Source: an uncultured Candidatus Saccharibacteria bacterium (GTDB taxonomy: Bacteria > Patescibacteriota > Minisyncoccia > Sungbacterales > HO2-52-23). Taken from it: 58,554 bases of DNA. A model generated the notes under the pieces. The model had not been told where the DNA came from. It saw only the letters and a program-made list of their open reading frames with translations, and ran no database searches. The stretch spans positions 1-58,554 of the forward strand of contig CAZPDF010000007.1 of the NCBI GenBank assembly GCA_964585475.1. Direction: 5' to 3'. Shown piece by piece: positions 1-58,554 of the stretch (positions within the stretch are counted from its first letter, which is position 1; the number at the start of each line of letters is the position of its first letter). A program made the position numbers and the translations under genes.

Positions 1-123
1 GGGGTTATCAATGAAAACACCGCTCGAAGTGATGCAAAGCTATTGATTAGAGAACGAAAGGGAGTACCAGCCACTATCGAGTATTACCGGAAAAACCCGC
101 GGCTGTTGGGCCGTTCGCGATAG
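1..123 (+). CDS. 3' end of an unidentified upstream gene (partial)
   Basis: Frame 1 is open from the window edge to TAG at 121-123. A hairpin with a T-run follows. Confidence 0.3.
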   Translation, partial: GVINENTARSDAKLLIRERKGVPATIEYYRKNPRLLGRSR

Positions 124-134
124 TAATCTCTTGG

Positions 135-157
135 GCCGCTTAATGCGGCTTTTTTTT
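135..157 (+). terminator. Intrinsic terminator-like hairpin
   Basis: GCCGC-ttaat-GCGGC followed by T8. Confidence 0.5.
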
Positions 158-232
158 CTTACATAGTTTGGTAGAATGGCTGTATGCGTCTTTACTAAAG
201 AGAATCTTCACTTTCAACTTTTAGTTTTTTAG

Positions 233-1642
233 GTGAATCCTTTGCGTTGGACAATCCTTATTCTTTTTTCTCTCTCCGCACTGTTCTTGGGGGTAATTTT
301 TGCATGGCCCGCTTCGCGTCAGGAGTTCGTGCGCGTGGAAATGAAGGGGGCCGCGGTTCTGGCCGAAGTTGCGTCCGATAGCGTCTCCAGAGTTAGCGGA
401 CTTTCCGGCAGGCAGTCGCTCCCCGAGTTTGGCGGAATGCTTTTTAGGTTTGATGCGCCCGGTCGGCACGGTATCTGGATGAAGGACATGAAATTCCCCA
501 TAGATATTATCTGGTTAGCATACGGCGCGATTGTTGATATTGAGGAAAACGTACCTTTCCCCGCGCCGGGTACGGCCGATTCTCTCCTGCCTATTTATAG
601 GCCGGATATTGATGCGGAATATGTATTGGAAGTAAACGCGGGGTTTGCCAAGAAATACGGATTAACCATTGGAGATCGGGCGCTCATCGCCCGCCCGGTC
701 GAGTATGTTTCGGCGGCGTCTCGCGGCAGTCAATCCGGGCCGGCGCCGCAAGCACGCTCCCTGGGACCGTCCGCACCGGATAAATATTTTATAGAGTTTC
801 TCCGCTCGCAGGCGCCTGCCGGGAAAAATTTCCGCATCGCGGATGTCCTCGAGCGAACGGACACCTATACTAAATTTCAAATTTTTTATACGTCCGGGCC
901 ACTTACACTTAGCGGAGTGATGAATATTCCTCTCGAGAATCCGCCCGCTTACGGTTTTCCGGTACTCGTACTTAACCACGGGCTTATCGCGCCCGAGATT
1001 TATTTCAACGGCCGTGGGTCTCGCCGCGAGCAGGATTTCTTTGCGCGTAACGGCTACATTACGATTCATCCCGATTATCGGGGACTTGCTTTATCAAGTC
1101 CCAACTTTGAACAGCACCACGATTTTTACGTGGGTTATACGGAGGACGTGGTTGCCTTGATTGATGCGCTGCACGAACTTAGGCCCAAACTTTTGGATCT
1201 GGAGCGAATTGGTATGTGGGGGCACTCCATGGGCGGCGGAATTGCGGCGCGAGTGATGGTTTTGCGGTCCGATATCCGCGCCTATGTTCTTTTTGCGCCG
1301 ATAAGCGCAGAGACAGAAGATAACTTCTTTGAGCTCCCGAAAGCGGAAGTTTCATGGCTGCGTCAAACTTACGGCGGCGCCGGCGCGGAAGTATATAAAA
1401 AAATCTCGCCGCTGAGTTTTTTTAATCTTGTGGGTGGGCCGGTTCAATTGCATCACGGGACCGAGGACAAAGATGTGCCCATAGTTTTTTCGGAGAAAAT
1501 GTACGAAGCCCTGGTTGCGGAAGGCAGGAAAGTGGAGTTTTTCAAATACGAGGGTGAGGCACATGAGTTCGCTGATGCGTGGCCGGTCGCCGCGGAAAGA
1601 GCGCTGCAGTTTTTTGATAAATATGTCAAAAGCGCTCGATGA
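233..1642 (+). CDS. DUF192-like domain fused to an alpha/beta hydrolase (S9 peptidase / dienelactone hydrolase-like)
   Basis: GTG start and N-terminal signal/TM segment. GMLFRF..WMKDMKFPIDIIW..VLEVNAGF resembles DUF192. C-terminal half has a GHSMGG nucleophile elbow and a late HEF. Confidence 0.7.
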   Translation: MNPLRWTILILFSLSALFLGVIFAWPASRQEFVRVEMKGAAVLAEVASDSVSRVSGLSGRQSLPEFGGMLFRFDAPGRHGIWMKDMKFPIDIIWLAYGAIVDIEENVPFPAPGTADSLLPIYRPDIDAEYVLEVNAGFAKKYGLTIGDRALIARPVEYVSAASRGSQSGPAPQARSLGPSAPDKYFIEFLRSQAPAGKNFRIADVLERTDTYTKFQIFYTSGPLTLSGVMNIPLENPPAYGFPVLVLNHGLIAPEIYFNGRGSRREQDFFARNGYITIHPDYRGLALSSPNFEQHHDFYVGYTEDVVALIDALHELRPKLLDLERIGMWGHSMGGGIAARVMVLRSDIRAYVLFAPISAETEDNFFELPKAEVSWLRQTYGGAGAEVYKKISPLSFFNLVGGPVQLHHGTEDKDVPIVFSEKMYEALVAEGRKVEFFKYEGEAHEFADAWPVAAERALQFFDKYVKSAR

Positions 1643-1853
1643 TCGCGCGGTTTCCTCGCCCCGCCCTTCGCCGCTCACAAAAGGGGAGCTCTTTTAATTC
1701 CCCCTATATAGAACGTATTAAGGAACCCCTTTTCAGTTCGCGGACGAAGGGCCGGGCTCGACCGCGCGATCGTGCCAGCTTGAGGCAACCCTCAATCTTG
1801 ACGCCATTATGGCTCTCTGCTACCATGATACTGGTCCCTTTTTCAAGGAGTAA

Positions 1854-2573
1854 GTGATGCGAAAACTCTTTTTATCTGCGGGAGTGTTTATCATTCTAGT
1901 GGTTGTCTCTCTGACCTTTTCATCCGGAACATATTCGGCAAACGCCGAAGTCAGTGCAGAGGTAGAGCTCATCAAACGACTTTCAAGCTGTGTCGACCAA
2001 AATCGAGTTGTGGTGGACAATGGCTGTTTGCGGACGACGTTCTTTCCCCGGTTGGGGCTTGGACCCAAGGGTCGGGTAGAGCGCGGACAAATTGGGTTTA
2101 ATTCAGACAGCAGATTCTTTTCGTTTTTGGTGCGCGAAACATCCCTTTCCGGAGGAACCACGGGCCTTTTCGAAGTAACTTTTTATCTCGAAAGGCATGT
2201 CGGCTTGGAAGGCGGTACTCACCGCAGCACATTTGAAGCGAGAAGCGGGCATCTTTACGGAACTATTCCGCACGATCATACGGGCCTTCTCTCCCTCTAC
2301 GACTTAGCGAACGGCGACCATCTGGTGAGTGATAATCATGGAAAGACGGTTGGTAGTATGGATCTTGAGTTAGACAAACGATGGTCTGCCGACCACACTG
2401 CAGCGCGTCTAGTTAATAGCGGAAAGTGGATTGGTTTTATCCTGCGAGAACGCCTGGAAACAGTAGAGAGATCCGGTAAGGGCGGTCACGCCTATCTTGA
2501 GTCAGCCGAAGACAGGCATAGAACTTTCGATAACATGGATTCCAAGCATCGGCTGCAGTTTCTCTTTAAGTAG
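1854..2573 (+). CDS. Hypothetical secreted protein
   Basis: AAGGAG RBS, N-terminal hydrophobic signal, no recognised motif. Confidence 0.5.
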   Translation: MMRKLFLSAGVFIILVVVSLTFSSGTYSANAEVSAEVELIKRLSSCVDQNRVVVDNGCLRTTFFPRLGLGPKGRVERGQIGFNSDSRFFSFLVRETSLSGGTTGLFEVTFYLERHVGLEGGTHRSTFEARSGHLYGTIPHDHTGLLSLYDLANGDHLVSDNHGKTVGSMDLELDKRWSADHTAARLVNSGKWIGFILRERLETVERSGKGGHAYLESAEDRHRTFDNMDSKHRLQFLFK

Positions 2574-2731
2574 CTATTTAGTACCACACGTGGCGCGGCC
2601 TCGTGTTTTTTATTTCTCTGTCGGAAAACCCGCCCCTTGGGGCGGGAAGCGGTTATCATAACGTCCTCATTGACCTTTTTAACAAGACATGATAGTTAGT
2701 CATTAGTCCCACGAAACCTTAGGAGGATAGC

Positions 2732-3340
2732 ATGCGGAGATTTTTCGTTGCCGGATCTTTCCTGCTGGTACTGTTCGGCCTAGTTGTTTATGCATTTTCG
2801 GATAACATTTGGCCGGCCGAAGAAGTCACGATTTCTTTCAATAAACTGGTAGTCATGCCGAATAAACAGGAACTCCAGTTTAAAGATAAGGTGGTCCTTC
2901 AATTCAGGGGCCGCAAGGGCAAGGTTATTCAATCGTCAGAACTCTTGCCAGCAGAATATGAGATGCAACTTGCGGAAAATGTCATCAGCTACGGGATCGG
3001 CTATAGATCTTCCACAGTGAGGTTCAATATTGCCCAGAGAAGGCCCTATTCTTCTCCGCGCGTTTTTCTTATGCAGGGAGAGTCCCAAACCGGACTTCCG
3101 CTCATCACCGGCAAGAATATTTTCTTTGACTGGAAGGTAACTGATGCGGAGAGCGCGATATATCGTCGGTACGAAAAGGGACCCGCGTATCCAGTTGTAA
3201 GATTCAAGACATCACCGGAAGCAGAGATCGAACTTTATCAGGATTGGGGTGGACTATGTCCCGCGTATTGTATCAAGGTTGGCGGTCATTTTTTCCAGTT
3301 CGCAGTTAGGATCCCCATCCAAGTAGTTGAGGTAAGATAA
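2732..3340 (+). CDS. Hypothetical membrane-anchored or secreted protein
   Basis: AGGAGG RBS and N-terminal TM/signal segment. Confidence 0.5.
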   Translation: MRRFFVAGSFLLVLFGLVVYAFSDNIWPAEEVTISFNKLVVMPNKQELQFKDKVVLQFRGRKGKVIQSSELLPAEYEMQLAENVISYGIGYRSSTVRFNIAQRRPYSSPRVFLMQGESQTGLPLITGKNIFFDWKVTDAESAIYRRYEKGPAYPVVRFKTSPEAEIELYQDWGGLCPAYCIKVGGHFFQFAVRIPIQVVEVR

Positions 3341-3436
3341 TTTCTCGATCATCTTACAGCGGCACCACGTGCCGCTATTTTTTATGCAGAAACACTGCTG
3401 TTGATTTAGAGAGCGCTGCGTGGTATACTGGTTTTT

Positions 3437-4252
3437 ATGAGCGATACGCTTGTCATAGATATCGAAACCAAAAAATCTTTTGCCGAGGTGGGGGGCGAGC
3501 AAAATATAAAGGAACTCGGCATCTCGGTTGCGGGCGTCTATTCCTATCTGGGCGACGCTTTTTTTGCATTTGAGGAACACGAACTCGGCAAGCTTGAAGA
3601 GATGGTGGCGGGTGCGGAGCACCTCATAGGATTTAATATTAAACATTTTGATATTCCGGTCATGGAGCCCTATCTTAAGAAAACCTCCTTTGATCGCCTT
3701 GCGGTGACAGATATTTTTGAAGACGCGTTTAATTTTTTGGGCCATCGGGTCGGCCTCGGCGGATTTGCCAAAGCAACTTTGGGGGAGGGAAAGTCGGGGC
3801 ACGGGCTTGAAGCACTTGAGTGGTTTCGCGAAGGCAGGGTGGAGGAGGTGAAGAAATATTGTTTGGACGACGTGCGGCTCACACGCGACCTTTATGAATA
3901 CGGGAAAAAACACGGACATATTTTGTTTGAGTCCATTAGGGATGGTAAAATGCATTCAGTTCCGGTGTCTTGGGGGGGAAAGACTCCGCAGCCGGTTCTT
4001 AAATTACTTGAAGAGGCGTTAGGGTTGAGGAGGCGGCTCGCCATAGAGTACGTTTCTTCGGAGAATAGCGATGGCTTGGGCTATAATAAAGCGCGGCTTA
4101 TTGATGTATATAAAATAAAAACTCACGAAATTGAGGCGTATTGCCATCTTCGCCGCGGTTTGAGAAATTTCAGAATAAAGCGCATCATGAAAGCGGAGTT
4201 AACGTCTGACACCTACTCAATCCCGCAAGATTTTCAGAACGTTCTATTTTAA
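3437..4252 (+). CDS. DEDD-type 3'-5' exonuclease (RNase H-like fold) with a WYL-like C-terminal domain
   Basis: Exo motifs VIDIETKK, GFNIKHFDIPVM and KYCLDDVRLTRDLY. The C-terminus, IEAYCHLRRGLRNFRIKRI, resembles the end of a WYL domain. Confidence 0.6.
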   Translation: MSDTLVIDIETKKSFAEVGGEQNIKELGISVAGVYSYLGDAFFAFEEHELGKLEEMVAGAEHLIGFNIKHFDIPVMEPYLKKTSFDRLAVTDIFEDAFNFLGHRVGLGGFAKATLGEGKSGHGLEALEWFREGRVEEVKKYCLDDVRLTRDLYEYGKKHGHILFESIRDGKMHSVPVSWGGKTPQPVLKLLEEALGLRRRLAIEYVSSENSDGLGYNKARLIDVYKIKTHEIEAYCHLRRGLRNFRIKRIMKAELTSDTYSIPQDFQNVLF

Positions 4253-4280
4253 AGGGCTTTGTCCAAAATTGACCCGCAGG

Positions 4281-4433
4281 GTCATCCTGAACCCTTCGTG
4301 AGTCATTCTGAACGAAGTCGAGCGGAGCGAGCCCTGAGCGAAGCGAAGGGGCCCTTAAAATATGGAGGAGATCCTTCGGCTGACGCCTCAGGATGACGCT
4401 TCGCGTCAGATTCTTCGCTGCGCTCAGAATGAC
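4281..4433. repeat. Two nested palindromic elements of the GTCATYCTGA...TCAGRATGAC family (intergenic)
   Basis: Forward arms at 4281 and 4302, reverse arms at 4388 and 4424. Followed by ACTCGCTACCAGTTC at 4446-4460. Confidence 0.75.
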
Positions 4434-4493
4434 ATTTAGGAGCACACTCGCTACCAGTTCGCAGAATTAAGAAAGCACTAAAGGGGATAAATA

Positions 4494-4988
4494 ATGAGCA
4501 AGACGGAAGACATATCGTTTTACAGCCAGAGTTTCGGACGAATTGATTTTGAAACCGTGATTGGCGAGATTGGAAAGTTTGTAGCGAAAGATCCGAAGCG
4601 GTTTTATAAAATCATCATCGGCACCGATTCGGAGGCGTCAAGCCCGGTAGCTTTGGTGACTGCGATAACCATCTGGCGGGTGGGGAACGGGGCGATTCAT
4701 TTTTGGACCAAAACCGAGGAGCGTAAATTCCATTCGCTCCGCGACCGCATTTGGCAAGAGGCGATAAGTTCGATCACCATGGCGCAGGAGGTACGCTCGC
4801 GTCTTCAGCTGACTCTGGGCGACGAATTCTTCTGGGACGGAAATGAAGTTCATGTTGATATTGGCGAGAACGGGCCTACGAAAGATTTGATTGATGGGGT
4901 GGTGGGGATGATTAGAGGATATAAGTTCGAGCCGGTGATAAAGCCCTACGCCTTTGGAGCATCGATTGTAGCCGACCGACATACCTGA
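4494..4988 (+). CDS. YkuK/DUF458-like RNase H-fold protein
   Basis: IIIGTDSE .. VTAITIWRVGNGA .. HVDIGENG pattern resembles DUF458. Called by eye only. Confidence 0.5.
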   Translation: MSKTEDISFYSQSFGRIDFETVIGEIGKFVAKDPKRFYKIIIGTDSEASSPVALVTAITIWRVGNGAIHFWTKTEERKFHSLRDRIWQEAISSITMAQEVRSRLQLTLGDEFFWDGNEVHVDIGENGPTKDLIDGVVGMIRGYKFEPVIKPYAFGASIVADRHT

Positions 4989-5048
4989 CTTAAACTCTAA
5001 AATCTAAATCCTAAACTCTAAACGCGAAATTCTAAACCCCAATTTAAG

Positions 5049-5067
5049 CCGCCTGGGGCGGTTTTTT
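5049..5067 (+). terminator. Intrinsic terminator
   Basis: CCGCC-tgg-GGCGG followed by T6. Confidence 0.55.
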
Positions 5068-5093
5068 GGCGGGTTGCACTTGGTCGGTTTTTA

Positions 5094-5819
5094 ATGTATG
5101 TAAAAAGCAAGATCTTTCGGGGGCATAGTATGCGCTGGGTGTTCTGGTGGTTGACCCAGCAATTTATGGGTTTGCTTTTTGGGGGCCTAAATCTTATTTA
5201 TCGTGCAACCCGCGGATGCCTTTTCTTCAAAATTGAAGTTTATGGAAGCGAGAATGTGTCGCGCCTGCGGCGTCCGGTGATCTTGGCAGCTGCGCCGCAC
5301 TGGACGTATATTGACCACTTCTTTCTTGCGGTAGCGTTTCTTTTCAACTTTCGGATTATGCCCATGCGCACCATGACTGCTGACTGGGTGTATAAGGTTC
5401 CTTTTTATAAACTGGGCTTTCTCCTTCGTTTGGGGTGTGATGCTTTGGGTGCATTTCAGGAAAGAAGGGGGCGCGGGTTTTTTACGGTAGCGATCCCCAC
5501 CCTAAACTCCGGACACAGTGTTGCTTTATACCCCGAAGGAATAATTCAGGAAGCGATCGGCATCGGAAAAATAAAACCGGGAACCGCGCGGCTTGCGCAA
5601 GATACGGGCGCCCAGATTCTTCCCGTGGCTCTCCGGGGCCACGAACACTTCGGGGGAATATATGGATTTTTCTTTGGCCGCCGCAAGATTAAAGTATTTC
5701 TGGGGCCCGCTTTCCGCATCGGCTCAAACGAAGATTTGGACGAGGCAACGGCAAAAATAAAGCGAGTTATAGAGGGACTTTACTGCGATAACGCCCGACT
5801 TTCAAAGTCGGGCATTTGA
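5094..5819 (+). CDS. Lysophospholipid (1-acyl-glycerol-3-phosphate) acyltransferase, PlsC-like
   Basis: HX4D motif (PHWTYID) and YPEG motif. The start may instead be the ATG at 5130. Confidence 0.65.
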   Translation: MYVKSKIFRGHSMRWVFWWLTQQFMGLLFGGLNLIYRATRGCLFFKIEVYGSENVSRLRRPVILAAAPHWTYIDHFFLAVAFLFNFRIMPMRTMTADWVYKVPFYKLGFLLRLGCDALGAFQERRGRGFFTVAIPTLNSGHSVALYPEGIIQEAIGIGKIKPGTARLAQDTGAQILPVALRGHEHFGGIYGFFFGRRKIKVFLGPAFRIGSNEDLDEATAKIKRVIEGLYCDNARLSKSGI

Positions 5820-5876
5820 CTTTTTAACTAGATTACTGTATAATTAAGTCGTAAGGTTCTAAATTTTTTCATATTT

Positions 5877-5972
5877 AAGCCGTTTTTCGATTCGGGGTTC
5901 TGACATAAGTACCCGACCCTCCTCGGCGTGCTGCCCTTACGGGCTAAGGGACCCCGAATCAAAAAACGGCTT
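5877..5972. other. 96-nt extended hairpin at the left edge of the GC-rich islet
   Basis: AAGCCGTTTTTCGATTCGGGGT (5877-5898) pairs with ACCCCGAATCAAAAAACGGCTT (5951-5972), 21 of 22. Inner GCCC-ttac-GGGC hairpin. Confidence 0.5.
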
Positions 5973-6160
5973 GCCTGCCGGCAGGCAGGCCACCCGGATC
6001 GGTGACTCTATGGACAAAGAGGAGTTTCCGCGGTAGGGGGCTTATGGAGGACACTCACAAGTTAGAACTAAGAGTGACATCCTCACATGGGTCCCCGATC
6101 CGGGCGGTCAATGGTGGCTGCTCGTAGTTCGGTGGCAATCCAAAGAAGGGAGGATCGGTG

Positions 6161-6466
6161 ATGGATGACGTGGACCTCTTGGTGACGATCTCGGAACCAG
6201 GGACACTAACCTGGGAGTTGCCCGAAGATCTTCGGCAACGCCTTCGTTTGGTAGACGAGTTCTGCCGGGCAAACCACGCCGATTGTCGTTGTGCGTTGGT
6301 CCTGAAGCAGCGACTCGAGAGTACCTTGGGCGCCTTTCTGTGCGCGGTAGCGGGGATGTATAGTCTCCGCGCAAACGTGGAAGAGGGCCTCAATGCGTTG
6401 AAGAGTTGCGTAGGGCTGGCGCTTGACGAGCTGATGCGTTTGGCTCGAAAGGAGGCGGGCCGATAG
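6161..6466 (+). CDS. Small hypothetical protein (islet ORF a)
   Basis: GGGAGGA RBS 7 nt upstream of the ATG. About 60% GC by eye. Confidence 0.4.
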   Translation: MDDVDLLVTISEPGTLTWELPEDLRQRLRLVDEFCRANHADCRCALVLKQRLESTLGAFLCAVAGMYSLRANVEEGLNALKSCVGLALDELMRLARKEAGR

Positions 6467-6647
6467 CTCCCGTCTAACGTCGACGCCCCGACACCAATCG
6501 GAGAATGCGTTGCTTCAAGCACGCATTCCCCCTCGATCTAAATTCATGAGTTACTGCTTGTGGAATTAGATCGGGTGGCCTTCGCCAATGTGGCGGAAGG
6601 CTAATGCCCGAATTTTCGAACTTTTCCAAAAAAGAGGGGGTGATCGT

Positions 6648-6872
6648 ATGAACTCTTTCTATGTTTGGTTGCTCAAGGACCCCGCCGACTACAACGACTG
6701 GGAGATGGCATTATCTCTCACTGGTCTGCAGCTAATCACCTCAACCGCTCTCTTCATGGGTGCTCTTGTCTTTGGGGCGGAGCTCATGCAGGGGGCGCTC
6801 GTGATCGGGCTTTCCGTGTGTGTCTGGTTCAATCGCAGGAGCCCGAAGCTGGCCGCAGTTGAAAGGGGGTGA
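6648..6872 (+). CDS. Small 2-TM membrane protein (islet ORF b)
   Basis: GAGGGGGTGA RBS and two hydrophobic helices. Confidence 0.4.
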   Translation: MNSFYVWLLKDPADYNDWEMALSLTGLQLITSTALFMGALVFGAELMQGALVIGLSVCVWFNRRSPKLAAVERG

Positions 6873-6877
6873 GTCGG

Positions 6878-7066
6878 ATGTGCACCGTAGTGCCAATCAT
6901 CGCCGCGTTTTCGCTCATGCTTGCCTGGGCTCTCTGGGCGGACCAGGTGGTTTCGCTCCTAACCGCCGTGGGAATTTTCTACGGCGTCGGGATTGCGGGG
7001 CTTCTTGTTGTCAGTTTCATCACCGGGAGCCGTACACGGCCTCCTGACGAGGACCCCATCGGATAA
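6878..7066 (+). CDS. Small 2-TM membrane protein (islet ORF c)
   Basis: AAGGGGGTGAG RBS, closely coupled to ORF b (stop at 6870-6872). Two TM helices. Confidence 0.4.
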   Translation: MCTVVPIIAAFSLMLAWALWADQVVSLLTAVGIFYGVGIAGLLVVSFITGSRTRPPDEDPIG

Positions 7067-7136
7067 CACGCGTTTTGGGGGGTCCACCAAACCCAGCTTG
7101 GCCTATCAATATTTTTTCCGGAAGGAGGTGAGTCAG

Positions 7137-7355
7137 ATGAAGAAGCTGTTCGGCATCATGATGGTGTGCGGGTACGGTTCGATGTTTGCGCACTACGGCC
7201 AGAGGCCGGTCCTTTCCGCGGTTCTTTTCATCACGATGGTCGTCGTCGGGATGGTGACCTCAGTCATCGCCTGCCGGCGCATCCTCCTCGTCCAGGCGTA
7301 TCGCTACCACGTCTTGGGACGGCTAGGCCGCGATCACTACTTCGGTGATCGGTAG
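7137..7355 (+). CDS. Small membrane protein (islet ORF d)
   Basis: GGAAGGAGGTGAG RBS and two TM helices. Confidence 0.45.
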   Translation: MKKLFGIMMVCGYGSMFAHYGQRPVLSAVLFITMVVVGMVTSVIACRRILLVQAYRYHVLGRLGRDHYFGDR

Positions 7356-7422
7356 TCGGAGGGCCACCGGCTCTTCGGCGCACCACAACCGTGCGGTGAA
7401 CATTTTCACATGGGAGGTATTG

Positions 7423-7644
7423 ATGCAGGGGACGGATAGAACCCAGCCCTTTCGGCGAAAGAGCCGGATACCCAAGGTAGTCGGCAGCGGGGAGGGCGAG
7501 AGAAAGCCCCCCCGCAGTGCCGAGGCCATTCCCGCAGTTCTCCTCTTCAAGAGGAAACCGGGCCACTTCCGTATGGTACAGGTGACACCGGAAACAGTTC
7601 GGGTCATTGAGCTTCCGGATCCTCCGGTGATCCACAGAAAGTAG
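7423..7644 (+). CDS. Small basic hypothetical protein (islet ORF e)
   Basis: GGGAGGT RBS. Arg/Lys/Pro-rich product. Confidence 0.35.
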   Translation: MQGTDRTQPFRRKSRIPKVVGSGEGERKPPRSAEAIPAVLLFKRKPGHFRMVQVTPETVRVIELPDPPVIHRK

Positions 7645-7999
7645 GAAGCACTCGGCGCACTGCCGCTCGTGTATCGAGCGAGCCTCGCTCAAGCGTGAGC
7701 GGGCCGTTGATGAAACGGCGTGACCCAGTCGATTCGCTTCCGAACCGGGGACGCGCTGTCCGCAGCGCGTCCCCACCCCATCCGATTCCATGACGAGGCG
7801 CGATCTTTACATTAAAATTAAATAATTTTTCAAAGCTTTCTCGCTCATGGAATCAGATGGGGTAAAAAACAAAAGCCGTCCTGCCAGTAGCGGGACGGTT
7901 TTTGTTTTTAGCGTTGTGTGTTCTCCAGAAAACGGTTATGATTTTTTTATCCTAGGCGAAACGAGCGCGGCTTCCCCGCACATTTTATCAACAGCATCA

Positions 8000-8112
8000 G
8001 AAGACCACGGGCTTGCCCGTGGATGAATGGTGGTCTTCGGTGCTGGATTTCGCTCCACGGGCGCGCCTTCAAGGCGCGACCGTAGGACAGGATACCACGG
8101 GCTTGCCCGTGG
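8000..8112. repeat. Cluster of CCACGGG-headed hairpins
   Basis: CCACGGGCTTGCCCGTGG at 8005-8022 and 8095-8112. CCACGGGCGCGCC..GGCGCG at 8055-8078. Outer stem 8000-8008 / 8030-8038. Confidence 0.6.
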
Positions 8113-8120
8113 AGCTTCAT

Positions 8121-8192
8121 GCCCTTGTAGTTCAACGGATAGAACGCAGCCCTCCGAAGGCTGTAATGGCAGTTCGAATCTGCCCGAGGGCA
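8121..8192 (+). tRNA. tRNA-Arg (anticodon CCG)
   Basis: Hand-folded 72-nt cloverleaf. Acceptor GCCCTTG/CGAGGGC, D arm GTTC-AACGGATA-GAAC, anticodon arm CAGCC-CTCCGAA-GGCTG, T arm GGCAG-TTCGAAT-CTGCC, discriminator A. CCA is not encoded. Confidence 0.85.
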
Positions 8193-8366
8193 TTATACGA
8201 ATTTAAAATACCACGCAGTTCTACGGGGCATACATACTGGGGGCCTAGCTGCCCCCATTTGAATTCGTGCCCAAATATTTGACTTTTTAGCCATAATCGT
8301 GTATAGTGTAGGAGTAAGGTCGCGGTATATAAACTTCATATTTTATGCTAAAAGCGGCATATTTTT

Positions 8367-9773
8367 ATGCAGTATAAGGTAATTTTGGCTAATTTACTGG
8401 CTATTATTTCCATCACGGCCACGGTGGCGGCTTTTGCATTGCTGGGGCCATTTTACGCTCATGCGGCTGGCGCGCCGCTGGCTACCACGAATCCCGCTGT
8501 GTCGATTACTGCGCGCTCGGCCTTTCTTTACGGTGCCGCAAACCCCAATGGCGCCCTGACCCAGATTTGGTTTGAATTCGGCACCTCCTCAACCTTTGGA
8601 TCCAGAGTGGGTTTGGGTACACTGGGCGACGGAGTCTCGTCCCAGCAATTTTATTTTGAAGTTCCGCGTCTGCAGCCGAATACCACGTATTACTTCCAGG
8701 TGGTTGCGCAAAACCAGTTCGGTACCGTGTCCGGCAATATAAATACCTTTACTACGCTCTCGACCGAGGGTCAGTCCTTTCCGGGACAGGTATCTCCGCC
8801 GAGCTATTCGTCCGGATATTATTCATACTCTCCAACCGTAGTGACTACAACTTTTCTCCCGGGCGTACCGGCAGTTACTACCCGAAACGCTTCGTTAATT
8901 TCTCAAAATTCCGCGCTGCTTAACGGGTCGGTGGATCCCAGCGGCGAAGCGACGCAAGCTTGGTTTGAGTGGGGGACGAGTTTTGCTCTCGGTTCCCAAA
9001 CATTGCGAAGCCCCCTCGGCAACGGCTATTCTCCGCTTGATCACGCCTTTTTACTTACCGGCCTTACCCCCGGCACCACTTATTATTACCGTGCTGTTGC
9101 CGAGAATCGCAACGGCGTAAAATACGGCAACATATTAAGTTTCGCAACTCTTGTTGGGACGCCGGTATCTTCACCGCCGCCCGCTCCCTCGCCCGCCGTG
9201 GTGGTGAGGCAAGCGGTTTCCAGCACCCCTGAGCCAGCAACTTCTTTGCAGCTTGCGCTTTCCGCCGATAAGAAAAATCCGCAGCCGGGGGAGGAAATAA
9301 ATCTTACGGTTGAATATAAAAACGCGGGCCTTGACGCCGTTAAGAATGCGGCGCTGAAAATTATTCTCCCGCCTGAAGTTGCATTTGTCAGCTCAAGCGT
9401 ATCTCCGAGTTTCCAATCTCCAGTCGAACTTCATTTCTCCGTCGGCGAGATTAAGTCGGGCGGGGGGGATTCGATTGTTCTCCTGCTTAAAATAAACCAA
9501 GCGACCCGGAGCGGCTCCGTAATAATTTTCCATTCCTTTATGGAATATCGCGACTCCGCCGGGCACTTTCATTCAAGCGACGCGTTTCTTGCGCTGACCG
9601 TGACCCAAGCGAGCGAGCCGTTTCTCGCCGCGCTTATTAACGGAATTAAAGGCGGATGGGCCTTTATTCTCGGTTTCATATCGGCCTTGGGCCTTGCCCT
9701 TATTTATTATTGGATTTTTCTGCGAGGACGGCCTGATGTTGAGGAGCTTGAGCCGGTGAGAACCAAGATTTAA
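8367..9773 (+). CDS. Cell-surface protein with two FN3-like repeats, a DUF11/CARDB-like domain and a C-terminal TM anchor
   Basis: Signal peptide. Internal repeat (..YGAANPNGALTQIWFEFGTS..NTTYYFQVVAQN.. and ..NGSVDPSGEATQAWFEWGTS..GTTYYYRAVAEN..). Pro-rich linker and C-terminal TM helix. Confidence 0.6.
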   Translation: MQYKVILANLLAIISITATVAAFALLGPFYAHAAGAPLATTNPAVSITARSAFLYGAANPNGALTQIWFEFGTSSTFGSRVGLGTLGDGVSSQQFYFEVPRLQPNTTYYFQVVAQNQFGTVSGNINTFTTLSTEGQSFPGQVSPPSYSSGYYSYSPTVVTTTFLPGVPAVTTRNASLISQNSALLNGSVDPSGEATQAWFEWGTSFALGSQTLRSPLGNGYSPLDHAFLLTGLTPGTTYYYRAVAENRNGVKYGNILSFATLVGTPVSSPPPAPSPAVVVRQAVSSTPEPATSLQLALSADKKNPQPGEEINLTVEYKNAGLDAVKNAALKIILPPEVAFVSSSVSPSFQSPVELHFSVGEIKSGGGDSIVLLLKINQATRSGSVIIFHSFMEYRDSAGHFHSSDAFLALTVTQASEPFLAALINGIKGGWAFILGFISALGLALIYYWIFLRGRPDVEELEPVRTKI

Positions 9774-9824
9774 TCCGTTAGAGACCCGAATGCAAAAAGT
9801 CCACGCCTCGAACGCGCGGGCTTT

Positions 9825-11177
9825 TTGCTGTATGATTGGGGCATGGTCAAACTATCCTTTCACGGAGGCGCGAGAGAAGTTACCGGCGCTTGTTACCTGC
9901 TTGAAACTGCTCGAAGCAGGGCCTTGGTTGACTGCGGACTTTTCCAGGGGTGTGAGGAATCGGCCGATTTAAATTTCAGCGATTTTAAGTTTGATCCGAA
10001 GGCCATAGATGCTCTTTTCGTAACCCATGCCCATCTGGATCATGTCGGGCGGATTCCTAAGCTCGTTGCCGCCGGATTCTCCGGAAAAATTTTCTCCACT
10101 GCCCCAACGCGAGACCTCGCGCGCTTGATACTTGAAGACGCGCTCTCGCTGGCCTCAAAGCAAAAGAACGCTCTCTATACTAAACCGGATCTTGAGCGGA
10201 CGTTTGAATTGTGGGAGCAGATTCCCTACGAGAAAACGGTCGAGATCCAGGACCTGAAATTTAAATTGAACGACGCCGGACACATTTTGGGATCAAGCAT
10301 GATTGAGATTTGGGCCGAAGGAAAGCGCATTCTTTTTACGGGGGACCTCGGCAACGTACCTTCGGCCCTGCTTCCTCATCCAAAATCTTTCAAGGACATA
10401 GAGTACCTTATAATAGAGTCGGCTTACGGCAACCGGGTGCACGAATCGGCCGATGAAAGGGCCTTGAAACTCGAGCGCGTCATGGAGGATACGGTCGCCA
10501 GGGGCGGCACCTTAATGCTGCCTGCTTTTGCCACGGAGCGGACGCAGGACATTCTCTATCTTCTAAACGAGATGCTGTTTTTTAAGAGGATTCCGGAAAT
10601 TCCGGTTTTTGTCGATTCGCCCTTGGCGATAAGAGTCACCGAGGTCTATGAGCGTTATATGGGATATTATAAAGACGAAATTAAGGAACTGTTTCTTAGG
10701 CATCCCAATCTCTTTAAATTTAAAAAATTGCGTTTTACCGAATCGGTAGAGGAGTCAAAGTCGATCAACAATGTTGCTCCGCCCAAGGTCGTTATTGCGG
10801 GATCCGGCATGATGCAGGGCGGGAGGATTTTGCATCATTTGCGCCGCTACCTCCCGGATCCCAAAAGCATGCTTCTTATTGTCGGATTCCAGGCGGCCGG
10901 GTCTTTAGGGCGGCGGCTTATTGACGGCGCGCGTACGATAAAGATTTTCGGCGAAGAAGTTTCGGTTGAGTGCGAAATAAGGAAAATAAACGGTTTCTCC
11001 GCTCACGCCGATGCCCCCCAACTTTTCTCTTTTGTCGAATCAACGCGCGATGCGCTGAAGCGTGTTTTCGTGGTGCAGGGAGAGGAGGCGCAGGCGCTTC
11101 ATTTCATGCAGGAAGTAAAAGACCGGCTCGGGGTCGAGGCCCACGCGCCTATGCTCTATGAGGAATTTGAACTATAA
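9825..11177 (+). CDS. Beta-CASP family metallo-beta-lactamase-fold RNase (RNase J/CPSF-like)
   Basis: HAHLDHVGRIP motif, ESAYGNR, and C-terminal GFSAHAD. The start may be the ATG at 9843. Confidence 0.8.
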   Translation: MLYDWGMVKLSFHGGAREVTGACYLLETARSRALVDCGLFQGCEESADLNFSDFKFDPKAIDALFVTHAHLDHVGRIPKLVAAGFSGKIFSTAPTRDLARLILEDALSLASKQKNALYTKPDLERTFELWEQIPYEKTVEIQDLKFKLNDAGHILGSSMIEIWAEGKRILFTGDLGNVPSALLPHPKSFKDIEYLIIESAYGNRVHESADERALKLERVMEDTVARGGTLMLPAFATERTQDILYLLNEMLFFKRIPEIPVFVDSPLAIRVTEVYERYMGYYKDEIKELFLRHPNLFKFKKLRFTESVEESKSINNVAPPKVVIAGSGMMQGGRILHHLRRYLPDPKSMLLIVGFQAAGSLGRRLIDGARTIKIFGEEVSVECEIRKINGFSAHADAPQLFSFVESTRDALKRVFVVQGEEAQALHFMQEVKDRLGVEAHAPMLYEEFEL

Positions 11178-11186
11178 TAAATGTAA

Positions 11187-11762
11187 ATGAAACCCACCCC
11201 CCACACTCATTTAAAACTCAAAATCTGCGTGTCCGGGGCCTCGGAAACCAGTCATTGCGCCAAAGACGCGCTGGAGAAGACCAAAGAACTCGGTCGGCAG
11301 ATCATCCGGAATAACGCGGTTCTGGTAACCGGTGCTACTACCGGCGCGCCTTTTTGGGCGGCGATTGGCGCGAAAGAAGCCGGTGGCTTTATTATTGGGC
11401 TCTCTCCGGCCTCATCCGAAACTGAACACGTAAGAAAATATAAACTGCCGATTGACTATCATGATGTTATCGTCTACACCGGCTTCGGATATTCCGGAAG
11501 AAACCTGCTTCTTACCCGCGCAGCAGACGCCGTGATTATTACCTGCGGACGTATGGGAACCCTTAATGAATTTACCATAGCCTTCGAGGACGAGAAGCCG
11601 ATTGGGATCCTCACCAATACCGGCGGAATGGCAGACGAAATTGACGGGATTCTTGAGAAAGCGCATCGCGGTCGAGGGAAAGTAGTATTTGACGCGGATC
11701 CTAAAAATTTGGTCGAAAAAATAATCAAATTAATTAAAAAAGAGAAAGTCGTTGAGACGTAG
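11187..11762 (+). CDS. TIGR00725/LOG-like Rossmann-fold protein
   Basis: VTGATTG..GFIIGLSP..GRMGTLNEF pattern. Confidence 0.55.
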   Translation: MKPTPHTHLKLKICVSGASETSHCAKDALEKTKELGRQIIRNNAVLVTGATTGAPFWAAIGAKEAGGFIIGLSPASSETEHVRKYKLPIDYHDVIVYTGFGYSGRNLLLTRAADAVIITCGRMGTLNEFTIAFEDEKPIGILTNTGGMADEIDGILEKAHRGRGKVVFDADPKNLVEKIIKLIKKEKVVET

Positions 11763-11765
11763 TTT

Positions 11766-11843
11766 TACGAAATACGAATTTTTACGAATTTACGAATTGC
11801 GTCTTCAGTATTCGTATATTCGTACCGATTAGTATTTCGTAAA
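11766..11843. repeat. Low-complexity word hairpin (TACGAA/ATTCGTA words)
   Basis: The TACGAAATACGAATTTTTACGAATTTACGAATT arm faces the ATTCGTATATTCGTA..TATTTCGTAAA arm. Confidence 0.6.
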
Positions 11844-11847
11844 GAAT

Positions 11848-12096
11848 ATGGAAGAACAAGTAGGAAAAATCATCCATTTCTACGACAAAATTTCGGTTGC
11901 GGTGGTGCGGTTGGAGGCCGGGCTCAAAGCTGGCGACACGATTCACGTGAAAGGCAACGTGACAGATTTTGAACAGGCGGTGGAATCCATGCAGCTTGAT
12001 CACCAGGCGGTTGATTCCGCGGGTAAGGGAGAGGAGGTGGCGGTGAAACTGGGCGGGAAGGCCCGGGAAGGAGACATAGTTTACCGCAAATCCTAA
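11848..12096 (+). CDS. Small beta-barrel protein resembling EF-Tu domain 2
   Basis: 82 aa, with a GDTIHVKG .. GEEVAVKL .. EGDIVY pattern. Confidence 0.45.
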   Translation: MEEQVGKIIHFYDKISVAVVRLEAGLKAGDTIHVKGNVTDFEQAVESMQLDHQAVDSAGKGEEVAVKLGGKAREGDIVYRKS

Positions 12097-12199
12097 ATTC
12101 TAATTTCTAAACCCTAAACAATATCAAATATCAAAATCCAAAACTTTTTTGAGATTTGAGTTTTGGATTTGTTTAGAATTTAGAGTTTAGAATTTGGGG
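12092..12199. repeat. Low-complexity word hairpin (CTAAA/TTTAG words)
   Basis: CCTAAATTCTAATTTCTAAACCCTAAAC..AAAATCCAAAAC faces GTTTTGGATTTGTTTAGAATTTAGAGTTTAGAATTTGGGG. Confidence 0.65.
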
Positions 12200-12206
12200 T
12201 TTTTAT

Positions 12207-13358
12207 TTGTCTTACGGGCATACGGAGCTTATGATGAAGTTTCTTGAAGCAGTGCTTATACTCTCCGGGATGATCATCGGCGTGGGGATGTTCGGCATCC
12301 CTTTTTCGTTCGTGCGCGCGGGATTTGTTCTCGGGGCGCTTGAACTTCTTCTTCTTTCCGGGGTAGTTCTCATGTTTCACCTTCTTTACGGAGAGGTCGT
12401 TTTGAAGACCCCCGCGTTCCACCGTCTCCCTGGCTATGTGGCTTTGTATCTAGGACCCCGGGCCGCGCTCATTTCATGGGCCTCGGCCCTTTTTGGAATT
12501 TCGGGAACGCTTCTCGTTTATCTAGTGCTTGGCACCTTATTTCTAAAAAACCTCGCTCTGCGCACCGCTGGCGCATCGAGCGAATTTTTGCTTGTCGCCC
12601 TCATTGTGATTTTCGGTGCGGCAGTTACTTTTTTCCCGCCCAAAAAAGAGGCGCTGGTGAACGGCATTCTCACGGGCCTCCTTATACTTTTTATTATTTC
12701 CCTCTCGGTTCTTCTGATCCCGCAGGTGCAAACAGAAAATTTATACGGGTTTCACCCGAAAAACGTCTTCGTTCCCTATGGCATCCTTCTTTTTGCGCTA
12801 TCCGGCGGAGTGGTGATCCCCGACCTGATTACTCTTCTCGGACGCGAGCGTAGAAAAAGTCTCTCGGCGATAACCGCCGGGTCTCTTATTCCTTCGGCGG
12901 TCTATTTTATATTTGCGTTGGCAGTGGTCGGGGTTACCGGGGGCAATACCAGCGAGGAGGCGATTCAAGGGCTCGGGCGGGTTTTGGGGAGCTGGATGGT
13001 TCTTGTGGGAAGCGCCATAGGGTTCCTCGCAGTATTCACCTCTTATATTGTGCTCTCCTCAAGCTTCCAGGCCTTACTCCGCCTGGACTTCCGAGCTCCG
13101 AAATACGCGGCGTGGGCCGTTGCTTCCTTGATCCCCGTCTTTCTTTATTTTCTCGGCTTCCAAAATTTTATTTTGATTATCGGCGCCGTCGGCGCGATTG
13201 CTGTCGGCATAGACTCGCTTCTTATTCTGGTGATGCATTATAGGCTGCGTAAAGCCGAGGGCGTTGCCATGTCCTTTTTTTCTTACGCTTGGAGAGCGGG
13301 AATTTTTGCCGTGATCGCGGCAGGGGTTCTCTATGAGAGTGTGGTGCTTAGTTTTTAA
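12207..13358 (+). CDS. Amino-acid permease-like transporter (about 11 TM)
   Basis: Polytopic membrane protein. TTG start in the track; an ATG at 12231 is an alternative. Confidence 0.55.
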   Translation: MSYGHTELMMKFLEAVLILSGMIIGVGMFGIPFSFVRAGFVLGALELLLLSGVVLMFHLLYGEVVLKTPAFHRLPGYVALYLGPRAALISWASALFGISGTLLVYLVLGTLFLKNLALRTAGASSEFLLVALIVIFGAAVTFFPPKKEALVNGILTGLLILFIISLSVLLIPQVQTENLYGFHPKNVFVPYGILLFALSGGVVIPDLITLLGRERRKSLSAITAGSLIPSAVYFIFALAVVGVTGGNTSEEAIQGLGRVLGSWMVLVGSAIGFLAVFTSYIVLSSSFQALLRLDFRAPKYAAWAVASLIPVFLYFLGFQNFILIIGAVGAIAVGIDSLLILVMHYRLRKAEGVAMSFFSYAWRAGIFAVIAAGVLYESVVLSF

Positions 13359-13368
13359 AAAGACCAAA

Positions 13369-16014
13369 ATGGTAGAGGAGCTTGTATCAAAAATTTCTCG
13401 CGACGTCGTGCGTCATCCCTTCTGGGCTATGAGTCCTGAAGAGATTTTGAAGGTGCTCGAAACCAACTCGGACGGGTTGGGCGACGAGGAAATTTTACGC
13501 AGGCGAAATATTTTTGGCCCCAACGCAATCCAAGAACAGCGCCATCTTACACGATTGAAAATTATCTTCAATCAATTACGAAGCCCTCTGATCCTCGTTC
13601 TTATCGCGGCCGGCTCCATAACGTTGATTCTTAAAGACTGGCTGGATGCTGCGGTAATTTTTGCCGCGGTTTTGGCTAACACCGCGTTTGGGTTCTATCA
13701 AGAAAATAAAGCGGAGCACGCGGTAGCGCTTCTCAAAACCTATCTTCGCACCCGGGCCCGAGTGCGAAGAGGCGGGAGCGAACACGAGTTGGATGCCGAG
13801 GAACTCGTGCCGGGAGACGTCATACATATTTCGCAGGGTGACCGTATTCCAGCAGACGCCCGCATAATTTTCGCCAACGACCTGGAGGTGGACGAATCCG
13901 TATTAACCGGAGAATCTTTGCCCGAGGAGAAAAATTCTCGTCTGTTGCCCGTAGGCGTGGGGCTCGCCGATCGAACCTCCATGGTTTTTAGCGGAACGCT
14001 CGTGGTTGGGGGGCTTGGAGATGCGGCGATAACCGCGACCGGAAGCGCAACGGAGTTCGGAAAAATTGCGGCTTTGATTGCAAGTCGAGGCAACGAGGCG
14101 ACCCCGCTTCAGCGTGCCATATCCCGTTTCACTTTTCATGCCGGTCTGGTTATCGGGGTGTTGGTTGCCGCCCTTTTTCTTTTGGGAGTCTCGGCCGGGT
14201 ATGGAATTTTTGAGATGTTTTTCATTGCGGTTGCGGTTGCGGTCTCCGCGGTTCCCGAGGGGCTTCCGGTTGCCCTGACCGTCATCCTGGCCGTGGGTGT
14301 GGAGCGTCTGGCCAAGCGTAAAGGTATTGTGCGCCGCCTTCTTGCCGCAGAAACCTTGGGATCCACCAGTATTATCTTGACCGACAAGACCGGAACCCTG
14401 ACGCAGGCCAAGATGGAGCTGGCCGAAGTGTTGGCGTGGGACGAAAAAGAAGGAAATTGGGATACTTCGGAGGGGCCGGTTAAAAAAGTGCTTAGTCGGG
14501 CCTTGGTGAACACCGACGTCGTGGTTGAGAACCCGGGAGAGAATCCGGGTTCTTGGCGTATGTTTGGCCGGGCGCTTGAGGTGGCGCTGGTACGCGGGTC
14601 TGCCGAGCGCGGCATTGCGTTGCCCAACGTCCTCTCTAAAACCCGAGTCGTAGAGCGCTTGCCCTTCAGCTCCGAACACAAGTTCTCCGCAACCATTTCG
14701 CATGCGGAGGATGCGGCTCGTTTTATCATTTTCGGGGCGCCGGAGATAATCCTCGGGTTTACGGGTATCCATGAGAAGAAAAAGGCGGCGATTGCGGGAG
14801 AAATAGCGAAACGGGCCTTGATGGGCGGACGGATTCTCGGCGTGATTGCCAAAGAAATCTCACGAAATCATACGAAAATCGGCCAGAGCCCCGCTTTTGA
14901 AGGATTTGATTTTTTGGGGATCCTTGCGTTTCGTGATCCCCTAAGACCGCACGTGCGGGATTCAATTCGTATGATCGGACAGGCCGGAGTGCGGACCGTA
15001 ATTGTCACCGGAGACCATCAAGGCACGGCCGAAGCAGTGGCGAGGGAGCTGGGCATGATTGACGGCGAGGGCGCCGTGCTTAACGGAGAGGACCTTGGGT
15101 TTTTGAGTAAGGATGAGCTTCGCGCGCGAGCCCGCGAGGTTTCGGTGTATGCCAGGGTAACTCCGGCTCAAAAAGTAATGTTGGTGGAGCTCTATCAAAA
15201 CGAAGGAGAAATAGTTGCGGTAACAGGGGACGGCGTTAATGACGCGCCGGCCCTGAAGACAGCCGACATAGGTATTGCCGTAGGTTCGGGTACGGACGTT
15301 GCAAAGAGTGCGGCCGACCTCGTGATTCTGGATGACAATTTTGAGACGCTTGTTGCGGCCATTGAAGAAGGGCGGCGGATCCTCGATAATATCCGTAAAG
15401 TGGTTGTTTATCTTCTTTCCAATTCCTTTGATGAACTTTTGCTTATCGGGGGATCGCTCCTAGCGGGGCTTGTCCTCCCGCTTACCGCACTTCAAATATT
15501 ATTTGTAAATTTTTTCTCGGATAGTTTCCCTGCGCTTGCCTTGGCTTTTGAGAAGGGGATTGACGGACTCGGCTCGCGTCCTCGGAAACTTGCCCGTAAG
15601 ATTTTCGATCGGGAAATGAAGTTTTTGATTTTAATCATTGGCGTTTTCACCTCGTTTCTGCTTTTTGCATTGTATTATTTTCTTCTGCGCTTCGGGTTTA
15701 CGCCGGAATTGGTGCGAACATTTATTTTTGCATCCTTTGGGACCTATACGCTATTTCTTTCTTTCTCCATGCGGAGTCTGGAAAAAAGCATACTCTCCTA
15801 TAGCCCTTTTGAGAACATATACCTGGTTTTTGGGGCGGGATTGGGGGCTGTGCTTACCGCACTCGTTCTTTACGTCCCGCCGTTGCAGGAGGTTTTCGGG
15901 ACCGTTTCCTTGCCGCCGTTTTGGGTTGCGGCGGTGTTGGGGGTTGGGCTTCTTAATATTGGCGCGGTAGAATTCGGGAAGTGGCTTTTCCGGCGCCGTA
16001 TTCTTGATAAATAA
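13369..16014 (+). CDS. Cation-transporting P-type ATPase (type II, Ca2+/Mg2+-like)
   Basis: DKTGTLT phosphorylation site, TGES, TGDGVNDAPAL hinge, about 10 TM helices. ATG 13369 is preferred because it avoids overlap with the upstream gene. Confidence 0.85.
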   Translation: MVEELVSKISRDVVRHPFWAMSPEEILKVLETNSDGLGDEEILRRRNIFGPNAIQEQRHLTRLKIIFNQLRSPLILVLIAAGSITLILKDWLDAAVIFAAVLANTAFGFYQENKAEHAVALLKTYLRTRARVRRGGSEHELDAEELVPGDVIHISQGDRIPADARIIFANDLEVDESVLTGESLPEEKNSRLLPVGVGLADRTSMVFSGTLVVGGLGDAAITATGSATEFGKIAALIASRGNEATPLQRAISRFTFHAGLVIGVLVAALFLLGVSAGYGIFEMFFIAVAVAVSAVPEGLPVALTVILAVGVERLAKRKGIVRRLLAAETLGSTSIILTDKTGTLTQAKMELAEVLAWDEKEGNWDTSEGPVKKVLSRALVNTDVVVENPGENPGSWRMFGRALEVALVRGSAERGIALPNVLSKTRVVERLPFSSEHKFSATISHAEDAARFIIFGAPEIILGFTGIHEKKKAAIAGEIAKRALMGGRILGVIAKEISRNHTKIGQSPAFEGFDFLGILAFRDPLRPHVRDSIRMIGQAGVRTVIVTGDHQGTAEAVARELGMIDGEGAVLNGEDLGFLSKDELRARAREVSVYARVTPAQKVMLVELYQNEGEIVAVTGDGVNDAPALKTADIGIAVGSGTDVAKSAADLVILDDNFETLVAAIEEGRRILDNIRKVVVYLLSNSFDELLLIGGSLLAGLVLPLTALQILFVNFFSDSFPALALAFEKGIDGLGSRPRKLARKIFDREMKFLILIIGVFTSFLLFALYYFLLRFGFTPELVRTFIFASFGTYTLFLSFSMRSLEKSILSYSPFENIYLVFGAGLGAVLTALVLYVPPLQEVFGTVSLPPFWVAAVLGVGLLNIGAVEFGKWLFRRRILDK

Positions 16015-16054
16015 TGGTATAGGTTTAGACATGTAAGCACTTGATAGTACCGCC

Positions 16055-16222
16055 ATGGTTAAGAAACTTTTTGGGATATTTTTAATCATCGTTGGGCTGG
16101 CGGCACTTGCCATTCCCTTGGTGCCCGGTGTTTTTCTTATCTTCATGGGGCTTTATCTTTTTGGCGGAGGAGGATATGTCCGGCAATGGAAGGAGAAACG
16201 AAAAATTTCAAAACCGCAATAA
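16055..16222 (+). CDS. Small 2-TM membrane protein (55 aa), not in the ORF track
   Basis: ATG at 16055, stop at 16220-16222. MVKKLFGIFLIIVGLAALAIPLVPGVFLIFMGLYLFG. Confidence 0.35.
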   Translation: MVKKLFGIFLIIVGLAALAIPLVPGVFLIFMGLYLFGGGGYVRQWKEKRKISKPQ

Positions 16223-16359
16223 AATCGGCGAAGTATTTAAAAAACAGGTTGAGGTTAAAATCTCCCGTGCGAAAGAGGGGGGTGTGGTAAAGATAACCAT
16301 TGACTTTCTAACGATGCAGTAATAACCTTCCTGTAGGATCCAGTTAACGGAAGGAATAA

Positions 16360-16761
16360 ATGCTTAGGATTGCTTTTCTAGCTGTCTTGTTGCTGGTTGT
16401 TCAGGCATGCGCGATTGTTACCACATACCCCGTTCCCGACCCTTCACAATTTAAGGTCAGGTATCTATGCCGAGACGTAAAATCAGATCCCCCGCGGGCA
16501 CAGCTAGAACGCCTTCGACCACACGAAGGAGATATGTACTCGGACGATAATGCGTATGTTGATACAATTACTGTATTCAAAAACAGGGCACAATTTGTAG
16601 AATATTCGGCGACCAAGAGCGGAAAGCTAACTGTTAAATATTATGTCAACCTTGGTTGGAAATGGCAGAAAGTTAGTTATCAAGAGCAGTGGGATCTCAT
16701 ATCGATGGATTTGCCAGGCTATCTTGACGGCAAAAGCTTTAAGTGCGGTCGAGTTAGTTGA
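16360..16761 (+). CDS. Putative lipoprotein
   Basis: Signal peptide ending in the lipobox-like LLVVQAC. Confidence 0.5.
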   Translation: MLRIAFLAVLLLVVQACAIVTTYPVPDPSQFKVRYLCRDVKSDPPRAQLERLRPHEGDMYSDDNAYVDTITVFKNRAQFVEYSATKSGKLTVKYYVNLGWKWQKVSYQEQWDLISMDLPGYLDGKSFKCGRVS

Positions 16762-16808
16762 GTTTCAAGCCGCATTCGCGGCTTCTTTTATTTATGGTTT
16801 TATCAAGG

Positions 16809-16844
16809 TTACTAAAGTATTGACGATCGTCAATACTTTAGTAA
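16809..16844. promoter_or_regulatory. Perfect 36-bp palindrome (candidate operator overlapping a promoter)
   Basis: TTACTAAAGTATTGACGATCGTCAATACTTTAGTAA. Contains TTGACG with TAATAT 16 nt downstream. Confidence 0.55.
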
Positions 16845-16845
16845 T

Positions 16846-17472
16846 ATGGGGGGTATGGGAAAGGCGGTTGAGACAATTCTTAAGGTGCTTCAAAACGGCG
16901 CGGAGGCGACCGTTACTATAATGGATACTCTTTTGGTTGGGCACGCGGCAAGCCCCCGTCCTTATTATAGAATGAAATACGAACCGACCCGTTTCAAAGG
17001 TGACTGGGCCGAGCTTTATCGGCGCCGGCAGGCCTTCTATTCGCTTCTTAATCAGCTTAAGCGCGAAGGTCTTATTAAGAAAACACAGTTGAGAGAAAAA
17101 ACGTTTTGGAGTATAACGCGAAGGGGTCGCGAACATTTTACTAAAATTTGGCTACGTAATTCTCGGAGGGATAAGACAGTTAAGAGTGAGCCACCTTTGC
17201 CAAAAAAGAAGTATAATGTTAGACCCATCAAAAGTTTGGTTATTGTTTCTTTTGACGTCCCGGAGTACGCGAGGAAGCGCCGAAATTGGCTCCGCGCATA
17301 TCTAGTAAGCTTCGGGCTTAAGAAGCTACAGAAAAGCGTCTGGGTGGGAAAGTGCGGAATACCGGAAGAATTTATACGGGACCTTAAGGACCTAGAAATG
17401 CTTGCTTGGGTGCAGATCTTTTCAGTTACCAGGCGCGGAACCATGACAAATGTGGTTTCCAAGAGAGCCTAA
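16846..17472 (+). CDS. Winged-HTH plus Cas2-like (PaaX-like) domain protein, putative regulator
   Basis: C-terminal LVIVSFDVPEYARKRRNWLRAYLVSFGLKKLQKSVWV matches the Cas2 beta-alpha-beta core pattern. The N-terminal part is wHTH-like. The start may be the ATG at 16855. Confidence 0.5.
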   Translation: MGGMGKAVETILKVLQNGAEATVTIMDTLLVGHAASPRPYYRMKYEPTRFKGDWAELYRRRQAFYSLLNQLKREGLIKKTQLREKTFWSITRRGREHFTKIWLRNSRRDKTVKSEPPLPKKKYNVRPIKSLVIVSFDVPEYARKRRNWLRAYLVSFGLKKLQKSVWVGKCGIPEEFIRDLKDLEMLAWVQIFSVTRRGTMTNVVSKRA

Positions 17473-17490
17473 AACGGCGCGGCGGCGTTG

Positions 17491-17532
17491 CCTCTACTAA
17501 AGTTTTGACGATCGTCAAAGCTTTAGTAGAGG
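17491..17532. promoter_or_regulatory. 42-bp near-perfect palindrome, paralogous to 16809-16844
   Basis: CCTCTACTAAAGTTTTGACGATCGTCAAAGCTTTAGTAGAGG. Lies between convergent genes and may double as a terminator. Confidence 0.5.
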
Positions 17533-17563
17533 GGGACGAGGGGGTATAAAAAAGATCGGCCGT

Positions 17564-18115
17564 CTAGACCGATTTTTTGGTAAAGAAATATTGGACGATC
17601 TCCCAAATGGCAGCAAGAGTAAAGGGGATATTGAGGAGGAAGAATGGTAGTGACCACACACTATAGGAGTAATAGGCCATAAGCGCGCCTCCAAACGTAA
17701 AGAGGATATTTCCAGAAAGGCGCGGTGCAAATACAACCCCGAATGCAAGTCCCAGAAGCGCAAGAGCCCCCGAGAGATTATGTGTTTCCTCAAAATCTCC
17801 TCTACGGAGCGCACTCATAAATATGAGTACAGTCAGGAAACTGATAACTACTGGGGCCCCAGGCGCTACAAGTACACGCATCAGCGAAGCAACCGCGATG
17901 ATGGTTTGCGCAGCAACAAATACTGGGTTATTCATGTAGACCGCAAAAGACCAGAGCAAGGTGACACCGATAAGGAATAACCACGCCTGCCGCTTCTTAT
18001 CAAGGATTCCCCGGGTCGAAATTATCAATCCAAAGTAGGCGAGGGCATGGAAAACTGTATTCCAAAAAGTAGTAAAACCAAGTGTATTGAGTAACGCTTG
18101 CCAATCTTGCGGCAT
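17564..18115 (-). CDS. Polytopic membrane protein (about 6 TM), function unknown
   Basis: Hydrophobic helices throughout, no diagnostic motif. Confidence 0.5.
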   Translation of the reverse strand: MPQDWQALLNTLGFTTFWNTVFHALAYFGLIISTRGILDKKRQAWLFLIGVTLLWSFAVYMNNPVFVAAQTIIAVASLMRVLVAPGAPVVISFLTVLIFMSALRRGDFEETHNLSGALALLGLAFGVVFAPRLSGNILFTFGGALMAYYSYSVWSLPFFLLNIPFTLAAIWEIVQYFFTKKSV

Positions 18116-18172
18116 AACGATCTTTCCCCGTTGTTTTGGTGCCGAATCTACGCTATCATTATAGGGATTTAA

Positions 18173-19495
18173 ATGTCAAATAGTATGAGAATTATCGCCG
18201 ATTTTCATATTCATTCGCCTTACGCTCGCGCGGTTTCCAAGGAGATGACCCTGGAGAATTTGGATTACTGGGCGAAGTTAAAGGGAATTGCCGTTATGGG
18301 CACGGGAGATTTTACGCACCCCAAATGGATTAGTGAAATAAAATCAAAACTAGAACCGGCGGAACGGGGTCTTTATAAATTGAAAGATTCTATAGGGAAA
18401 AGTCCTCGACAAGGCTCGGACAATAAATATTTATCCTTCGAGCGAAGTCGAGAAGATACCACTCGATTTATTCTCACCGTTGAAATTTCCTCCATTTACT
18501 CGAAAGGCGGCAAGGGGAGGAGGGTTCATAATTTGATTTTTGCGCCCTCCATTGAAACTGCGGAAAAAATAAATGCGCAACTAGGGATTCGCGGAAACCT
18601 GAAGTCGGACGGAAGGCCCATTGTGGGAGTTGATTCAAAAGAGCTTCTTAAGATGGTTTTGGATATTGACCCAAATTGTCTTTTTGTGCCGGCCCATGTC
18701 TGGACGCCCTGGTTCTCGATTTTCGGCTCGATGTCGGGCTTCAATTCGGTGGAGGAGTGCTTCGATGAGTACTCAAAATATATTTATGCATTGGAAACCG
18801 GACTTTCGTCGGACCCGGCCATGAACTGGCGTCTATCGGCACTTGATAAGTACACGCTCATTTCTAACTCCGACAGCCATTCCCTGCGTCGTATCGGCAG
18901 AGAGGCCAATGTATTTGATACCGAATTGTCATATGCTGGGATCATCACTGCGATAAAAAAGAAAGATCCTAAACAATTTCTTTCTACCATAGAGTTTTTC
19001 CCCGAGGAGGGAATTTATCACTATGACGGGCACCGCAACTGCAAAGTTCGCTTGAGGCCGGAGGAAACCAAAAAGCTAAATAAGATTTGTCCGAACTGCG
19101 GGAAGCCGGTGACAGTAGGCGTTATGTATCGAGTGGACGAACTCGCCGACCGGCCGGAAGGATTCCAGCCCGCGGGTGCCATACCATATAAAAATATGGT
19201 GCCGCTGGATGAAATAATTGCGGAAGCCCTGGGCGTGGCCTCGGCCACGACCAAAGGCGTACAGCAAGAGTATCGGGGATTGACTAATTCCCTCGGCGGC
19301 GAAATGTATGTTCTTTTTGATGCATCAAGATCCGACCTTGAAGCAGGTACCAGGCCAGAAATTGTTGAGGGAATTATGCGGGTGCGTGAAGGCCGGCTCC
19401 GAATCGTGCCCGGATACGACGGGCTCTACGGAAAAGTGAAAATTTTTGAGGAAGGGGAGCGGAAAGAGATTTCAAAACAGGTCAGTCTATTTTGA
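18173..19495 (+). CDS. Endonuclease Q-like PHP-domain protein
   Basis: N-terminal DFHIHSPYARAVS PHP motif. CPNCGKPVTVGVMYRVDEL zinc ribbon. Confidence 0.65.
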   Translation: MSNSMRIIADFHIHSPYARAVSKEMTLENLDYWAKLKGIAVMGTGDFTHPKWISEIKSKLEPAERGLYKLKDSIGKSPRQGSDNKYLSFERSREDTTRFILTVEISSIYSKGGKGRRVHNLIFAPSIETAEKINAQLGIRGNLKSDGRPIVGVDSKELLKMVLDIDPNCLFVPAHVWTPWFSIFGSMSGFNSVEECFDEYSKYIYALETGLSSDPAMNWRLSALDKYTLISNSDSHSLRRIGREANVFDTELSYAGIITAIKKKDPKQFLSTIEFFPEEGIYHYDGHRNCKVRLRPEETKKLNKICPNCGKPVTVGVMYRVDELADRPEGFQPAGAIPYKNMVPLDEIIAEALGVASATTKGVQQEYRGLTNSLGGEMYVLFDASRSDLEAGTRPEIVEGIMRVREGRLRIVPGYDGLYGKVKIFEEGERKEISKQVSLF

Positions 19496-19537
19496 GGCCC
19501 ACTATTAGCTTATTTAAGCCGATTTCAAGCCGTGCTA

Positions 19538-19566
19538 TTGACAATATACCATGTTGGGTGTATAAT
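19538..19566 (+). promoter_or_regulatory. Consensus sigma70-type promoter
   Basis: TTGACA, 17-nt spacer, TATAAT, about 95 nt upstream of the ATG at 19661. Confidence 0.6.
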
Positions 19567-19660
19567 AGGGTATCGATAGTTTCTGTCTTGACTAGCGCCA
19601 ATCCCTTATGATATCCTTAACAAGCAATATATAAATACTAACTAATTAAATTAAACCAAT

Positions 19661-20434
19661 ATGTTTTCATCTATTTATCGGAAAGGATTGATCATTTTGG
19701 TAGCCGCGCTCTTTACGGCGGCGTTAACCACGGCTGTGAACGCAACGCATTCATGGGGAAGTTATCATTGGGCGCGTACCGCCAACCCATTTACGCTGAA
19801 GCTCGGCGATAACGTTTCGAGCGCGTGGGATTCATATCTTGCGACGGCCTCAAGCGACTGGAGCCTATCGAGCGTTTTGGACACCATAGCCGTTACGGGT
19901 TCCACCGATCCCCGAAAATGCAGGCCCAAAAATGGCAGAGTGGAGGTCTGCAACGCGAAGTATGGCAATAATGGGTGGCTTGGTATTGCGGGCATCTGGG
20001 TGAGTGGAAGCCACATCACGCAGGGATACGTAAAATTGAACGATACCTACTTTAATACTTCCAAATACAATACTCCGGCGTGGAAGAACCTTGTCATGTG
20101 TCAAGAGGTTGGGCACACCTTCGGTCTTGACCATCAGGACGAAAACTTCAACAATGATCCGCTCGGCACCTGCATGGATTATTCAAACGATCCTACATTG
20201 AATCAGCACCCAAACCAACACGATTACGACATGCTCGAGACGATTTATGCGCACCTTGATTCAGGCACCACCGTCGGTCAGTCGGTTTCTTCGCGAGGCA
20301 ACGACGTTGATCACGACAATCCCAGTACTTGGGGCAAGGAACTTCGTAAATCCAAGGACGGGCGCACCTCGCTCTATGAACGCGATTTCGGCAAGGGCCA
20401 CAAGGTATTCACCTTCGTTTTCTGGGCAGAATAA
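19661..20434 (+). CDS. Secreted metzincin-like protein with a variant zinc motif
   Basis: Signal peptide. CQEVGHTFGLDH resembles HExxHxxGxxH but has Gln in place of the first His. Confidence 0.45.
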   Translation: MFSSIYRKGLIILVAALFTAALTTAVNATHSWGSYHWARTANPFTLKLGDNVSSAWDSYLATASSDWSLSSVLDTIAVTGSTDPRKCRPKNGRVEVCNAKYGNNGWLGIAGIWVSGSHITQGYVKLNDTYFNTSKYNTPAWKNLVMCQEVGHTFGLDHQDENFNNDPLGTCMDYSNDPTLNQHPNQHDYDMLETIYAHLDSGTTVGQSVSSRGNDVDHDNPSTWGKELRKSKDGRTSLYERDFGKGHKVFTFVFWAE

Positions 20435-20463
20435 TGTCTATCAAAACAGATCCCTCATAAGCC

Positions 20464-20489
20464 AAAAGCCGCGCGCTCGCGCGGCTTTT
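20464..20489 (+). terminator. Intrinsic terminator
   Basis: AGCCGCGC-gctc-GCGCGGCT followed by TTTT. Confidence 0.6.
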
Positions 20490-20519
20490 GAGTTTTTGTT
20501 ATACTAGATTCTAACCAGT

Positions 20520-21116
20520 ATGCAAGCCATCAATCCAGTTATAAGAATTCTTATCACTTCGGATTTCTTTGTTCTCTCGGGAATCGGTTTTTTTAATCCG
20601 GTACTTGCCATTTTTGTTACTCAACAGGTGCAGGGAGGCGATGCCCAGGTCGCCGGTTTTGCCTGGGCAATTTATTTTGCCATGTGGATTGTCCAGATTC
20701 CCATCGGGAAGTATCTCGATAGAAATCACGGCGATATTGATGATTTTTGGTTTTTACTTACGGGCGCATTTTTTACTGCCGCAGTTCCTTTTTTATACCT
20801 TTTCGCGTCTTTGCCCTGGCACGTGTATCTTCTCCAGGCGCTCCTGGGACTCGGCCGCGGCATAAGTCTTCCGCCCTGGTATGCGCTCTTTACTAGAAGA
20901 ATTGATAAGGCCCATGAGGGGTACGAATGGGGGATGGAGAACGTAGTAGCTGGCATGGGGCTGGCACTCGCGGGGGCGCTGGCCGGGATTATTGTGAAGC
21001 GGTACGGATTTGAGGCGGCTTTTATTTTTGCCGGATTTCTTTCGCTCATCGGATCTTCCGCACTTATCTTTTTAAGGAGACATGCGTATCAGAAGGATTT
21101 TTTCCCCGCTCCATGA
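20520..21116 (+). CDS. Half-size (6-TM) MFS-like membrane protein
   Basis: Six TM helices, with GKYLDR in a loop. The stop overlaps the polX ATG (ATGA). Confidence 0.45.
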   Translation: MQAINPVIRILITSDFFVLSGIGFFNPVLAIFVTQQVQGGDAQVAGFAWAIYFAMWIVQIPIGKYLDRNHGDIDDFWFLLTGAFFTAAVPFLYLFASLPWHVYLLQALLGLGRGISLPPWYALFTRRIDKAHEGYEWGMENVVAGMGLALAGALAGIIVKRYGFEAAFIFAGFLSLIGSSALIFLRRHAYQKDFFPAP

Positions 21117-22894
21117 CCAACCAGGAAATTGCCAAAATTTTGTATGAGATGGCGGTTTTATATGATATGGAGGGTATTCAGTTCAAGCCCCGGGCCTACG
21201 AGAAGGCGGCCCTGGGGGCTGAAGCGCTCGATCAGGAAATAAAGGAAATTTACGGCAAAGGCGGGATAAAAGCCCTTGAAGAAATACCCGGAGTTGGAAG
21301 GGGGATCGCTTTTCATATCGAAGAGCTGTTAAAAAAAGGACACTTTGCCGAACACGATAGATTAAAAAAGAAAGTTCCCGTGAATATCTCGGAACTTACC
21401 GCGGTCGAGGGCGTGGGGCCGCGCATGGTAAAAGCGCTCTGGGAGAAATTAAAAATCCGCAACCTCGTTGATCTTGAGAAAGCGGCGCGCGCCGGGAAGA
21501 TCAGGAAGCTTGAGCGCTTTGGCGAGAAATCCGAGGAGAAAGTTTTAAAAGGGATCGACTTTTTGAAAAAATCCGGAGGCAGACAGATTCTTGGGCATGC
21601 TCTGCCGGATATAAGAAATCTTGAAAAAGTGATTAATTCTTTTCCGGAAGTGGAGCAAGCCATGGTTTGCGGTTCGGTAAGAAGGCGAAAGGAGACAATC
21701 GGAGATATTGATATACTCGCGATCTCAAGTAGGCCGGAGAAAGTAATGGAGCGATTCTTGGGCCTTCCTTTTATTGCGCATGTCTATGGACACGGATCCA
21801 CCAAAACTAATGTCCGTCTGAAAAACGGCTTGGATGCCGATATCCGAGTGGTGCCGGAAGAATCATTCGGCGCGGCAATAAATTATTTCACCGGATCCAA
21901 AGACCACAATATTGCGCTTCGCGAAATTGCGATAAGGAAGGGGTGGAAACTGAATGAGTACGGCCTTTTCCAAGGCGCAGACAGACGCGGACACGAAGGC
22001 AAGCACGGACCGACGCGGACAAAAGATATAATGATTGCTGGTAGGACGGAAGAAGAATTATATGAGAAACTCGGGCTTAGATATATAGAGCCGGAAATGC
22101 GGGAAAATGCGGGTGAGATAGAAGCGGCCCTTCGACAAGCTCAGGGCAAGCCCGGCGGATTGCCGAAACTAATTGGATATGATGACCTCAAGGGAGATTT
22201 ACAGGTCCAGACCGATTGGACCGATGGAGAGGATTCGATTGAGGTAATGGCGCATGCGGCGGAAAAGGCGGGGCTTGAGTATATAGTAATTACGGATCAC
22301 ACCAAATCTTTGGCGATGACCGGAGGATCGGATGAGAAAAAGTTGGCGAAACAAGGAGATTATATTGATAAACTCAACAGAAGCAAGAACTTCAAAATAA
22401 AAATTTTGAAAGGGGCGGAGGTAAATATCGGGAAAGACGGCTCTTTGGACATCGATGACGAGGCGCTCAAAAAATTAGATGTAGTCGGCGCATCGGTGCA
22501 TAGTCATTTCAATTTGTCGAGGGACGAACAAACCCGGCGCGTTATCCGCGCGATGGAAAATCCAAATGTCGATATCATTTTTCATTTGACCGGCCGCCTT
22601 ATTAACCGCCGTGAGCCGATTGACGTAGATATTGATGAGATTATTAAGGCAGCAAAGCACACTGGAACGATTCTGGAGATTAATGCTTTTCCAGACCGCG
22701 CGGATATCAAAGACGAATACATCAGAAAATGCGTGGATGCCGGAGTAAAAATGTCTATTGATTCCGACGCCCACTCCAAAGACCATTTCAAAATTCTGGA
22801 ATTCGGCATAGCGCAGGCGCGACGTGGGTGGGCGGAGAAGAAAGATATTATAAACGCTTGGCCGTTGGAGAAAATGCTGGAATTTTTGAAATGA
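21113..22894 (+). CDS. polX: Family X DNA polymerase with C-terminal PHP domain
   Basis: N-terminal NQEIAKILYEMAVLYDMEG..KPRAYEKAA, GSVRRRKETIGDIDIL palm motif, and a PHP domain (ITDHT..HSH..DSDAH). Confidence 0.85.
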   Translation: MTNQEIAKILYEMAVLYDMEGIQFKPRAYEKAALGAEALDQEIKEIYGKGGIKALEEIPGVGRGIAFHIEELLKKGHFAEHDRLKKKVPVNISELTAVEGVGPRMVKALWEKLKIRNLVDLEKAARAGKIRKLERFGEKSEEKVLKGIDFLKKSGGRQILGHALPDIRNLEKVINSFPEVEQAMVCGSVRRRKETIGDIDILAISSRPEKVMERFLGLPFIAHVYGHGSTKTNVRLKNGLDADIRVVPEESFGAAINYFTGSKDHNIALREIAIRKGWKLNEYGLFQGADRRGHEGKHGPTRTKDIMIAGRTEEELYEKLGLRYIEPEMRENAGEIEAALRQAQGKPGGLPKLIGYDDLKGDLQVQTDWTDGEDSIEVMAHAAEKAGLEYIVITDHTKSLAMTGGSDEKKLAKQGDYIDKLNRSKNFKIKILKGAEVNIGKDGSLDIDDEALKKLDVVGASVHSHFNLSRDEQTRRVIRAMENPNVDIIFHLTGRLINRREPIDVDIDEIIKAAKHTGTILEINAFPDRADIKDEYIRKCVDAGVKMSIDSDAHSKDHFKILEFGIAQARRGWAEKKDIINAWPLEKMLEFLK

Positions 22895-22899
22895 AAAAA

Positions 22900-22916
22900 G
22901 TGAGGCCGGGCCTCAC
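22900..22916. terminator. Bidirectional hairpin between convergent genes
   Basis: GTGAGG-ccggg-CCTCAC. Confidence 0.45.
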
Positions 22917-23332
22917 TTGGGCATTAATTCCTTTACACATTCTCGAAGGAACGTGAGTTCCTCATCGGAGTAGTAGAGATCGCCTACGGGAAGTTTTGCA
23001 AGTTCTGCCGAAGTAGTATCTTTGCGGAGCTTCCAGACGCCATTTACCAAAAAGAAATGCGATGATTCTGTGTCCCCATCCGTAGGGAGCACCGACAGAG
23101 AGAGGTCTTTACCGTTTCGGCCAAAGATGTTTACCCGCCAACCCTCACCCTTGTTGATAAAGATCTGCGTATGAACTACTGTGCCGGGAGCACTGCGTGC
23201 GCAGGTAATTTGTATGGGCGCCTTTTTGAAATGGGGGATGGCATTATGGAGCGGTACGTCTTTTGAGTAAGCGGGCTGTACGAGCAGCAGGGCCAGAGAC
23301 AGTGCAGTTAGCATTGTAATCAATCCTCGCAT
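22913..23332 (-). CDS. Hypothetical secreted protein
   Basis: Signal peptide, no recognised motif. Confidence 0.5.
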   Translation of the reverse strand: MRGLITMLTALSLALLLVQPAYSKDVPLHNAIPHFKKAPIQITCARSAPGTVVHTQIFINKGEGWRVNIFGRNGKDLSLSVLPTDGDTESSHFFLVNGVWKLRKDTTSAELAKLPVGDLYYSDEELTFLRECVKELMPK

Positions 23333-23469
23333 AAAATATCTCCACCCGATAACCCTCTAAATCCTACTCTTTAATTATTCAAAGGTCAAGTGAGATGCCC
23401 GTTGAACGCTCCGCAGGAATGGCATTTATATACTTGCATTGTGGCTGAAGTGTATGCTATACTGGCGGT

Positions 23470-23673
23470 ATGGATACGGTAACTTTACCCAAAAGAGAAT
23501 ATGAGAAATTGCTAGAAACGAGGAGGTCCGCCCACGTTAAATTTTGGTTGCCCGCAGGAAACGGCAGAAAAAAAAGGTTTATAGATGCGGCTTTTGGGAT
23601 ACTCAGAAGGGGCTTTGGTAAAAAGTCGTCCACTTTTTACGTATCTAAGACAAGAAAAACATGGAGAACTTAG
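23470..23673 (+). CDS. Putative antitoxin of a VapBC-like pair
   Basis: 67-aa ORF overlapping the PIN gene by 13 nt. Confidence 0.45.
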   Translation: MDTVTLPKREYEKLLETRRSAHVKFWLPAGNGRKKRFIDAAFGILRRGFGKKSSTFYVSKTRKTWRT

Positions 23674-24050
23674 GGGGCTATTGTATTGATTCCGAGATTC
23701 TTATTGATTATCTCCGCGGCATTAAAGATGCCCGCGCTTTTTTGTTGCGCGAGAGCAATAGGGCGCCTTTATATATAAGCGTGGTAAGCATTGCAGAAAT
23801 TTACTCCGGCCAGGATACAAAGGATCCAAAGAAAAGAGAACAAATTGAGAAATTTCTACAGAGTTTCACGGTGATAGACGTAGGTCAGATTATCGCCGTC
23901 CGGGCGGGCAAAATAAGACGCGACCAGGGGAAGCCGTTTGCCGACGCCATAGTTGCCGCAAGCGCCGTTTTCTATCGACTGAAACTTGCCACAAGAAATA
24001 CGAAACACTTCCGTTCAGTGAAGGACTTGGAGGTGTTCCGTCCCTACTAA
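23661..24050 (+). CDS. vapC: PIN-domain toxin (VapC-like)
   Basis: Acidic residues at IDSEILID and ADAIVAA, and the ATRNTKHF motif. Confidence 0.7.
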   Translation: MENLGGYCIDSEILIDYLRGIKDARAFLLRESNRAPLYISVVSIAEIYSGQDTKDPKKREQIEKFLQSFTVIDVGQIIAVRAGKIRRDQGKPFADAIVAASAVFYRLKLATRNTKHFRSVKDLEVFRPY

Positions 24051-24497
24051 ATGCCGGTTGAGCGTTCAGCGGGAATAATAATTTTTCGAAACACCTCCGA
24101 GGGGAGGAAATATTTGGTTATCCGCTCTTCTTATCACGGGAAAGACGGAAAGCATAATTTCTGGGATTTCCCGAAAGGGCTTCTGGAAAAAGGTGAAGAG
24201 GGCATTGGTGCGGCAAAAAGGGAGGCGGTGGAGGAAGCCGGGATCAAGGACTTTGAACTTGTTCCGGAGTTTAAAGAAACGGTGCGATATTTTACGCGTA
24301 GGTCTCCGGAGCCCAAAGCCGTTATGAAATTTGTTGCCATGTTTCTTGCCGAAACCAAAGTTGATCAAGTAAAACTTTCCTGGGAGCATGACGCCTATGA
24401 GTGGCTCGCGTACGAGGCGGCGCACGAGAGGATAACGGTTCTGCAAATGAAATCGGCGCTGGATAGCGCCGAAAACTTCTTAAGCCGGGTCGTCTAA
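24051..24497 (+). CDS. Nudix hydrolase
   Basis: Nudix box GLLEKGEEGIGAAKREAVEEAGI. Confidence 0.8.
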   Translation: MPVERSAGIIIFRNTSEGRKYLVIRSSYHGKDGKHNFWDFPKGLLEKGEEGIGAAKREAVEEAGIKDFELVPEFKETVRYFTRRSPEPKAVMKFVAMFLAETKVDQVKLSWEHDAYEWLAYEAAHERITVLQMKSALDSAENFLSRVV

Positions 24498-24506
24498 TCA
24501 CCGAGA

Positions 24507-25037
24507 CTAAAAACCAATAATGCAGGTTTGGATTAGTTCGTTATAGTACGGCGAGATATCGAGAAGGGTCTCATATAGATTTTGCAGGTCTCCTAGTGTA
24601 AGGTCCTGGTCTGGCACCACCTTCTTTTTCAAAAAAATCTGAATTTCTTTAAGCTTTTTATCTTTCAACTCGGTCAGCTCGAGGAAAAATTCGTTGAAGG
24701 TTCGCGGAATTTTTTCGCCGGTCGTTGCATCAATTCCTGCGCCGTCGTATATTGTAAGGGTGAGCGGGCTATCCCTCCGGTGTATGACAAGCTCCATTTT
24801 AATGTCGTTAAATAGAAGATCCTCGTCTGTATTTGCAACCGGCCGTTGAACGAACAGAATTAGATCAAGTTCCCGGGATTTGCACTCTTTGGCTTTCTGA
24901 TAGTATAGGGCATCAAGCTTCAGTCTCTCCGGGTCTAGCAAAAGAAAGGGAATGGATTTTAAAATCCAACCGCACCCCGATAGTATGAGTGCCATGGCGG
25001 CAATCGCAAGAAATTTTCGCACGAGTGCCTCCCCCAA
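24507..25037 (-). CDS. Putative lipoprotein
   Basis: Signal peptide with the LILSGC lipobox. Confidence 0.5.
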   Translation of the reverse strand: MGEALVRKFLAIAAMALILSGCGWILKSIPFLLLDPERLKLDALYYQKAKECKSRELDLILFVQRPVANTDEDLLFNDIKMELVIHRRDSPLTLTIYDGAGIDATTGEKIPRTFNEFFLELTELKDKKLKEIQIFLKKKVVPDQDLTLGDLQNLYETLLDISPYYNELIQTCIIGF

Positions 25038-25042
25038 GTATT

Positions 25043-25387
25043 ATGAACTCTTTACATCATATCATGTTCGGGACAATGGTTAAAAGTTCTCTCTTTCAAA
25101 GAAAAGTGTGGCGGAAAACAAAATCGATTCCCAGGGGCCGGGTTATAACCTATGCTGTTCTAGCCCGCGCCGTTGGCAAGCCCCGCGCGGCTCGCGCGGT
25201 CGGGAATGCGTTGCACAGCAATCCTTACCGCACGACGCCCTGCCACCGGGTTGTTCTTTCCGACGGACGAGTTGGCGGATATTTAGGCGGAATCCATAAA
25301 AAGATTGACGTGCTCAAAAATGAAGGCGTAGAGATTTTTCGCGGAAGAGTTAAGCCGCGCTACATCCTTTCGCGCCTATCACGATAA
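25043..25387 (+). CDS. ogt: Methylated-DNA-protein-cysteine methyltransferase (MGMT/Ogt-like)
   Basis: IPRGRVITY..PCHRVV active site. ATG 25043 chosen to avoid overlap with the divergent gene. Confidence 0.75.
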   Translation: MNSLHHIMFGTMVKSSLFQRKVWRKTKSIPRGRVITYAVLARAVGKPRAARAVGNALHSNPYRTTPCHRVVLSDGRVGGYLGGIHKKIDVLKNEGVEIFRGRVKPRYILSRLSR

Positions 25388-25389
25388 AA

Positions 25390-26127
25390 ATGCTTTTTTT
25401 GTATATATTTCTTGCCTCTCTTGCCGAAAGCATCGTTTCTTTTTCCGGTGCGGCTCTAGTCATTTTGGGAGCGGACCGTATCCGCCGCGCAACGCACTTT
25501 ATAGTGAGTTTTGCGATTGGTGCCCTTCTTTCCGTTTCCTTTCTCGAGCTTCTGCCGGAGGCGATTGCGATGAGTTCGGCCGAAGCGGTTCTTCCCTGGG
25601 CGCTGGTTGGCATCATTTTATTTTTTATACTGGAGAAATTTCTTTTTTGGTATCACTGCCACGATGGAGAATGCCCGGTGCATACTTATACTTATCTCAT
25701 CCTCTGGGGGGACTTCCTCCACAATTTAATTGATGGCGTTATTATTGCGCTTGCGTTTCTGGCCGACTTTAAAATCGGCGTATTCACTACAATTGCGGTA
25801 ATTCTTCACGAAATTCCCCAAGAGATAAGCGATTTTGGCATTCTGATGCACGGGGGTTTTTCGCGGCGGCGCGCGCTTAGCTACAATTTTTTGGTTTCCC
25901 TCGCCACTATAATAGGAGCAACGGTTACCTACATGGTCGGTGGCATTATTGAGCCCTTTTTACCCTTAGCGCTTTCTCTCGTTGCCGGGAATTTTATTTA
26001 TCTTGCCGCGGTTGATTTGATGCCCGAACTTCATGAATCGACCGGATTTTTTCACGGAGTGGCGCAGGTTGCATTTATTGTGCTCGGGGCGTTAGTGGTA
26101 ATTTTACCTGAGTTTTTATTTGGATAG
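25390..26127 (+). CDS. ZIP-family metal transporter
   Basis: HEIPQEISDFGIL signature and 7-8 TM helices. Confidence 0.8.
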   Translation: MLFLYIFLASLAESIVSFSGAALVILGADRIRRATHFIVSFAIGALLSVSFLELLPEAIAMSSAEAVLPWALVGIILFFILEKFLFWYHCHDGECPVHTYTYLILWGDFLHNLIDGVIIALAFLADFKIGVFTTIAVILHEIPQEISDFGILMHGGFSRRRALSYNFLVSLATIIGATVTYMVGGIIEPFLPLALSLVAGNFIYLAAVDLMPELHESTGFFHGVAQVAFIVLGALVVILPEFLFG

Positions 26128-26130
26128 AGC

Positions 26131-26177
26131 CGGGGTTTTGATATTCAAAACCCCCCGACTTGAGTCGGGGGGTTTTG
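26131..26177. terminator. Bidirectional terminator (two overlapping hairpins)
   Basis: CAAAACCCCCCGAC-ttga-GTCGGGGGGTTTTG. Confidence 0.6.
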
Positions 26178-26522
26178 TTACTTCGCAACTTCGGCCAACT
26201 TCTGGAATATATGGGGGTGATTTTGGGCAAGCTCGGCCAGTATTTTCCGATCAAGCGCAATGTTTTTTTTCTTGAGGCCAGCGATAAACACGTTATAGGA
26301 AACGCCATGCGAGCGAGCTGCCGCATTTATTTTTATCTGCCACAGTTTCCGGAAATCGCGTTTGCGAATTTTCCTGCCGACGTATGCGTGGGGCCAAGCA
26401 TGCAGAAGCGCTTCGCGAGCGGACCGTTCTTTTGACCGTCTTCCCCACCGGAAGCCCTTTGTATATTTAAGCAGTTTCTCTCTTTTTTTGTGGGCAATTA
26501 CGCCGCGTTTGACTCTAGTCAT
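26178..26522 (-). CDS. rplT: 50S ribosomal protein L20
   Basis: MTRVKRGVIAHKKREKLLKYTKGFRWGRR. Confidence 0.9.
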   Translation of the reverse strand: MTRVKRGVIAHKKREKLLKYTKGFRWGRRSKERSAREALLHAWPHAYVGRKIRKRDFRKLWQIKINAAARSHGVSYNVFIAGLKKKNIALDRKILAELAQNHPHIFQKLAEVAK

Positions 26523-26725
26523 ATCATATATGCTCTTATTTTCTTCTCCTCTGATCTTGAGAAAGCAGTAAACCCCTTATGCCTTAACTGGATTTTTCGA
26601 GACGCCTTGGCATTAAAATGATTATGCCCCGCCGGTCGGCGCAATAGTTTTCCGGTTTTGGTGATTTTTATTCTTTTTAGTACGGCCTTTCTCATAACAG
26701 TTCCTGGTTTCAAGTTGTTAGTCAC
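26519..26725 (-). CDS. rpmI: 50S ribosomal protein L35
   Basis: KITKTGKLLRR..GHNHF. GTG start; an alternative ATG lies 10 codons in, at 26695. Confidence 0.8.
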   Translation of the reverse strand: MTNNLKPGTVMRKAVLKRIKITKTGKLLRRPAGHNHFNAKASRKIQLRHKGFTAFSRSEEKKIRAYMI

Positions 26726-26799
26726 GGTTCTTAGTTATTAGTTTCGGTTTTAGTTTAACGACAACTAAAACTTACAACTATTAACTATAACTAAGAACC
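26726..26799. repeat. Word hairpin in the infC-rpmI spacer (possible L20 operator or leader structure)
   Basis: GGTTCTTAGTTAT (26726-26738) pairs perfectly with ATAACTAAGAACC (26787-26799). Inner GTTTTAGTT/AACTAAAAC pairing. Confidence 0.5.
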
Positions 26800-26811
26800 A
26801 GCAACTAAGAA

Positions 26812-27327
26812 CTATTTTTTGGAAATTACCGCTATAATTCCCTGCGGGAATCTTTTGGGCGGCGCCTCAGTGTTAATTTCCATCGGTATCATTCGCAAGA
26901 ACTCATTGAATTTCTGGAAGGCAAGCGCGGTGTGGGCCTTTTCCCGGCCTCGTAGCCGCATGTCAATCCGTACCTTATCGCCTGCCCCAAGCCATCCTTC
27001 GGCTTTTTGGGCATAGCGCCTTAAGTCGTGTTGCCCGGTGGTGAACCCGATTCTTATGCCCTTTAGTTCAACCTCTTTTTGTTTTTTCCCGTGCTCGCGT
27101 TCGCCTTTCTCGCGCTGGTACTTGAATTTTCCGAAATCCATGATCTTGCAGACCGGTGGGGTTACGGTAGGAGCAATCTCGATTAAATCAAGGCCCCTTT
27201 CTTGGGCAATACGGATCGCCTCGGGGGTTTCCATAACCCCGAGGTTTTGCCCCTTCTCATCCACCACGCGGATAGGCGAGATACGGATGTATTGATTTAT
27301 GCGATAACGTCTTTGGATATGTTTTAT
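26812..27327 (-). CDS. infC: Translation initiation factor IF-3, non-AUG start
   Basis: INQYIRISPIRVVDEKGQNLGV..PPVCKIMDFGKFKYQ. The frame is open upstream of the track GTG to ATA codons at 27298-27300 and 27325-27327. The exact start is uncertain. Confidence 0.8.
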   Translation of the reverse strand: MKHIQRRYRINQYIRISPIRVVDEKGQNLGVMETPEAIRIAQERGLDLIEIAPTVTPPVCKIMDFGKFKYQREKGEREHGKKQKEVELKGIRIGFTTGQHDLRRYAQKAEGWLGAGDKVRIDMRLRGREKAHTALAFQKFNEFLRMIPMEINTEAPPKRFPQGIIAVISKK

Positions 27328-27508
27328 TTAGGCCTTATTGGATGGAGTGTGTAGGGATAAGTGGCAAACTCTAATAGGGCAAATATATGCGGTTGGGAGC
27401 GAAATGTCAACAACAACAACTTTATTGGAAGGTGTGGATAAATAATTTCTTACAAAGTTTGTTCTATGATATTATTCATTTATATAGTTTCAAGTCTCCG
27501 AAACATCA

Positions 27509-27742
27509 ATGAACCAAACTGTAAAATCTTTGATAGATCTTATGAGCGTTCTTATGATCGTCGTCATTTTTGTCCTCACCCTTATTAGTATTGCTGCAGT
27601 TTGGAAATTTATTGAAGTTCAAGACATTTTATATAAGTCAGTTTTTTCATTCTCTATCCTGGCTATTGCATATGTAGTCATCATTGTCGCAGTTCGTTAT
27701 TGGGAAGCGCGGCACGAGGTAAACACGACGGATAATAACTAG
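27509..27742 (+). CDS. Small 2-TM membrane protein
   Basis: Paralogous to the next ORF (ISIAAVWKFIEVQDILYKS vs LAILSVWEVLEKNDVYKA). Confidence 0.45.
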   Translation: MNQTVKSLIDLMSVLMIVVIFVLTLISIAAVWKFIEVQDILYKSVFSFSILAIAYVVIIVAVRYWEARHEVNTTDNN

Positions 27743-27768
27743 AGTTCATCGGATAAGCTCAAAAATTA

Positions 27769-28080
27769 ATGCTTTTCACCACAATTCGAAAATCTGCCAT
27801 TACTGTGCTTGTCGTCGCAATTGCCGCTTTTGCCTTTCTTGCTATTCTTTCTGTTTGGGAAGTTTTAGAAAAAAATGATGTGTATAAGGCACTTACGTCC
27901 ATGGCGATTATTTCATTTGCAAGTTTTCTAGTTATCTTAGTTTGTTTGGAAAGAGAGGGAAAGCTTTGGCAGCTCGTTTCAGGAAGCAACGCGTCGTTTT
28001 CAATGAGCAGGGTAGTTGTAGCACTAATTGTACTATTCTTTGTCCTTTTTTATTTTCTCCGGTTTGCATCTTATTTTTAG
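27769..28080 (+). CDS. Small membrane protein, tandem paralogue of 27509-27742
   Basis: Shared sequence pattern with the previous ORF plus an extra C-terminal TM helix. Confidence 0.45.
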   Translation: MLFTTIRKSAITVLVVAIAAFAFLAILSVWEVLEKNDVYKALTSMAIISFASFLVILVCLEREGKLWQLVSGSNASFSMSRVVVALIVLFFVLFYFLRFASYF

Positions 28081-28106
28081 TAGGTTGTAAACTGTATTTA
28101 GCAGCG

Positions 28107-28129
28107 AGGCCGTACATGGCCTATTTTTT
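28107..28129 (+). terminator. Intrinsic terminator
   Basis: AGGCC-gtacat-GGCCT followed by ATTTTTT. Confidence 0.55.
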
Positions 28130-28160
28130 ATAAAAGTTTTCCGAACCAGCCATCTAGATA

Positions 28161-28186
28161 TCAAAACAACCGCCTAAAAAGCGGTT
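28161..28186 (-). terminator. Terminator downstream of ssrA
   Basis: On the minus strand: AACCGC-ttttag-GCGGTT followed by GTTTTGA. Confidence 0.5.
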
Positions 28187-28197
28187 ATCTTGTCAAC

Positions 28198-28543
28198 TGG
28201 AGATGGCGGGAATCGAACCCGCGTCTAGAAGATTTAGCGATCAAAATTTGTACAAGCTTATCTCGAGTAAATCGAGAGAGTTGTTCGGTTAATGTCGCGA
28301 TCCTTACCGAACGTTGGGATCGTCAAGCTCTATGGTATAACACCGGTGATCGACCTCACGAGCCTTGATCGGCCGATGCTTGGGAATCTAAAAGATTCTC
28401 AAGTGACCCTTTGTTACGCTACTGCCAAAGCAGGTCGCATCGCAAAGGATTTAAATAAGTTTGCACTTATTTGGTACAGGGGTTTTACGAGTTATCCTGC
28501 GTCCTCGGCTTGATTTCAATTGCCTCATTCCTCTATCGAAGCC
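28198..28543 (-). ncRNA. ssrA: tmRNA (ssrA)
   Basis: 5' GGGGATGATCGGCTTCGATAG. 3' GCGGGTTCGATTCCCGCCATCTCCA with a G3:U pair in the acceptor stem. Tag ORF at 28464-28414 reads GCA AAC.. = ANLFKSFAMRPALAVA then stop. Lies directly downstream of smpB. Confidence 0.8.
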
Positions 28544-28545
28544 GA

Positions 28546-28992
28546 TCATCCCCGTTTCATAGCGCGGCTTATTTCGCGGCTAGTTTCTCGTCTTTTAATT
28601 ACTTCTCGTTTATCGGTTTTCTTCTTATGTTTGGCAAGTCCTATCAAAATTTTGATCCTGCCCCGCTTAGTATATACCTTGAGGGGTACGATTGTCAATC
28701 CCTTTTGGGCGAAGGAGCCGATAAGTTTCTGGATTTCGGATTTATGCAAGAGAAGTCGCCGCGAGCGCGTCGAATCGTAATCTTTAGGCGCGTTTTTGGG
28801 CTGATATGGCGGAATGGTTGCGTTGAGGAGCCAACCCTCGTTGTTTCGTATAACCGCAAATGACCCCGCCAGGTTTACGTGTCCGGCTTTCACCGCCTTC
28901 ACCTCAAATCCGAAAAGCTCAATTCCGGCCTCAAGTGTTTCGAGGATTTCATAATCAAAATGCGCTCTACGGTTGACAGCAAGATCAGCCAT
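28546..28992 (-). CDS. smpB: SsrA-binding protein SmpB
   Basis: NRRAHFDYEILETLEAGIEL.G.EVKA.. and RSRRLLLHKSEI. Confidence 0.9.
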   Translation of the reverse strand: MADLAVNRRAHFDYEILETLEAGIELFGFEVKAVKAGHVNLAGSFAVIRNNEGWLLNATIPPYQPKNAPKDYDSTRSRRLLLHKSEIQKLIGSFAQKGLTIVPLKVYTKRGRIKILIGLAKHKKKTDKREVIKRRETSREISRAMKRG

Positions 28993-29328
28993 GTGTTATA
29001 GTTAGTATAGCATATTTTTTGACGGAAATGAGGGTTTCATGAACGAGAAAAGAACTGACGTTGTTGAATCTCAAACACCCCAAATTTGTTCCGCCCGGCT
29101 CCCGGGTTGGAGAACCGCAATGAACCGCGTGCCTTTCATCAAGGGACTTCTTCATTTTTGGTGGGCGCTTGCCACGATGAATCCTGTTGCGGTATTTCTC
29201 ATCGGCCCAATTCTTACATCCTGCTCCGGCATAAGAAAAATCGCCCGATAAACGGGTCTTTTTTTTGCTTGACACGCCTGTGCAAGTATGTAACTAATAG
29301 AATCAACGATCTTTTGGGGTGTATTTCA

Positions 29329-30240
29329 ATGAAGAAGTGGCAGAGGGCGCCTTGGATTGCGGCACTTCTCTTTGCTTTTTGGTTCATGTCGCTTCCGACC
29401 GCGGAGCCAGCCGCACATACCACCGAAGGGGATCTTGCAACCGCAAGTCTTCGAGAGGACATTAAGATTCTTGGTGAAATGATTGGGCAGGACCTTTCTG
29501 GTTATAAGCCCCCCGTTGTATCTATTCTTTCTCTGGATGGATTTAGGGCGATTATCGCTGAAAATGTAACGAGGGGCGAGCTTCCACCAGGAGACTACGT
29601 TGGGTTTTTTGACTGCGATGACCGAGACAGATTGTTGATCAGTACGGAATACGTTGCCGCAGCAGATGCGACAAAAACTGATCCGCGGAAATATTTTCTT
29701 CTAACCCGTTTTCACGAGTTGTATCACTGGGCGATGTGCGTTACCGGAGGGAAGTACCGCTTTCGTATAAATCGTGATCCGCAGTATCCTGTGAATGTGG
29801 CCCTGTGGTATAAAGAAGAGTACATGGCGAATATGCTTGAGCGGCGGTACCTCATTGAACGGCTTGGCACCGTAACGCCTACGGAGAAAGATTTCCGTTC
29901 AGTTCCGCATCCAAACCGCATGCGGGCGAAGTTTCCTAAAGACCCGCTTCTTCAACTAGCCCTTCCGTGGGATCTGGATCAGGGGCTCGTGCCGGCGAGT
30001 ACCGAAGATAATAACAACATTTTTATTTATATCTGGTTTGCCAAAGTTCCAGATCAGAGCGGACGGCTTCAATATGTCTTCAACCTCATAAGTCATCGCG
30101 GAGAAGCAGTTGAAATACGGATCTTCAAAGATGGTCAATTATTCCATGGGTGGACAGATAAGGGGTATGTAGGAAATCCCTTGAGTGAGAAGTTCCCCGC
30201 AAACCCCGTATATGTAGGTGAGTGGGTACAGTTTAAGTAA
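29329..30240 (+). CDS. Hypothetical secreted protein
   Basis: Internal ATG at 29329 gives MKKWQRAPWIAALLFAFWFMSL, a signal peptide. TTGACA at 29269. Confidence 0.5.
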   Translation: MKKWQRAPWIAALLFAFWFMSLPTAEPAAHTTEGDLATASLREDIKILGEMIGQDLSGYKPPVVSILSLDGFRAIIAENVTRGELPPGDYVGFFDCDDRDRLLISTEYVAAADATKTDPRKYFLLTRFHELYHWAMCVTGGKYRFRINRDPQYPVNVALWYKEEYMANMLERRYLIERLGTVTPTEKDFRSVPHPNRMRAKFPKDPLLQLALPWDLDQGLVPASTEDNNNIFIYIWFAKVPDQSGRLQYVFNLISHRGEAVEIRIFKDGQLFHGWTDKGYVGNPLSEKFPANPVYVGEWVQFK

Positions 30241-30297
30241 TGAAGCGGCAGCAATGTCGCTCTTTTAAATTTCTCTATATTTCTGTACGCTTAAAAT

Positions 30298-31935
30298 ATG
30301 ATACGAGAGGAGATAAAAAACCAGATACTTTCGGCGATCAAGAATACTTTTGGGGAGAGAGAACCCCCAGGATTTTCTATTGAAATTCCAGAAAACCCCG
30401 AGCACGGAGATTATGCGACGAATGCGGCAATGATTTTAGCGAAAGCGTTAAAGAAAAAGCCGATAGAAATTGCGTCGGCACTAGCCGAAGAACTAAGAAT
30501 TAAGAATAAAGAATTAAGGACCGAAACGGTGCCACCCGGTTTTATAAATTTTTGGTTGTCGCGGGGAGCACTTAATCGCGAATTTGCCGAAATTCTTAAA
30601 AAAGACAAAAAATACGGCCGCGGAGAGAAAAAGAAAGAAAAAATTCAGGTTGAATTTATTTCGGCAAATCCGACGGGACCTCCTACTCTTGCGAATGGCC
30701 GAGGCGGGTTTTTGGGCGATGTTTTGGCGAATGTGCTTGAATTCTCTGGATACGGTGTGGAGAGGGAATATTATGTGAATGATACAGGAAACCAGATTTT
30801 AACGTTTGGGAAATCGTTTCTCGCGGCGGCGGGCCTTATCCCGGAAGAAGAAAATTTCTATAAAGGTGCGTATGTAAAAAAGTGGGCAAAAGCTCATCGG
30901 GTGCTCGTTAAAAAATGCAAAAACGATCCGATGCGGCTCGGAAGGGAGGCGGCCCGCGTTTTTTTGAAGGATATTAAGGCCGTCATAAAAAAGGCGGGAA
31001 TCGGGTTTGACCGCTTTACTTCGGAGTATAATCACCTCCACAAAAAAAAATTCGTCAAAAAAGCGTTAGATCACCTCCGCAGAACAGGGGCGGTTTATAA
31101 AAAAGACGGCGCGGTGTGGCTAAAAACCACCAGTTTTGGCGATGATAAGGATCGGGTTCTTGTAACAAGCGATGATTTCGCCACCTATTTTTTGTCAGAC
31201 GCGGGGCACTATCTGGAAACCAAAAGCCGCGGATTTGATGCAAAAATTAATATTCTGGGGCCGGATCACTACGGATACGTAAAAAGGATTCAGGCCGCGG
31301 CAAAGCTGCTTGGTCTTAAAAAATCAGAGGTTGTCGTCACTCAGGCAGTAAGGATCGTTCGTGGGGGAAAAGAAATGAAAATGTCCAAGCGTCGCGGAGA
31401 CTTTCTCGCGTTTGAGGAACTCATTAAGGAAGTCGGTTCTGACGCTGCGCGCTATTTTTTCCTGGAAAAGTCTCCGGATACGCATATGGACTTTGATCTG
31501 GATCTAGCGAAAGAAAGGTCGGTGAAGAACCCGGTTTATTATATACAATATGCGCACGCGCGCATCGCTTCTATTTTTCGTAAAGCATCTTCCTTGCGTC
31601 ATCCTGAGGGAGCGAAGCGACCGAAGGATCTAAAGAGATCCTTCGCTTCGCTCAGGATGACTCTGTTGAAGGAAAAGGAAGAGCTGGATTTGATTAAAAA
31701 ATTGATACAATTCCCCGAAGTCGTGGAAGACACCGCGCGAGATTATCAAGTTCATCGCCTCACGCGCTATGCTTACGAGCTTGCGCGAGTTTTTCATAAC
31801 TTCTACGAAAAGCACCGGGTAATTACAGAGGATAAAGAATTGACGCAGGCGCGTCTCGCCCTTGTCAAAGCCGCCCAGATTGTGCTACAACAAGTTTTAG
31901 GTCTTCTAGGCATCTCAGCGCCAGAAAGGATGTAG
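30298..31935 (+). CDS. argS: Arginine--tRNA ligase, with a degenerate HIGH motif and an in-frame repeat insertion
   Basis: SANPTGP..NDTGNQI, MKMSKRRGD, and the C-terminal DALR-type anticodon-binding region (YYIQYAHARI). Confidence 0.85.
   Translation: MIREEIKNQILSAIKNTFGEREPPGFSIEIPENPEHGDYATNAAMILAKALKKKPIEIASALAEELRIKNKELRTETVPPGFINFWLSRGALNREFAEILKKDKKYGRGEKKKEKIQVEFISANPTGPPTLANGRGGFLGDVLANVLEFSGYGVEREYYVNDTGNQILTFGKSFLAAAGLIPEEENFYKGAYVKKWAKAHRVLVKKCKNDPMRLGREAARVFLKDIKAVIKKAGIGFDRFTSEYNHLHKKKFVKKALDHLRRTGAVYKKDGAVWLKTTSFGDDKDRVLVTSDDFATYFLSDAGHYLETKSRGFDAKINILGPDHYGYVKRIQAAAKLLGLKKSEVVVTQAVRIVRGGKEMKMSKRRGDFLAFEELIKEVGSDAARYFFLEKSPDTHMDFDLDLAKERSVKNPVYYIQYAHARIASIFRKASSLRHPEGAKRPKDLKRSFASLRMTLLKEKEELDLIKKLIQFPEVVEDTARDYQVHRLTRYAYELARVFHNFYEKHRVITEDKELTQARLALVKAAQIVLQQVLGLLGISAPERM
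31598..31661. repeat. GTCATCCTGA...TCAGGATGAC palindromic element inside argS
   Basis: GTCATCCTGAGGGAGCGAAGCGACCGAAGGATC / GATCCTTCGCTTCGCTCAGGATGAC. Translated as HPEGAKRPKDLKRSFASLRMT. Confidence 0.8.
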
Positions 31936-32051
31936 AAAATGATTTTGGGCTGGCTATTCTTTGGAAGTAGGCAACACCCCCCCCGGTTGCCTTTTTGATT
32001 TGGCGGCCTTGGGGTAAAATAAGGTTAGTTCAGAGAAAGACGGGCTAGGCG

Positions 32052-32696
32052 ATGAAAAGGCCGATAATTTTTGCGGGACTTTTGTTCCTAGGCGCTTTCG
32101 AGCCCTGCGGCGATGCCTTAGCCGGGGGAAAACAGCCGTTTCCCATTATCGAGAATGTGCCGCACGTATGGGCGGGGAAGATGATTCATGAGACCACGCC
32201 CGGAGATGACCCTTCCAGTCTTTTTATACTCCGATATTACGAAGCAGCCGGAGGAGAAAATTGGGGCCCCTTCGGAAGCTGTATTTTGCTTCGCGAAGTT
32301 CCCGAGATTGGGTGTCTCGTCATGGTGTGGGGGATCCAGCGGGATCGCGACGGCGCATACGATTTTTCGACGGCTACATTTTCTCACCGGATCGATGATA
32401 CGCAATGGTTTGTTGCCCCCCCAGCGCAGAGCATACGTCCCTATCTCGGAGACATGCGAGCGGTTTCCGTCATAGCATACCGTACTTTTTTCAAGGAACA
32501 TCCGAAGCTTGGCGGCCGCATTAAGGAAGTGGTTGAGCACCACGAAGTTATCCGCTATGCGCGTCGCACCATTCAGGAAGTGACGTTCAAAATGTTTGAT
32601 CCTGCCGGAAAAGAGATGGCGTACTGGTTTACGCTAATTCTCAATCCTCCGCGAGTGATTGAAAAAGAAGAGAACATGATCGTTTCCCCGCCCTAA
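32052..32696 (+). CDS. Hypothetical secreted protein
   Basis: Signal peptide, no recognised motif. Confidence 0.45.
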   Translation: MKRPIIFAGLLFLGAFEPCGDALAGGKQPFPIIENVPHVWAGKMIHETTPGDDPSSLFILRYYEAAGGENWGPFGSCILLREVPEIGCLVMVWGIQRDRDGAYDFSTATFSHRIDDTQWFVAPPAQSIRPYLGDMRAVSVIAYRTFFKEHPKLGGRIKEVVEHHEVIRYARRTIQEVTFKMFDPAGKEMAYWFTLILNPPRVIEKEENMIVSPP

Positions 32697-32749
32697 AAGG
32701 CGGGTTTTTTGAAATTGATTTTGGCACGCAACGTGTTAGCATAGAAGCT

Positions 32750-35700
32750 ATGCAGGGAAAATCAGCATTCAATTTGCCGTCCCTCGAAGAGAAGATCCTC
32801 GGATTTTGGGAGGAAAATAAGATTTTTGAAAAATCTCTTGAAAGGACGAAAAAAGGGAAACGATTTGTCTTTTTTGAGGGCCCCCCTACGGCCAACGGCC
32901 TTCCGCACATCGGACATGCGCTCTCCCGTGCGTTCAAGGATATCATCCTCCGCTATAAAACCATGCGGGGTTTTTATGTTCCTCGCAAAGCAGGGTGGGA
33001 TACGCACGGGCTTCCGGTCGAGATAGAGGTTGAAAAAATACTCGGATTCAAATCCAAACGGGATATCGAAAAATACGGCATTGCTAGATTCAATCAAAAA
33101 GCTAAAGAATCGGTCTGGCGCTATAAGGACGAGTGGGAGAAATCCACGAAACGTCTGGGTTTTTGGCTGGACCTGGAACACCCCTACATTACTTACGATA
33201 CCGCTTATATTGAAACGCTTTGGTGGATTATTAAAGAAATATGGAAGAAAGGCTTGCTTTATCAGGATTTCAAAGTTATCCCTTGGTGCCCGCGCTGTCA
33301 AACCGGACTTTCTTCCCACGAAGTCGGGCTGGGTTACAAAAAGATAAAAGAGGATTCTATATATGTAAAGCTTAAGCTAAAAAACAAGACCAATGAATAT
33401 CTGCTTATTTGGACTACTACCCCTTGGACCTTGCCGGCGAATGTGGCTGTAGCCCTTAATCCGCAGACGGAATATACGAAGTATAAGATAAAAGGCGAAT
33501 ACTTATGGTCCGCCCGCACCCCTCCTTACGAAACGCCAGAAAAAATTTCGGTAGTTGAGAAGGCCTCCGGCAGATCTCTTTTGGGGATCAAGTATGAGCC
33601 GCTTTTCCGCGTGCCGAAAGAATGTTCTTTGGGCGGCGTTCCGGAATTCGCTACTATTGCCGGCGAATTTATTTCGCTTGAGGAGGGAACCGGCATGGTA
33701 CATATTGCGCCGGCTTTTGGTGACGAGGATATGGAAACGGCCAAGCGCATGTGGCGCGGCTCTTATCCGATTCTTCACACGGTGAACACTGACGGCACGA
33801 TGAAGAAGGGCGTAATTGGCGAAAAGAAATTCGTCAAAGACGCAGACAAACTCATCATCGAGGATTTGAAGCGCCGCGGCCTTCTTTACGCGGCCGAACC
33901 CTATGAGCATGATTATCCTTTCTGCTGGCGGTGTTCCACGCCCCTGCTTTATTTTGCCAAGACCGCCTGGTGGATAAAGATGCGCGACGTCAAGAAAAAA
34001 TTAATAGAAAACAACGGCCGGATCAACTGGATTCCGTCGCACTTAAAAACCGGGCGTTTCGGAGAGTTTTTGGCCGATATTCGCGATTGGGCATTCTCGC
34101 GCGAGCGCTTCTGGGGAACGCCGCTGCCTGTGTGGCGATGTGATAAGTGCGACCACCAGGAAGTAATAGGAGGGAGGGAGGAGTTGGCGCGGCGCGCGGG
34201 TCCTGCCCGCAATCGCTTTTTTTTAATGCGCCACGGCGAAGCTCTCTCGAACGTTAAAAATATAGTATCGTATGCGCCCGATGGCAAGTATCGCGAAACC
34301 CTGCGGGGTCTTGTCCAGGACGAGCGAGCCGCAAAAAAGCTGAAAAAGATAGGCATTGATTTTATTTACACTTCCGATGTTCTGCGGACCAAACAAACCG
34401 CAGAAATTGTAGGGGGAGTTCTGGGCCTAAAACCGCGTATTGATACTCGGCTCCACGAACTCAACGCGGGAGATTTGGAGGGGAGGCACCCCGATGAATA
34501 CCATAGTTATTTTTCTTTCGAGAGCGAGAAATTTACCAAGCGTCCGCCAGGCGGCGAAAATCTCACCGAGGTCCGGAAGCGGATGCTCGAAGTTGTCGAG
34601 GAACTGGAGCAGAAGCACTCCGGCAAGACCATTCTTTTGATCAGTCACGAGCATCCGCTGTGGCTGCTTTATGCCGGTTCCATCGGTTTGACGAACGAAG
34701 AAACGTTGGCTCTGCGAAGCGGCAGTCGGAGGGAGGAATTCATTCATTTTGCTGAAGTTATGGAGTTGCCATATGTCAGGTTGCCCCGAGATGAAAACGG
34801 GGAGGTGGATCTCCATCGTCCGTATGCGGATTCTTTCAAGATTCCTTGCGGCCGGTGCGACGGCTTAATGAAAAGAGTTACGGAGGTGATAGACGCTTGG
34901 TTTGATTCCGGGTCCATGCCCTTCGCCCAAGCCCACCGTCCGTTCGGGGACCATTTACCATTTACTAGTTACCAGTCCCAATATCCCGCCGACTACATTT
35001 GCGAGGGCGTTGATCAGACCCGGGGGTGGTTTTATACCTTGCTTGCGGTTGCTACGCTTCTCGGCAAGCCCTCCCCCTATAAGAATGTGATATCTCTTGG
35101 CCATGTCCTTGATAAAAGCGGCCAGAAAATGTCTAAATCTAAAGGAAACGTGGTTAACCCCGGCGAAATCATTAAAAAATACGGCGCCGATACCCTGCGC
35201 TGGTATTTCTATACAATAAATTCCCCGGGGGAACCCAAACGTTTTGATGAGAAGGACCTTATGGGTAAGCTTCGTGGGTTTTTGATGACTTTTTGGAACT
35301 GTTTTGTGCTTTTTGATACATATGTAGATAAAATTCGAAACCTGCCCCGCACCGTGCCGGAGGCCCTGGTGCGGGGTTCGAAATTCCCCGGCCTCGCCCG
35401 AGCTCTGCCGAGGGCGGGCGAAATTCGAAATTCTAAAAACGTTCTTGATAGATGGGTGCTTGCGAAGCTCGAGATACTAGAGAGAGACGTTACCATGAAA
35501 CTTGATGCGTATGATATTACCGGGGCGGGAAGAGTAATTGAGGAGTTTGTCATAAATGATTTCTCGCAGTGGTATCTGCGCAGATCCCGCAGGAGATTTC
35601 AGCGCCCAGAATCAAAAGAAATATTTGCTGAAGCCGCCGAAACTACTGCGCAGGTACTTTATCAGCTCTTGCGCATTTCCGCTCCGTTTGTTCCGTTTTT

Positions 35701-36388
35701 GGCGGAAACAATTTATCAGGAGCTTAGGAAGAAACTGAAATTGAAAGAAACGAGTATTCATCTTGTTGGGTGGCCAATTCTCTTGTGTGTCATTCCGAGG
35801 CGAAAGCCGAGGAATCTCACGAGATCCTTCGCCCCGTATAGCTCCCCGCGGGTGATTATACGGGGCTTCGCTCCGCTCAGGATGACGGCGGGGGAGAAGA
35901 AAATTTTGGGCAACATGGAGGAAGTTAGAAAGATTGTCGCGGACGCGTTGAGGTTGCGTGCGGCCGCCGAAATCAAGGTTCGTCAGCCGCTCGCTTCGCT
36001 ACAAATTCGAAATCCAAAATTCGAAATCCGAAACGAAAAGGAGCTGTTAGATCTGATCCGAGACGAAGTGAATGTTAAAAAAGTTGCGTTCGGAGTTGAG
36101 TTTAAGTTGGAGACGACCTTAACGCCGGAATTAAAAGAAGAGGGAGTTGCGCGCGAGATCATCCGTAATATTCAGGAGATGCGTCGTGGCGGCGGTTTTC
36201 ACCCGGCCGATTTGATTTTCATCCAAATCGCGGGAAGCGAGGCGACCGGGACGGTTATCGAGAGATGGCAGCAGTTTATTCAAAAAGAAACAAATTCGCG
36301 AAAAGTTATCGTTGGCGGGAAAAAAATTTTTAAGATCGAGCGCGAAATAATTATTGACGGGTTGCAACTTTGGATAGGAATTCGGTAG
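32750..36388 (+). CDS. ileS: Isoleucine--tRNA ligase carrying an inserted histidine-phosphatase domain and repeat insertions
   Basis: PPTANGLPHIGHA (HIGH), KMSKSKGN, WCPRCQT, and CDKC..CGRC zinc knuckles. 1212 aa. Confidence 0.9.
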   Translation: MQGKSAFNLPSLEEKILGFWEENKIFEKSLERTKKGKRFVFFEGPPTANGLPHIGHALSRAFKDIILRYKTMRGFYVPRKAGWDTHGLPVEIEVEKILGFKSKRDIEKYGIARFNQKAKESVWRYKDEWEKSTKRLGFWLDLEHPYITYDTAYIETLWWIIKEIWKKGLLYQDFKVIPWCPRCQTGLSSHEVGLGYKKIKEDSIYVKLKLKNKTNEYLLIWTTTPWTLPANVAVALNPQTEYTKYKIKGEYLWSARTPPYETPEKISVVEKASGRSLLGIKYEPLFRVPKECSLGGVPEFATIAGEFISLEEGTGMVHIAPAFGDEDMETAKRMWRGSYPILHTVNTDGTMKKGVIGEKKFVKDADKLIIEDLKRRGLLYAAEPYEHDYPFCWRCSTPLLYFAKTAWWIKMRDVKKKLIENNGRINWIPSHLKTGRFGEFLADIRDWAFSRERFWGTPLPVWRCDKCDHQEVIGGREELARRAGPARNRFFLMRHGEALSNVKNIVSYAPDGKYRETLRGLVQDERAAKKLKKIGIDFIYTSDVLRTKQTAEIVGGVLGLKPRIDTRLHELNAGDLEGRHPDEYHSYFSFESEKFTKRPPGGENLTEVRKRMLEVVEELEQKHSGKTILLISHEHPLWLLYAGSIGLTNEETLALRSGSRREEFIHFAEVMELPYVRLPRDENGEVDLHRPYADSFKIPCGRCDGLMKRVTEVIDAWFDSGSMPFAQAHRPFGDHLPFTSYQSQYPADYICEGVDQTRGWFYTLLAVATLLGKPSPYKNVISLGHVLDKSGQKMSKSKGNVVNPGEIIKKYGADTLRWYFYTINSPGEPKRFDEKDLMGKLRGFLMTFWNCFVLFDTYVDKIRNLPRTVPEALVRGSKFPGLARALPRAGEIRNSKNVLDRWVLAKLEILERDVTMKLDAYDITGAGRVIEEFVINDFSQWYLRRSRRRFQRPESKEIFAEAAETTAQVLYQLLRISAPFVPFLAETIYQELRKKLKLKETSIHLVGWPILLCVIPRRKPRNLTRSFAPYSSPRVIIRGFAPLRMTAGEKKILGNMEEVRKIVADALRLRAAAEIKVRQPLASLQIRNPKFEIRNEKELLDLIRDEVNVKKVAFGVEFKLETTLTPELKEEGVAREIIRNIQEMRRGGGFHPADLIFIQIAGSEATGTVIERWQQFIQKETNSRKVIVGGKKIFKIEREIIIDGLQLWIGIR
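35789..35886. repeat. GTCATTCCGA...TCAGGATGAC palindromic element inside ileS
   Basis: Translated as VIPRRKPRNLTRSFAPYSSPRVIIRGFAPLRMT, between SIHLVGWP and the MEEVRKIV helix. Confidence 0.75.
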
Positions 36389-36420
36389 CGTACGCTCTCG
36401 GCCCCATCGTCTAGGGCTTG

Positions 36421-36465
36421 AAAAATAAAAACACGTTCCGGTTGACCGGAACGTGTTTTTATTTT
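36421..36465 (+). terminator. Long-stem terminator after ileS
   Basis: AAAAATAAAAACACGTTCCGG-ttga-CCGGAACGTGTTTTTATTTT. Confidence 0.65.
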
Positions 36466-36548
36466 GTTTGAACGCGATTTACCCAGTTAGAAATTTATTT
36501 CAGTAAAACCCCTAACTATTTAAGAGACCGTAGAAGAACCCATCTTTA

Positions 36549-36644
36549 GTCATCCTGAACAAAGTGAAGGATCTCTTGGAACAGCACGGATAGATTCTTC
36601 GCTGCGTTCAGAATGACATTCCTGGGGTTACTCGCTACCAGTTC
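36549..36644. repeat. GTCATCCTGA...TCAGAATGAC element plus ACTCGCTACCAGTTC tail (intergenic)
   Basis: Arms at 36549 and 36608. Tail at 36630-36644. Confidence 0.75.
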
Positions 36645-36669
36645 TACTGCACCTTATTTCCAACGGGGT

Positions 36670-36891
36670 TTAGAAAACTGATATGTCAATTTTTCTTCCG
36701 TTGCGGCGATTTTTTGAATTTTCTATTCGCCGCATCAAAAGTTCCAGCTGATCAAGCCGATAGACGCGATAATTATTCACCGGATTGCGATATGCGGCCA
36801 GCATCCCTTTGCGGTCCCAGTTGCGAAGTGTCAAGGGGGTAACCCCTAAAATATCCGCTGCCTCCTTAATTGTGAGATATTTTCTGTCCAT
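36670..36891 (-). CDS. MerR/excisionase-type HTH DNA-binding protein
   Basis: LTIKEAADILGVTPLTLRNWDRKG..YRVY. Confidence 0.6.
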   Translation of the reverse strand: MDRKYLTIKEAADILGVTPLTLRNWDRKGMLAAYRNPVNNYRVYRLDQLELLMRRIENSKNRRNGRKIDISVF

Positions 36892-37114
36892 ATTTCTACC
36901 TTGTTAAACCTTGATAGCCGACCAATTTCTTTTAGCAAGGTTTAACAACGATAACTAATTTTTATCCACACCCATGTTCTCTATCTCTAATTATGCTCGA
37001 ATCGATGAGCTAACTCAATACTAAGTTTTCCACAAGCAGGGGCGCATTTTAGAGAAACTCGGATGATATACTAAAACTAGGATTTTCCGCATATATTCTT
37101 GCAAAAAACGGTAG

Positions 37115-38530
<1,416 letters not shown>

Positions 38531-38548
38531 TTACTAGTTATTAAAACC

Positions 38549-39286
38549 ATGTCTTTCGAGCCCCAATCCATATTTCTATCTTCCTCCTACGCCACCGGGT
38601 TTTTGGCCTTGAGCACCCTTTTGCTTGGTGCCTGCATATTTTTAGGTGTAGCTCTTTGGAGGAGGCGCCCGGTATATGACGAGGATCTGGAGAGGAGGAA
38701 AAGAGACGCGGAGGCATCAGCCAAAGAAATTATTTCGCGGGCACGGGACGAGCAGATCCGGATCATTCAGGAGGCAGAGCGTAAAGCCGTTGATTTATTG
38801 CACAAAGTCGAGTTTACGAATGCGGTGGCCTCCGACGTTTCGCGCGAACTCGGGGTTGTCCTTAAAGAATTTTTGGCGGGTGAGAGCGGTCGACTCTCGC
38901 AGGCCGCGGAAGAATTTTTGCGTGTCTATCGTTCCATAGGCGAGAACTCAGAAAAAGTATACACCCAAACCCTTGATTCGGCCGCGAGCATCATGACCGA
39001 GAACGCCCGCGAAACCATGCTTAAATTTGAGCAGTCGTTAAAGCAGGAACTTGCCAGGTACGAAACGGCGACGAACGACCGGATCAAAGAATGGCAAGCG
39101 GAGGCCAGGAGTGAGATCGAACAGTATAAGGAGCGAACCTTCACCCGCATTGATGACGCTATCTACCAGATTATACTTTTTGTTTCCAAGCGCGTTTTGG
39201 GCCGGTCGCTCGATATGCGCGATCACCAAGAGTTAGTTATTCGCTCACTTGATGAAGCCAAAAAGGCAGGGTTATTTTTGCCATGA
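38549..39286 (+). CDS. atpF: ATP synthase b-subunit-like protein (extended)
   Basis: One N-terminal TM helix, a long charged coiled coil, and C-terminal VSKRVLGRSLD..HQELVIRSLDEA. Confidence 0.5.
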   Translation: MSFEPQSIFLSSSYATGFLALSTLLLGACIFLGVALWRRRPVYDEDLERRKRDAEASAKEIISRARDEQIRIIQEAERKAVDLLHKVEFTNAVASDVSRELGVVLKEFLAGESGRLSQAAEEFLRVYRSIGENSEKVYTQTLDSAASIMTENARETMLKFEQSLKQELARYETATNDRIKEWQAEARSEIEQYKERTFTRIDDAIYQIILFVSKRVLGRSLDMRDHQELVIRSLDEAKKAGLFLP

Positions 39287-39287
39287 T

Positions 39288-39412
39288 CCCGTTAGAAGTC
39301 TTGGGCATAAAAATTTATGGAAATTTTTATGTCTTAGCAACGGCATGGCGTTTCTAAGAGTCGGATTTTCTCTCGTTTGGTTCGAGCGGGAAATATCTGA
39401 CTTTCTAACGGG
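39288..39412. repeat. CCCGTTAGAAGTC...GACTTTCTAACGGG hairpin element filling the atpF-atpH spacer
   Basis: The termini match the element family at 56-57.5 kb. The element sits between the TGA at 39284-39286 and the ATG at 39413. Confidence 0.7.
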
Positions 39413-39925
39413 ATGAAAACTACGCGAGATATCGAAATAACGGCCATTTTAAGAGCCGTCCGCACCAAGGAGGACAGGGAGTTGTTTTTAGGGATAGCCG
39501 AGGATTTACAAGGCGTGTTTTACCGGCTCCAGGTCGGGGAATTCGATAAGACTGAGACATTGGCGGGTCGACTGCCGGAACGTCTGGCGCGCCCCTTTTT
39601 AGCGGCGCGGGAAGTCGCTCAATACCGGCAAAACCCCGGCGTCTTCAAGAAATTTTTGGAGAATCTGAGATCCGCCTTGGACAGTATGCGGATTCTGCGC
39701 CTGGATTTGGCGTTTGATCCGACCGACGAGGCAGTCGAAAAAATACATGCGTGGGTGTCTCGGGAAGTAGGCGAGGGGATACTGCTTGATATTGATATCG
39801 ATAAAACGATTCTGGGCGGCGCGCGAATCATGTTTGAAGGCAAATATCAGGAATATACGCTTGAAAAAATGATCGAGTCGGTTCTCGCGCGCGAGCGGGA
39901 GGAAATTTTACGATTAATTAAATAG
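39413..39925 (+). CDS. atpH: ATP synthase delta (OSCP)-like subunit
   Basis: Operon position and C-terminal GGARIMFEGKYQEYTLEKMIESV. Confidence 0.5.
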   Translation: MKTTRDIEITAILRAVRTKEDRELFLGIAEDLQGVFYRLQVGEFDKTETLAGRLPERLARPFLAAREVAQYRQNPGVFKKFLENLRSALDSMRILRLDLAFDPTDEAVEKIHAWVSREVGEGILLDIDIDKTILGGARIMFEGKYQEYTLEKMIESVLAREREEILRLIK

Positions 39926-39930
39926 AGTTT

Positions 39931-41391
39931 ATGACGAATGTTAATTTCGACAAATTTCTTACACAGGTTGGGGAGATCGGCTTCATAAATAAAGTTGTTT
40001 CTTCCCTGGTTTATGCCGAAGGCCTCCCCGGAGCCAAGCCGGAAGAGCTTGTAATTTTCGAATCGGGGGAACTCGGAGAGGTCACCGCCCTTACGGAATC
40101 GAACGTCGAGATTCTCGGTTTTTCCAAAAATCCGGTGCGGGTTGGATCTAGGGTGGTACGCACCAATAAGGCGCTTGAGGTGCCGGTGGGCGAGGAACTT
40201 TTGGGCAGAGTTTTGAATCCGCTCGGGCGCTCGATTGACCCGTCAAGTCCCGTCCCGCCGATGAAGGAGATGCGCCCCATTGAGATACTTCCTCCGGGGA
40301 TCGGAAAGCGCGCGCGGATAAAAACCCCCTGTCATACCGGTGTTGCTCTGGCAGATTTAATGATTCCTCTGGGTAAGGGCCAGCGTGAGCTTGTGATGGG
40401 AGATCAGAAAACCGGCAAATCACGGTTTTTGCTCCGTTCTCTCCTTACCCAAGTTAGGCAGGGAGCTGTTGGCGTCTATGCGGTTATCGGCAAAGGGCAG
40501 GTGGCCGTGAAGCAGATCGAAGAATCTTTGCGGCAGCTGGGGATCATGGATCGTACCGTCATTGTAACGTCCATGTCCGATGACGCGTCAGGAATGATTT
40601 TTTTGACGCCCTATACCGCGATGACCATTGCCGAATATTTCCGGGACGCCGGTCGCGATGTTCTCCTAGTGCTGGATGATCTTTCGGTCCACGCCAAGGC
40701 CTATCGGGAAATTGCGCTTCTCGGCCGGAGGTTTCCCGGCCGCAATTCCTACCCGGGCGATATTTTCTACACCCATGCGCGGCTTCTCGAAAGGGCTGGA
40801 AATTTTATCACCCCGCTAGGCGAGCGAGCCATCACCTGTTTGCCCGTGGTCGAAACCACACAGGGCGACCTCACGGGCTTCATTCAAACCAACATCATGG
40901 CCATGACCGACGGTCATATTTTCTTTGACCACACTTTGTTTGCGGAAGGGCGGCGGCCGGCTATAGACCCCTTTCTTTCGGTTACCCGCGTCGGCCGGCA
41001 AACCCAAACGCCTTTGCAGCGCGAAGTCGGACGCACCCTGATTACTTTTTTACGGGAGGTGGCGGGTTTGCATAATTTCGCGAGTTTCGGAGCTGAACTC
41101 GGAGAACGCATCCGTTCCTCACTTGAGAAAGAGAAACGGATCATGCAGTTTTTTGATCAGACCGCCTATGATTCGATTCCTGCGAATTTGCAACTTGTCC
41201 TCTTTGGTCTTATCTGGGGAGATTTTTGGCAGGAGAAGAACCTCGAAGAAGTACGCCTGGCGATCCAGAAAACCATTTTTATGTATGAGACACGGCTGGA
41301 GGTACGGAGGAGGGTTGACGGTACGATTTCTCTTTGCGACTCCACTGAATCACTGATCAACCATATAGGAGATCTAGATTTTTTTAAATAA
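39931..41391 (+). CDS. atpA: F1 ATPase alpha subunit
   Basis: GDQKTGKS P-loop, RFPGRNSYPGDIFYTHARLLERA, GRRPAIDPFLSVTRVG. Confidence 0.85.
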   Translation: MTNVNFDKFLTQVGEIGFINKVVSSLVYAEGLPGAKPEELVIFESGELGEVTALTESNVEILGFSKNPVRVGSRVVRTNKALEVPVGEELLGRVLNPLGRSIDPSSPVPPMKEMRPIEILPPGIGKRARIKTPCHTGVALADLMIPLGKGQRELVMGDQKTGKSRFLLRSLLTQVRQGAVGVYAVIGKGQVAVKQIEESLRQLGIMDRTVIVTSMSDDASGMIFLTPYTAMTIAEYFRDAGRDVLLVLDDLSVHAKAYREIALLGRRFPGRNSYPGDIFYTHARLLERAGNFITPLGERAITCLPVVETTQGDLTGFIQTNIMAMTDGHIFFDHTLFAEGRRPAIDPFLSVTRVGRQTQTPLQREVGRTLITFLREVAGLHNFASFGAELGERIRSSLEKEKRIMQFFDQTAYDSIPANLQLVLFGLIWGDFWQEKNLEEVRLAIQKTIFMYETRLEVRRRVDGTISLCDSTESLINHIGDLDFFK

Positions 41392-41402
41392 ACCAGTCAA
41401 AC

Positions 41403-42275
41403 ATGATTAACCCAAAAGTAATTGCCGTCGATCTGGCCCGTCTCCAAACTTTCAAAATGATCATGGAAACCTACGAGACTATTGCCGCTTCCTCGATGCG
41501 CCGCATCCGACATTCGGTTTTGCAGAACCGGGAGTACCACCTGGGACTCAATAAATTATTCCAGGAGGCGAAGCGCGCCTATGAGGGCGAGATGCGCGAA
41601 CTTATGGAACGGAAAAAAATTAGCGGCATAGCCGGGCTCTCGCTTATCAAACGGAACGCCCGCACGGCCTATCTTCTCCTTTCGGCCAACACCGGGCTTT
41701 ATGGCGACATCATAAACCGAACCTTTTTCTTTTTTTTGGAGCGGCTGCGGCAAGGGAATGCGGATGCCGCTATTGTCGGAAGGGCGGGTGAAGCCATGTT
41801 GGAGGCGGTATCCCCCGCGACCCCGCGCCTTTATTTCGAGTTTCCGGATACCCACATAGCACCGAAAAATTTAAAAATAATTACCCAGCATCTTAGTCAG
41901 TATGAAAAAGTAGTGGTGTTTTACGGGGAATTTAAAAGCATTTTGACGCAATCTCCGACCGCGACCAACATTTCCGGCGATATATACTTGGCCGGAGACG
42001 GAGGGGATTTGGGCGCCCGATATATTTTTGAGCCGTCGCTCGAAACCATCGCTATTTTCTTTGAAACCGAGATTTTTGCTTCGCTGCTGGAGGGAACTTT
42101 CCATGAATCGCGTCTGGCTAAACTTGCCTCGCGCCTCGTCCTACTTGATCGCGCTACATCGAATATTGATAATGAGTTCCGGCGCGTTTGGTCTGAGCGC
42201 GGTAAGCTGCGGCATCGCCTAGCCAACAAGAAACAGCTTGATGCAGTTAGCGGTATATCCCTTTGGGGAAGATAG
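41403..42275 (+). CDS. atpG: F1 ATPase gamma subunit
   Basis: Operon position, 290 aa, and conserved N- and C-terminal helices (..SRLAKLASRL..AT.NIDNE...KLRHRLANKKQLD). Confidence 0.75.
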   Translation: MINPKVIAVDLARLQTFKMIMETYETIAASSMRRIRHSVLQNREYHLGLNKLFQEAKRAYEGEMRELMERKKISGIAGLSLIKRNARTAYLLLSANTGLYGDIINRTFFFFLERLRQGNADAAIVGRAGEAMLEAVSPATPRLYFEFPDTHIAPKNLKIITQHLSQYEKVVVFYGEFKSILTQSPTATNISGDIYLAGDGGDLGARYIFEPSLETIAIFFETEIFASLLEGTFHESRLAKLASRLVLLDRATSNIDNEFRRVWSERGKLRHRLANKKQLDAVSGISLWGR

Positions 42276-42345
42276 CGTGTGGGATTTCTATCGGCGTCCG
42301 ATCGGCGTACCTATCAGCGTAAGATCAGCGGAGTACCGCAGATAA

Positions 42346-43788
<1,443 letters not shown>

Positions 43789-43807
43789 GAACCAGTAACA
43801 AATAACT

Positions 43808-43980
43808 GAACTGGTAGCGAGTATATTCCTAAATGTCATTCTGAGCGCAGCGAAGAATCCCCTCATTTACGGCAAGAGCTCCTTCACGGAGTTTACCCTG
43901 AGATTCTTCACTTCGTTCAGAATGACTCACGAAGGGCTCAGGACGACAACGGGGAAAAGCGCTTTACTCGCCACCAGTTC
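43808..43980. repeat. Composite palindromic element with outer GAACTGGTAGCGAGT / ACTCGCCACCAGTTC repeats
   Basis: Inner arms GTCATTCTGA at 43835, TCAGAATGAC at 43917 and TCAGGACGAC at 43937. Lies between atpD and atpC. Confidence 0.75.
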
Positions 43981-43998
43981 ACTAGTAACTAAAAAATC

Positions 43999-44274
43999 AT
44001 GGATAGCAACGCAACAATTCAAACTCCAACCCTTTCCGTAACGATTAGAGATCGCGAAGGCATTATTTTTGAGGGCCCAGTGACCGCTCTCTCCTCCTTC
44101 AACGACAAAGGGCCTTTTGACGTCTTGCCTATGCATGCCAATTTCATCTCGTTGATTCATCGCTCCCTCACCCTCCATTTCCGGGATTTGCCCTCAAGAC
44201 GCCTTGAGATGGAAACAGGAGTTCTCAAGGTGCGGGATAATATGGTTCAAGTATATCTTGGCGTTCTTCATTAG
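43999..44274 (+). CDS. atpC: F1 ATPase epsilon subunit (short, beta-sandwich only)
   Basis: Operon position and GPFDVLPMHANFISLI. Confidence 0.6.
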   Translation: MDSNATIQTPTLSVTIRDREGIIFEGPVTALSSFNDKGPFDVLPMHANFISLIHRSLTLHFRDLPSRRLEMETGVLKVRDNMVQVYLGVLH

Positions 44275-44282
44275 GATTTATT

Positions 44283-47200
44283 ATGAGTTTCTCTAGCAAA
44301 AAACCGCAAAAGGATGGGGTGACGCGACGCTCGCTGTGGCTGTTGGGTTGTTTTCTCGCGGCCTTAGTTCTTACGGCAGGTCTTATAGGTGTATGGTCGG
44401 CTGAGGCCAGCAGTCTTGAGGATGCGCAAGATCTTACCGTCCTTTCGTTGTCATCCTCGCGGCCACTTTTTGCGGCTTTTCTTGACGACGCCGGAACATT
44501 TATTAGAAGTTTATTCCGCCGCCTGATCCCTTCGCGCGCCGTTACGGCAGATTTGGATGGTCAGGCCATTCGTCAAAAAAATAGCGGGCTTCTCGCGCCT
44601 TCCACTCCGCGCTCGACGGTTCGCATAAATGTTCCGAGCGAATTCAAAACCGAAGTCACCGTGCGCGGGCTTCTAAGAGGAACCGACATTGATTTGGGTT
44701 CGGGCACCATAATCGCCTCCAATGTTATTTATGGCGTCACGGCCGGAGACGGCATCGTTATTACCGGCGGCCAGCGGCCCGCGGTGTCTTCCGCTTTTTG
44801 GAGGAGGCGCGGGGACGTTATTGTTACCCGGGATCCCGGTTTGTCGCTTGAAGTTACCGGCGGAGTTACTATCGGCACCACCACCGGCTCCCGGCTTACT
44901 TTTGCGGGGCCGAGCGTCACCCGATACTTAGGAACCAATCTTACTCAATATAATAATTTTTCGACGACTACCATTTTAAATTCCGCGGCCAACGCCTGGA
45001 GCATTGCGACGTCCGCCACCGCCACTCCGATTTTGAGCATTGATACCCGTGGCGCCGGCTCGGTAAAGATTACCGGGTCCTTGGGTATTGGTACGACTTC
45101 TCTCGGTGCGGTATTGGCGGTTCAACAGCAAGATGCTTCCACCACCGCCTTCCGGCTCATTGGATTATCCGAGCGGCTGGGACGGCTCTTTGAAATTATT
45201 GATGCATCCAGCACTCCTCGTTTGGTTATTGACGGTTCGGGTCGGCTTGGCATTGGAACAACCTCGCCTTCAAGCCTGCTTGCCGTCAGCGGCAGCTCAA
45301 CTTTTACGGGTCCGCTTAGCGCGAGCGCGAGCGCCTATCTTGCCACGGCCGGCGGGAGCGTGGGCGTAGGAACCGTAAATCCCACGAGTCTTTTGAGCGT
45401 GCGGGGAACGCTGGATGTTTCGCTTGACGCGAAATTCGGCACAAGCCCTTTAATCCCCGTTATTAGTTGCGGCGGATCTGGAGTGCTTGAAACGGATGGA
45501 GAGGGAAGAATTACTTGCGGCTCGGACGCGGTTGGCGGAGGGGGCGTGGGCGGGTCCGGCGCAACCGGACAGGTTACTTTTTGGGCGAGTAGCGGTTCCC
45601 TGACCGGCAATTCCAATCTCATATTTGATTCAAGCACCGGACGACTCGGTATCGGCACTTCGTCTCCGGCTCAATCGCTCTCCGTAGGCGGCAATACATA
45701 TATAGTAGGGGGACTCGGCGTAGGGGTGGCGACAACTACTGCCGGGGCATTTGAGGTTTCCGGTCAGGCGTCCATCGGAGGCGCCCTGTCTCTTGCGGGC
45801 AACCTTGCGGTATCCGGTAGCGCGACCTCAACCTTTATATCGGGTCTCTCCGTCGGACTCTTAAACATTTCCTCCACCACCGCCAGTTCCACTTTCGCCA
45901 GCGGTATAAATCTTAATAACGGATGTTTTGCTATAAACGGCGGGTGTGTTGCCGGTGGCGCAACCGTCACTGGTGCCGGAGCTTCAGGGCAAGTTACTTT
46001 CTGGACCGGCGTCTCTTCCATTTCCGGGGACAACGCTTTTTTCTGGGATAGTTCCGCGGGGCGCCTCGGCCTAGGCACCACGTCTCCCAATTCGCTCTTG
46101 AATCTATATGGCACCTCGACTCTGGCCACTTTCCAGTCATTCATAAATTCCACGTCGGCTTTCAGAATCTTGAATGCGGCCTCCTCCTCGGTGTTTACCG
46201 TAGACACCTCCAATGGTTCCACCACCATTTCCGGAGTATTCAATGCCAACGGCGTAGGTACTTCCACTTTCGGAGGTGGACTTTCCGCGAATCTTTTGAA
46301 TGTCAGATCCACCTCGGCCAGTTCCACCTTTGGCAACGGCATTAGGTTATTGAACGGATGCTTTGAACTTACGGACGGCACCTGTGCGGTATCGAGCGCC
46401 GGAGCTGCGGCCTCATCCGGATGGACAGATGACGGAACCATAGTGCGTTTGAACCAAGCCGGAGACCAGGTATCCATAGGAAACTCGAGCCCTCTTTCCC
46501 CGGCCGTACTTTCTATTTACGCCACCACCTCCACTGCGGTTCCCTTGATCGCGCAGGCAGCGGCCAACCAGACCGCGGACCTGGTCCGCATCCAGAATTC
46601 CGGAGGAGCGAACTTGATCGTGGCCGACTACCAAGGCCGCGTATCCATTGGCACTTCTTCGGCGGTATCGCTATTCAACCTCTACGGCACCTCGACTCTG
46701 GCCACTTTCCAGTCATTCATAAATTCCACCTCGGCCTTCAGAATCTTGAATGCGGCCTCCTCCTCGGTGTTTACCGTAGACACCTCCAATGGTTCCACCA
46801 CCATTTCCGGAGTATTCAATGCCAACGGCGTAGGTACTTCCACTTTCGGAGGTGGACTTTCCGCGAATCTTTTGAATGTCAGATCCACCTCGGCCAGTTC
46901 CACCTTTGGAAATGGAATCATCCTTTCGAGTGGCTGCTTCAGAACCGTGAGCGGGGATTGCGCGGCCACGGGTTCGACCACCATTGATCAGGGTACTGCC
47001 AACCGTGTCACGTATTACTCGACCGCGTCCACTCTTGATTCAGCCAACTACCTTACCACCGACATTACCAACTCGCGCCTGGGAATCGGCACCACCACAC
47101 CGGGCACCACCTTAGGAGTTACCGGAGACGCGGTTATTACCGGAGTCCTTACCATGCGTCAATTCAACGCCACCTCGACCAGCGCAACTTCAACCATCCA

Positions 47201-50200
47201 GGGATTTCTTGACGTTTTGGGCACCGGATCAAACTCCACCTCCACTTACGCCTCTAACCTTTGGGTCAAAGGAGGACTTCAAATCGGAACCGGTTCTGTA
47301 CTCATTGGAAATAATTTCCTGAATTTTAACCAGTCAGCCTCCACTTCGCTTGCAGGCGCGGTCAATGCGTGGAACATCGGAGGAGCAAATCTTCTCTCGA
47401 TTGACGCTTTTAATAATCGTTTGGGTCTTGCTACCCAAACTCCCGCGTCTTTGCTATCTATCGCCGGAACCTCGACGATTGCCTTGGCCGGATCTTCGGG
47501 CCTTGGCAACATCGGCCTCTTGAACATCCAGCAAAACTCAATCGGAACCCCTGCCATGATTTACGGCCGAAGATTCACGGACGACTGGGTAACTACTGCG
47601 GCCACCAATACCGCAACCTCCACCTTTTTCTTAAGATTTGATGATACGAGAAATCAAGGGGTCTCTAACCTCATTACCGGCACCGCTACTACTTCCGGAT
47701 CACTTCTTTTCGGAGTTGATGTGAGGGGGGCGCTTACCATCAACCATGGATCTTCATCCGCGGTCGTGGTTGGTAAGCTTGGGATCGGCTCTCTCCCCCA
47801 ATCCATTGTTGTTTCCGGCAGATATGCCTATGTGGTGGATCAGGGAAGCGCTGATCTGAAAGTTATTGATGTTTCAAACCCGAGCGCTCCGGTTACAGTC
47901 GGTTCCCTTGGTATCGGCGATCTCCCCACATCCATCGCGGTCTCCGGCCGCTACGCCTACGTGGTGGATTATGGAAGCGATGACTTCAAAGTGATTGACG
48001 TTTCCAACCCATCCGCTCCGGTTAGAGTCGGTTCCCTTGACATTGGTACTACCCCCTGGTCCATCGCGGTCTCCGGCAGATATGCCTATGTGGTGGATCA
48101 GGTAAGCGTTGATTTGAAAGTGATTGACGTTTCCAACCCATCCGCTCCGGTTAGAGTCGGTTCCCTTGGTATAGGCGCTAACCCCACATCCATCGCGGTC
48201 TCCGGCCGCTACGCCTACGTGGTAGATTCGGGAAGCGATGACTTGAAAGTGATTGACGTTTCCAATCCGTCGGCTCCGGTAACTGTGGGAACCCTTGGTA
48301 TCGGCAATCTCCCCACATCCATCGCGGTCTCCGGCAGATATGCCTATGTGGTGGATCGGGGAAGCCAAGACCTTAGGGTGATTGACGTTTCCAACCCATC
48401 CGCTCCGGTTAGAGTCGGTTCCCTTGGTATAGGCGCTAACCCCACATCCATCGCGGTCTCCGGCCGCTACGCCTACGTGGTAGATTCGGGAAGCGATGAC
48501 TTGAAAGTGATTGACGTTTCCAATCCGTCGGCTCCGGTAACTGTGGGAACCCTTGGTATCGGCGATCTCCCCACATCCATCGCGGTCTCCGGCCGCTACG
48601 CCTACGTGTTAGATTCGGGAAGCGATGACTTGAAAGTGATTGACGTTTCCGGGGCAGAGGTGAATGCGTTAATGGCGCATTCCCTTGAGGCCGGATCTTT
48701 GCAGGTTCGGGATGATATTACCGCGCGAGGATTGAATCTTTCAGGAGGTCTTACTGTGGGCCCCAATGGCCTTCTCTCGCAGGGTACGGTCGGCATTTCT
48801 TTGCCTCTTGCCACAACCACTTTCATCAGCACCTCCACCTCCATTCTTACTCTCACTCACGCCACCGGAACATTTGCCGGAACCGGCCTTCTCATGGATT
48901 TTGCTACCTCCTCTGCCACCACCTCACCAACTAGAGGTGCAGGAACATTCACCGGAAACTTTCTTGAATTCAAGAATCGCGGCATCTCTAGATTCGTGGT
49001 GGACAAACTCGGGCGCCTCGCCATAGGCACGACAACTCCGGCCTGGTCCTTACAAGTCGCATCCAACACCCAGACCTATCTTACCCTGACGGCAAATGAT
49101 GCCAGCGCCAACCTCAAACACTGGACCCTTTCTTCCCAAGGAGGCAACTTCTACATATCCTCCTCCTCCGACGCCTACGCCACCAGTTCTACCGCTAGAC
49201 TCACCCTGTTAAGCTCCGGCCTCGTAGGAGTTGCCACCTCTTCCCCTTCCACCAACTTTTCCGTACTCGGAAATATCTATGCCACCGGAGGCCTTGGAGT
49301 AGGAAGATCCACCACCACCGCCGGAGTCCTGGATGTCGCAGGATCTGCCACCTCGACCTTTGTGGGAAACTTCGGGATTAACATGACTGGAGGGTGTTAT
49401 GCGCTTAACGGATCGTGCGTGGGAGGAGGCGGCGGAGTTTCGGGATCGGGAGCGACAAATAAGGTAACCTATTGGGATACTTCGAGCACCATTTCTTCGA
49501 ACGCCCTCTTTTCCTGGGATAACTCAAATGTTCGATTTGGTGTGGGCACGACCTCTCCCGGCGCACGTCTTTCCGTTGCCGGAGGGGGTTCCGCAAGCGG
49601 CATGTCAAACGCCATACTCTATAGCTTGGGCAACTTTATCTACGCTTCTTCCTCCACCTCCACTATCCCCAATCTTGCCCCATACGCTTTCTCTATTGCC
49701 ACCTCCACCACTGCCCAACCCATTTTCTCCATTGACACCCGTGGGGCCAGGGGCACCTCGTCTTTCCTGGGAGGATTTTCCATTGACGACGGAGCCGTGT
49801 TATATGACACCGCCACCGGCACTCTCTCGGTTGACGCTTTGAATACGGGACCGATGTCTTTTGACACGGATGCGGGAATGGTTTCCTGGATTGATATGCC
49901 CAGTTCAACCACGACGGCCGGTATTGCCATGAGTTATTCGGCTATGGTTGACTCAACGCAAGTTCTCACTATCTACGCCACCACCACTGCTTCCGGGAAC
50001 ATCACTTTCGGCTCGGTCGGCATCGGCACAACTACTCCTGGCGCAGCGCTGGACGTTCTTGGGGCGCTTTGCGTGGATGATGCAACTCCAGCCTGTGCGA
50101 ATGCGGCACGCGCCCCAGGCACTATTTACGCCGTGGCCACCACAATCACTGGCATTGACGTTGCCGAGCAGTATCCGACGACTGATACATCTCTTGAGGC

Positions 50201-51302
50201 GGGAGATCTGGTGAGTCTCGACGCCTCCAGTCCTGTTTTTGTCACAAAATCATCGCAAGCGATCACTTCGCCAATCATTGGTGTGGTTTCTACCAAGCCG
50301 GGCTTACTTCTCGGAGGATACGGCATAGAACTCTTTGAAGACGCAAGAAAGGTTCCTGTTGCGCTCTCCGGCCGGGTTCCGGTGAAGATTTCGGATGAGG
50401 GCGGCGCGGTAAAAATCGGAGATCGAATCGGGCTTTCCTCGCTTGCCGGAGTGGGGCTTAAGGCGACGACTTCGGGCGTTACCGTCGGTATCGCGCTTGA
50501 AAATTTTGGCCCGGCAAATTCAACCACAAGCGTTCTTCTTTCCTACGGCCGGACGGTAAAAACCGGAAAGGTTTTGGTTTTCGTGAATCTGGGGTATTCG
50601 AAGCTGGACGACGGAGTAACCAGTAACCAGTTACTAGTTACCAGTTCAACGACAAACGGCTGGTCGGTTGACCAGACCTCCGGCAAGGTCAGCGTCGGAT
50701 TTTACGGAGATATAGACATGCATGGGAATTCAATCGTGAATGTCGCAAAAATTGTTTCGCAAAACGGCAAATGGCGGATTGACGACGACGGGACCTTGAT
50801 TGCGACCCGCGTTGTTGCGGATGAGGTAACAACGCAGAAACTGACTGTCGGCTCGCCGACAAACCCGACCGGAATCACGCTTTTTGGCGAAGACGGCCTG
50901 CCTTACTGCGTTAAAGTCGGGACGGGAGGAGTGGTGAGGGCCGAGCAGGGAGAATGTGTGGCCTCCGTACCGTCTGTTATTCCAAGCGGTTCTGATGTCA
51001 TCCTGAGCGGTAGCGAAGGATCTCTAGATCCTTCGGCTGATGCCTCAGGACGACCCGCGGGGTCGGATTCTTCGGCTACTTCGTCGCCTCAGAATGACGT
51101 GGGAGGGGCGACCGCTTCCAGCACCACGACCGTAATCTCTGAAACTTCAACCACGACTCCGACGGTCGCCACGGAACCTACGCCTTCACCCGAACCTCCG
51201 CCGGCGCCAGCTCCGGAATCTTCTCCCGCGCCCGAACCCACGCCTACAGCCACTGCATCAAGCACTCCCATAACCAGTATCGAGCTGACCCCCGCGACTT
51301 AA
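44283..51302 (+). CDS. Giant (2339 aa) tail-fibre-like surface protein with LVIVD-type repeats
   Basis: N-terminal TM helix. About 10 copies of the G(R)LGIGTTSPxxxLxVxG motif. Eight or more GRYAYVVDxGSxDLKVIDVSNPSAP repeats (about 47800-48650). Pro/Thr/Ser-rich C-terminal tail. Confidence 0.8.
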   Translation: MSFSSKKPQKDGVTRRSLWLLGCFLAALVLTAGLIGVWSAEASSLEDAQDLTVLSLSSSRPLFAAFLDDAGTFIRSLFRRLIPSRAVTADLDGQAIRQKNSGLLAPSTPRSTVRINVPSEFKTEVTVRGLLRGTDIDLGSGTIIASNVIYGVTAGDGIVITGGQRPAVSSAFWRRRGDVIVTRDPGLSLEVTGGVTIGTTTGSRLTFAGPSVTRYLGTNLTQYNNFSTTTILNSAANAWSIATSATATPILSIDTRGAGSVKITGSLGIGTTSLGAVLAVQQQDASTTAFRLIGLSERLGRLFEIIDASSTPRLVIDGSGRLGIGTTSPSSLLAVSGSSTFTGPLSASASAYLATAGGSVGVGTVNPTSLLSVRGTLDVSLDAKFGTSPLIPVISCGGSGVLETDGEGRITCGSDAVGGGGVGGSGATGQVTFWASSGSLTGNSNLIFDSSTGRLGIGTSSPAQSLSVGGNTYIVGGLGVGVATTTAGAFEVSGQASIGGALSLAGNLAVSGSATSTFISGLSVGLLNISSTTASSTFASGINLNNGCFAINGGCVAGGATVTGAGASGQVTFWTGVSSISGDNAFFWDSSAGRLGLGTTSPNSLLNLYGTSTLATFQSFINSTSAFRILNAASSSVFTVDTSNGSTTISGVFNANGVGTSTFGGGLSANLLNVRSTSASSTFGNGIRLLNGCFELTDGTCAVSSAGAAASSGWTDDGTIVRLNQAGDQVSIGNSSPLSPAVLSIYATTSTAVPLIAQAAANQTADLVRIQNSGGANLIVADYQGRVSIGTSSAVSLFNLYGTSTLATFQSFINSTSAFRILNAASSSVFTVDTSNGSTTISGVFNANGVGTSTFGGGLSANLLNVRSTSASSTFGNGIILSSGCFRTVSGDCAATGSTTIDQGTANRVTYYSTASTLDSANYLTTDITNSRLGIGTTTPGTTLGVTGDAVITGVLTMRQFNATSTSATSTIQGFLDVLGTGSNSTSTYASNLWVKGGLQIGTGSVLIGNNFLNFNQSASTSLAGAVNAWNIGGANLLSIDAFNNRLGLATQTPASLLSIAGTSTIALAGSSGLGNIGLLNIQQNSIGTPAMIYGRRFTDDWVTTAATNTATSTFFLRFDDTRNQGVSNLITGTATTSGSLLFGVDVRGALTINHGSSSAVVVGKLGIGSLPQSIVVSGRYAYVVDQGSADLKVIDVSNPSAPVTVGSLGIGDLPTSIAVSGRYAYVVDYGSDDFKVIDVSNPSAPVRVGSLDIGTTPWSIAVSGRYAYVVDQVSVDLKVIDVSNPSAPVRVGSLGIGANPTSIAVSGRYAYVVDSGSDDLKVIDVSNPSAPVTVGTLGIGNLPTSIAVSGRYAYVVDRGSQDLRVIDVSNPSAPVRVGSLGIGANPTSIAVSGRYAYVVDSGSDDLKVIDVSNPSAPVTVGTLGIGDLPTSIAVSGRYAYVLDSGSDDLKVIDVSGAEVNALMAHSLEAGSLQVRDDITARGLNLSGGLTVGPNGLLSQGTVGISLPLATTTFISTSTSILTLTHATGTFAGTGLLMDFATSSATTSPTRGAGTFTGNFLEFKNRGISRFVVDKLGRLAIGTTTPAWSLQVASNTQTYLTLTANDASANLKHWTLSSQGGNFYISSSSDAYATSSTARLTLLSSGLVGVATSSPSTNFSVLGNIYATGGLGVGRSTTTAGVLDVAGSATSTFVGNFGINMTGGCYALNGSCVGGGGGVSGSGATNKVTYWDTSSTISSNALFSWDNSNVRFGVGTTSPGARLSVAGGGSASGMSNAILYSLGNFIYASSSTSTIPNLAPYAFSIATSTTAQPIFSIDTRGARGTSSFLGGFSIDDGAVLYDTATGTLSVDALNTGPMSFDTDAGMVSWIDMPSSTTTAGIAMSYSAMVDSTQVLTIYATTTASGNITFGSVGIGTTTPGAALDVLGALCVDDATPACANAARAPGTIYAVATTITGIDVAEQYPTTDTSLEAGDLVSLDASSPVFVTKSSQAITSPIIGVVSTKPGLLLGGYGIELFEDARKVPVALSGRVPVKISDEGGAVKIGDRIGLSSLAGVGLKATTSGVTVGIALENFGPANSTTSVLLSYGRTVKTGKVLVFVNLGYSKLDDGVTSNQLLVTSSTTNGWSVDQTSGKVSVGFYGDIDMHGNSIVNVAKIVSQNGKWRIDDDGTLIATRVVADEVTTQKLTVGSPTNPTGITLFGEDGLPYCVKVGTGGVVRAEQGECVASVPSVIPSGSDVILSGSEGSLDPSADASGRPAGSDSSATSSPQNDVGGATASSTTTVISETSTTTPTVATEPTPSPEPPPAPAPESSPAPEPTPTATASSTPITSIELTPAT
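50997..51098. repeat. GTCATCCTGA...TCAGAATGAC element inside the giant gene (102 nt, in frame)
   Basis: Arms at 50997, 51045 and 51089. Translated as VILSGSEGSLDPSADASGRPAGSDSSATSSPQND. Confidence 0.75.
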
Positions 51303-51348
51303 ACGTTGAAACGTTTAAACCGTTTAACAGTTTAATAAGTTTAAAAAT

Positions 51349-51873
51349 ATGGCAACAGTCCAAAGATTCGAGGATTTAATCGCCTGGCAAAAAGCGCGGG
51401 AACTTACCCGGGAAATATACAAAAGTTTAAGCGGTGAAACGTTTAAACGTTTAAACCTGCCGCCGGATTACGGTTTTATAGATCAAATCCGGCGAGCTTC
51501 GGTTTCCGTGATGTCTAATATCGCGGAAGGATTTGAACGAGGCACGCGCGCCGAGTTAATCAACTATTTATTTATCGCCAAGGGCTCCTGCGGAGAAGTG
51601 CGTGCGCAACTTTACGTTGCGTTGGACGCGGGATACTTAAACGTTGAAATGTTTAAACGTTTAATTGGTTTAAGCGAGGACTGCTCGGTTTTGATTTATC
51701 GTTTCATTCAGAGCATCAAGCAATCGGGGATCGCAGGACACCAATTCAAAAAAGAAAAATCCAAATCCCAACTTGAGCGCGAAGAATTCGACCAGTATCT
51801 TAAAAAGCATCTCGAAGAAGTCAAAACAAATCCTAGCGCCAAATTCGATATATCGCGTTTCGAAAGAAAATGA
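51349..51873 (+). CDS. Four-helix-bundle protein (23S rRNA intervening-sequence protein / Avd-like family)
   Basis: [58 protein letters not shown]. Confidence 0.75.
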
Positions 51874-54017
51874 ACTTTCAACTTGTCATTTTTAAGTATT
51901 TAAATATCGCGCTTATTGCGTTCGGATTTTTCTATGCGATGAGCGCCCACGCTGGCGCCATCTTCCACGCCCCGAATTACCTCGGCCTGACCTCGGGCCT
52001 GGTCGGCTACTGGTCTTTTGACGGCCCGGATGTGGCAGGAGTGCTTGCGTATGATCGCTCTTCAAGTTACGCCACCGGAACGCTCACGAACGGACCGAGG
52101 CGAGTTGTCGGCAGAATCGGACAGGCGCTGGAGTTTACGAAAGCCACCACGTCGGGCGTAAGTATGGGAGATGCGACTACGCTTAACAGTCTTACGAGTC
52201 TAACGTACTCTGCCTGGATCTACCCACGAAGTTACGGCAACATTGTTCCGGATGAGACGGGAGCGATATTAACCAAAGGGGATAATACCAACCGCGTCAA
52301 CAGAGCTTTTAAGTTAGACGATGCAACCGTGGTAGGAAGTCTGGAGTTCTTTATAAATTGTAGTGGTAACCCGCTCGATGCGTTTTCAGTAGCGAATAGC
52401 GTCACTCTCAATTCGTGGCATCATGTTTCCGTAACCTGGACCGGCGGTACAACTCGGGCAAGCGTGACATTTTATGTTGATGGAGTCCCGGTAGCGCGCG
52501 ATGGTACTGCCGGTACTGATTGTAGCCTCGGCATAGGAGACGATTCCCCGGGCCGTACCTCTCATATCGGAGGGAACACGACAATAAGTCCTACTTCCGG
52601 CGCTTTTAACGGCCTCATCGACGACGTCCGCATATATAACCGTGCCCTTTCCCCGGACGAAATCAAACGGCTCTACCGGATAGGCGGGACTCTGAAGCTC
52701 GGCAAGCCAGCTGGCGTCGGCCTCACCGACGGCCTGGTCGGCCATTGGACTTTTGATGAAGACGACATGGCCGGGGCCCTCGCTTATGACCGTTCTACCA
52801 GTTTCGCCACCGGAACGCTCACCAACGGCCCGGTGCGAGTGGCCGGCAGAATCGGGCAAGCGCTGAATTTTGACGGGGGGGATGATTATGTAGACATCGG
52901 GACGCCAGCAAGTTTGAGTCTCTCGGGACCCATGTCGGTGTGTGCGTGGATTAACGGGAAAAATTTAGGTGGCAGTAATGCGATATTCAGTAATGAGTTT
53001 GGAGGCGGCTCTCAATACACATTTGAAACATTTACCAGTGGTGCAAATTTACACTTCTATTGGATTGGCGCTGGTGGGCTTGAGGAATTTTTCACTGGTG
53101 ACATTCTTACCGACAATAGGTGGTATCACACCTGTGCCGTACGCATCAGCGATAGCAATGTCAAGATTTACCTTGATGCCGTTGAGCAGTCTGTCACCAA
53201 TTCTGGTGCCTCAGGTATTCCCGCCTCGGCAGCAGATACAGCGATTGGTAGAGAAGGGTTGCTAAATGCGGGCTACTTCCGCGGCTCTATCGACGACGTC
53301 CGCATCTACAACCGCGCTCTTTCCGCCGACGAAATCAAGCGGCTCTATAGGATCGGCGGGACTCTGAAACTCGGCAAGCCGTCCAATATCGGGCTAACTT
53401 CCGGCTTAGTAGGCCACTGGACTTTTGATGAAGATGATATGGCCGGAGTCCTGGCTTACGACAAGTCCACCAGTTTCGCCACCGGAACGCTCACAAACGG
53501 TCCTGTGCGTAAAATAGGCAGAATCGGGCAGGCGCTGAATTTTGACGGGGTGGATGATCGTGTCCCTGTGGTAACTGATTCTATAGATACTGGCACAATT
53601 ACGCTTTGCGGATGGATAAATCCGCGAGTTACCAGTTCTGCTACAGAGAAAGCACTTATGAGTAACGCAAGGTTCTTTTTCGGAGCCTCTAACGTAAATA
53701 GCCGTCTTAACCTTTATAGCAATAGTGCACTAGATCCGCCGCTACAATCCGCGGTGGATTCAATCGTCGCAAATGCGTGGCAACATATATGTGCCGTGCG
53801 GAATAGTGGGACGAATGGCCCGGCGTCGATCTACATAAACGGCGTACTCAATGCCTCCGGAAACTCTGGTACTCCCGTGTCAGGACTCGGTGCACTTAAC
53901 ATAGGCGATGATGGGTTTGGAGATTACTTTTTCAACGGCCTCATCGACGACGTTAGGGTGTATAATCGGGCTCTATCCCCTGATGAGGTACGTCGTCTGT
54001 ATAACATGGGTCGTTAA
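51870..54017 (+). CDS. Secreted protein with three LamG (concanavalin A-like) modules
   Basis: Signal peptide. Three copies of GLVGYW/HWTFD .. GQAL.F .. WH.. [25 protein letters not shown] overlap with the upstream gene. Confidence 0.75.
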
Positions 54018-54056
54018 TATCCTCATTATTCCCTTTAATCCCTTTTCTTCCCCTTT

Positions 54057-54728
54057 ATGGTCATAAAAGTATCAAAAAATCCATACGGATACAGGAATCT
54101 ATTGGTTTACGAGAAAGCCGAGGAATTGCAGAAAGCATGCTCCGAGCTGACCCATCAATTCCCCAAGACAAAGACGCTCGTCGCCTTGGGCGATCAGATG
54201 GATCGCTCGGCACGCTCGACTAAACAGAATATTGCCGAGGGATGGAAGCGGAATTTGACCCACGAGTATTATCAGTTTCTCGGCTACTCGATCGCCTCCA
54301 ATGCGGAGCTTGAGGAGGATTGTAACGATATTATTAAGGGAATGTACCCGGAGTTAATGGGTATAAAGGGGATAATGGGGGAAAGGGGAGAAGGGGTAAA
54401 CGAAAGAGGAGAAATGGGGATTGACGAGGTTGAACGGATCCCTTTTTATCCCATTAATCCCCATTTGCCTCCCATGGTTGGGCTGAAACTCCGGGCCAAG
54501 GAACTTAACTTTCTGCTTGACCGTCTGCAAAAGTCGCTCGCGCAAAAAATGGCAAGCGAAGGAACCCTGTCCGAGCGGGACAAACTCCAGAGAGCCCGCG
54601 AGAAGGAAAAAGAACGCTATAAACAGGATTTTGAACTGATGGACGCCATAAGAAAAAGCGATCCCATAGCTTTTGAAAAACATTATAAAAGCGAATACGA
54701 ACGTTTGAAGAAAATATTAAATACTTAA
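54057..54728 (+). CDS. Four-helix-bundle (Avd-like) protein with an internal word-hairpin insertion and C-terminal extension
   Basis: YRNLLVYEKAEELQKA..QMDRSARSTKQNIAEGWKR..FLGYSIASNAELEED. Confidence 0.65.
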   Translation: MVIKVSKNPYGYRNLLVYEKAEELQKACSELTHQFPKTKTLVALGDQMDRSARSTKQNIAEGWKRNLTHEYYQFLGYSIASNAELEEDCNDIIKGMYPELMGIKGIMGERGEGVNERGEMGIDEVERIPFYPINPHLPPMVGLKLRAKELNFLLDRLQKSLAQKMASEGTLSERDKLQRAREKEKERYKQDFELMDAIRKSDPIAFEKHYKSEYERLKKILNT

Positions 54729-54783
54729 ACGGACTATCGAAGTCGGACTTCACCAGAATTATAAAATAACTTATAAAAATAAT

Positions 54784-55470
54784 ATGAAGAAAGCACAAGT
54801 CACATCTATCGTCGTCGGGGTTCTGGTTATCGGAGGGGTTCTCTCATGGGTTTTTTTGGCGGCCGGTCTCGGAGCGTGGTTCCTTGACCGGGGAGGGGAG
54901 GGGGAATCTTCGAGCGGGTGGAATCTCGGCCCGGTTAATTTAAACATCTTCGGCTGGGGCAGATCCGGGGAAAATCAGCGCGAAATCAGCGTTGATATCA
55001 GCGCCAAATCAGCGGTTGTTGAGCCGCCGGCTACGCAGGGACCCGGGCGTACGGTCGGAAATCGATTCGTCTCCGAAAAATACGGCTTCTCTCTGGAGTT
55101 TCCCGAAGGTTTTAAATCCTCCACTTTTCCGGACGAGAAGGGGGAGCTGGTCGTATTTGAAAAAAGCCCAAAAGAAGGACTCCAGATATATATAGCCCCC
55201 TTTGATACCGAGGGCCCGCTCACGGCCCAATTTATCCGTTCCGAAGTGCCGGATATGCCCATGCGGAATATAAAAACCGCCAAGCTCGATTCGGTGCCGG
55301 CCGTGGTTTTTGAGAGTTCCAACGAATCCATCGGCGCGACTTTAGAAATTTGGCTCGCCCATCCCGAATCTCCGGTTCCCCACGGAAACTATCTTTACCA
55401 GATCTCGACCTACAAAGAATTTGCCGGGGAGATGACGGAGATATTACAAAGTTGGAAGTTTGTACAATAG
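54784..55470 (+). CDS. Membrane-anchored hypothetical protein
   Basis: N-terminal TM helix, no recognised motif. Confidence 0.5.
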   Translation: MKKAQVTSIVVGVLVIGGVLSWVFLAAGLGAWFLDRGGEGESSSGWNLGPVNLNIFGWGRSGENQREISVDISAKSAVVEPPATQGPGRTVGNRFVSEKYGFSLEFPEGFKSSTFPDEKGELVVFEKSPKEGLQIYIAPFDTEGPLTAQFIRSEVPDMPMRNIKTAKLDSVPAVVFESSNESIGATLEIWLAHPESPVPHGNYLYQISTYKEFAGEMTEILQSWKFVQ

Positions 55471-55495
55471 ATTCAAGATTTAAGATTCACGATTC

Positions 55496-55879
55496 ATGAA
55501 TAACGAAGCGGGAAAAATCCGAGAATTTACGGATTTAAAAGTGTGGCAAGAAGGCCACCGCCTTGTCATAGCAATTTATGCCGTAACTAAAAAGTTTCCC
55601 AAAGAAGAAATTTATTCACTGATAGACCAAATGCGAAGGGCGGTATCCTCAATAACCTCAAATATAGCAGAGGGTTTTGGCCGACATACCATGAAAGAAA
55701 AAATTCAATTCTATTATCATGCGCAAGGGTCCCTTACCGAACTGAAGAATCAGCTTTTTATCGCCCGCGATGTCGGATATCTTACGGCCGGCGACTTTGA
55801 GACGTTGATGAAAAGTGTTGAAGATACTCACCGATTACTGCAGGGTCTTATCACAAAATCAAAATCCTTTTTAAAATAA
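55496..55879 (+). CDS. Four-helix-bundle protein (Avd-like / 23S IVS protein family)
   Basis: FTDLKVWQEGHRLVIAIY..QMRRAVSSITSNIAEGFGR..YHAQGSLTELKNQLFIARD. Confidence 0.8.
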   Translation: MNNEAGKIREFTDLKVWQEGHRLVIAIYAVTKKFPKEEIYSLIDQMRRAVSSITSNIAEGFGRHTMKEKIQFYYHAQGSLTELKNQLFIARDVGYLTAGDFETLMKSVEDTHRLLQGLITKSKSFLK

Positions 55880-55922
55880 AGGGAATATATTCTTAAATCA
55901 TGAATCTTGAATCGTGTATCAA

Positions 55923-56067
55923 ATGAAACAGAACATCATTACAACCTCATTCCTGGTTTTCGCATTTATCTTCATTTTCAGCGGTGAAGCTAGCGCCGGT
56001 GCTCTCATCAACCGCGCGCCCACATCTCTGGGTTTGATTTCGGGTTTGGTCGGCTACTGGTCTTTTT
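55923..56067 (+). pseudogene. Decapitated LamG gene 5' cassette 1 (signal peptide to GLVGYWSF)
   Basis: [30 protein letters not shown], then interrupted by the hairpin element at 56068. Confidence 0.65.
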
Positions 56068-56167
56068 ACCCCGTTAGAGGCAAGACGCCAAGCCCCATTA
56101 CTGCAAGCAGTAACGGGGCGAGGGCGTCTGCCGATTCGCCTTTAGCGAATAGGGCCTCTAACGGGGT
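56068..56167. repeat. 100-nt hairpin element, CCCCGTTAGAGGC / GCCTCTAACGGGG termini
   Basis: Perfect 13-bp termini at 56069-56081 / 56154-56166, plus inner stems AGACGCC/GGCGTCT and ATTCGC/GCGAAT. Confidence 0.8.
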
Positions 56168-56219
56168 TGACGGCCCGCCCCGGTTAAAACAAGTTTTAAC
56201 GGGGTAAAGATATGGCTTG

Positions 56220-56322
56220 CCCCGTTAGAGCCACAATTGTCATGATTTATAATTATGTAATACAGAGTAAAAAAGACGGACGATGCCATGCTGGTTGCAC
56301 ACGCTTTCTGGCTCTAACGGGG
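56220..56322. mobile_element. Deletion-derivative element retaining only the first ~24 codons of a GIY-YIG gene
   Basis: CCCCGTTAGAGCC (56220-56232) and GGCTCTAACGGGG (56310-56322) are perfect inverted repeats. The interior starts ATG at 56242, MIYNYVIQSKKDGR. Confidence 0.6.
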
Positions 56323-56565
56323 CGAGGAAACAGAAAATCCGCCGCGTTATACGACGGACTTTCCGATGGACCCGGGGAGACTTGCACTCCCTTCGCTGGG
56401 TACCAACGCCAGCATGCTACTATATGCAACACAGGCCCGGATCCGTTGGCAATTATACAACAGAAAAGGCCCCTTTGAAAGGACCTTTTCTGGGTACCCA
56501 GCTTTGACCCGTGATGTATAGAGTCATACCGGCGTTGTAGCTCCATTGTAGCAGATGTAAAAACT

Positions 56566-56841
56566 ATGTCAAGCGTTTTACCCACAACCAAAAAACAACT
56601 GTATTTCTACTGCATTTCCATTGTATTTCTATTGAATTTCATGGTATTTCCTTATATTGCCAACGCCGGCGCTGTGATTAACAAGGCACCCGCTTCTCTC
56701 GGTCTGATTTCCGGCCTTGCCCCGTTAGAAGTAAGTCGCCCAAGGCGACTGCCGATGCGTTTATTCACCCCGTTAGGGACGATGTCTCTAACGGGGCGGG
56801 TCGGACTTCTAACGGGGCTGGTCGGCTACTGGCCCCGTTAG
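56566..56841 (+). pseudogene. Decapitated LamG 5' cassette 2, carrying an in-frame hairpin element
   Basis: ..AGAVINKAPASLGLISGL[34-aa insertion]LVGYW, then the left end of the GIY-YIG element. Confidence 0.6.
56719..56818. repeat. 100-nt hairpin element with a nested smaller hairpin
   Basis: CCCCGTTAGAAGT (56720-56732) / ACTTCTAACGGGG (56805-56817), perfect. Inner pair 56768-56796. Confidence 0.8.
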
Positions 56842-57232
56842 AGCCGCACTTATTATGTTTTACACATATTTATTACAAAGTCTCAAAGACAAACGGTGGT
56901 ACACCGGCTGTACGAATGATTTGCGCAAGCGTTTTAAGGAACACAACGAAAATAAAGTTCCGGCTACTAGAGGGCGGGGTCCTTTTGAGCTGATCTACTA
57001 TGAAGCTTGCATGAATGCGCAGGATGCTTATGCTCGCCCCGTTAGAAGTCCGGCAATGCCCAATGATTTTCAGTACCATGTTAAGCGAAGCGGCTTCGCC
57101 TTACACAATTTAGGTGGAAACACACTAACTTTGACTTCTAACGGGGCAAGAGAAAAATACTTGAAATCTGTTTCGGGAAAAAGATATCTCAAAAATCGTT
57201 TGAAACGTTTCCTAAATTTGTCTCTAACGGGG
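56833..57232 (+). mobile_element. Candidate autonomous element: inverted repeats bracketing a GIY-YIG nuclease gene (400 bp)
   Basis: CCCCGTTAGAGCC (56833-56845) versus GTCTCTAACGGGG (57220-57232), 12 of 13 complementary. The GIY-YIG ORF starts 10 nt inside the left end. Confidence 0.55.
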
Positions 57233-57466
57233 GCGGGAATTTTTCTTATTATATTTATCTTGACTATAGATACAGCTAGGGCGGGAGCCGTCATTAACAA
57301 AGCACCGATATCATTGGGGTTGATATCTGGACTAGTGGGCTACTGGTCTTTTTACCCCGTTAGAGGCAAGACGCCAAGCCCCATTACTGCAAGCAGTAAC
57401 GGGGCGAGGGCGTCTGCCGCGCCTTCGGCGCGAGCCTCTAACGGGGTTGACGGCCCGCCCCATTAG
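56855..57466 (+). CDS. Small GIY-YIG nuclease (COG2827-like) with a 38-codon hairpin insertion, reading through into LamG cassette 3
   Basis: MFYTYLLQSLKDKRWYTGCTNDLRKRFKEHN..PFELIYYEAC..AYA[insertion]REKYLKSVSGKRYLKNRL. No stop codon before the right repeat. Confidence 0.55.
   Translation: MFYTYLLQSLKDKRWYTGCTNDLRKRFKEHNENKVPATRGRGPFELIYYEACMNAQDAYARPVRSPAMPNDFQYHVKRSGFALHNLGGNTLTLTSNGAREKYLKSVSGKRYLKNRLKRFLNLSLTGAGIFLIIFILTIDTARAGAVINKAPISLGLISGLVGYWSFYPVRGKTPSPITASSNGARASAAPSARASNGVDGPPH
57036..57147. repeat. Hairpin element nested inside the GIY-YIG ORF
   Basis: CCCCGTTAGAAGTC (57037-57050) / GACTTCTAACGGGG (57133-57146), perfect 14 bp. Confidence 0.8.
57354..57447. repeat. Second copy of the 56068-56167 element in LamG cassette 3
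   Basis: 57338-57419 is identical by eye to 56052-56133. The apical hairpin differs but still pairs (CGCGCC/GGCGCG). Confidence 0.8.
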
Positions 57467-57559
57467 ATAAAAACACATAAGTTATGAAACAGGAGTATGT
57501 GATAAAATAAAAAAAATGTAATCCGTTAGCAAAATCTTATATGTTTTTATCTAACGGGG
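57458..57559. repeat. Hairpin element, CCCCATTAGATAAAAACA / TGTTTTTATCTAACGGGG
   Basis: Inserted at the same GACGGCCCG|CCCC junction as the 27-nt version at 56178-56204. Confidence 0.65.
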
Positions 57560-57800
57560 TAAAGATATGGCGGGAACCAAAAACCACGCATTTCTGCGTG
57601 GTTCCGGGGGTCTAAACCTAGTGCTTATACCCAGCTTTATCACCTATTATAAGTATATTCCTTATTTAAAATCCTGTCAATAGCATAGCACAATTTTGAA
57701 GCGGTGGAGGTGCGGGGATTTGCACCCCGTAGACCCTGGGTGATAAAGCCGGATCCGGCACTAAGCCACCCCCACCGCAGGTTCACAGTAACAAAAAGCC

Positions 57801-58554
57801 ATGAAAATTAAAAATTGCAAATTGAAAATTATACTGCTGGTATTTGCCTTTTGCATTTTAGGGCAAACTAATTTTGCCCAGGCCGGAGCCGTGATAAACA
57901 AGGCACCCGTTTCTCTCGGCCTGATTTCCGGCCTTGTCGGCTACTGGACTTTTGACGGCCCGGATGTGGCAGGAGTGCTTGCGTATGATCGCTCTTCAAG
58001 TTACGCCACCGGAACGCTCACGAACGGACCGAGGCGAGTTGTCGGCAGAATCGGACAGGCGCTGGAGTTTAGCGGTGCAAATGCTTGTGTAAATATTGGC
58101 CAGCAGTCTTCCCTTATGTCCCTAACGTCCCCAATTTCTTTTTCGTTATGGATTAGACCGAATAGCCTCTCCAGTAGTGGGAAGATACTTAATTTATTTC
58201 CAAACGACAGTAATTACAAGGAGAATGTTCTCATCACTAGTAATTTATTATATATGGGAGGACCAACCAATAAAGATGTGGTGAATCTTGCAGCGTCCGG
58301 CAACCCAATTTCGAGGGGAGAGTGGAACCATATAGCGTACACACGCGACGATTCTAGCAGGAGTGTATACATTAATGGGGTAAGATACGCAACCACCACC
58401 CCAGACTTTTTTGCAGGATCTAGCGGTTTCTATATTGGCGCTGGAGGTTCAACCTGTACCGACAGTCCATATGCTGGTTCCATCGACGACGTCCGCATAT
58501 ACAACCGCGCCCTCTCCGCCGATGAAATCAAACGGCTCTACAAAAGATCGGAAG
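57801..58554 (+). CDS. LamG-domain secreted protein (5' part; runs off the window)
   Basis: Absent from the ORF track because no stop is reached. MKIKNCKLKIILLVFAF..AGAVINKAPVSLGLISGLVGYWTFDG...[22 protein letters not shown]. Open to the window end. Confidence 0.75.
   Translation, partial: MKIKNCKLKIILLVFAFCILGQTNFAQAGAVINKAPVSLGLISGLVGYWTFDGPDVAGVLAYDRSSSYATGTLTNGPRRVVGRIGQALEFSGANACVNIGQQSSLMSLTSPISFSLWIRPNSLSSSGKILNLFPNDSNYKENVLITSNLLYMGGPTNKDVVNLAASGNPISRGEWNHIAYTRDDSSRSVYINGVRYATTTPDFFAGSSGFYIGAGGSTCTDSPYAGSIDDVRIYNRALSADEIKRLYKRSE

Follow-up and report, generated by a model that had tools for sequence, protein, structure and literature searches.

In class Ia aminoacyl-tRNA synthetases, a functional or catalytic domain can be nested in a loop of the Rossmann fold, as in the case of the CP1 editing domain and the leucine-specific domain of LeuRS, and the 3' end of the tRNA can visit more than one catalytic site. 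Type-2 (eukaryote-like, mupirocin-resistant) isoleucyl-tRNA synthetase (IleRS), such as the T. thermophilus enzyme (1ILE) and P. megaterium IleRS2 (8C8U/8C8V), has a co-linear core made up of the Rossmann fold, CP1, CP2, the zinc-knuckle CP3, the anticodon-binding domain and the DUF5915 C-terminal domain. IleRS with an extra catalytic domain of unrelated chemistry is represented by the family NF040702 (ileS_w_GNAT), and the RNase H/acid phosphatase of the Rv2228c type (NF005567) is a precedent for His_Phos_1 fused to a nucleic-acid enzyme. In the window (the whole stretch of 58,554 nucleotides that was analysed), we found a type-2 IleRS which shares this full core; however, its CP3 zinc knuckle is interrupted by a 193-aa catalytic domain of the histidine phosphatase superfamily, whereas the T. 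thermophilus enzyme has about 6 residues there. Unlike CP1, which is universal and hydrolyses mis-acylated tRNA, the insert is lineage-restricted, belongs to a phosphatase family and also occurs as a separate gene. The window IleRS is not a member of NF040702 (280 bits, cut-off 1999), and the added domain differs. The Rv2228c type is an end-to-end fusion with another partner enzyme, whereas the present domain is nested (NF005567 matches the insert at 72 bits, cut-off 326).

The host gene, ileS, is one uninterrupted open reading frame of 1212 aa (positions 32750..36388; all features described here lie on the forward strand), and its product is an intact type-2 IleRS with HIGH, KMSKS, a CP1 editing domain and an anticodon-binding domain. 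The protein matches TIGR00392 (ileS, NCBIfam) with 819.8 bits (cut-off 621.4) and 1ILE with an E-value of 3e-232 (phmmer), and the AF2 model of aa 1-1010 (pLDDT 87.3, pTM 0.82) matches 1ILE in Foldseek with a TM(target) of 0.86. The CP1 editing domain matches 1WK8 (E 3e-30) and 1UE0 (E 5e-24). The KMSKS signature (aa 793-797, 35126..35140) is kept in all 120 relatives. The HIGH signature is replaced with GxHH in 107 of the 120 relatives, while the window protein itself has the canonical HIGH, as read from the sequence (aa 53-56, 32906..32917). At present, such insert-bearing proteins are named in the databases only as "class I tRNA ligase family protein".

Within the catalytic body of IleRS, the insert separates the zinc knuckle of CP3 into its two CxxC halves. 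The first half (C464 and C467, 34139..34150) lies upstream of the insert and the second half (C700 and C703, 34847..34858) downstream, and all four cysteines are invariant. C464 and C467 align with "CQAC" of T. thermophilus IleRS, just before residue 481, and a zinc-binding motif is present in CP3 of that enzyme (PMC7191050). In the alignment with 1ILE, residues 8-484 of the window protein correspond to residues 9-481, and residues 686-1009 to residues 488-787; about 200 aa of the window IleRS thus stand where 1ILE has about 6 residues. In two insert-free relatives (P0086 and P0095), the span that is 231 residues in the window is 33 and 39 residues long, and by comparison with these relatives the limits of the insert were set at aa 485-677 (34202..34780). 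A sequence-only reading of this DNA had placed the domain at 34208-34800 (aa 487-683); the location was correct, and the limits are refined here. It had also described a stretch of about 200 aa, inserted into the catalytic body of a synthetase, between the zinc knuckle and a conserved downstream segment. This was borne out, with CP3 as the specific host site, and all of the peptides it quoted are found in the single open reading frame, namely the zinc-knuckle peptide PVWRCDKCDHQEVIGGREEL (aa 460-479), the peptide RNRFFLMRHGEALSN (aa 487-501) from the insert, LLISHEHPL (aa 629-637), and the conserved EVDLHRPYADSF..VIDAWFDSGSMPF (aa 685-725). The segment is missing from solved IleRS structures as well as from P0086 and P0095, which rules out an ordinary connective peptide.

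The insert is a complete small histidine phosphatase of branch 1, in the size class of PhoE, PspA and CobC. In the whole IleRS, PF00300 gave 119.5 bits (E 1.9e-34), which is far beyond chance because the gathering cut-off is 21.7 bits, and the fragment of aa 487-683 alone gave an E-value of 5.7e-36. Stand-alone phosphatases of about 190 aa align with the insert end to end and co-linearly. The AF2 model of the insert has a pLDDT of 86 and a pTM of 0.84, and its best Foldseek matches were PspA (4IJ6), PhoE (1H2E), CobC (6NRU) and GpgP (4PZ9), with an E-value of 1e-12 and TM of 0.69-0.75 for PspA and PhoE, giving the alpha/beta fold of the superfamily. The assignment to the histidine phosphatases in the sequence-only reading is confirmed by these results, and the independent folding that it proposed to check is supported by the model. 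The structural neighbours found by Foldseek are broad-specificity or small-metabolite phosphatases. The insert resembles PhoE/YhfR (1H2E, 1EBB), PspA (4IJ5/4IJ6), CobC (6NRU, 6E4B) and GpgP Rv2419c (4PZ9) in fold (TM 0.65-0.75), size (about 190 aa) and catalytic residues. However, the identity to these proteins is only 22-28%, the insert falls under every equivalog cut-off, and these proteins are free-standing, whereas the family of the insert occurs within a synthetase or in an operon with one. The best NCBIfam match was archaeal dPGM (NF038349, dPGM_arch) at 93 against a cut-off of 225, and TIGR01258 gave 21.8 against 81.7 with the fragment; a true dPGM was thus rejected, as were the equivalogs PspA (59.6, cut-off 350), CobC (69.1, cut-off 162.9) and SixA (31.4, cut-off 74.5). 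The earlier designation as phosphoglycerate-mutase-like holds at the superfamily level only, and not for any of these equivalogs. An intein or mobile element was also rejected, as no Hint/intein or homing-endonuclease domain was found among the Pfam matches of the whole IleRS and His_Phos_1 accounts for the entire insert. PADLOC profiles gave no match for the insert or its stand-alone homologues, apart from one insignificant match (E 0.0045), and a component of a known defence system was rejected on this basis.

Conservation of the catalytic residues was counted over 118 insert-bearing IleRS sequences with 48-63% overall identity, and R494, H495, R546, E/D570 and H633 are conserved at 99-100%. 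In the RHG motif (R494, H495 and G496; 34229..34237), the arginine and the histidine are found in 118 of 118 sequences and the glycine in 115. R546 (34385..34387), the second phosphate-binding arginine, in an S-x3-R-x3-T motif, is found in 117, and H633 (34646..34648), the second catalytic histidine, in the SH motif, in all 118. The position of E570 (34457..34459), the predicted general acid, is always acidic (Glu in 83 and Asp in 35), and we take it to correspond to E83 in PhoE and E89 in dPGM. In the predicted scheme, H495 would be the nucleophile, R494, R546 and H633 would form the phosphate cage, and E570 would act as the acid. Judging from the aligned sequences, the full set of residues needed for the phospho-histidine mechanism is present and under strong purifying selection, and this conservation suggests that the insert is active as a phosphatase. 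The same five residues are intact in every complete multi-copy domain examined (see below).

The insert was found at the identical site in 117 of the 119 closest IleRS homologues, and the nested architecture occurs on more than 100 independent contigs (NCBI, JGI, ENA and Logan). A relative is encoded in at least 520 species genomes, the best 80 of which are nearly all labelled Patescibacteria; in these best 80 loci, the phosphatase is nested in 73 and encoded by an upstream gene in 7. The domain is thus widespread in IleRS of the CPR, the phylogenetic spread that had been left for a survey. No prior description of a phosphatase-in-synthetase architecture was found in the openly accessible literature searched, and two recent papers on IleRS evolution and structure make no mention of such an insert.

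The nested form in IleRS that the sequence-only reading described is therefore real, but the pattern is broader. In some lineages, the phosphatase has its own gene, which directly precedes ileS and overlaps or abuts it. The order argS-(phosphatase)-ileS-recO is conserved and is also seen in loci L001 and L003-L007. In the window, argS is the upstream neighbour of ileS (30298..31935), and a 214-aa open reading frame without a Pfam match (32052..32696) fills the slot of the stand-alone phosphatase gene of other lineages, as comparison with L001 and L004 shows. No kinase was found near the ileS locus. Other IleRS proteins have the phosphatase at site B (around aa 735-741), at site C (around aa 860-895) or at a second site in CP3, and overall the insertion sites are in CP2, CP3, the second half of the Rossmann fold and the start of the anticodon-binding domain; in some IleRS, two to four copies form tandem arrays. 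Sites B and C are the only disordered loops of the AF2 model of IleRS, which fits with insertion into permissive loops. Neither the insert nor a neighbouring phosphatase gene is present in P0086 and P0095, two close relatives that have lost the domain; the coupling of phosphatase and synthetase would hence be accessory and not essential. In neighbour-joining trees of the IleRS core and the phosphatase, which are distance-based, use about 190 columns and are too weak to order events, there is one main stand-alone clade outside the nested clade, with two stand-alone and two loss cases inside the nested clade, and L087 is incongruent between the two trees.

In lineages of the Gracilibacteria/Peregrinibacteria type, the phosphatase is nested in valyl-tRNA synthetase (ValRS). 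One to four copies were found in 71 of the 120 best ValRS relatives of P0167, at positions equivalent to CP3 and CP2, and the ValRS-borne copies form one clade. In the fused forms that were classified among the top 150 cluster representatives, the host was IleRS or ValRS, and adjacency was to ileS and, in one case, to tyrS. One related tandem phosphatase is located in a sugar-utilisation neighbourhood without a synthetase. When the two synthetases of the same genome were compared, IleRS had the domain and ValRS did not (one contig confirmed, with a second, probable case); carriage by IleRS only in those genomes is compatible with a general trans-acting role. Overall, the CPR show several arrangements in which this phosphatase family is linked to a class Ia synthetase.

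Because this physical coupling is repeated and independent, a functional tie to class Ia synthetases is suggested. We give about an even chance to the explanation that the window polypeptide is a bifunctional synthetase-phosphatase, in which the phosphatase is functionally coupled to the synthetase and removes a phosphomonoester from something met there. The domain would then not be a random passenger. As the substrate, we would guess a blocking 2'/3'-phosphate or pyrophosphate on the acceptor end of tRNA, or possibly an adenosine nucleotide. This guess comes from two considerations: in class Ia enzymes of the editing type, the 3' end of the tRNA already moves from one catalytic domain to another, and the CCA pocket is lined by the CP2-CP3 linker, which belongs to the tRNA-CCA/reveromycin pocket (PMC7955072). 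However, the scatter of the insertion sites speaks against a single geometry with respect to the 3' end of the tRNA. To our knowledge, no enzyme of the histidine phosphatase superfamily acts on RNA ends. A tentative proposal, which we regard as rather unlikely, is that the phosphatase serves editing-type class Ia synthetases as a third catalytic station for the tRNA acceptor end, with a repair or quality-control role in which a blocking 2'/3'-phosphate or pyrophosphate is removed before charging, or that it strips phosphorylation by a toxin kinase from the synthetase. The blocks on tRNA might be left by ribotoxins or placed by enzymes of the toxSAS/CapRel type, and the CPR might have captured this activity repeatedly, either in one to four copies at four or more loops of IleRS as well as ValRS, or as a partner in the operon.

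An alternative, which we consider possible but on balance doubtful, is that the domain is a passenger, that is, a housekeeping metabolite phosphatase (PhoE/PspA-like, or a dPGM of archaeal type) without a mechanistic link to aminoacylation. In a minimal genome, it would gain expression or stability from being fused to, or co-transcribed with, an essential gene that is constitutively expressed. In structure and in family models, the domain is closest to small-metabolite phosphatases, with archaeal dPGM as the best NCBIfam match, although the scores for dPGM, PspA and CobC are far under the equivalog cut-offs. The scattered, permissive and disordered loops used as insertion sites, the related tandem protein in a sugar-utilisation context, the loss of the domain in some relatives, and its presence in only one of IleRS and ValRS in the genomes checked are also in line with a passenger. 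However, many kinds of host gene would then be expected, whereas the classified fused forms in the top 150 cluster representatives are IleRS or ValRS, and repeated independent capture at four or more sites and by two paralogous synthetases would be an unlikely coincidence. The possibility that the insert is a non-catalytic module (a degenerate structural or RNA-binding appendage), or an artefact of mis-assembly or gene calling, is effectively refuted by the spread of homologues and the conservation of residues: the catalytic residues are almost invariant in sequences that have diverged overall, the open reading frame is single and in frame, and the architecture recurs in nearly all of the closest homologues, on contigs from four independent data sources.

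Two other explanations concern protection of the synthetase. The domain could be a protein phosphatase that reverses an inhibitory phosphorylation of its own synthetase, such as that made by toxin kinases of the HipA/HipT type targeting class I synthetases, but we consider this improbable. SixA, Sts-1 and PGAM5 are protein phosphatases of branch 1, and GltX and TrpS are phosphorylated by HipA/HipT; moreover, only class I synthetases are involved (IleRS, ValRS and one adjacency to the TyrRS gene), and the insertion sites surround the catalytic body. Against this, IleRS and ValRS are not among the HipA targets known to us, no kinase was found in the neighbourhood of the locus, two to four tandem copies are needless for a cis-acting role, and the SixA score is far under the cut-off. 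It is very improbable, in our estimate, that the domain serves in defence by degrading a phosphorylated natural inhibitor, or an adenylate mimic, directed against the Ile and Val synthetases. The GxHH signature motif has been linked to mupirocin hyper-resistance (PMC10485003), and its presence in most of the relatives (see above) would be a further sign of pressure from inhibitors. An accessory resistance trait would also be in line with the multi-copy arrays and the patchy loss, and a curated IleRS family with an added GNAT domain exists. On the other hand, the adenylate mimics known so far, being phosphoramidate or sulfamoyl diesters, are unsuited to histidine-phosphatase chemistry, we know of no phosphomonoester-bearing inhibitor of IleRS or ValRS, and a PADLOC match is lacking.

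Aminoacyl-tRNA synthetases are among the best-studied enzymes, and a phosphatase nested in a surface loop of an essential synthetase of the ultra-small CPR/Patescibacteria hints at a previously unrecognised connection of dephosphorylation with the charging of tRNA. The generic database name of these proteins omits the phosphatase and calls for caution in annotation, while the nested domain itself is a clean lineage marker for IleRS and ValRS of the CPR. That the coupling recurs in the form of an upstream gene, several insertion sites, tandem arrays and two paralogous hosts makes it a natural Rosetta-stone experiment, from which the phosphatase and the synthetase would be expected to work together. 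A second, unrelated active site in the catalytic body of IleRS and ValRS, conserved in hundreds of species of the CPR, would add a new accessory activity to the translation apparatus. If the substrate is a metabolite, the architecture would be a remarkable example of a domain being nested to economise on genes; if it is tRNA or the synthetase, a new mechanism of translation repair or immunity would operate in these episymbionts with minimal genomes.

The phosphatase domain lies in a single uninterrupted open reading frame, ileS (32750..36388, + strand; 1212 aa), in which all of the peptides cited by the sequence-only reading were found at the positions it gave. Comparison with two insert-free relatives set the edges of the insert at aa 485-677 (nt 34202-34780, + strand), with '...ELARRAG' on one side and 'LPRDENGEVDLHRPY' on the other. 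Pfam tRNA-synt_1 is matched in two pieces with His_Phos_1 between them, and Anticodon_1 and DUF5915 are also matched. When aligned with Thermus thermophilus IleRS (1ILE), window residues 8-484 correspond to 9-481 and 686-1009 to 488-787, and about 200 window residues replace about 6 of the solved protein. The proposed domain insertion into the catalytic body of IleRS was thus borne out. Published IleRS structures show this segment as the CP3 subdomain, and CP3 of T. thermophilus has a zinc-binding motif (PMC7191050); furthermore, the CP2-CP3 linker helps to form a pocket that accommodates the CCA end of the tRNA as well as reveromycin A (PMC7955072). Because invariant CxxC pairs (C464/C467 and C700/C703) flank the insert, the phosphatase is nested in the CP3 zinc knuckle.

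The fragment singled out by the sequence-only reading, searched by itself in Pfam, matched PF00300 with an E-value of 5.7e-36; in the whole protein the match spans aa 491-652 (119.5 bits against a cut-off of 21.7 bits, E 1.9e-34). The insert is co-linear from its first to its last residue with stand-alone histidine phosphatases of about 190 aa. Its independent folding is supported by an AF2 model (pLDDT 86, pTM 0.84), for which Foldseek found the small branch-1 phosphatases PspA (4IJ6), PhoE (1H2E), CobC (6NRU) and GpgP (4PZ9) at TM 0.65-0.75. Every score against the NCBIfam equivalog models for archaeal dPGM, CobC, PspA and SixA was well under the cut-off. The insert belongs to the histidine phosphatase superfamily but to no characterised subfamily, and the characterised enzymes nearest to it have small-metabolite substrates. 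In 118 insert-bearing IleRS, whose overall identity is merely 48-63%, R494, H495, E603, R611 and H633 are each conserved in 118/118, R546 in 117/118 and G496 in 115/118, and position 570 is acidic (E or D) in all. This pattern is the signature of an active site that is predicted to work.

The host synthetase is intact. The window protein scores 819.8 bits against NCBIfam ileS (cut-off 621.4), has the HIGH motif in canonical form (aa 53-56, 32906-32917, + strand) and the KMSKS motif (aa 793-797, + strand), and its CP1 editing domain matches solved editing domains. A model of aa 1-1010 (pLDDT 87.3, pTM 0.82) has a TM(target) of 0.86 to 1ILE, and disorder in it is confined to aa 737-739 and aa 866-891. 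The swapped GxHH signature motif, which is associated with mupirocin hyper-resistance (PMC10485003), was found in 107 of the 120 closest IleRS relatives, and HxGH in only 7.

The nested architecture is real and widespread. The survey of CPR IleRS that the sequence-only reading had called for showed a segment of 226-237 residues at the same site in 117 of the 119 best homologues, which were drawn from NCBI, JGI, ENA and Logan and carry the names Sungbacteria, Nealsonbacteria, Wildermuthbacteria and Parcubacteria; the remaining two have 33 and 39 residues there. A GTDB scan with one genome per species found a relative of the domain in at least 520 species. Of the best 80 loci, IleRS contains the domain in 73, and a free-standing gene ahead of ileS encodes it in 7. 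The labels of these 80 are almost all of Patescibacteria type (Yonath-, Lloyd-, Nomura-, Kaiser-, Taylor-, Azam-, Vogel-, Staskawicz-, Magasanik- and Berkelbacteria, Paceibacterota and others), the sole odd one being 'Spirochaetia' (L019). At a Spirochaeta-labelled IleRS locus (L104, 1501-7638), the tblastn match stretches across 6.1 kb, roughly double the usual length of the gene, which could reflect an insertion, an intein or a duplication. At another locus, L048, the IleRS has the nested domain, and a further, more distant His_Phos-like ORF (541-1371) lies some 2 kb upstream of it.

The nearest free-standing homologues of the insert are proteins of about 190 aa with 40-48% identity. In the contexts fetched, the gene order is argS - phosphatase - ileS - recO, and the phosphatase gene abuts or overlaps ileS. 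In the window, argS (30298-31935, + strand) likewise lies upstream of ileS, and the slot between them is filled by a 214-aa ORF unrelated to the phosphatase. Two of the IleRS most closely related to that of the window, P0086 and P0095, lack both the insert and an adjoining phosphatase gene; thus, the domain is dispensable. At L003 (5211-8093), the ileS that adjoins the free-standing phosphatase gene falls into two ORFs (330 and 554 aa), probably through a frameshift or assembly error; in the near-identical L004 and L005 it is one 972-aa gene. Upstream of ileS the window also carries PolX (21113-22894), IF3 (26812-27267, minus strand), a ZIP transporter and a P-type ATPase, with the PolX/IF3/argS/ileS order common to related CPR loci, and an ATP-synthase alpha, gamma, beta cluster lies downstream (39931-43788).

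An exhaustive profile search (E <= 1e-30) gave 398 cluster representatives, of which the best 150 were domain-mapped, sites being assigned by alignment after the phosphatase was masked. Among these 150, tandem pairs occupy the CP3 site in P0207, P0263, P0266 and P0291, and a second CP3 position, past the second CxxC, is used in P0200 and P0207. Copies were also found in the loop following WFDSG (site B, about window aa 735-741; P0267, P0221 and P0200) and at the start of the anticodon-binding domain (site C, about aa 860-895; P0196 and P0221). It is exactly at these two sites, B and C, that the window model has its disordered loops. Site C holds a window-specific extra loop of about 20 residues (aa 866-891, 35345-35422; ..VPEALVRGSKFPGLARALPRAGE..), predicted to be disordered, at a site that bears phosphatase in other lineages. 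In the multi-copy proteins, R494, H495, R546, E570 and H633 are kept in every complete copy examined; one copy in P0200 has Q at the E603 and R611 positions.

The top-scoring match, P0167, is a ValRS fragment with four copies (valS 410.8 bits versus ileS 199.4). A follow-up search found the domain in 71 of the 120 best ValRS relatives (P0317-P0434; for example L253, 5001-8270), with one copy in 58, two in 11, three in one and four in one, at positions equivalent to CP3 and CP2. These proteins contain Val_tRNA-synt_C and are named Gracilibacteria or Peregrinibacteria. All 86 of 86 ValRS-borne domains formed one clade in a poorly resolved distance tree. On one 439,541-bp contig, IleRS has two copies and ValRS none, and a Peribacteria genome probably also has the domain in IleRS and not in ValRS; the pattern of one host per genome thus comes from a single confirmed contig plus this probable second case. 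Elsewhere (L251, 2081-4890), an archaeal-type tyrS is immediately preceded by a tandem double phosphatase gene and a third partial copy, with a GNAT acetyltransferase close by. A related tandem protein, P0314 (L254, 5001-6344, on a 1.25-Mb contig), is encoded in a sugar-utilisation neighbourhood of AraC regulators, glycoside hydrolases and an MFS transporter, with no synthetase nearby, and is possibly a non-CPR relative hinting at an ancestral metabolic role.

The window contains scattered members of a short palindromic repeat family (AGATyCTTCGCTkCGyTCAGrATGAC), in frame within argS (31636-31661; ..RSFASLRMT..) and ileS (35861-35886, aa about 1038-1046; ..RGFAPLRMT..), and at 36548-36644, 4281-4460, 43808-43947 and 51026-51074. 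The ileS copy falls in a window-specific extra segment (aa about 1012-1048) absent from homologues. It looks like a REP/MITE-like element tolerated within essential genes, as Rickettsia palindromic elements are within genes. A 2339-aa ORF (44283-51302) with six 129-nt tandem repeats (47769-48713), and the genes that come after it, which have repeated units of about 600-670 nt encoding Laminin_G_3/concanavalin-like domains (51870-58540), probably encode large surface proteins.

Both components belong to known families, one to type-2 IleRS and the other to the histidine phosphatase superfamily, and public databases have for years listed the combined proteins by generic names. Precedents exist in CP1 for a catalytic domain nested in a synthetase, in NCBIfam ileS_w_GNAT for an IleRS with an added domain, and in RNase H/acid phosphatase for a His_Phos_1 fusion to a nucleic-acid enzyme. 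The openly accessible literature searched, which included recent IleRS-evolution papers, does not describe this architecture; we therefore regard as new the CPR-wide nesting and operon coupling of the phosphatase with IleRS and ValRS.

One polypeptide combines an intact synthetase with an intact-looking phosphatase, and physical links between this phosphatase family and class Ia synthetases recur independently of one another. A serious rival explanation, which we nevertheless consider rather improbable, is that the phosphatase is merely carried by the synthetase gene: the small-metabolite substrates of its nearest characterised relatives fit this idea, and the insertion sites are simply permissive loops. 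Self-dephosphorylation of the synthetase is a weaker alternative, as is destruction of a phosphorylated inhibitor, to which the GxHH motif and its link to mupirocin hyper-resistance lend slight colour.

As for the substrate, our favoured candidate, tentative and in itself unlikely, would be a phosphomonoester carried by the tRNA acceptor end or by an adenosine nucleotide, because IleRS and ValRS both shuttle the tRNA 3' end from one catalytic domain to another and because CP2 and CP3 encircle the opening to the synthetic site. Since association with many kinds of host genes would be expected of a mere passenger, our leading reading is that the protein would be a bifunctional enzyme with functionally coupled synthetase and phosphatase activities.

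Follow-up and report, generated by a model that had tools for sequence, protein, structure and literature searches.

Genes 1, 2 and 3, four-helix-bundle genes in the window (the whole 58,554-nt stretch of DNA that was analysed), and gene 4 just beyond its end are probably cassettes of the type of the rRNA intervening sequences (IVSs), located in short gaps of a co-directional Patescibacteria (CPR) gene string. The kind of element is already known from rRNA; what differs is the location outside rRNA. Several bacterial phyla have related genes within the same design. The large PF05635 family, of unknown function, may therefore be made up of cassettes that are embedded in transcripts.

Four-Helix-Bundle Genes in the Window

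An earlier note on this DNA, made from the sequence, placed four-helix-bundle genes at 51349, 54057 and 55496 amid LamG and surface-protein genes, and both the profile matches and the neighbours bear this out (Table 1). Genes 1, 2 and 3 belong to the PF05635 family, with Pfam scores of 106.1, 62.0 and 127.2 bits (cut-off 33.8). The TIGR02436 model (cut-off 24) gave 94.9, 57.4 and 117.5 bits for these genes and 42.5 bits for gene 4. In gene 2, the Pfam match covers PF05635 profile positions 1–74 only. The profile search revealed no other PF05635 genes in the window. The best solved-structure match of gene 3 is 2GSC (XCC0516, E 1e-16), which has a four-helix-bundle fold. Gene 1 follows the gene of a giant 2339-aa protein (44283–51302), and its own stop codon overlaps the start of the triple-LamG gene, while LamG 5′ fragments lie downstream of gene 3, after position 55914. 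The sequencing runs that contain the window sequence are all DNA runs, from a groundwater metagenome.

Table 1. Genes, word tracts and neighbours in the cassette region of the window.
Feature	Position	Strand	Remarks
Gene 1 5′ word tract	51297..51343	+	Period 8–9 nt: AACGTTGA AACGTTTA AACCGTTTA ACAGTTTA ATAAGTTTA; repeat search; in long-range stem of fold
Gene 1, four-helix-bundle protein	51349..51873	+	174 aa with C-terminal tail; PF05635 E 1.4e-30
Gene 1 in-frame word-tract copy	51433..51458	+	Encodes GETFKRLN; no counterpart in L143 orthologue (22+2-column gap in DNA alignment, 8-residue gap in BLASTP)
Gene 1 internal partner of leader tract	51635..51681	+	Encodes NVEMFKRLI; at start of helix 4; inverted pair 22 nt, 86%
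Triple-LamG (Laminin_G_3) protein	51870..54017	+	Signal peptide; E 1.3e-81, 3 stretches; neighbour outside cassettes
Gene 2 leader, C-rich word tract	54018..54056	+	9-nt period; repeat search; pairs with 54349–54409 in fold
Gene 2, four-helix-bundle protein	54057..54728	+	223 aa; PF05635 E 7e-17
Gene 2 internal G-rich array	54349..54437	+	9-nt period; in-frame G-x-y repeats (GIKGIMGERGEGVNERGEMG); complements leader and following C-array
Gene 2 internal C-rich array	54438..54472	+	Encodes IPFYPINPHLPP; 3′ arm of local hairpin; direct copy of leader word
Membrane-anchored protein	54784..55470	+	228 aa, no known domain; neighbour; anchor for comparing orthologous sites
Gene 3 5′ arm	55465..55502	+	Tandem heptamers ×4 (55470–55497): GATTCAA GATTTAA GATTCAC GATTCAT; inverted-repeat search, fold
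Gene 3, canonical four-helix-bundle protein	55496..55879	+	127 aa; PF05635 E 3.8e-37
Gene 3 3′ arm	55888..55925	+	TTAAATC ATGAATC TTGAATC GTG; reverse complement of 5′ heptamers; closes minimum-free-energy fold

Word Tracts and Predicted Stems

As proposed in the earlier note, each gene has a private word repeat, with its own tandem tract at the ATG and complementary copies after the stop codon or within the ORF. Words recur every 7 nt in gene 3, every 8–9 nt in gene 1 and every 9 nt in gene 2. In gene 4, whose cassette (L001, 12909–13688) has the gene-2 layout with another word, ATCCTTTA, the period is 10 nt. The reverse-complement tract lies just 3′ of the stop codon in gene 3, whereas it occupies the helix 3/4 junction within the ORF in genes 1, 2 and 4.

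Gene 3 thus has the terminal inverted-repeat bracket that is typical of IVSs, with arms of 38 nt that are 79% complementary, and tandem heptamers directly before the ATG. The first heptamer shares its G with the final base of the upstream stop codon, the last supplies the AT of the ATG, and the 3′ arm extends into the start of the next ORF. The inverted words that had been described around this gene are therefore genuine, although they are tandem heptamers, not 8-mers. Genes 1 and 2 each have a 5′ arm whose partner is inside the ORF. The 5′ tract of gene 1 overlaps the giant-gene stop codon and ends 5 nt upstream of the ATG. The repeat search located this tract at three sites (51297–51343, 51417–51463 and 51635–51681), consistent with the motif previously described upstream and in two copies inside the ORF. 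As the tract is near-palindromic, its copies are both direct and inverted. The gene-2 leader fills the entire gap between the LamG stop codon and the gene-2 ATG, and its positions 54019–54051 recur directly at 54438–54461, with a G-rich stretch between them. A local hairpin has its arms at 54412–54437 and 54441–54466. Here too, repeats and fold agree with what had been noticed, namely a C-rich leader complementary to a G-rich stretch that faces an internal C-rich arm.

Minimum-free-energy RNA folds contained long-range stems in all three cassettes of the window (z = −3.14, −3.61 and −3.22), and 0/100 shuffles were as good, so that the predicted stems are stable above the shuffled background, as the earlier note had anticipated. 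Simple tandem repeats arise easily, and the C-rich leader of gene 2, even when its mononucleotides are shuffled, retains moderate pairing with the G-rich array, as might be expected if the repeats were unconstrained low-complexity sequence or slippage products. The z-scores of the folds argue against such a chance origin.

The subfamily of gene 2 extends across Patescibacteria and has a loop, encoded by an array, that joins helices 3 and 4. The AlphaFold model of gene 2 (pLDDT 88.7) predicts helices at residues 16–33, 39–64, 68–93 and 139–168, and a low-confidence loop at 110–118. The internal G tract was found in 42/44 loci of this family, with period 9 in 34, and the alignment of gene-2 relatives contains a conserved PFYPLDPxLPP motif at the C-rich array. 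Gene-2 leaders paired with their own gene no better than with the genes of other loci (p 0.14), all of which share a GGG/CCC vocabulary, and this counts against the IVS-type interpretation.

Conservation and Co-Variation of the Arms

To survey gene-3 relatives, a census sample of 72 non-redundant metagenome loci was used. The 5′ and 3′ flanks of the same locus had a median pairing score of 30, versus 19 for mismatched flanks (Mann–Whitney p 1e-18; 72 loci) and 17 for the flanks of 194 control genes (p 3e-17 versus gene-3 relatives). A 7-nt period was present in 56/72 of the 5′ tracts and 58/72 of the 3′ tracts. The arms formed a helix in 59/72 loci (median 22 columns), ending 2 nt 5′ of the ATG and starting again 6 nt 3′ of the stop codon. 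The words themselves vary among loci, with the two arms within a locus matched (e.g., GGGTATGGGGTTGGGG / CCCCAACCCCATACCC in L132): 3′ and 5′ words agreed at ≥6/7 positions in 38% of comparisons within a locus and in 10% between loci. Second cassettes that share a contig bear other words. The arm bracket is thus conserved among gene-3 relatives, and its two arms co-vary. Tests against mismatched flanks and control genes (p ~1e-17), together with the fixed position of the arms at ATG and stop codon and the 7-nt period in ~80% of loci across phyla, refute a chance origin of the repeats, to which we assign next to no probability.

The surroundings of the cassettes are protein-coding. Rfam searches of the window identified only one tmRNA and one tRNA, and no rRNA; rRNA was also absent beside 19 related loci. 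The cassettes are therefore not inserted in a 23S rRNA helix, as IVSs are. The earlier note's idea of IVS-like, stem-bracketed cassettes outside rRNA is strongly supported by this, by the conserved bracket in the census and by the same arms in real IVSs (see below). Pairs of cassette and neighbour were co-directional in 87% of cases, versus a baseline of 77% (p 0.006), with a median upstream gap of 44.5 nt, and promoter-like or terminator-like sites at cassettes were no more frequent than in shuffles. The census thus confirmed the bracketing that had been expected of four-helix-bundle genes elsewhere (59/72 gene-3 relatives), but not their linkage to LamG genes. LamG adjoins only ~4/79 gene-3-type loci and ~5/53 gene-2-type loci, and among 111 upstream neighbours there were 89 Pfam families, most of them housekeeping. 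As a general rule, a functional link with LamG or with variable surface proteins is thus not supported, and the LamG neighbourhood is a local circumstance outside the system.

Turnover at Orthologous Sites

The composition of the arms relative to the ORF strand was always the same, with a C-poor 5′ arm (7% C) and a G-poor 3′ arm (9% G). Mismatches between the arms comprised 20 G:U and 21 A:C pairs. This lack of bias means that the pattern expected from selection on sense RNA alone is absent, and pairing of the arms may be maintained in DNA. The word arrays could then belong to a DNA cassette, either mobile but non-autonomous or hyper-recombinogenic, as its terminal inverted repeats or as substrates for recombination. 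They would act as cruciforms, template-switch substrates or transposition ends, with any RNA stem as a by-product.

Turnover at orthologous sites in related genomes counts in favour of the IVS-type interpretation; parts of it, namely the inserted word copy and the remnants, would also suit such a DNA element. Gene 1 is intact in the window and in L143, where its orthologue at the same site is 58% identical, and the words differ: leader and internal copy changed together (AACGTT in the window, AATATT in L143). In the window lineage, a 24-nt word copy has been inserted in the gene-1 ORF. L142 retains only a collapsed remnant at this site, with the gene-1 core deleted and one word tract left, and L144 only a tract without an ORF. 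L143 retains two gene-3 heptamers and ATGAAT without gene 3. The triple-LamG gene and gene 2 are missing at the orthologous site in all three (L142, L143 and L144). Also in favour of a DNA element, the assemblies of three related genomes break directly 3′ of the 228-aa gene, and gene-2 relatives are preceded by solitary, long hairpins of G-words and C-words that are non-coding. Presence and absence of cassettes and their decayed remnants at orthologous sites point, indirectly, to cassette mobility; among 130 loci, no two sites were seen to carry identical cassette copies.

However, no transposase or recombinase lies beside the cassettes, and no target-site duplication was noticed. The fixed strand asymmetry of the arms relative to the ORF, arms that abut start and stop codons and enclose no space for a promoter or terminator, and co-directionality with neighbours above the baseline also argue against a DNA element, as does the homologous stem in rRNA, which is a proven RNase III substrate (PMC4990558). 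We therefore consider a purely DNA-level role of the arrays possible, if unlikely.

A Possible Mechanism

As IVS-type cassettes, the genes would be transcribed by read-through from neighbouring genes. The two tracts would form a duplex of ~20–40 bp that encloses the ORF or its 5′ part and buries the start codon. RNase III may cut this duplex as it does the stems of rRNA IVSs; the cassette RNA would then be freed from its host transcript, and the cut would set the level of the four-helix-bundle protein. In the Coxiella IVS, GACAGAT heptamers of variable copy number precede the ATG, and RNase III cleavage was mapped inside the 28-bp terminal stem; once excised, the IVS RNA is unstable, and its protein is apparently not made (PMC4990558). 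By this analogy processing need not serve expression, and the Coxiella case counts against an expression role. Cleavage at the in-ORF partner of genes 1, 2 and 4 would break up the mRNA instead of freeing it, which also counts against the proposed mechanism. The tracts seem to change fast, probably via replication slippage and template switching between the arms, so that the arms of one cassette would stay matched while words diverge. Different private words within a genome would prevent cross-pairing and recombination among cassettes.

Alternatively, the periodic words could be RNA or DNA binding sites of a pentameric four-helix-bundle protein, for autoregulation or in a ribonucleoprotein, with an own word for each paralogue. 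The nearest solved relative, 2GSC, is described as a homopentameric toroid (PMC4990558). In the diversity-generating retroelement (DGR) of a Bordetella phage, the pentamer of the homologous protein Avd clasps an 11-bp stem-loop of RNA, its protomers holding flipped-out bases between them, and the avd coding RNA is paired at its 3′ end with RNA further downstream (bioRxiv 10.1101/2023.10.23.563531). The different words of the four paralogues in this genome would fit protein binding, as would A:A as the commonest arm mismatch (50/159). However, words drift fast between orthologues with 58% identical proteins, gene-2 subfamily proteins that are ~60% identical use one vocabulary and give no sign of matching between protein and word, and periods of 7 to 10 nt misfit one binding geometry. 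Binding sites seem quite improbable as the reason for the words.

Relation to Diversity-Generating Retroelements

Homology of PF05635 to Avd raises the question of whether the genes are DGR accessory genes, encoding Avd proteins of a retroelement that diversifies the adjacent LamG or surface proteins. PF05635 is the most frequent Pfam family in a data set of DGR neighbourhoods (PMC10053308), gene 3 has a weak match to Avd of Bordetella phage BPP-1 (bAvd), and the LamG genes are paralogous and variable. The Avd-specific models, however, remained below their cut-offs (PF22296, 31.9 versus 40 bits; NF033474, 31.5 versus 80 bits). The label "Avd-like" of the earlier note is thus valid only at the superfamily level. 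The note had proposed a search for a reverse transcriptase or DGR template repeat: a reverse transcriptase domain was absent from the 20 largest ORFs of the window and from L001, and no repeat pair with adenine-specific mismatches was found. The 89 different gene families beside the relatives also speak against DGR accessory genes. A DGR role is thus largely refuted and very improbable.

Comparison with Known Systems

The closest counterparts are the ORF-bearing 23S rRNA IVSs of Coxiella burnetii, Leptospira and Azospirillum, whose ORFs belong to the same family, PF05635 ("S23p"). In both, the ORF is in sense orientation within a host transcript (presumed here from read-through), and the terminal inverted arms are tandem heptamers starting with G-A, of which the 5′ array reaches the ATG and varies in copy number. 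A genuine 23S rRNA IVS, that of Azospirillum lipoferum AZO_p2 (L151), has the arms GAGGACG GATGACA GAGGACG GAGGACA and their reverse complement. IVSs are ~430–460 nt long, and the gene-3 element, arms included, spans 461 nt. Unlike IVSs, the cassettes described here lie between protein-coding genes, have the 3′ partner within the ORF in 3/4 cases and use periods of 8–10 nt besides 7 nt. For rRNA IVSs the cut by RNase III is proven; for these cassettes it is predicted. Among cyanobacterial and Bacteroidota plasmid copies, ~10/12 have inverted tandem-word arms; the heptamer arrays of plasmid copy L139 are direct, not inverted, which counts against the IVS-type interpretation.

bAvd resembles the proteins encoded here in its homologous four-helix-bundle fold and its superfamily. 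It binds a stem-loop of RNA, and avd coding RNA is part of a functional duplex. Missing here, by contrast with Avd systems, are a reverse transcriptase (20 largest ORFs of the window and L001) and any template or variable repeat.

Heterocystous cyanobacteria have short tandemly repeated repetitive (STRR) heptamer sequences in their intergenic DNA. These tandem arrays of heptanucleotides have been described as scattered repeats, with neither a gene linked to them nor a role in stems. The inspected cyanobacterial plasmid PF05635 genes are likewise flanked by heptamer arrays, in inverted orientation, whereas the host here is a Patescibacterium. Literature searches found no paper that links STRRs to PF05635. 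A speculative and distinctly unlikely extension is that PF05635 genes generally are autonomous selfish transcript-embedded cassettes. In these, the pentamer would bind the periodic-word stem of its own RNA, and the ribonucleoprotein would be freed by RNase III from whichever transcript hosts it, rRNA or operon mRNA, and might be copied into new sites, possibly by reverse transcriptases in trans. If so, such cassettes would have left the long-unexplained STRR-type arrays of cyanobacteria as footprints, and the Avd–RNA partnership of DGRs would be a domesticated offshoot.

Rickettsia palindromic elements are palindromic insertions, in frame in genes, that are dispersed copies of one element. Genes 2 and 4 similarly carry an in-frame hairpin-forming repeat that is tolerated as a surface loop. 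Unlike in Rickettsia, this insert is a tandem 9–10-nt array of variable length that is tied to a matching leader tract, and the gene-2-type insert is conserved over a whole protein subfamily.

Four-Helix-Bundle Cassettes with Paired Word Arrays

The three four-helix-bundle (4HB) genes of the window match PF05635, the 23S rRNA-intervening sequence protein family, as well as the NCBIfam family TIGR02436 ('four helix bundle protein'). They stand among LamG and surface-protein genes, as the earlier note had read them, and a six-frame search found no further PF05635 copy in the window. We use the term cassette for a 4HB ORF together with its word tracts, or arms, which lie at the ATG and either after the stop codon or inside the ORF. 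A repeat search recovered, in place, every repeat that the note had reported for genes 1, 2 and 3. The 5' words of gene 3 are the tandem heptamers GATTCAA GATTTAA GATTCAC GATTCAT, of which the first takes its initial G from the upstream stop codon and the last continues into the ATG. RNA folding, the check proposed for the claim that stems bracket these genes, gave long-range stems in all three cassettes (z -3.1, -3.6 and -3.2), and 0 of 100 shuffles folded as well.

Features of the window, with positions in nucleotides
Feature	Position	Remark
Gene 1	51349-51873	PF05635, E 1e-30 (Pfam)
Gene 2	54057-54728	PF05635, E 7e-17 (Pfam)
Gene 3	55496-55879	PF05635, E 4e-37 (Pfam)
Gene-1 word tracts	51297-51343, 51417-51463, 51635-51681	
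Gene-2 C-rich leader	54019-54051	copy at 54438-54461; G-rich array in between
Gene-3 inverted arms	55465-55502 / 55888-55925	38 nt, 79% complementary
2339-aa surface protein (giant gene)	44283-51302	neighbour
Triple-LamG protein	51870-54017	neighbour
228-aa membrane protein	54784-55470	neighbour
Series of LamG 5' fragments	after 55914	neighbour
LamG 5'-end graveyard	55914-57470	
LamG 5' ends, near-identical pair	51981-52137, 57915-58071	6 kb apart
GCCCCGTTAGAG ... CTCTAACGGGGC repeat family	56060-57560	copies, e.g., 56068-56166, 57033-57150, 57354-57446; weaker pair 39288/39405
GIY-YIG nuclease ORF	56855-57466	truncated second copy, start ~56236
Sigma-70-like promoters	~57565-57680, ~56455-56572	minus strand
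Isoleucyl-tRNA synthetase	32750-36388	1212 aa
Dispersed intergenic repeat, ~52 nt	4408-4460, 36592-36644, 43808-43859 (minus strand)	also 4281-4318 / 43910-43947
Tandem ~129-nt units of giant gene	47778-48650	
242-nt repeat of giant gene	46092-46333 / 46668-46909	97% identity

Arms Match Better Within than Between Loci

To follow these arms beyond the window, we fetched 80 metagenome loci encoding proteins 50-77% identical to gene 3 and quantified the 72 that were non-redundant. At nearly every locus, a tandem word tract abuts the ATG and recurs as its reverse complement after the stop codon, with words that vary from locus to locus (gatttaggatttacgatttaggatttaagaATG ... TAAttcgtaaatcctgaatcgtaaatc in L076, agtataaagtattatgtattgagtataaagtATG ... 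TAAtacttgatactgtatacttaatact in L108 and gggtaagggtatggggttggggttttgggATG ... cccaaaaccccaaccccataccc in L132). Aligned in a fixed register, the arms slip, the main peaks lying at offsets of -7 and 0 when measured from start and stop codon; we therefore compared matched with mismatched flanks, and with control genes, by a simple pairing score rather than by a formal count of pairs. The median score was 30 for a gene's own flanks versus 19 for flanks taken from different loci (p 1e-18; 72 loci), and 17 for 194 other genes of the same loci (p 3e-17). Likewise, in 38% of loci the 3' word agreed with the 5' word of the same locus at six or more of the seven positions, as against 10% for words of other loci. 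Second cassettes on the same contig have arms of their own, made of other words.

The arms have a consistent layout. A 7-nt period was found in 56 of the 72 upstream tracts and in 58 of the 72 downstream ones, and a helix in 59 of 72 loci (median 22 aligned columns); this helix stops 2 nt short of the ATG and resumes 6 nt past the stop codon. The 5' arms are poor in C (7%) and the 3' arms poor in G (9%), and the words form a continuum of heptamers rich in G plus A/T rather than discrete classes. As ORFs of about 120-140 codons were recovered in nearly all of the 79 listed loci of this type (50-77% identical), the 4HB protein is probably functional.

Word Turnover at an Orthologous Site

In three related loci (L142, L143 and L144), a homologue of the 228-aa gene comes immediately after the giant-gene tail. 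In L143, the gene-1 orthologue is intact (58% identical), and both the LamG gene and gene 2 are missing. In L142, gene 1 has collapsed to MATVKQ, one word tract (AAGGTTT x3) and the C-terminal tail, and L144 holds a word tract alone, with no ORF. The words at this site are distinct in each lineage. Those of the gene-1 leader and of its internal partner changed in concert (AACGTT in the window versus AATATT in L143), and the change altered the encoded residues, a ten-residue stretch of the window reading YLNIETFKYL in L143. Compared with L143, the window has also gained a 24-nt word copy within the gene-1 ORF. After its 228-aa gene, L143 retains two gene-3 heptamers and ATGAAT, without gene 3. 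Together, these word differences, the collapse and the remnants at an orthologous site indicate fast array turnover. Judging from these sequences, the arrays spread into coding sequence and mark sites of deletion, a pattern that suggests DNA-level slippage or template switching. The contigs of all three loci end within 27-196 nt after the 228-aa homologue, that is, where the gene-3 cassette of the window begins; word arrays may thus break short-read and metagenome assemblies.

Arrays Absorbed into Coding Sequence

L001, a contig with the same sequence as the window, extends 4.7 kb past its end and continues with the next LamG gene, a fourth PF05635 gene (gene 4) and recO. Gene 4 has the layout of gene 2 but another word: its leader is ATCCTTTA x3, with a period of 10 nt, and is followed by an internal reverse-complement array (32 nt, 84% complementary) and by a second internal word copy in the sense direction. 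Genes 2 and 4 both have some 40 extra residues inserted between helices 3 and 4. A protein search with gene 2 found 414 relatives at E <1e-5, the best being about 60% identical, and those that bear a name are all Patescibacteria (CPR). The family alignment has two conserved motifs, YPELMGIKGVMGE and DIEKIPFYPLDPxLPP, together with a hypervariable G-x-y repeat that in some members runs on into a P/S/T-rich stretch. In nucleotides, these features amount to a G-rich array opposite a C-rich array. In the AlphaFold model of gene 2 (pLDDT 88.7), the residues that the array encodes form a low-confidence loop joining helices 3 and 4.

Of 54 loci fetched from this family, 44 were usable for counting arrays. 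The internal G array was present in 42 of them (34-205 nt long), with a period of 9 nt in 34, which allows the arrays to remain in frame within the ORF. A C-rich leader was found in 17 of the 44 and an upstream G-rich tract in 28, one or both occurring in 35. In several loci, degenerate AAAGGGNNN words make up non-coding tracts that reach about 270 nt and are often followed by C-words, which yields a long hairpin ahead of the ATG. Because they also occur as such non-coding tracts and hairpins upstream, these arrays are nucleotide-level elements, and the subfamily exemplifies how nucleotide-level repeat arrays turn into conserved protein loops. The earlier note tied each gene to a private word; in this subfamily, leaders paired no better with their own gene than with those of other loci (p 0.14), and one GGG/CCC vocabulary is common to the loci.

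Genomic Neighbours and Read-Through

The genes upstream of 111 cassettes belong to 89 Pfam families, led by glycosyl hydrolase family 1 (seven, a count consistent with conserved synteny) and LamG (four), with thymidylate synthase, tRNA synthetases, GatB, FtsZ, DnaB and ATP synthase among the others. By LamG profile, LamG adjoins 4 of 79 gene-3-type and about 5 of 53 gene-2-type loci. As LamG neighbours are few and the upstream families diverse, the functional link to LamG and surface proteins suggested earlier is not a general feature of the family. LamG may be modestly enriched, or may have been co-duplicated locally with a gene-2-type cassette.

Of 193 adjacent pairs, 168 (87%) have the cassette running in the same direction as its neighbour, versus 205 of 267 other pairs from the same loci (77%; p 0.006). 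Between the stop codon of the upstream gene and the ATG of the cassette, the median distance is 44.5 nt, about one arm length, and a scan of the region for promoter-like and terminator-like sites found them no more often than in shuffled sequence. These three observations fit transcription of the cassettes by read-through. The sequence occurs only in four DNA runs, all from a groundwater metagenome, and contigs from these runs showed no cassette-length variants over 50800-58554, the matches being mostly cross-matches from LamG paralogues.

Other Repeats in the Window

Two LamG 5' ends are 97% identical over 157 nt, with mismatches that are not adenine-specific, and the remainder of the two genes is about 80% identical or less, which suggests recent gene conversion between the 5' ends. 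In the graveyard of LamG 5' ends, each consisting of a signal peptide and GLVGYW, every copy is broken directly after GLVGYW. This region also holds a second, unrelated repeat family bounded by GCCCCGTTAGAG ... CTCTAACGGGGC, with seven forward and eight reverse words in 1.5 kb. Its copy at 56068-56166 has a very stable predicted Y-shaped fold (-72.8 kcal/mol, z -7.6) and is an in-frame 102-nt insertion in a LamG 5' end, between GLVGYWSF and DGP; another lies in frame within a GIY-YIG ORF, and similar words occur in a few fetched loci (L058, L065, L080 and L144). The GIY-YIG ORF and its truncated second copy lie between CCCCGTTAGAG-type inverted words and look like a homing-type or palindrome-bracketed cassette that targets the conserved LamG site. 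Two strong sigma-70-like promoters on the minus strand (TTGACA-17-TATACT, and TTGACA-16-TACAAT with an upstream TG) are each followed within about 60-90 nt by a hairpin judged by eye to be terminator-like, e.g., CCACGCAGAAATGCGTGG then TTTTT. These units are candidate small RNAs of the repeat-rich region, for which Rfam gave no match.

Elsewhere, the isoleucyl-tRNA synthetase contains a complete histidine-phosphatase domain (His_Phos_1, residues 491-652) in mid-protein, before the anticodon-binding domain. The three copies of the dispersed repeat are 85-94% identical, one of them inverted. The giant gene has about seven tandem units (82-89% identity), each encoding 43 aa (GRYAYVVD..DLKVIDVSNPSAPV..GSLGIG).

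Possible Roles of the Arms

The best-supported reading, by analogy with rRNA intervening sequences (IVSs), is that a cassette would be transcribed as part of its host transcript and its arms would pair into a 20-40 bp duplex that buries the start codon. RNase III, which cuts the stems of rRNA IVSs, would cleave the duplex here too, freeing the cassette RNA and setting expression of the 4HB protein. Release of this kind is harder to apply to genes 1, 2 and 4, which have their 3' partner within the ORF, where a cut would inactivate the mRNA. Arm complementarity may instead be constrained at the DNA level, since mismatches between the arms, used as a test for selection on sense RNA, had no excess of G:U over A:C (20 versus 21). 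This equality is uninformative and leans, if anything, towards maintenance at the DNA level. A further possibility is that a 4HB pentamer binds its own stem, as the homologous Avd pentamer holds an RNA stem-loop in the diversity-generating retroelement (DGR) of a Bordetella phage (bioRxiv 10.1101/2023.10.23.563531). Embedded transcription followed by RNase III cleavage predicts RNase III ends within the arms, and stem binding predicts protein on them; both are testable in cultivable cyanobacteria.

A DGR in the window itself was rejected. The genes score below the cut-offs of Avd-specific models, and no repeat pairs with adenine-specific differences were found in the window. The search for a reverse transcriptase proposed in the earlier note yielded no such domain in L001 or in the 20 largest ORFs of the window, which are ordinary chromosomal genes (e.g., ArgRS, IleRS, ATP synthase, P-type ATPase and PolX).

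Comparison with rRNA Intervening Sequences

The PF05635/TIGR02436 family comprises 21,335 clusters at 50% identity (E up to 1e-3), and apart from the DGR protein Avd we know of no member with an assigned function. IVSs with a 4HB ORF and heptamer arms inside 23S rRNA genes are already known; to our knowledge, PF05635 genes located outside rRNA have so far been recorded only in annotation. A literature search that covered subscription journals scantily found the Coxiella IVS paper as the only prior account bearing on heptamer-bracketed PF05635 genes outside rRNA. Within that incomplete coverage, we found no description of free-standing copies that keep the IVS architecture across phyla, of locus-to-locus co-variation of the arms or of a subfamily that absorbs 9-nt arrays into coding sequence; earlier mention of any of the three is possible.

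In Coxiella burnetii, the terminal inverted repeats of the IVS form a 28-bp stem inside which RNase III cleavage sites have been mapped, and two to three tandem GACAGAT words plus GACAGAA, with GACAGAT copy number differing among strains, lie immediately 5' of the S23p start codon (PMC4990558). Our plasmid search with gene 3 matched an unannotated stretch of Azospirillum lipoferum AZO_p2 that is a 23S rRNA gene (Rfam, 500.8 bits); its IVS has a PF05635 ORF between GAGGACG GATGACA GAGGACG GAGGACA and their reverse complement. Inverted tandem arrays were also present in nine or ten of 11 further plasmid copies, from Nostoc, Calothrix, Geminocystis, Picosynechococcus, Stanieria, Leptolyngbya, Pseudanabaena and Riemerella. 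In the Pseudanabaena pPg_01 copy (L139), the two flanking arrays, (AAAAGCT)n and (AAAAGCC)n, are in direct orientation, and in another copy (L140) just one side has an array. Two plasmid cassettes lie within CRISPR-Cas operons, as cas6-4HB-cas4 (L139) and as cas10/cmr2-4HB-cmr3 (L147, Picosynechococcus PCC 7003 plasmid). Cassettes thus split operons, which matters for annotation, and the class is a possible origin of tandem heptamer arrays.

An rRNA setting for the cassettes studied here was ruled out: neither the window nor any of 19 related loci contains rRNA. The proposal that they are IVS-like cassettes living outside rRNA proved correct and general, because true IVSs and plasmid copies from other phyla have the same grammar. 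Across the loci compared, free-standing copies in Patescibacteria, cyanobacteria and Bacteroidota appear to keep the complete rRNA-IVS architecture, so that a curiosity of rRNA genes becomes a general class of element able to live in any transcript. Like the rRNA IVSs of Coxiella and AZO_p2, gene-3-type cassettes consist of inverted tandem-heptamer arms around a 4HB ORF.

Follow-up and report, generated by a model that had tools for sequence, protein, structure and literature searches.

A GIY-YIG nuclease gene and gene-less hairpins with shared inverted termini: a repeat family and possibly a new, exceptionally small class of mobile DNA

What has entered the 5′ ends of three truncated LamG genes in the window (the whole 58,554-nt stretch of DNA analysed here), and does the small GIY-YIG gene lying among the insertions have a part in moving them? 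A sequence-only reading had proposed an autonomous GIY-YIG-encoding element with MITE-like derivatives. The underlying observation is real and the reading was largely right; the proposal is supported, none of the refuting conditions named in that reading having been borne out, and one deletion derivative of the coding form is directly visible at 56220–56322.

Stacked and nested units in the window

The 9-mer CCCCGTTAG/CTAACGGGG occurs in 15 exact copies in the 58,554-nt window (both strands), all of them within 56069–57559. The expected exact count of CCCCGTTAG is 0.45, and no more than three copies were seen in any of 100 shuffles of the window. Four further copies with one mismatch lie in the same region, at 56110, 56196, 57396 and 57458. 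The count recovered every one of the 18 positions listed previously; the copy at 57458 (CCCCATTAG) had been overlooked. As claimed, the 9-mers pair into inverted termini, with 80–100% complementarity over 14–21 nt:

56068–81 / 56154–67: inverted termini, 14 nt, 100% complementary
56216–36 / 56306–26: inverted termini, 21 nt, 90% complementary
56719–32 / 56805–18: inverted termini, 14 nt, 100% complementary
57033–50 / 57133–50: inverted termini, 18 nt, 94% complementary
57354–67 / 57434–47: inverted termini, 14 nt, 100% complementary
56833–52 / 57213–32: inverted termini around the ORF starting at 56855, 20 nt, 80% complementary

The last pair does enclose a whole GIY-YIG ORF, one that matches PF01541 (see below). 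As single strands, the units of the window fold far better than shuffled sequences (z −3.5 to −9.7). There are about ten copies in the window, most of them stacked and nested in the three LamG 5′ ends; the interval first assigned to the family, 55914–57800, proved too narrow, since two copies lie outside it. The units, the LamG fragments and the empty reference sites are as follows:

36482..36668: degenerate copy, 187 nt, CCCAGTTAGAAAT...ATTTCCAACGGGG, TTTA on both sides, 3′ of the IleRS gene
39287..39413: hairpin unit, 127 nt, variant ends TCCC...GGGA, between two ATP-synthase-operon genes
51990..52030, + strand: 715-aa LamG gene (51870–54017), empty site used as reference
55914..56068, + strand: LamG 5′ fragment 1, signal peptide to GLVGYWSF
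56069..56166: hairpin unit E1, 98 nt, 13–14 bp closing stem, two arms
56178..56204: mini-hairpin E2, 27 nt, CCCCGGTTAAAACAAGTTTTAACGGGG
56220..56322, + strand: unit E3, 103 nt, in-frame internal deletion derivative of the GIY-YIG unit
56566..56719, + strand: LamG 5′ fragment 2, signal peptide to LISGL
56720..56817: hairpin unit E4, 98 nt, with a nested 29-nt mini-hairpin at 56768–56796
56833..57232, + strand: GIY-YIG unit E5, 400 bp (286 bp of its own and a nested insertion of 114 bp)
57037..57146: hairpin unit E6, 110 nt, nested in the GIY-YIG ORF of E5
57233..57354, + strand: LamG 5′ fragment 3, begins mid signal peptide and runs to GLVGYWSF
57355..57446: hairpin unit E7, 92 nt, duplicated copy of E1
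57458..57559: hairpin unit E8, 102 nt, A+T-rich, 24-nt ends CCCCATTAGATAAAAACACATAAG / CTTATATGTTTTTATCTAACGGGG
57925..57965, + strand: intact LamG gene starting at 57801, empty site used as reference, ...TCCGGCCTTGTCGGCTACTGGACTTTTGACGGCCCGG

Comparison with the intact LamG paralogues gives the size of each insertion. Those at 56069 and 56720 each add 98 + 4 = 102 nt, the net gain reported earlier for two elements, and that at 57355 adds 92 + 4 = 96 nt. E1 is flanked by TTTA and TTGA where the intact paralogues have a single TTGA; E4 is flanked by CTTG and CTGG where the intact paralogue has a single CTTG. All insertions into coding sequence in the window are multiples of 3 and free of stop codons: the ORF of LamG fragment 1 (55914..) continues through E1 to a stop at 56207, and E4 is translated in frame as APLEV...LLTG. 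One arm of E1 is an inner mini-hairpin, CCCCATTAC...GTAACGGGG, at 56093–56118. E1 and E7 do not represent two events; they are a single insertion copied by a segmental duplication (55988–56133 versus 57274–57419, 86% identical), with one arm replaced, CGCGCC/GGCGCG in E7 instead of ATTCGC/GCGAAT in E1. The site of E2 in the duplicated block corresponds to that of the 102-nt unit at 57458–57559, and E2 is probably a remnant left by internal deletion. The degenerate copy at 36482..36668 contains a nested hairpin from a second repeat family.

Both ends of the GIY-YIG unit and its leader survive in E3, along with 20 codons from the N terminus and 7 from the C terminus; these 27 codons read MIYNYVIQSKKDGRCHAGCT followed by RFLALTG, and E3 is 71% identical to 56829–56913. 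One pair of termini had been taken to enclose only the first ~24 codons of a homologous ORF; in E3 the 20 N-terminal codons are joined in frame to the 7 C-terminal ones. In E5, the ORF starts at 56855 and the right end makes up its final codons, TCT CTA ACG GGG. With no stop codon after them, the frame continues into LamG fragment 3. E6 lies directly before the conserved Glu of REKYLKS, flanked by CTCG and CAAG, and adds a net 114 nt in frame; uninterrupted homologues, which serve as empty sites for E6, read DA.AREKYLKS. With its nested insertion and missing stop, the GIY-YIG copy of the window is broken and probably inactive.

At 39287..39413 the TGA stop of the upstream gene is preserved, and the downstream ATG is remade from the last A of the unit plus TG. 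The orthologous empty site is an ATGA gene overlap in a related ATP-synthase operon (L272). The comparison of empty with filled sites that had been suggested is thus available at the paralogous LamG sites and at this orthologous junction, and on these alignments they show precise insertion. No empty site from the same population was found, all contigs with the exact flanking proteins having the 39287 insertion, and a search for exact matches to the empty site as predicted returned nothing.

Related hairpins and their target sites

If the repeats were peculiar to this locus, as the sequence-only reading allowed, mobility would be hard to argue. However, hairpins with the same ends at 68–98 nt spacing were found at at least 120 loci in a one-genome-per-species collection, of which an estimated ~17 are chance matches. 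They span more than ten phyla (e.g. Patescibacteria, Omnitrophota, Desulfobacterota, Planctomycetota, Nitrospirota, Cloacimonadota and Spirochaetia). Identical 4-bp direct flanks, mostly TNNA and less often CNNG, bound 67 of 124 hairpin units, against 10.1 on average, and never more than 21, when the flanks were shuffled 2000 times; identity of inverted flanks was not enriched among these units. Position −5 is a purine and position +5 a pyrimidine in ~75%. We conclude that insertion duplicates 4 bp of target in an R-TNNA-Y context. Such duplications place the insertion at the level of DNA.

Favoured sites include the ATGA stop/start overlaps of operon genes, where the stop of the upstream gene survives and the last base of the element serves to remake the start of the downstream gene as GTG, or as ATG with the T...A end variant. 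The ends vary in a compensatory manner (TCCC...GGGA, TCAC...GTGA). Most copies are intergenic, with in-frame residence in coding sequence in only 4 of 125 units outside the window. Gene-less derivatives of 26–190 bp consist of the two ends only and fold as hairpins or as Y-shaped or cloverleaf-like structures. Their interiors are nearly all mutually unrelated (99 singletons in 111 clusters), and five units hold a whole tRNA gene between the same ends. Among the matches listed, a GIY-YIG gene lies within the fetched 8 kb at only 3 of 120 hairpin loci, and action in trans must therefore be assumed; all three of these homologues are themselves bracketed by the ends.

Several described entities were set aside. 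For a self-splicing intron or described structured RNA, a possibility raised at the outset, no Rfam family matched the region at its gathering score (two chance-level matches at E ≤ 1), and the 4-bp duplications also speak against it. Integron attC sites have the core order RYYYAAC...GTTRRRY, are accompanied by an integron integrase and show no target duplication; here the ends run GTTAGAG...CTCTAAC, the opposite order on both strands, 4-bp duplications are present and no tyrosine recombinase was found in the window. PHROGs yielded no matching family. In viral contigs the one pattern searched, that of the hairpin units, had no match. We found no published description of the element.

The GIY-YIG gene and its full-length copies

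The coding form, 275–281 bp long, comprises an 11-bp terminal inverted repeat (CCCCGTTAGAG), a leader of ~10 nt and one 86-codon GIY-YIG gene. Its last four codons, Ser-Leu-Thr-Gly (SLTG), are the right inverted repeat, and the stop is supplied by the flanking T(A/G)A. Units of 267–291 bp with the same ends and a GIY-YIG gene occur in at least 120 metagenome contigs. Among the matches listed, an open frame of 86–94 aa reaches the last base in ~100 of 116 unique units, and TGA or TAA directly follows the element in 71 of 115 full-length units. We recovered 4737 GIY-YIG homologues; among the best 120, ~86 have the exact ...LTG terminus and ~25 begin with M(N/S)PVRE, that is, a flanking ATG plus the translated left repeat.

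With the in-frame 114-nt insertion removed, the 56855 ORF matches PF01541 at 62.9 bits (cut-off 22.6; E = 3.5e-17), bearing out its identification as GIY-YIG. Across 50 homologues and 94 metagenome ORFs, conservation is complete or at least 90% at Y3, Y5, Y16-T17-G18, R24/R26, H30-N31, E62 and N76. The window copy has the catalytic residues, but 38 inserted residues split its ORF just before the Glu. Median dN/dS among 94 intact ORFs was 0.12 (computable in 108 of 400 sampled pairs), and the protein is under purifying selection. The AlphaFold2 model (pLDDT 93.2; E2-9, E15-20, H23-31, E44-52, H55-66, H68-85) has the predicted β-β-α-β-α-α core of the GIY-YIG fold. In sequence the protein matches 1ZG2 (E = 2.2e-9); in structure comparison 1ZG2 (UPF0213 BH0048) again came first, followed by Slx1 chains (TM 0.59–0.65 over the query), with I-TevI weaker. 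On sequence and modelled structure, we conclude that the protein is UPF0213/Slx1-like. Profile and model both indicate that its 86 aa are a catalytic domain only, with no separate DNA-binding domain. Protein identity across phyla is 70–81%, which points to horizontal spread.

The flanks of the full-length units are less regular than those of the hairpins. Identical 4-bp flanks were found, among the matches listed, in 18 of 115 units (16 of 64 unique contexts; shuffle mean 4.1), i.e. far fewer clean duplications than among hairpins, yet above shuffles. Perfect duplications surround full units at unrelated sites, e.g. CTGG in L188 and L225 and TGAA in L146. The flanks are also asymmetric (left TTTA/TTCA, right TGAA/TAAA), which counts against the explanation we favour below. 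One multicopy gene family is present on 29 of 120 full-length contigs among the matches listed, and a 279-bp subfamily occupies the same position in its C-terminal region (19 copies read), with mosaic flanks and variable adjacent deletions; such a pattern resembles homing or recombination more than it does transposition at random. A composite of LamG leader, hairpin, LVGY(W/L), GIY unit and second LamG leader recurs in the divergent contig L209, and 32 extra hairpin units lie on 594 kb of full-unit contigs.

Possible mobilisation and relation to known systems

The marks of a terminal-inverted-repeat transposon are present: shared ends, a 4-bp duplication (weaker around full-length units) and empty sites. 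We consider it probable, with room for doubt, that the units form a very small DNA transposon-like family with a coding GIY-YIG form and hairpins, its copies being moved by the nuclease; that the GIY-YIG nuclease itself mobilises the elements we infer. Expressed by read-through from host genes, the nuclease would recognise the paired ends or the stem-flank junction, as Slx1 does branched DNA, and would make 4-nt staggered cuts at both element junctions and in the target, the junctions themselves being R-TNNA-Y or a close variant. The pieces would then be joined by host ligase or by repair, a cut-and-paste in the manner of restriction and ligation; repair of breaks between paralogous genes would add homing-like spread, and hairpin copies would be moved in trans. 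A bolder form, which we advance tentatively and at somewhat under even odds, makes the 86-residue nuclease the sole element-encoded protein needed. The element would then resemble a mobile restriction fragment: cuts at R^TNNA^Y would leave sticky ends for the host to ligate into an identically cut target, tRNA genes would be carried as cargo, and the element would have evolved to enter ATGA junctions leaving both genes intact. Against nuclease-driven movement, GIY-YIG enzymes are hydrolytic nucleases, and we know of no strand-transfer chemistry among them; nor does this protein of 86 residues have a DNA-binding domain apart from the catalytic one.

That the joining is not explained by GIY-YIG chemistry alone is one argument for a conventional transposase encoded elsewhere, the GIY-YIG gene being a frequent passenger like the tRNA genes; the five tRNA-carrying units indicate that unrelated cargo is possible, hairpin interiors are mostly unrelated, and the gene is near few hairpin loci. 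However, no adjacent pair of these ends 300–4000 bp apart was found in ~1.6 Mb (fetched loci and window), no transposase family was seen to recur near units, and none of the 49 window ORFs matched a Pfam transposase. Thousands of copies with the C-terminus fused to the end, a stop outside and no space for a promoter would be unexpected of a passenger, as would strong purifying selection across phyla. We regard this alternative as unlikely. The gene might instead be a free-standing homing endonuclease spreading by break repair at homologous sites (paralogous LamG leaders, the multicopy gene family, other hairpin copies), with the duplications at hairpins a separate process. The shared position of the 279-bp subfamily with its mosaic flanks and deletions, the L209 composite, the scarcity of clean duplications around full-length units and a weak match to an NCBIfam group I intron endonuclease model speak for it; like T4 Seg and the I-TevI family, the element is a selfish gene between or inside host genes, and its flank mosaicism is consistent with co-conversion. 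Those enzymes, however, depend on a distinct DNA-binding domain and a single long site, and terminal repeats and target duplications are both absent from them, whereas the element protein is a bare catalytic domain found at many unrelated sites (one subfamily shares a site), full units have perfect duplications at unrelated sites, and hairpins with the same ends clearly insert at non-homologous ones. We consider homing alone quite improbable. A further notion, in which the host maintains the hairpins as structural or regulatory repeats (terminators, or stems acting in mRNA processing or stability; compare REP and RAYT), with the nuclease a domesticated single-copy partner and nothing now mobile, draws on the strong stems (z down to −9.7), the stop and start codons preserved at operon junctions and the compensatory changes that maintain end complementarity. 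It is very hard to credit: target duplications and empty sites reveal insertion events, interiors are not conserved, genes are interrupted by copies (three LamG genes and that of the nuclease itself among them), and the protein is 70–81% identical across phyla.

Nuclease-driven transposition would set the family apart from known systems. REP/REPIN sequences with RAYT are likewise short palindromic non-coding units scattered genome-wide, with a small nuclease-type protein gene flanked by the same repeats in inverted orientation. RAYT, however, is an HUH/Y1 single-strand transposase, and REPs lack target duplications and are usually lineage-specific and vertically inherited; with a GIY-YIG protein, a 4-bp duplication, ends that overlap the ORF and one 11-bp end across phyla, the element is not a member. 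Bacterial MITEs (Correia/NEMIS, RUP, ERIC, BOX) share a length of 100–150 bp, terminal inverted repeats and target duplications, and some are intragenic or are deletion derivatives of an autonomous element. Their known partners are DDE insertion sequences of ~1 kb or more and their duplications typically TA or longer, whereas the putative partner here is ~280 bp with a GIY-YIG domain only; a 2024 review of bacterial MITEs mentions no endonuclease partner (PMC10969869). Rickettsia palindromic elements are in-frame, stop-free palindromes in genes, as are the four coding insertions of the window, but they occur only in Rickettsia, no enzyme is known for them, and in-frame residence of the present element is exceptional outside the window. 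Penelope-like retroelements are the mobile elements known to use a GIY-YIG endonuclease for integration, and they make short target duplications; they belong to eukaryotes, however, and move by way of RNA with an encoded reverse transcriptase, whereas the present element has no reverse transcriptase. In fold, catalytic motifs and best sequence and structure matches, the protein is closest to UPF0213/COG2827 (YhbQ, BH0048) and the nuclease domain of Slx1, an enzyme that cleaves branched and stem-loop DNA at the junction. The model requires this kind of activity, although Slx1 also has a RING domain and a partner, Slx4. We know of no UPF0213/COG2827/Slx1 protein that lies inside an inverted-repeat-bounded unit or is mobile.

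The family may represent a new class of mobile DNA, one of exceptionally small size. If the nuclease mobilises it, it would be a new mechanistic class beside DDE, HUH, serine, tyrosine and Cas1 transposons, and at ~275–281 bp the smallest autonomous mobile element known (IS200 is ~700 bp). A large clade of small 'UPF0213 / excinuclease C-like' proteins, annotated across thousands of uncultured genomes, would then have a function that can be tested, and a nuclease of 86 residues with a cis site of 11 bp could serve as a compact tool. The elements split genes, insert in frame, rearrange LamG surface-protein arrays and occupy essential operons, and they appear to cross phylum boundaries; in these respects they are relevant to horizontal transfer and to how genomes evolve among Patescibacteria and their neighbours. 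Even if the enzyme is a different one, cross-phylum repeats with defined ends and a target preference would aid annotation, and the family accounts for spurious protein extensions, N-terminal MNPVRE... and C-terminal ...SLTG.

Inverted-repeat units of the LamG region

The motif CCCCGTTAG or its complement is present in 15 exact copies in the 58.5-kb window (0.45 expected), all within 56069-57559, where there are also four copies with one mismatch. The inverted pairs that the sequence-only reading had drawn between these copies were all recovered by a repeat finder, with arms of 14-24 nt that are 80-100% complementary. Folding bore out the proposed hairpins: as single strands, the units are far more stable than shuffled controls (z -3.5 to -9.7), each with a closing stem of 11-14 bp and two or three internal arms. 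We distinguish gene-less hairpin units of ~100 bp from full-length units, which have the same ends and carry an 86-codon GIY-YIG gene. The family had been placed at one interval; that interval stands, with further copies at 39287-39413 and 36482-36668, the latter degenerate.

Composition of the pile-up
55914-57800: three truncated LamG 5′ ends, one broken GIY-YIG unit and one deletion derivative
55914-57800, remainder: five hairpin units and several mini-hairpins, with a nesting depth of two

The pair 56833/57232 does bracket a GIY-YIG ORF, as had been claimed. The ORF starts at 56855 and, once a nested in-frame insertion of 114 nt (a 110-nt unit plus 4 nt) is taken out, matches PF01541 as a typical small GIY-YIG protein (62.9 bits, E=3.5e-17). 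The shorter bracketed relative at 56220-56322 is indeed a remnant of such a gene: an in-frame internal deletion has left 20 N-terminal codons and the C-terminal RFLALTG, with both ends kept. Aligned against the window's two intact LamG genes, two of the hairpin units there add 98+4 nt each, which accounts for the net 102 nt that two elements were said to add to the LamG leader, and a third adds 92+4 nt. The three insertion points in the conserved leader are ...LISGL/VGYW/SF/DGP... (marked by slashes). The units at 56069 and 57355 are both present, as copies of a single insertion within a duplicated block (86% identity) rather than two insertions. At the junction of the GIY-YIG unit, ...GYW of one LamG leader is fused to the middle of the signal peptide of another. 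All 4 coding-sequence insertions at this locus are stop-free multiples of three. Hairpin units in read-through ORFs elsewhere are rare (4/125), and we rejected a general in-frame bias, (length + 4) mod 3 being nearly flat (47/39/39 over 125 units).

A divergent metagenome contig (L209, 1049-1405) carries the same composite as window 56720-57350: a LamG leader, a hairpin unit ending ...LLTG, 15 nt for LVGY(L/W), a GIY-YIG unit and, at the 3′ end, the middle of another LamG signal peptide. The arrangement is thus either inherited or spreading as a block. Three four-helix-bundle genes also lie in the LamG region (51349-51873, 54057-54728 and 55496-55879), with matches to PF05635 ('23S rRNA-intervening sequence protein') and a weak Avd-like match; those at 51349-51873 and 55496-55879 each immediately precede a LamG gene or fragment. 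A PF05635-type gene follows a Dehalococcoidia GIY-YIG unit as well (L128 2287-2661). No reverse transcriptase was seen in the window. Just upstream of an intact LamG gene is a G+C-rich tRNA-like stretch (57706-57773, - strand), which gave no ARAGORN call and an Rfam mascRNA match at chance level (E=0.4).

Target-site duplication and spread of the ends

In a scan of one genome per species for CCCCGTTAGA-N68-98-TCTAACGGGG, the ends were found at at least 120 loci, of which an estimated ~17 are chance matches; as expected for the mobile family proposed earlier, the motif is not confined to the window. Shuffles and database scans together exclude a chance motif. Hosts among the matches listed are nearly all uncultured, and include many Patescibacteria classes (Saccharibacteria among them), Omnitrophota, Desulfobacterota, Planctomycetota (with Brocadia), Nitrospirota, Cloacimonadota, Stahlbacteria, WOR-3, Spirochaetia and a few proteobacterial bins. 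The host of the window is itself a Patescibacterium, whose nearest named AtpA relatives are Candidatus Sungbacteria (~62-66% identity). Only the ~11-bp ends are conserved, the hairpin interiors being mostly unrelated (99 singletons among 111 clusters of the matches listed).

Identical direct 4-bp flanks border 67 of the 124 hairpin units among the matches listed; with right flanks shuffled in 2000 trials, the mean was 10.1 and the maximum 21. The duplicated 4-mers are mainly TNNA (TAAA/TTTA 26, TGAA/TTCA 15, TCAA/TTGA 11), CNNG being rarer, and the target context is purine-TNNA-pyrimidine. ATGA stop/start overlaps are the site of many insertions. Inverted-flank identity was not enriched in hairpin units (7 versus 13 expected), and we rejected the reading of the flanks as an extension of the inverted repeat. 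We conclude that the units are insertions.

Empty counterparts of filled sites, which a mobile element should leave among relatives, were found in the LamG paralogues of the window and at an orthologous ATGA junction. In a relative with 70% AtpA identity, two ATP-synthase-operon genes overlap as ...ACAATATGAAAGAAC..., and the filled site at 39287 reads ...GCCATGA[TCCC...127 nt...GGGA]TGAAAAC..., so that the upstream stop is kept and the downstream ATG is reformed from the last base of the element. An exact DNA search of metagenomes for the empty site predicted at 39287 gave no match, and contigs found through the two flanking proteins of this copy were all filled, with no empty allele in the same population.

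At another locus (L146 1-3260), a GIY-YIG unit with TGAA duplications stands between two ORFs that both match PF00391 (PEP-utilising enzyme); the two ORFs may be halves, both still open, of a single gene split at an internal ATGAA. Four identical 94-nt copies in the MAG DX4.bin27 all have the same flanks and are part of a larger repeat. They are therefore not independent insertions, and we rejected a recent burst. Units with the same ends also enclose complete tRNA genes (Thr-CGT, Val-GAC, Ala-CGC twice and Val-TAC) at five loci: L033 4971-5060, L043 431-539, L066 1140-1248, L068 1366-1476 and L090 5057-5166. Their hosts are Saccharibacteria, Spirochaetia, Parcubacteria and a Bdellovibrionales bin, and the two Ala-CGC units group together across phyla. 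Rather than duplications, these units have hybrid flanks, with T..A on one side and C..G on the other.

The GIY-YIG gene and its protein

GIY-YIG homologues inside hairpin-seeded loci were bracketed by the same ends in 3/3 cases. A protein search returned 4737 homologues, of which the best 120, at 70-81% identity, are mostly 86 or 94 aa long. The C-terminus is exactly ...LTG in ~86 of these best 120, usually ...KRFLSLTG; ...SLTG is encoded by TCT CTA ACG GGG, the right end of the element. The 94-aa homologues start M(N/S)PVRE, which corresponds to a flanking ATG (usually ATGAA) plus the translated left end. Contexts read directly agree (L128 and L129 from Dehalococcoidia, L047 from Omnitrophota, L146 and L136), with units of 275-281 bp. 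The pattern CCCCGTTAGAG-N244-270-TCTCTAACGGGG for full-length units was found on at least 120 metagenome contigs. Among the matches listed there are 116 unique units, with a modal length of 279 bp; in ~100 of the 116 the reading frame, 86-94 codons long, stays open through the final base, and the next three bases after the element are TGA or TAA in 71/115. End variants are paired, both sides having changed together (TCCC...GGGA and TCAC...GTGA), and 594 kb of contigs bearing full units hold 32 extra small units with the same ends. We conclude that the element includes the GIY-YIG gene.

Codon comparisons among 94 intact ORFs indicate that the protein is maintained, the median dN/dS of 0.12 (108 of 400 sampled pairs computable) reflecting purifying constraint; the GIY, YIG, Arg, Glu and Asn positions show no or almost no variation. 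Over the last ~ten codons, conservation of third positions is unusually high, so DNA-level constraint extends past the 11-bp end. AlphaFold2 predicts the fold with confidence (pLDDT 93). Among solved structures, the model lies closest to UPF0213 protein BH0048 and to the nuclease domain of the junction-specific endonuclease Slx1, with I-TevI more distant; the protein has no DNA-binding domain. Recognised prokaryotic transposases fall into the DDE, HUH, serine, tyrosine and Cas1 classes, and GIY-YIG nucleases are known from homing endonucleases, restriction enzymes, UvrC, Slx1 and eukaryotic Penelope-like retroelements. A full-text search, with incomplete coverage of subscription journals, returned no description of these ends or of a prokaryotic GIY-YIG-encoding inverted-repeat element, in agreement with the sequence-only reading. 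A 2024 review of prokaryotic MITEs makes no mention of endonuclease partners (PMC10969869), and a GIY-YIG protein is listed among genes predicted to have been transferred from Patescibacteria to other bacteria (PMC12455944).

Within a multicopy gene family, one 279-bp GIY-YIG subfamily occupies a single position in the C-terminal region, ...FKVVFDAIRQLM...KKRIGF / VEEPKVPY... (L159, L172, L175, L176, L183, L186, L192, L197, L198, L200, L214, L217, L227, L238, L259 and L264). There, the same left flank recurs with five or more distinct right flanks, equivalent to deletions of 0 to ~35 nt.

Mechanism, rival explanations and a second repeat family

The family has conserved ends, a 4-bp duplication, a target preference, and coding and non-coding forms with common ends. 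We propose that the nuclease would recognise the paired ends or the stem-flank junction and make 4-nt staggered cuts, with joining by host functions. The first base of the element is C or T and its last is G or A, so each junction with the flank has the form purine-TNNA-pyrimidine, and a nuclease of this loose, symmetric specificity would cut both junctions and the target alike. The presence of this sequence at all junctions is consistent with such cutting, as are the C...G and T...A end variants. The element has no promoter space, so expression must rely on host read-through, which fits the preference for operon junctions.

Full-length units fit the cutting model less cleanly. Identical 4-bp flanks are present in 18/115 among the matches listed (16/64 in unique contexts), which is above chance, and the ORF-oriented flanks are asymmetric, mostly TTTA/TTCA on the left and TGAA/TAAA on the right; the need for a stop codon explains the right flank and does not cover the left. 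In the multicopy-family subfamily, the deletion derivative at 56220-56322 and the nested hairpin unit at 57037-57146, the two flank 4-mers resemble inverted copies with one transition mismatch, and there are adjacent deletions of variable length. Among full-length units, flanks that are inverted with one G.T/A.C mismatch number 31 versus 15.7, an excess that comes partly from non-independent copies. These features suggest that copies recombine or undergo homing-like repair with one another, or that donor flanks are carried over. Together with the scarcity of clean duplications, they keep alive the explanations that the GIY-YIG gene is a free-standing homing gene, or a passenger between ends moved by another enzyme. 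Site-specific homing into the LamG GLVGYW motif was rejected, since L209 alone has the arrangement of the window. As to another enzyme, adjacent forward-reverse end pairs in ~1.6 Mb of fetched loci and the window are spaced <60, 60-130, 131-260 (4 cases) or 261-300 bp, with none 300-4000 bp apart. All-against-all ORF clustering of 240 loci revealed no recurring transposase; the families that recur are the multicopy gene family hosting the 279-bp subfamily (29 contigs), LamG proteins (15 loci) and housekeeping genes. Among 49 window ORFs, none has a transposase or recombinase domain in Pfam.

Other identities were considered. A structured RNA or intron, an alternative named in the sequence-only reading, was rejected, as Rfam gave no family for the region at gathering score, nor at E <= 1 beyond chance level. 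An integron attC was rejected on the reversed order of the core sites and the presence of duplications. A phage origin was rejected on a search of 2.9 million viral contigs, which covered the hairpin-unit pattern alone and gave no match, and on the lack of any PHROGs family match.

A second, unrelated palindromic family, GTCATYCTGARC...GYTCAGRATGAC, has 14 matches in the window at <=1 mismatch versus 0.63 expected.

Second palindromic family
4281-4433: copies of the family
31598-31661: copies of the family
35875-35886: copies of the family
36549-36617: copies of the family
43835-43947: copies of the family
50997-51098: copies of the family

Copies are in frame within an ArgRS ORF and a 2339-aa LVIVD-repeat ORF, and one is nested in the degenerate 36482-36668 unit. 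The 1212-aa isoleucyl-tRNA synthetase-like ORF at 32750-36388 has a histidine-phosphatase domain (PF00300, residues 491-652) inserted in its class I catalytic domain.
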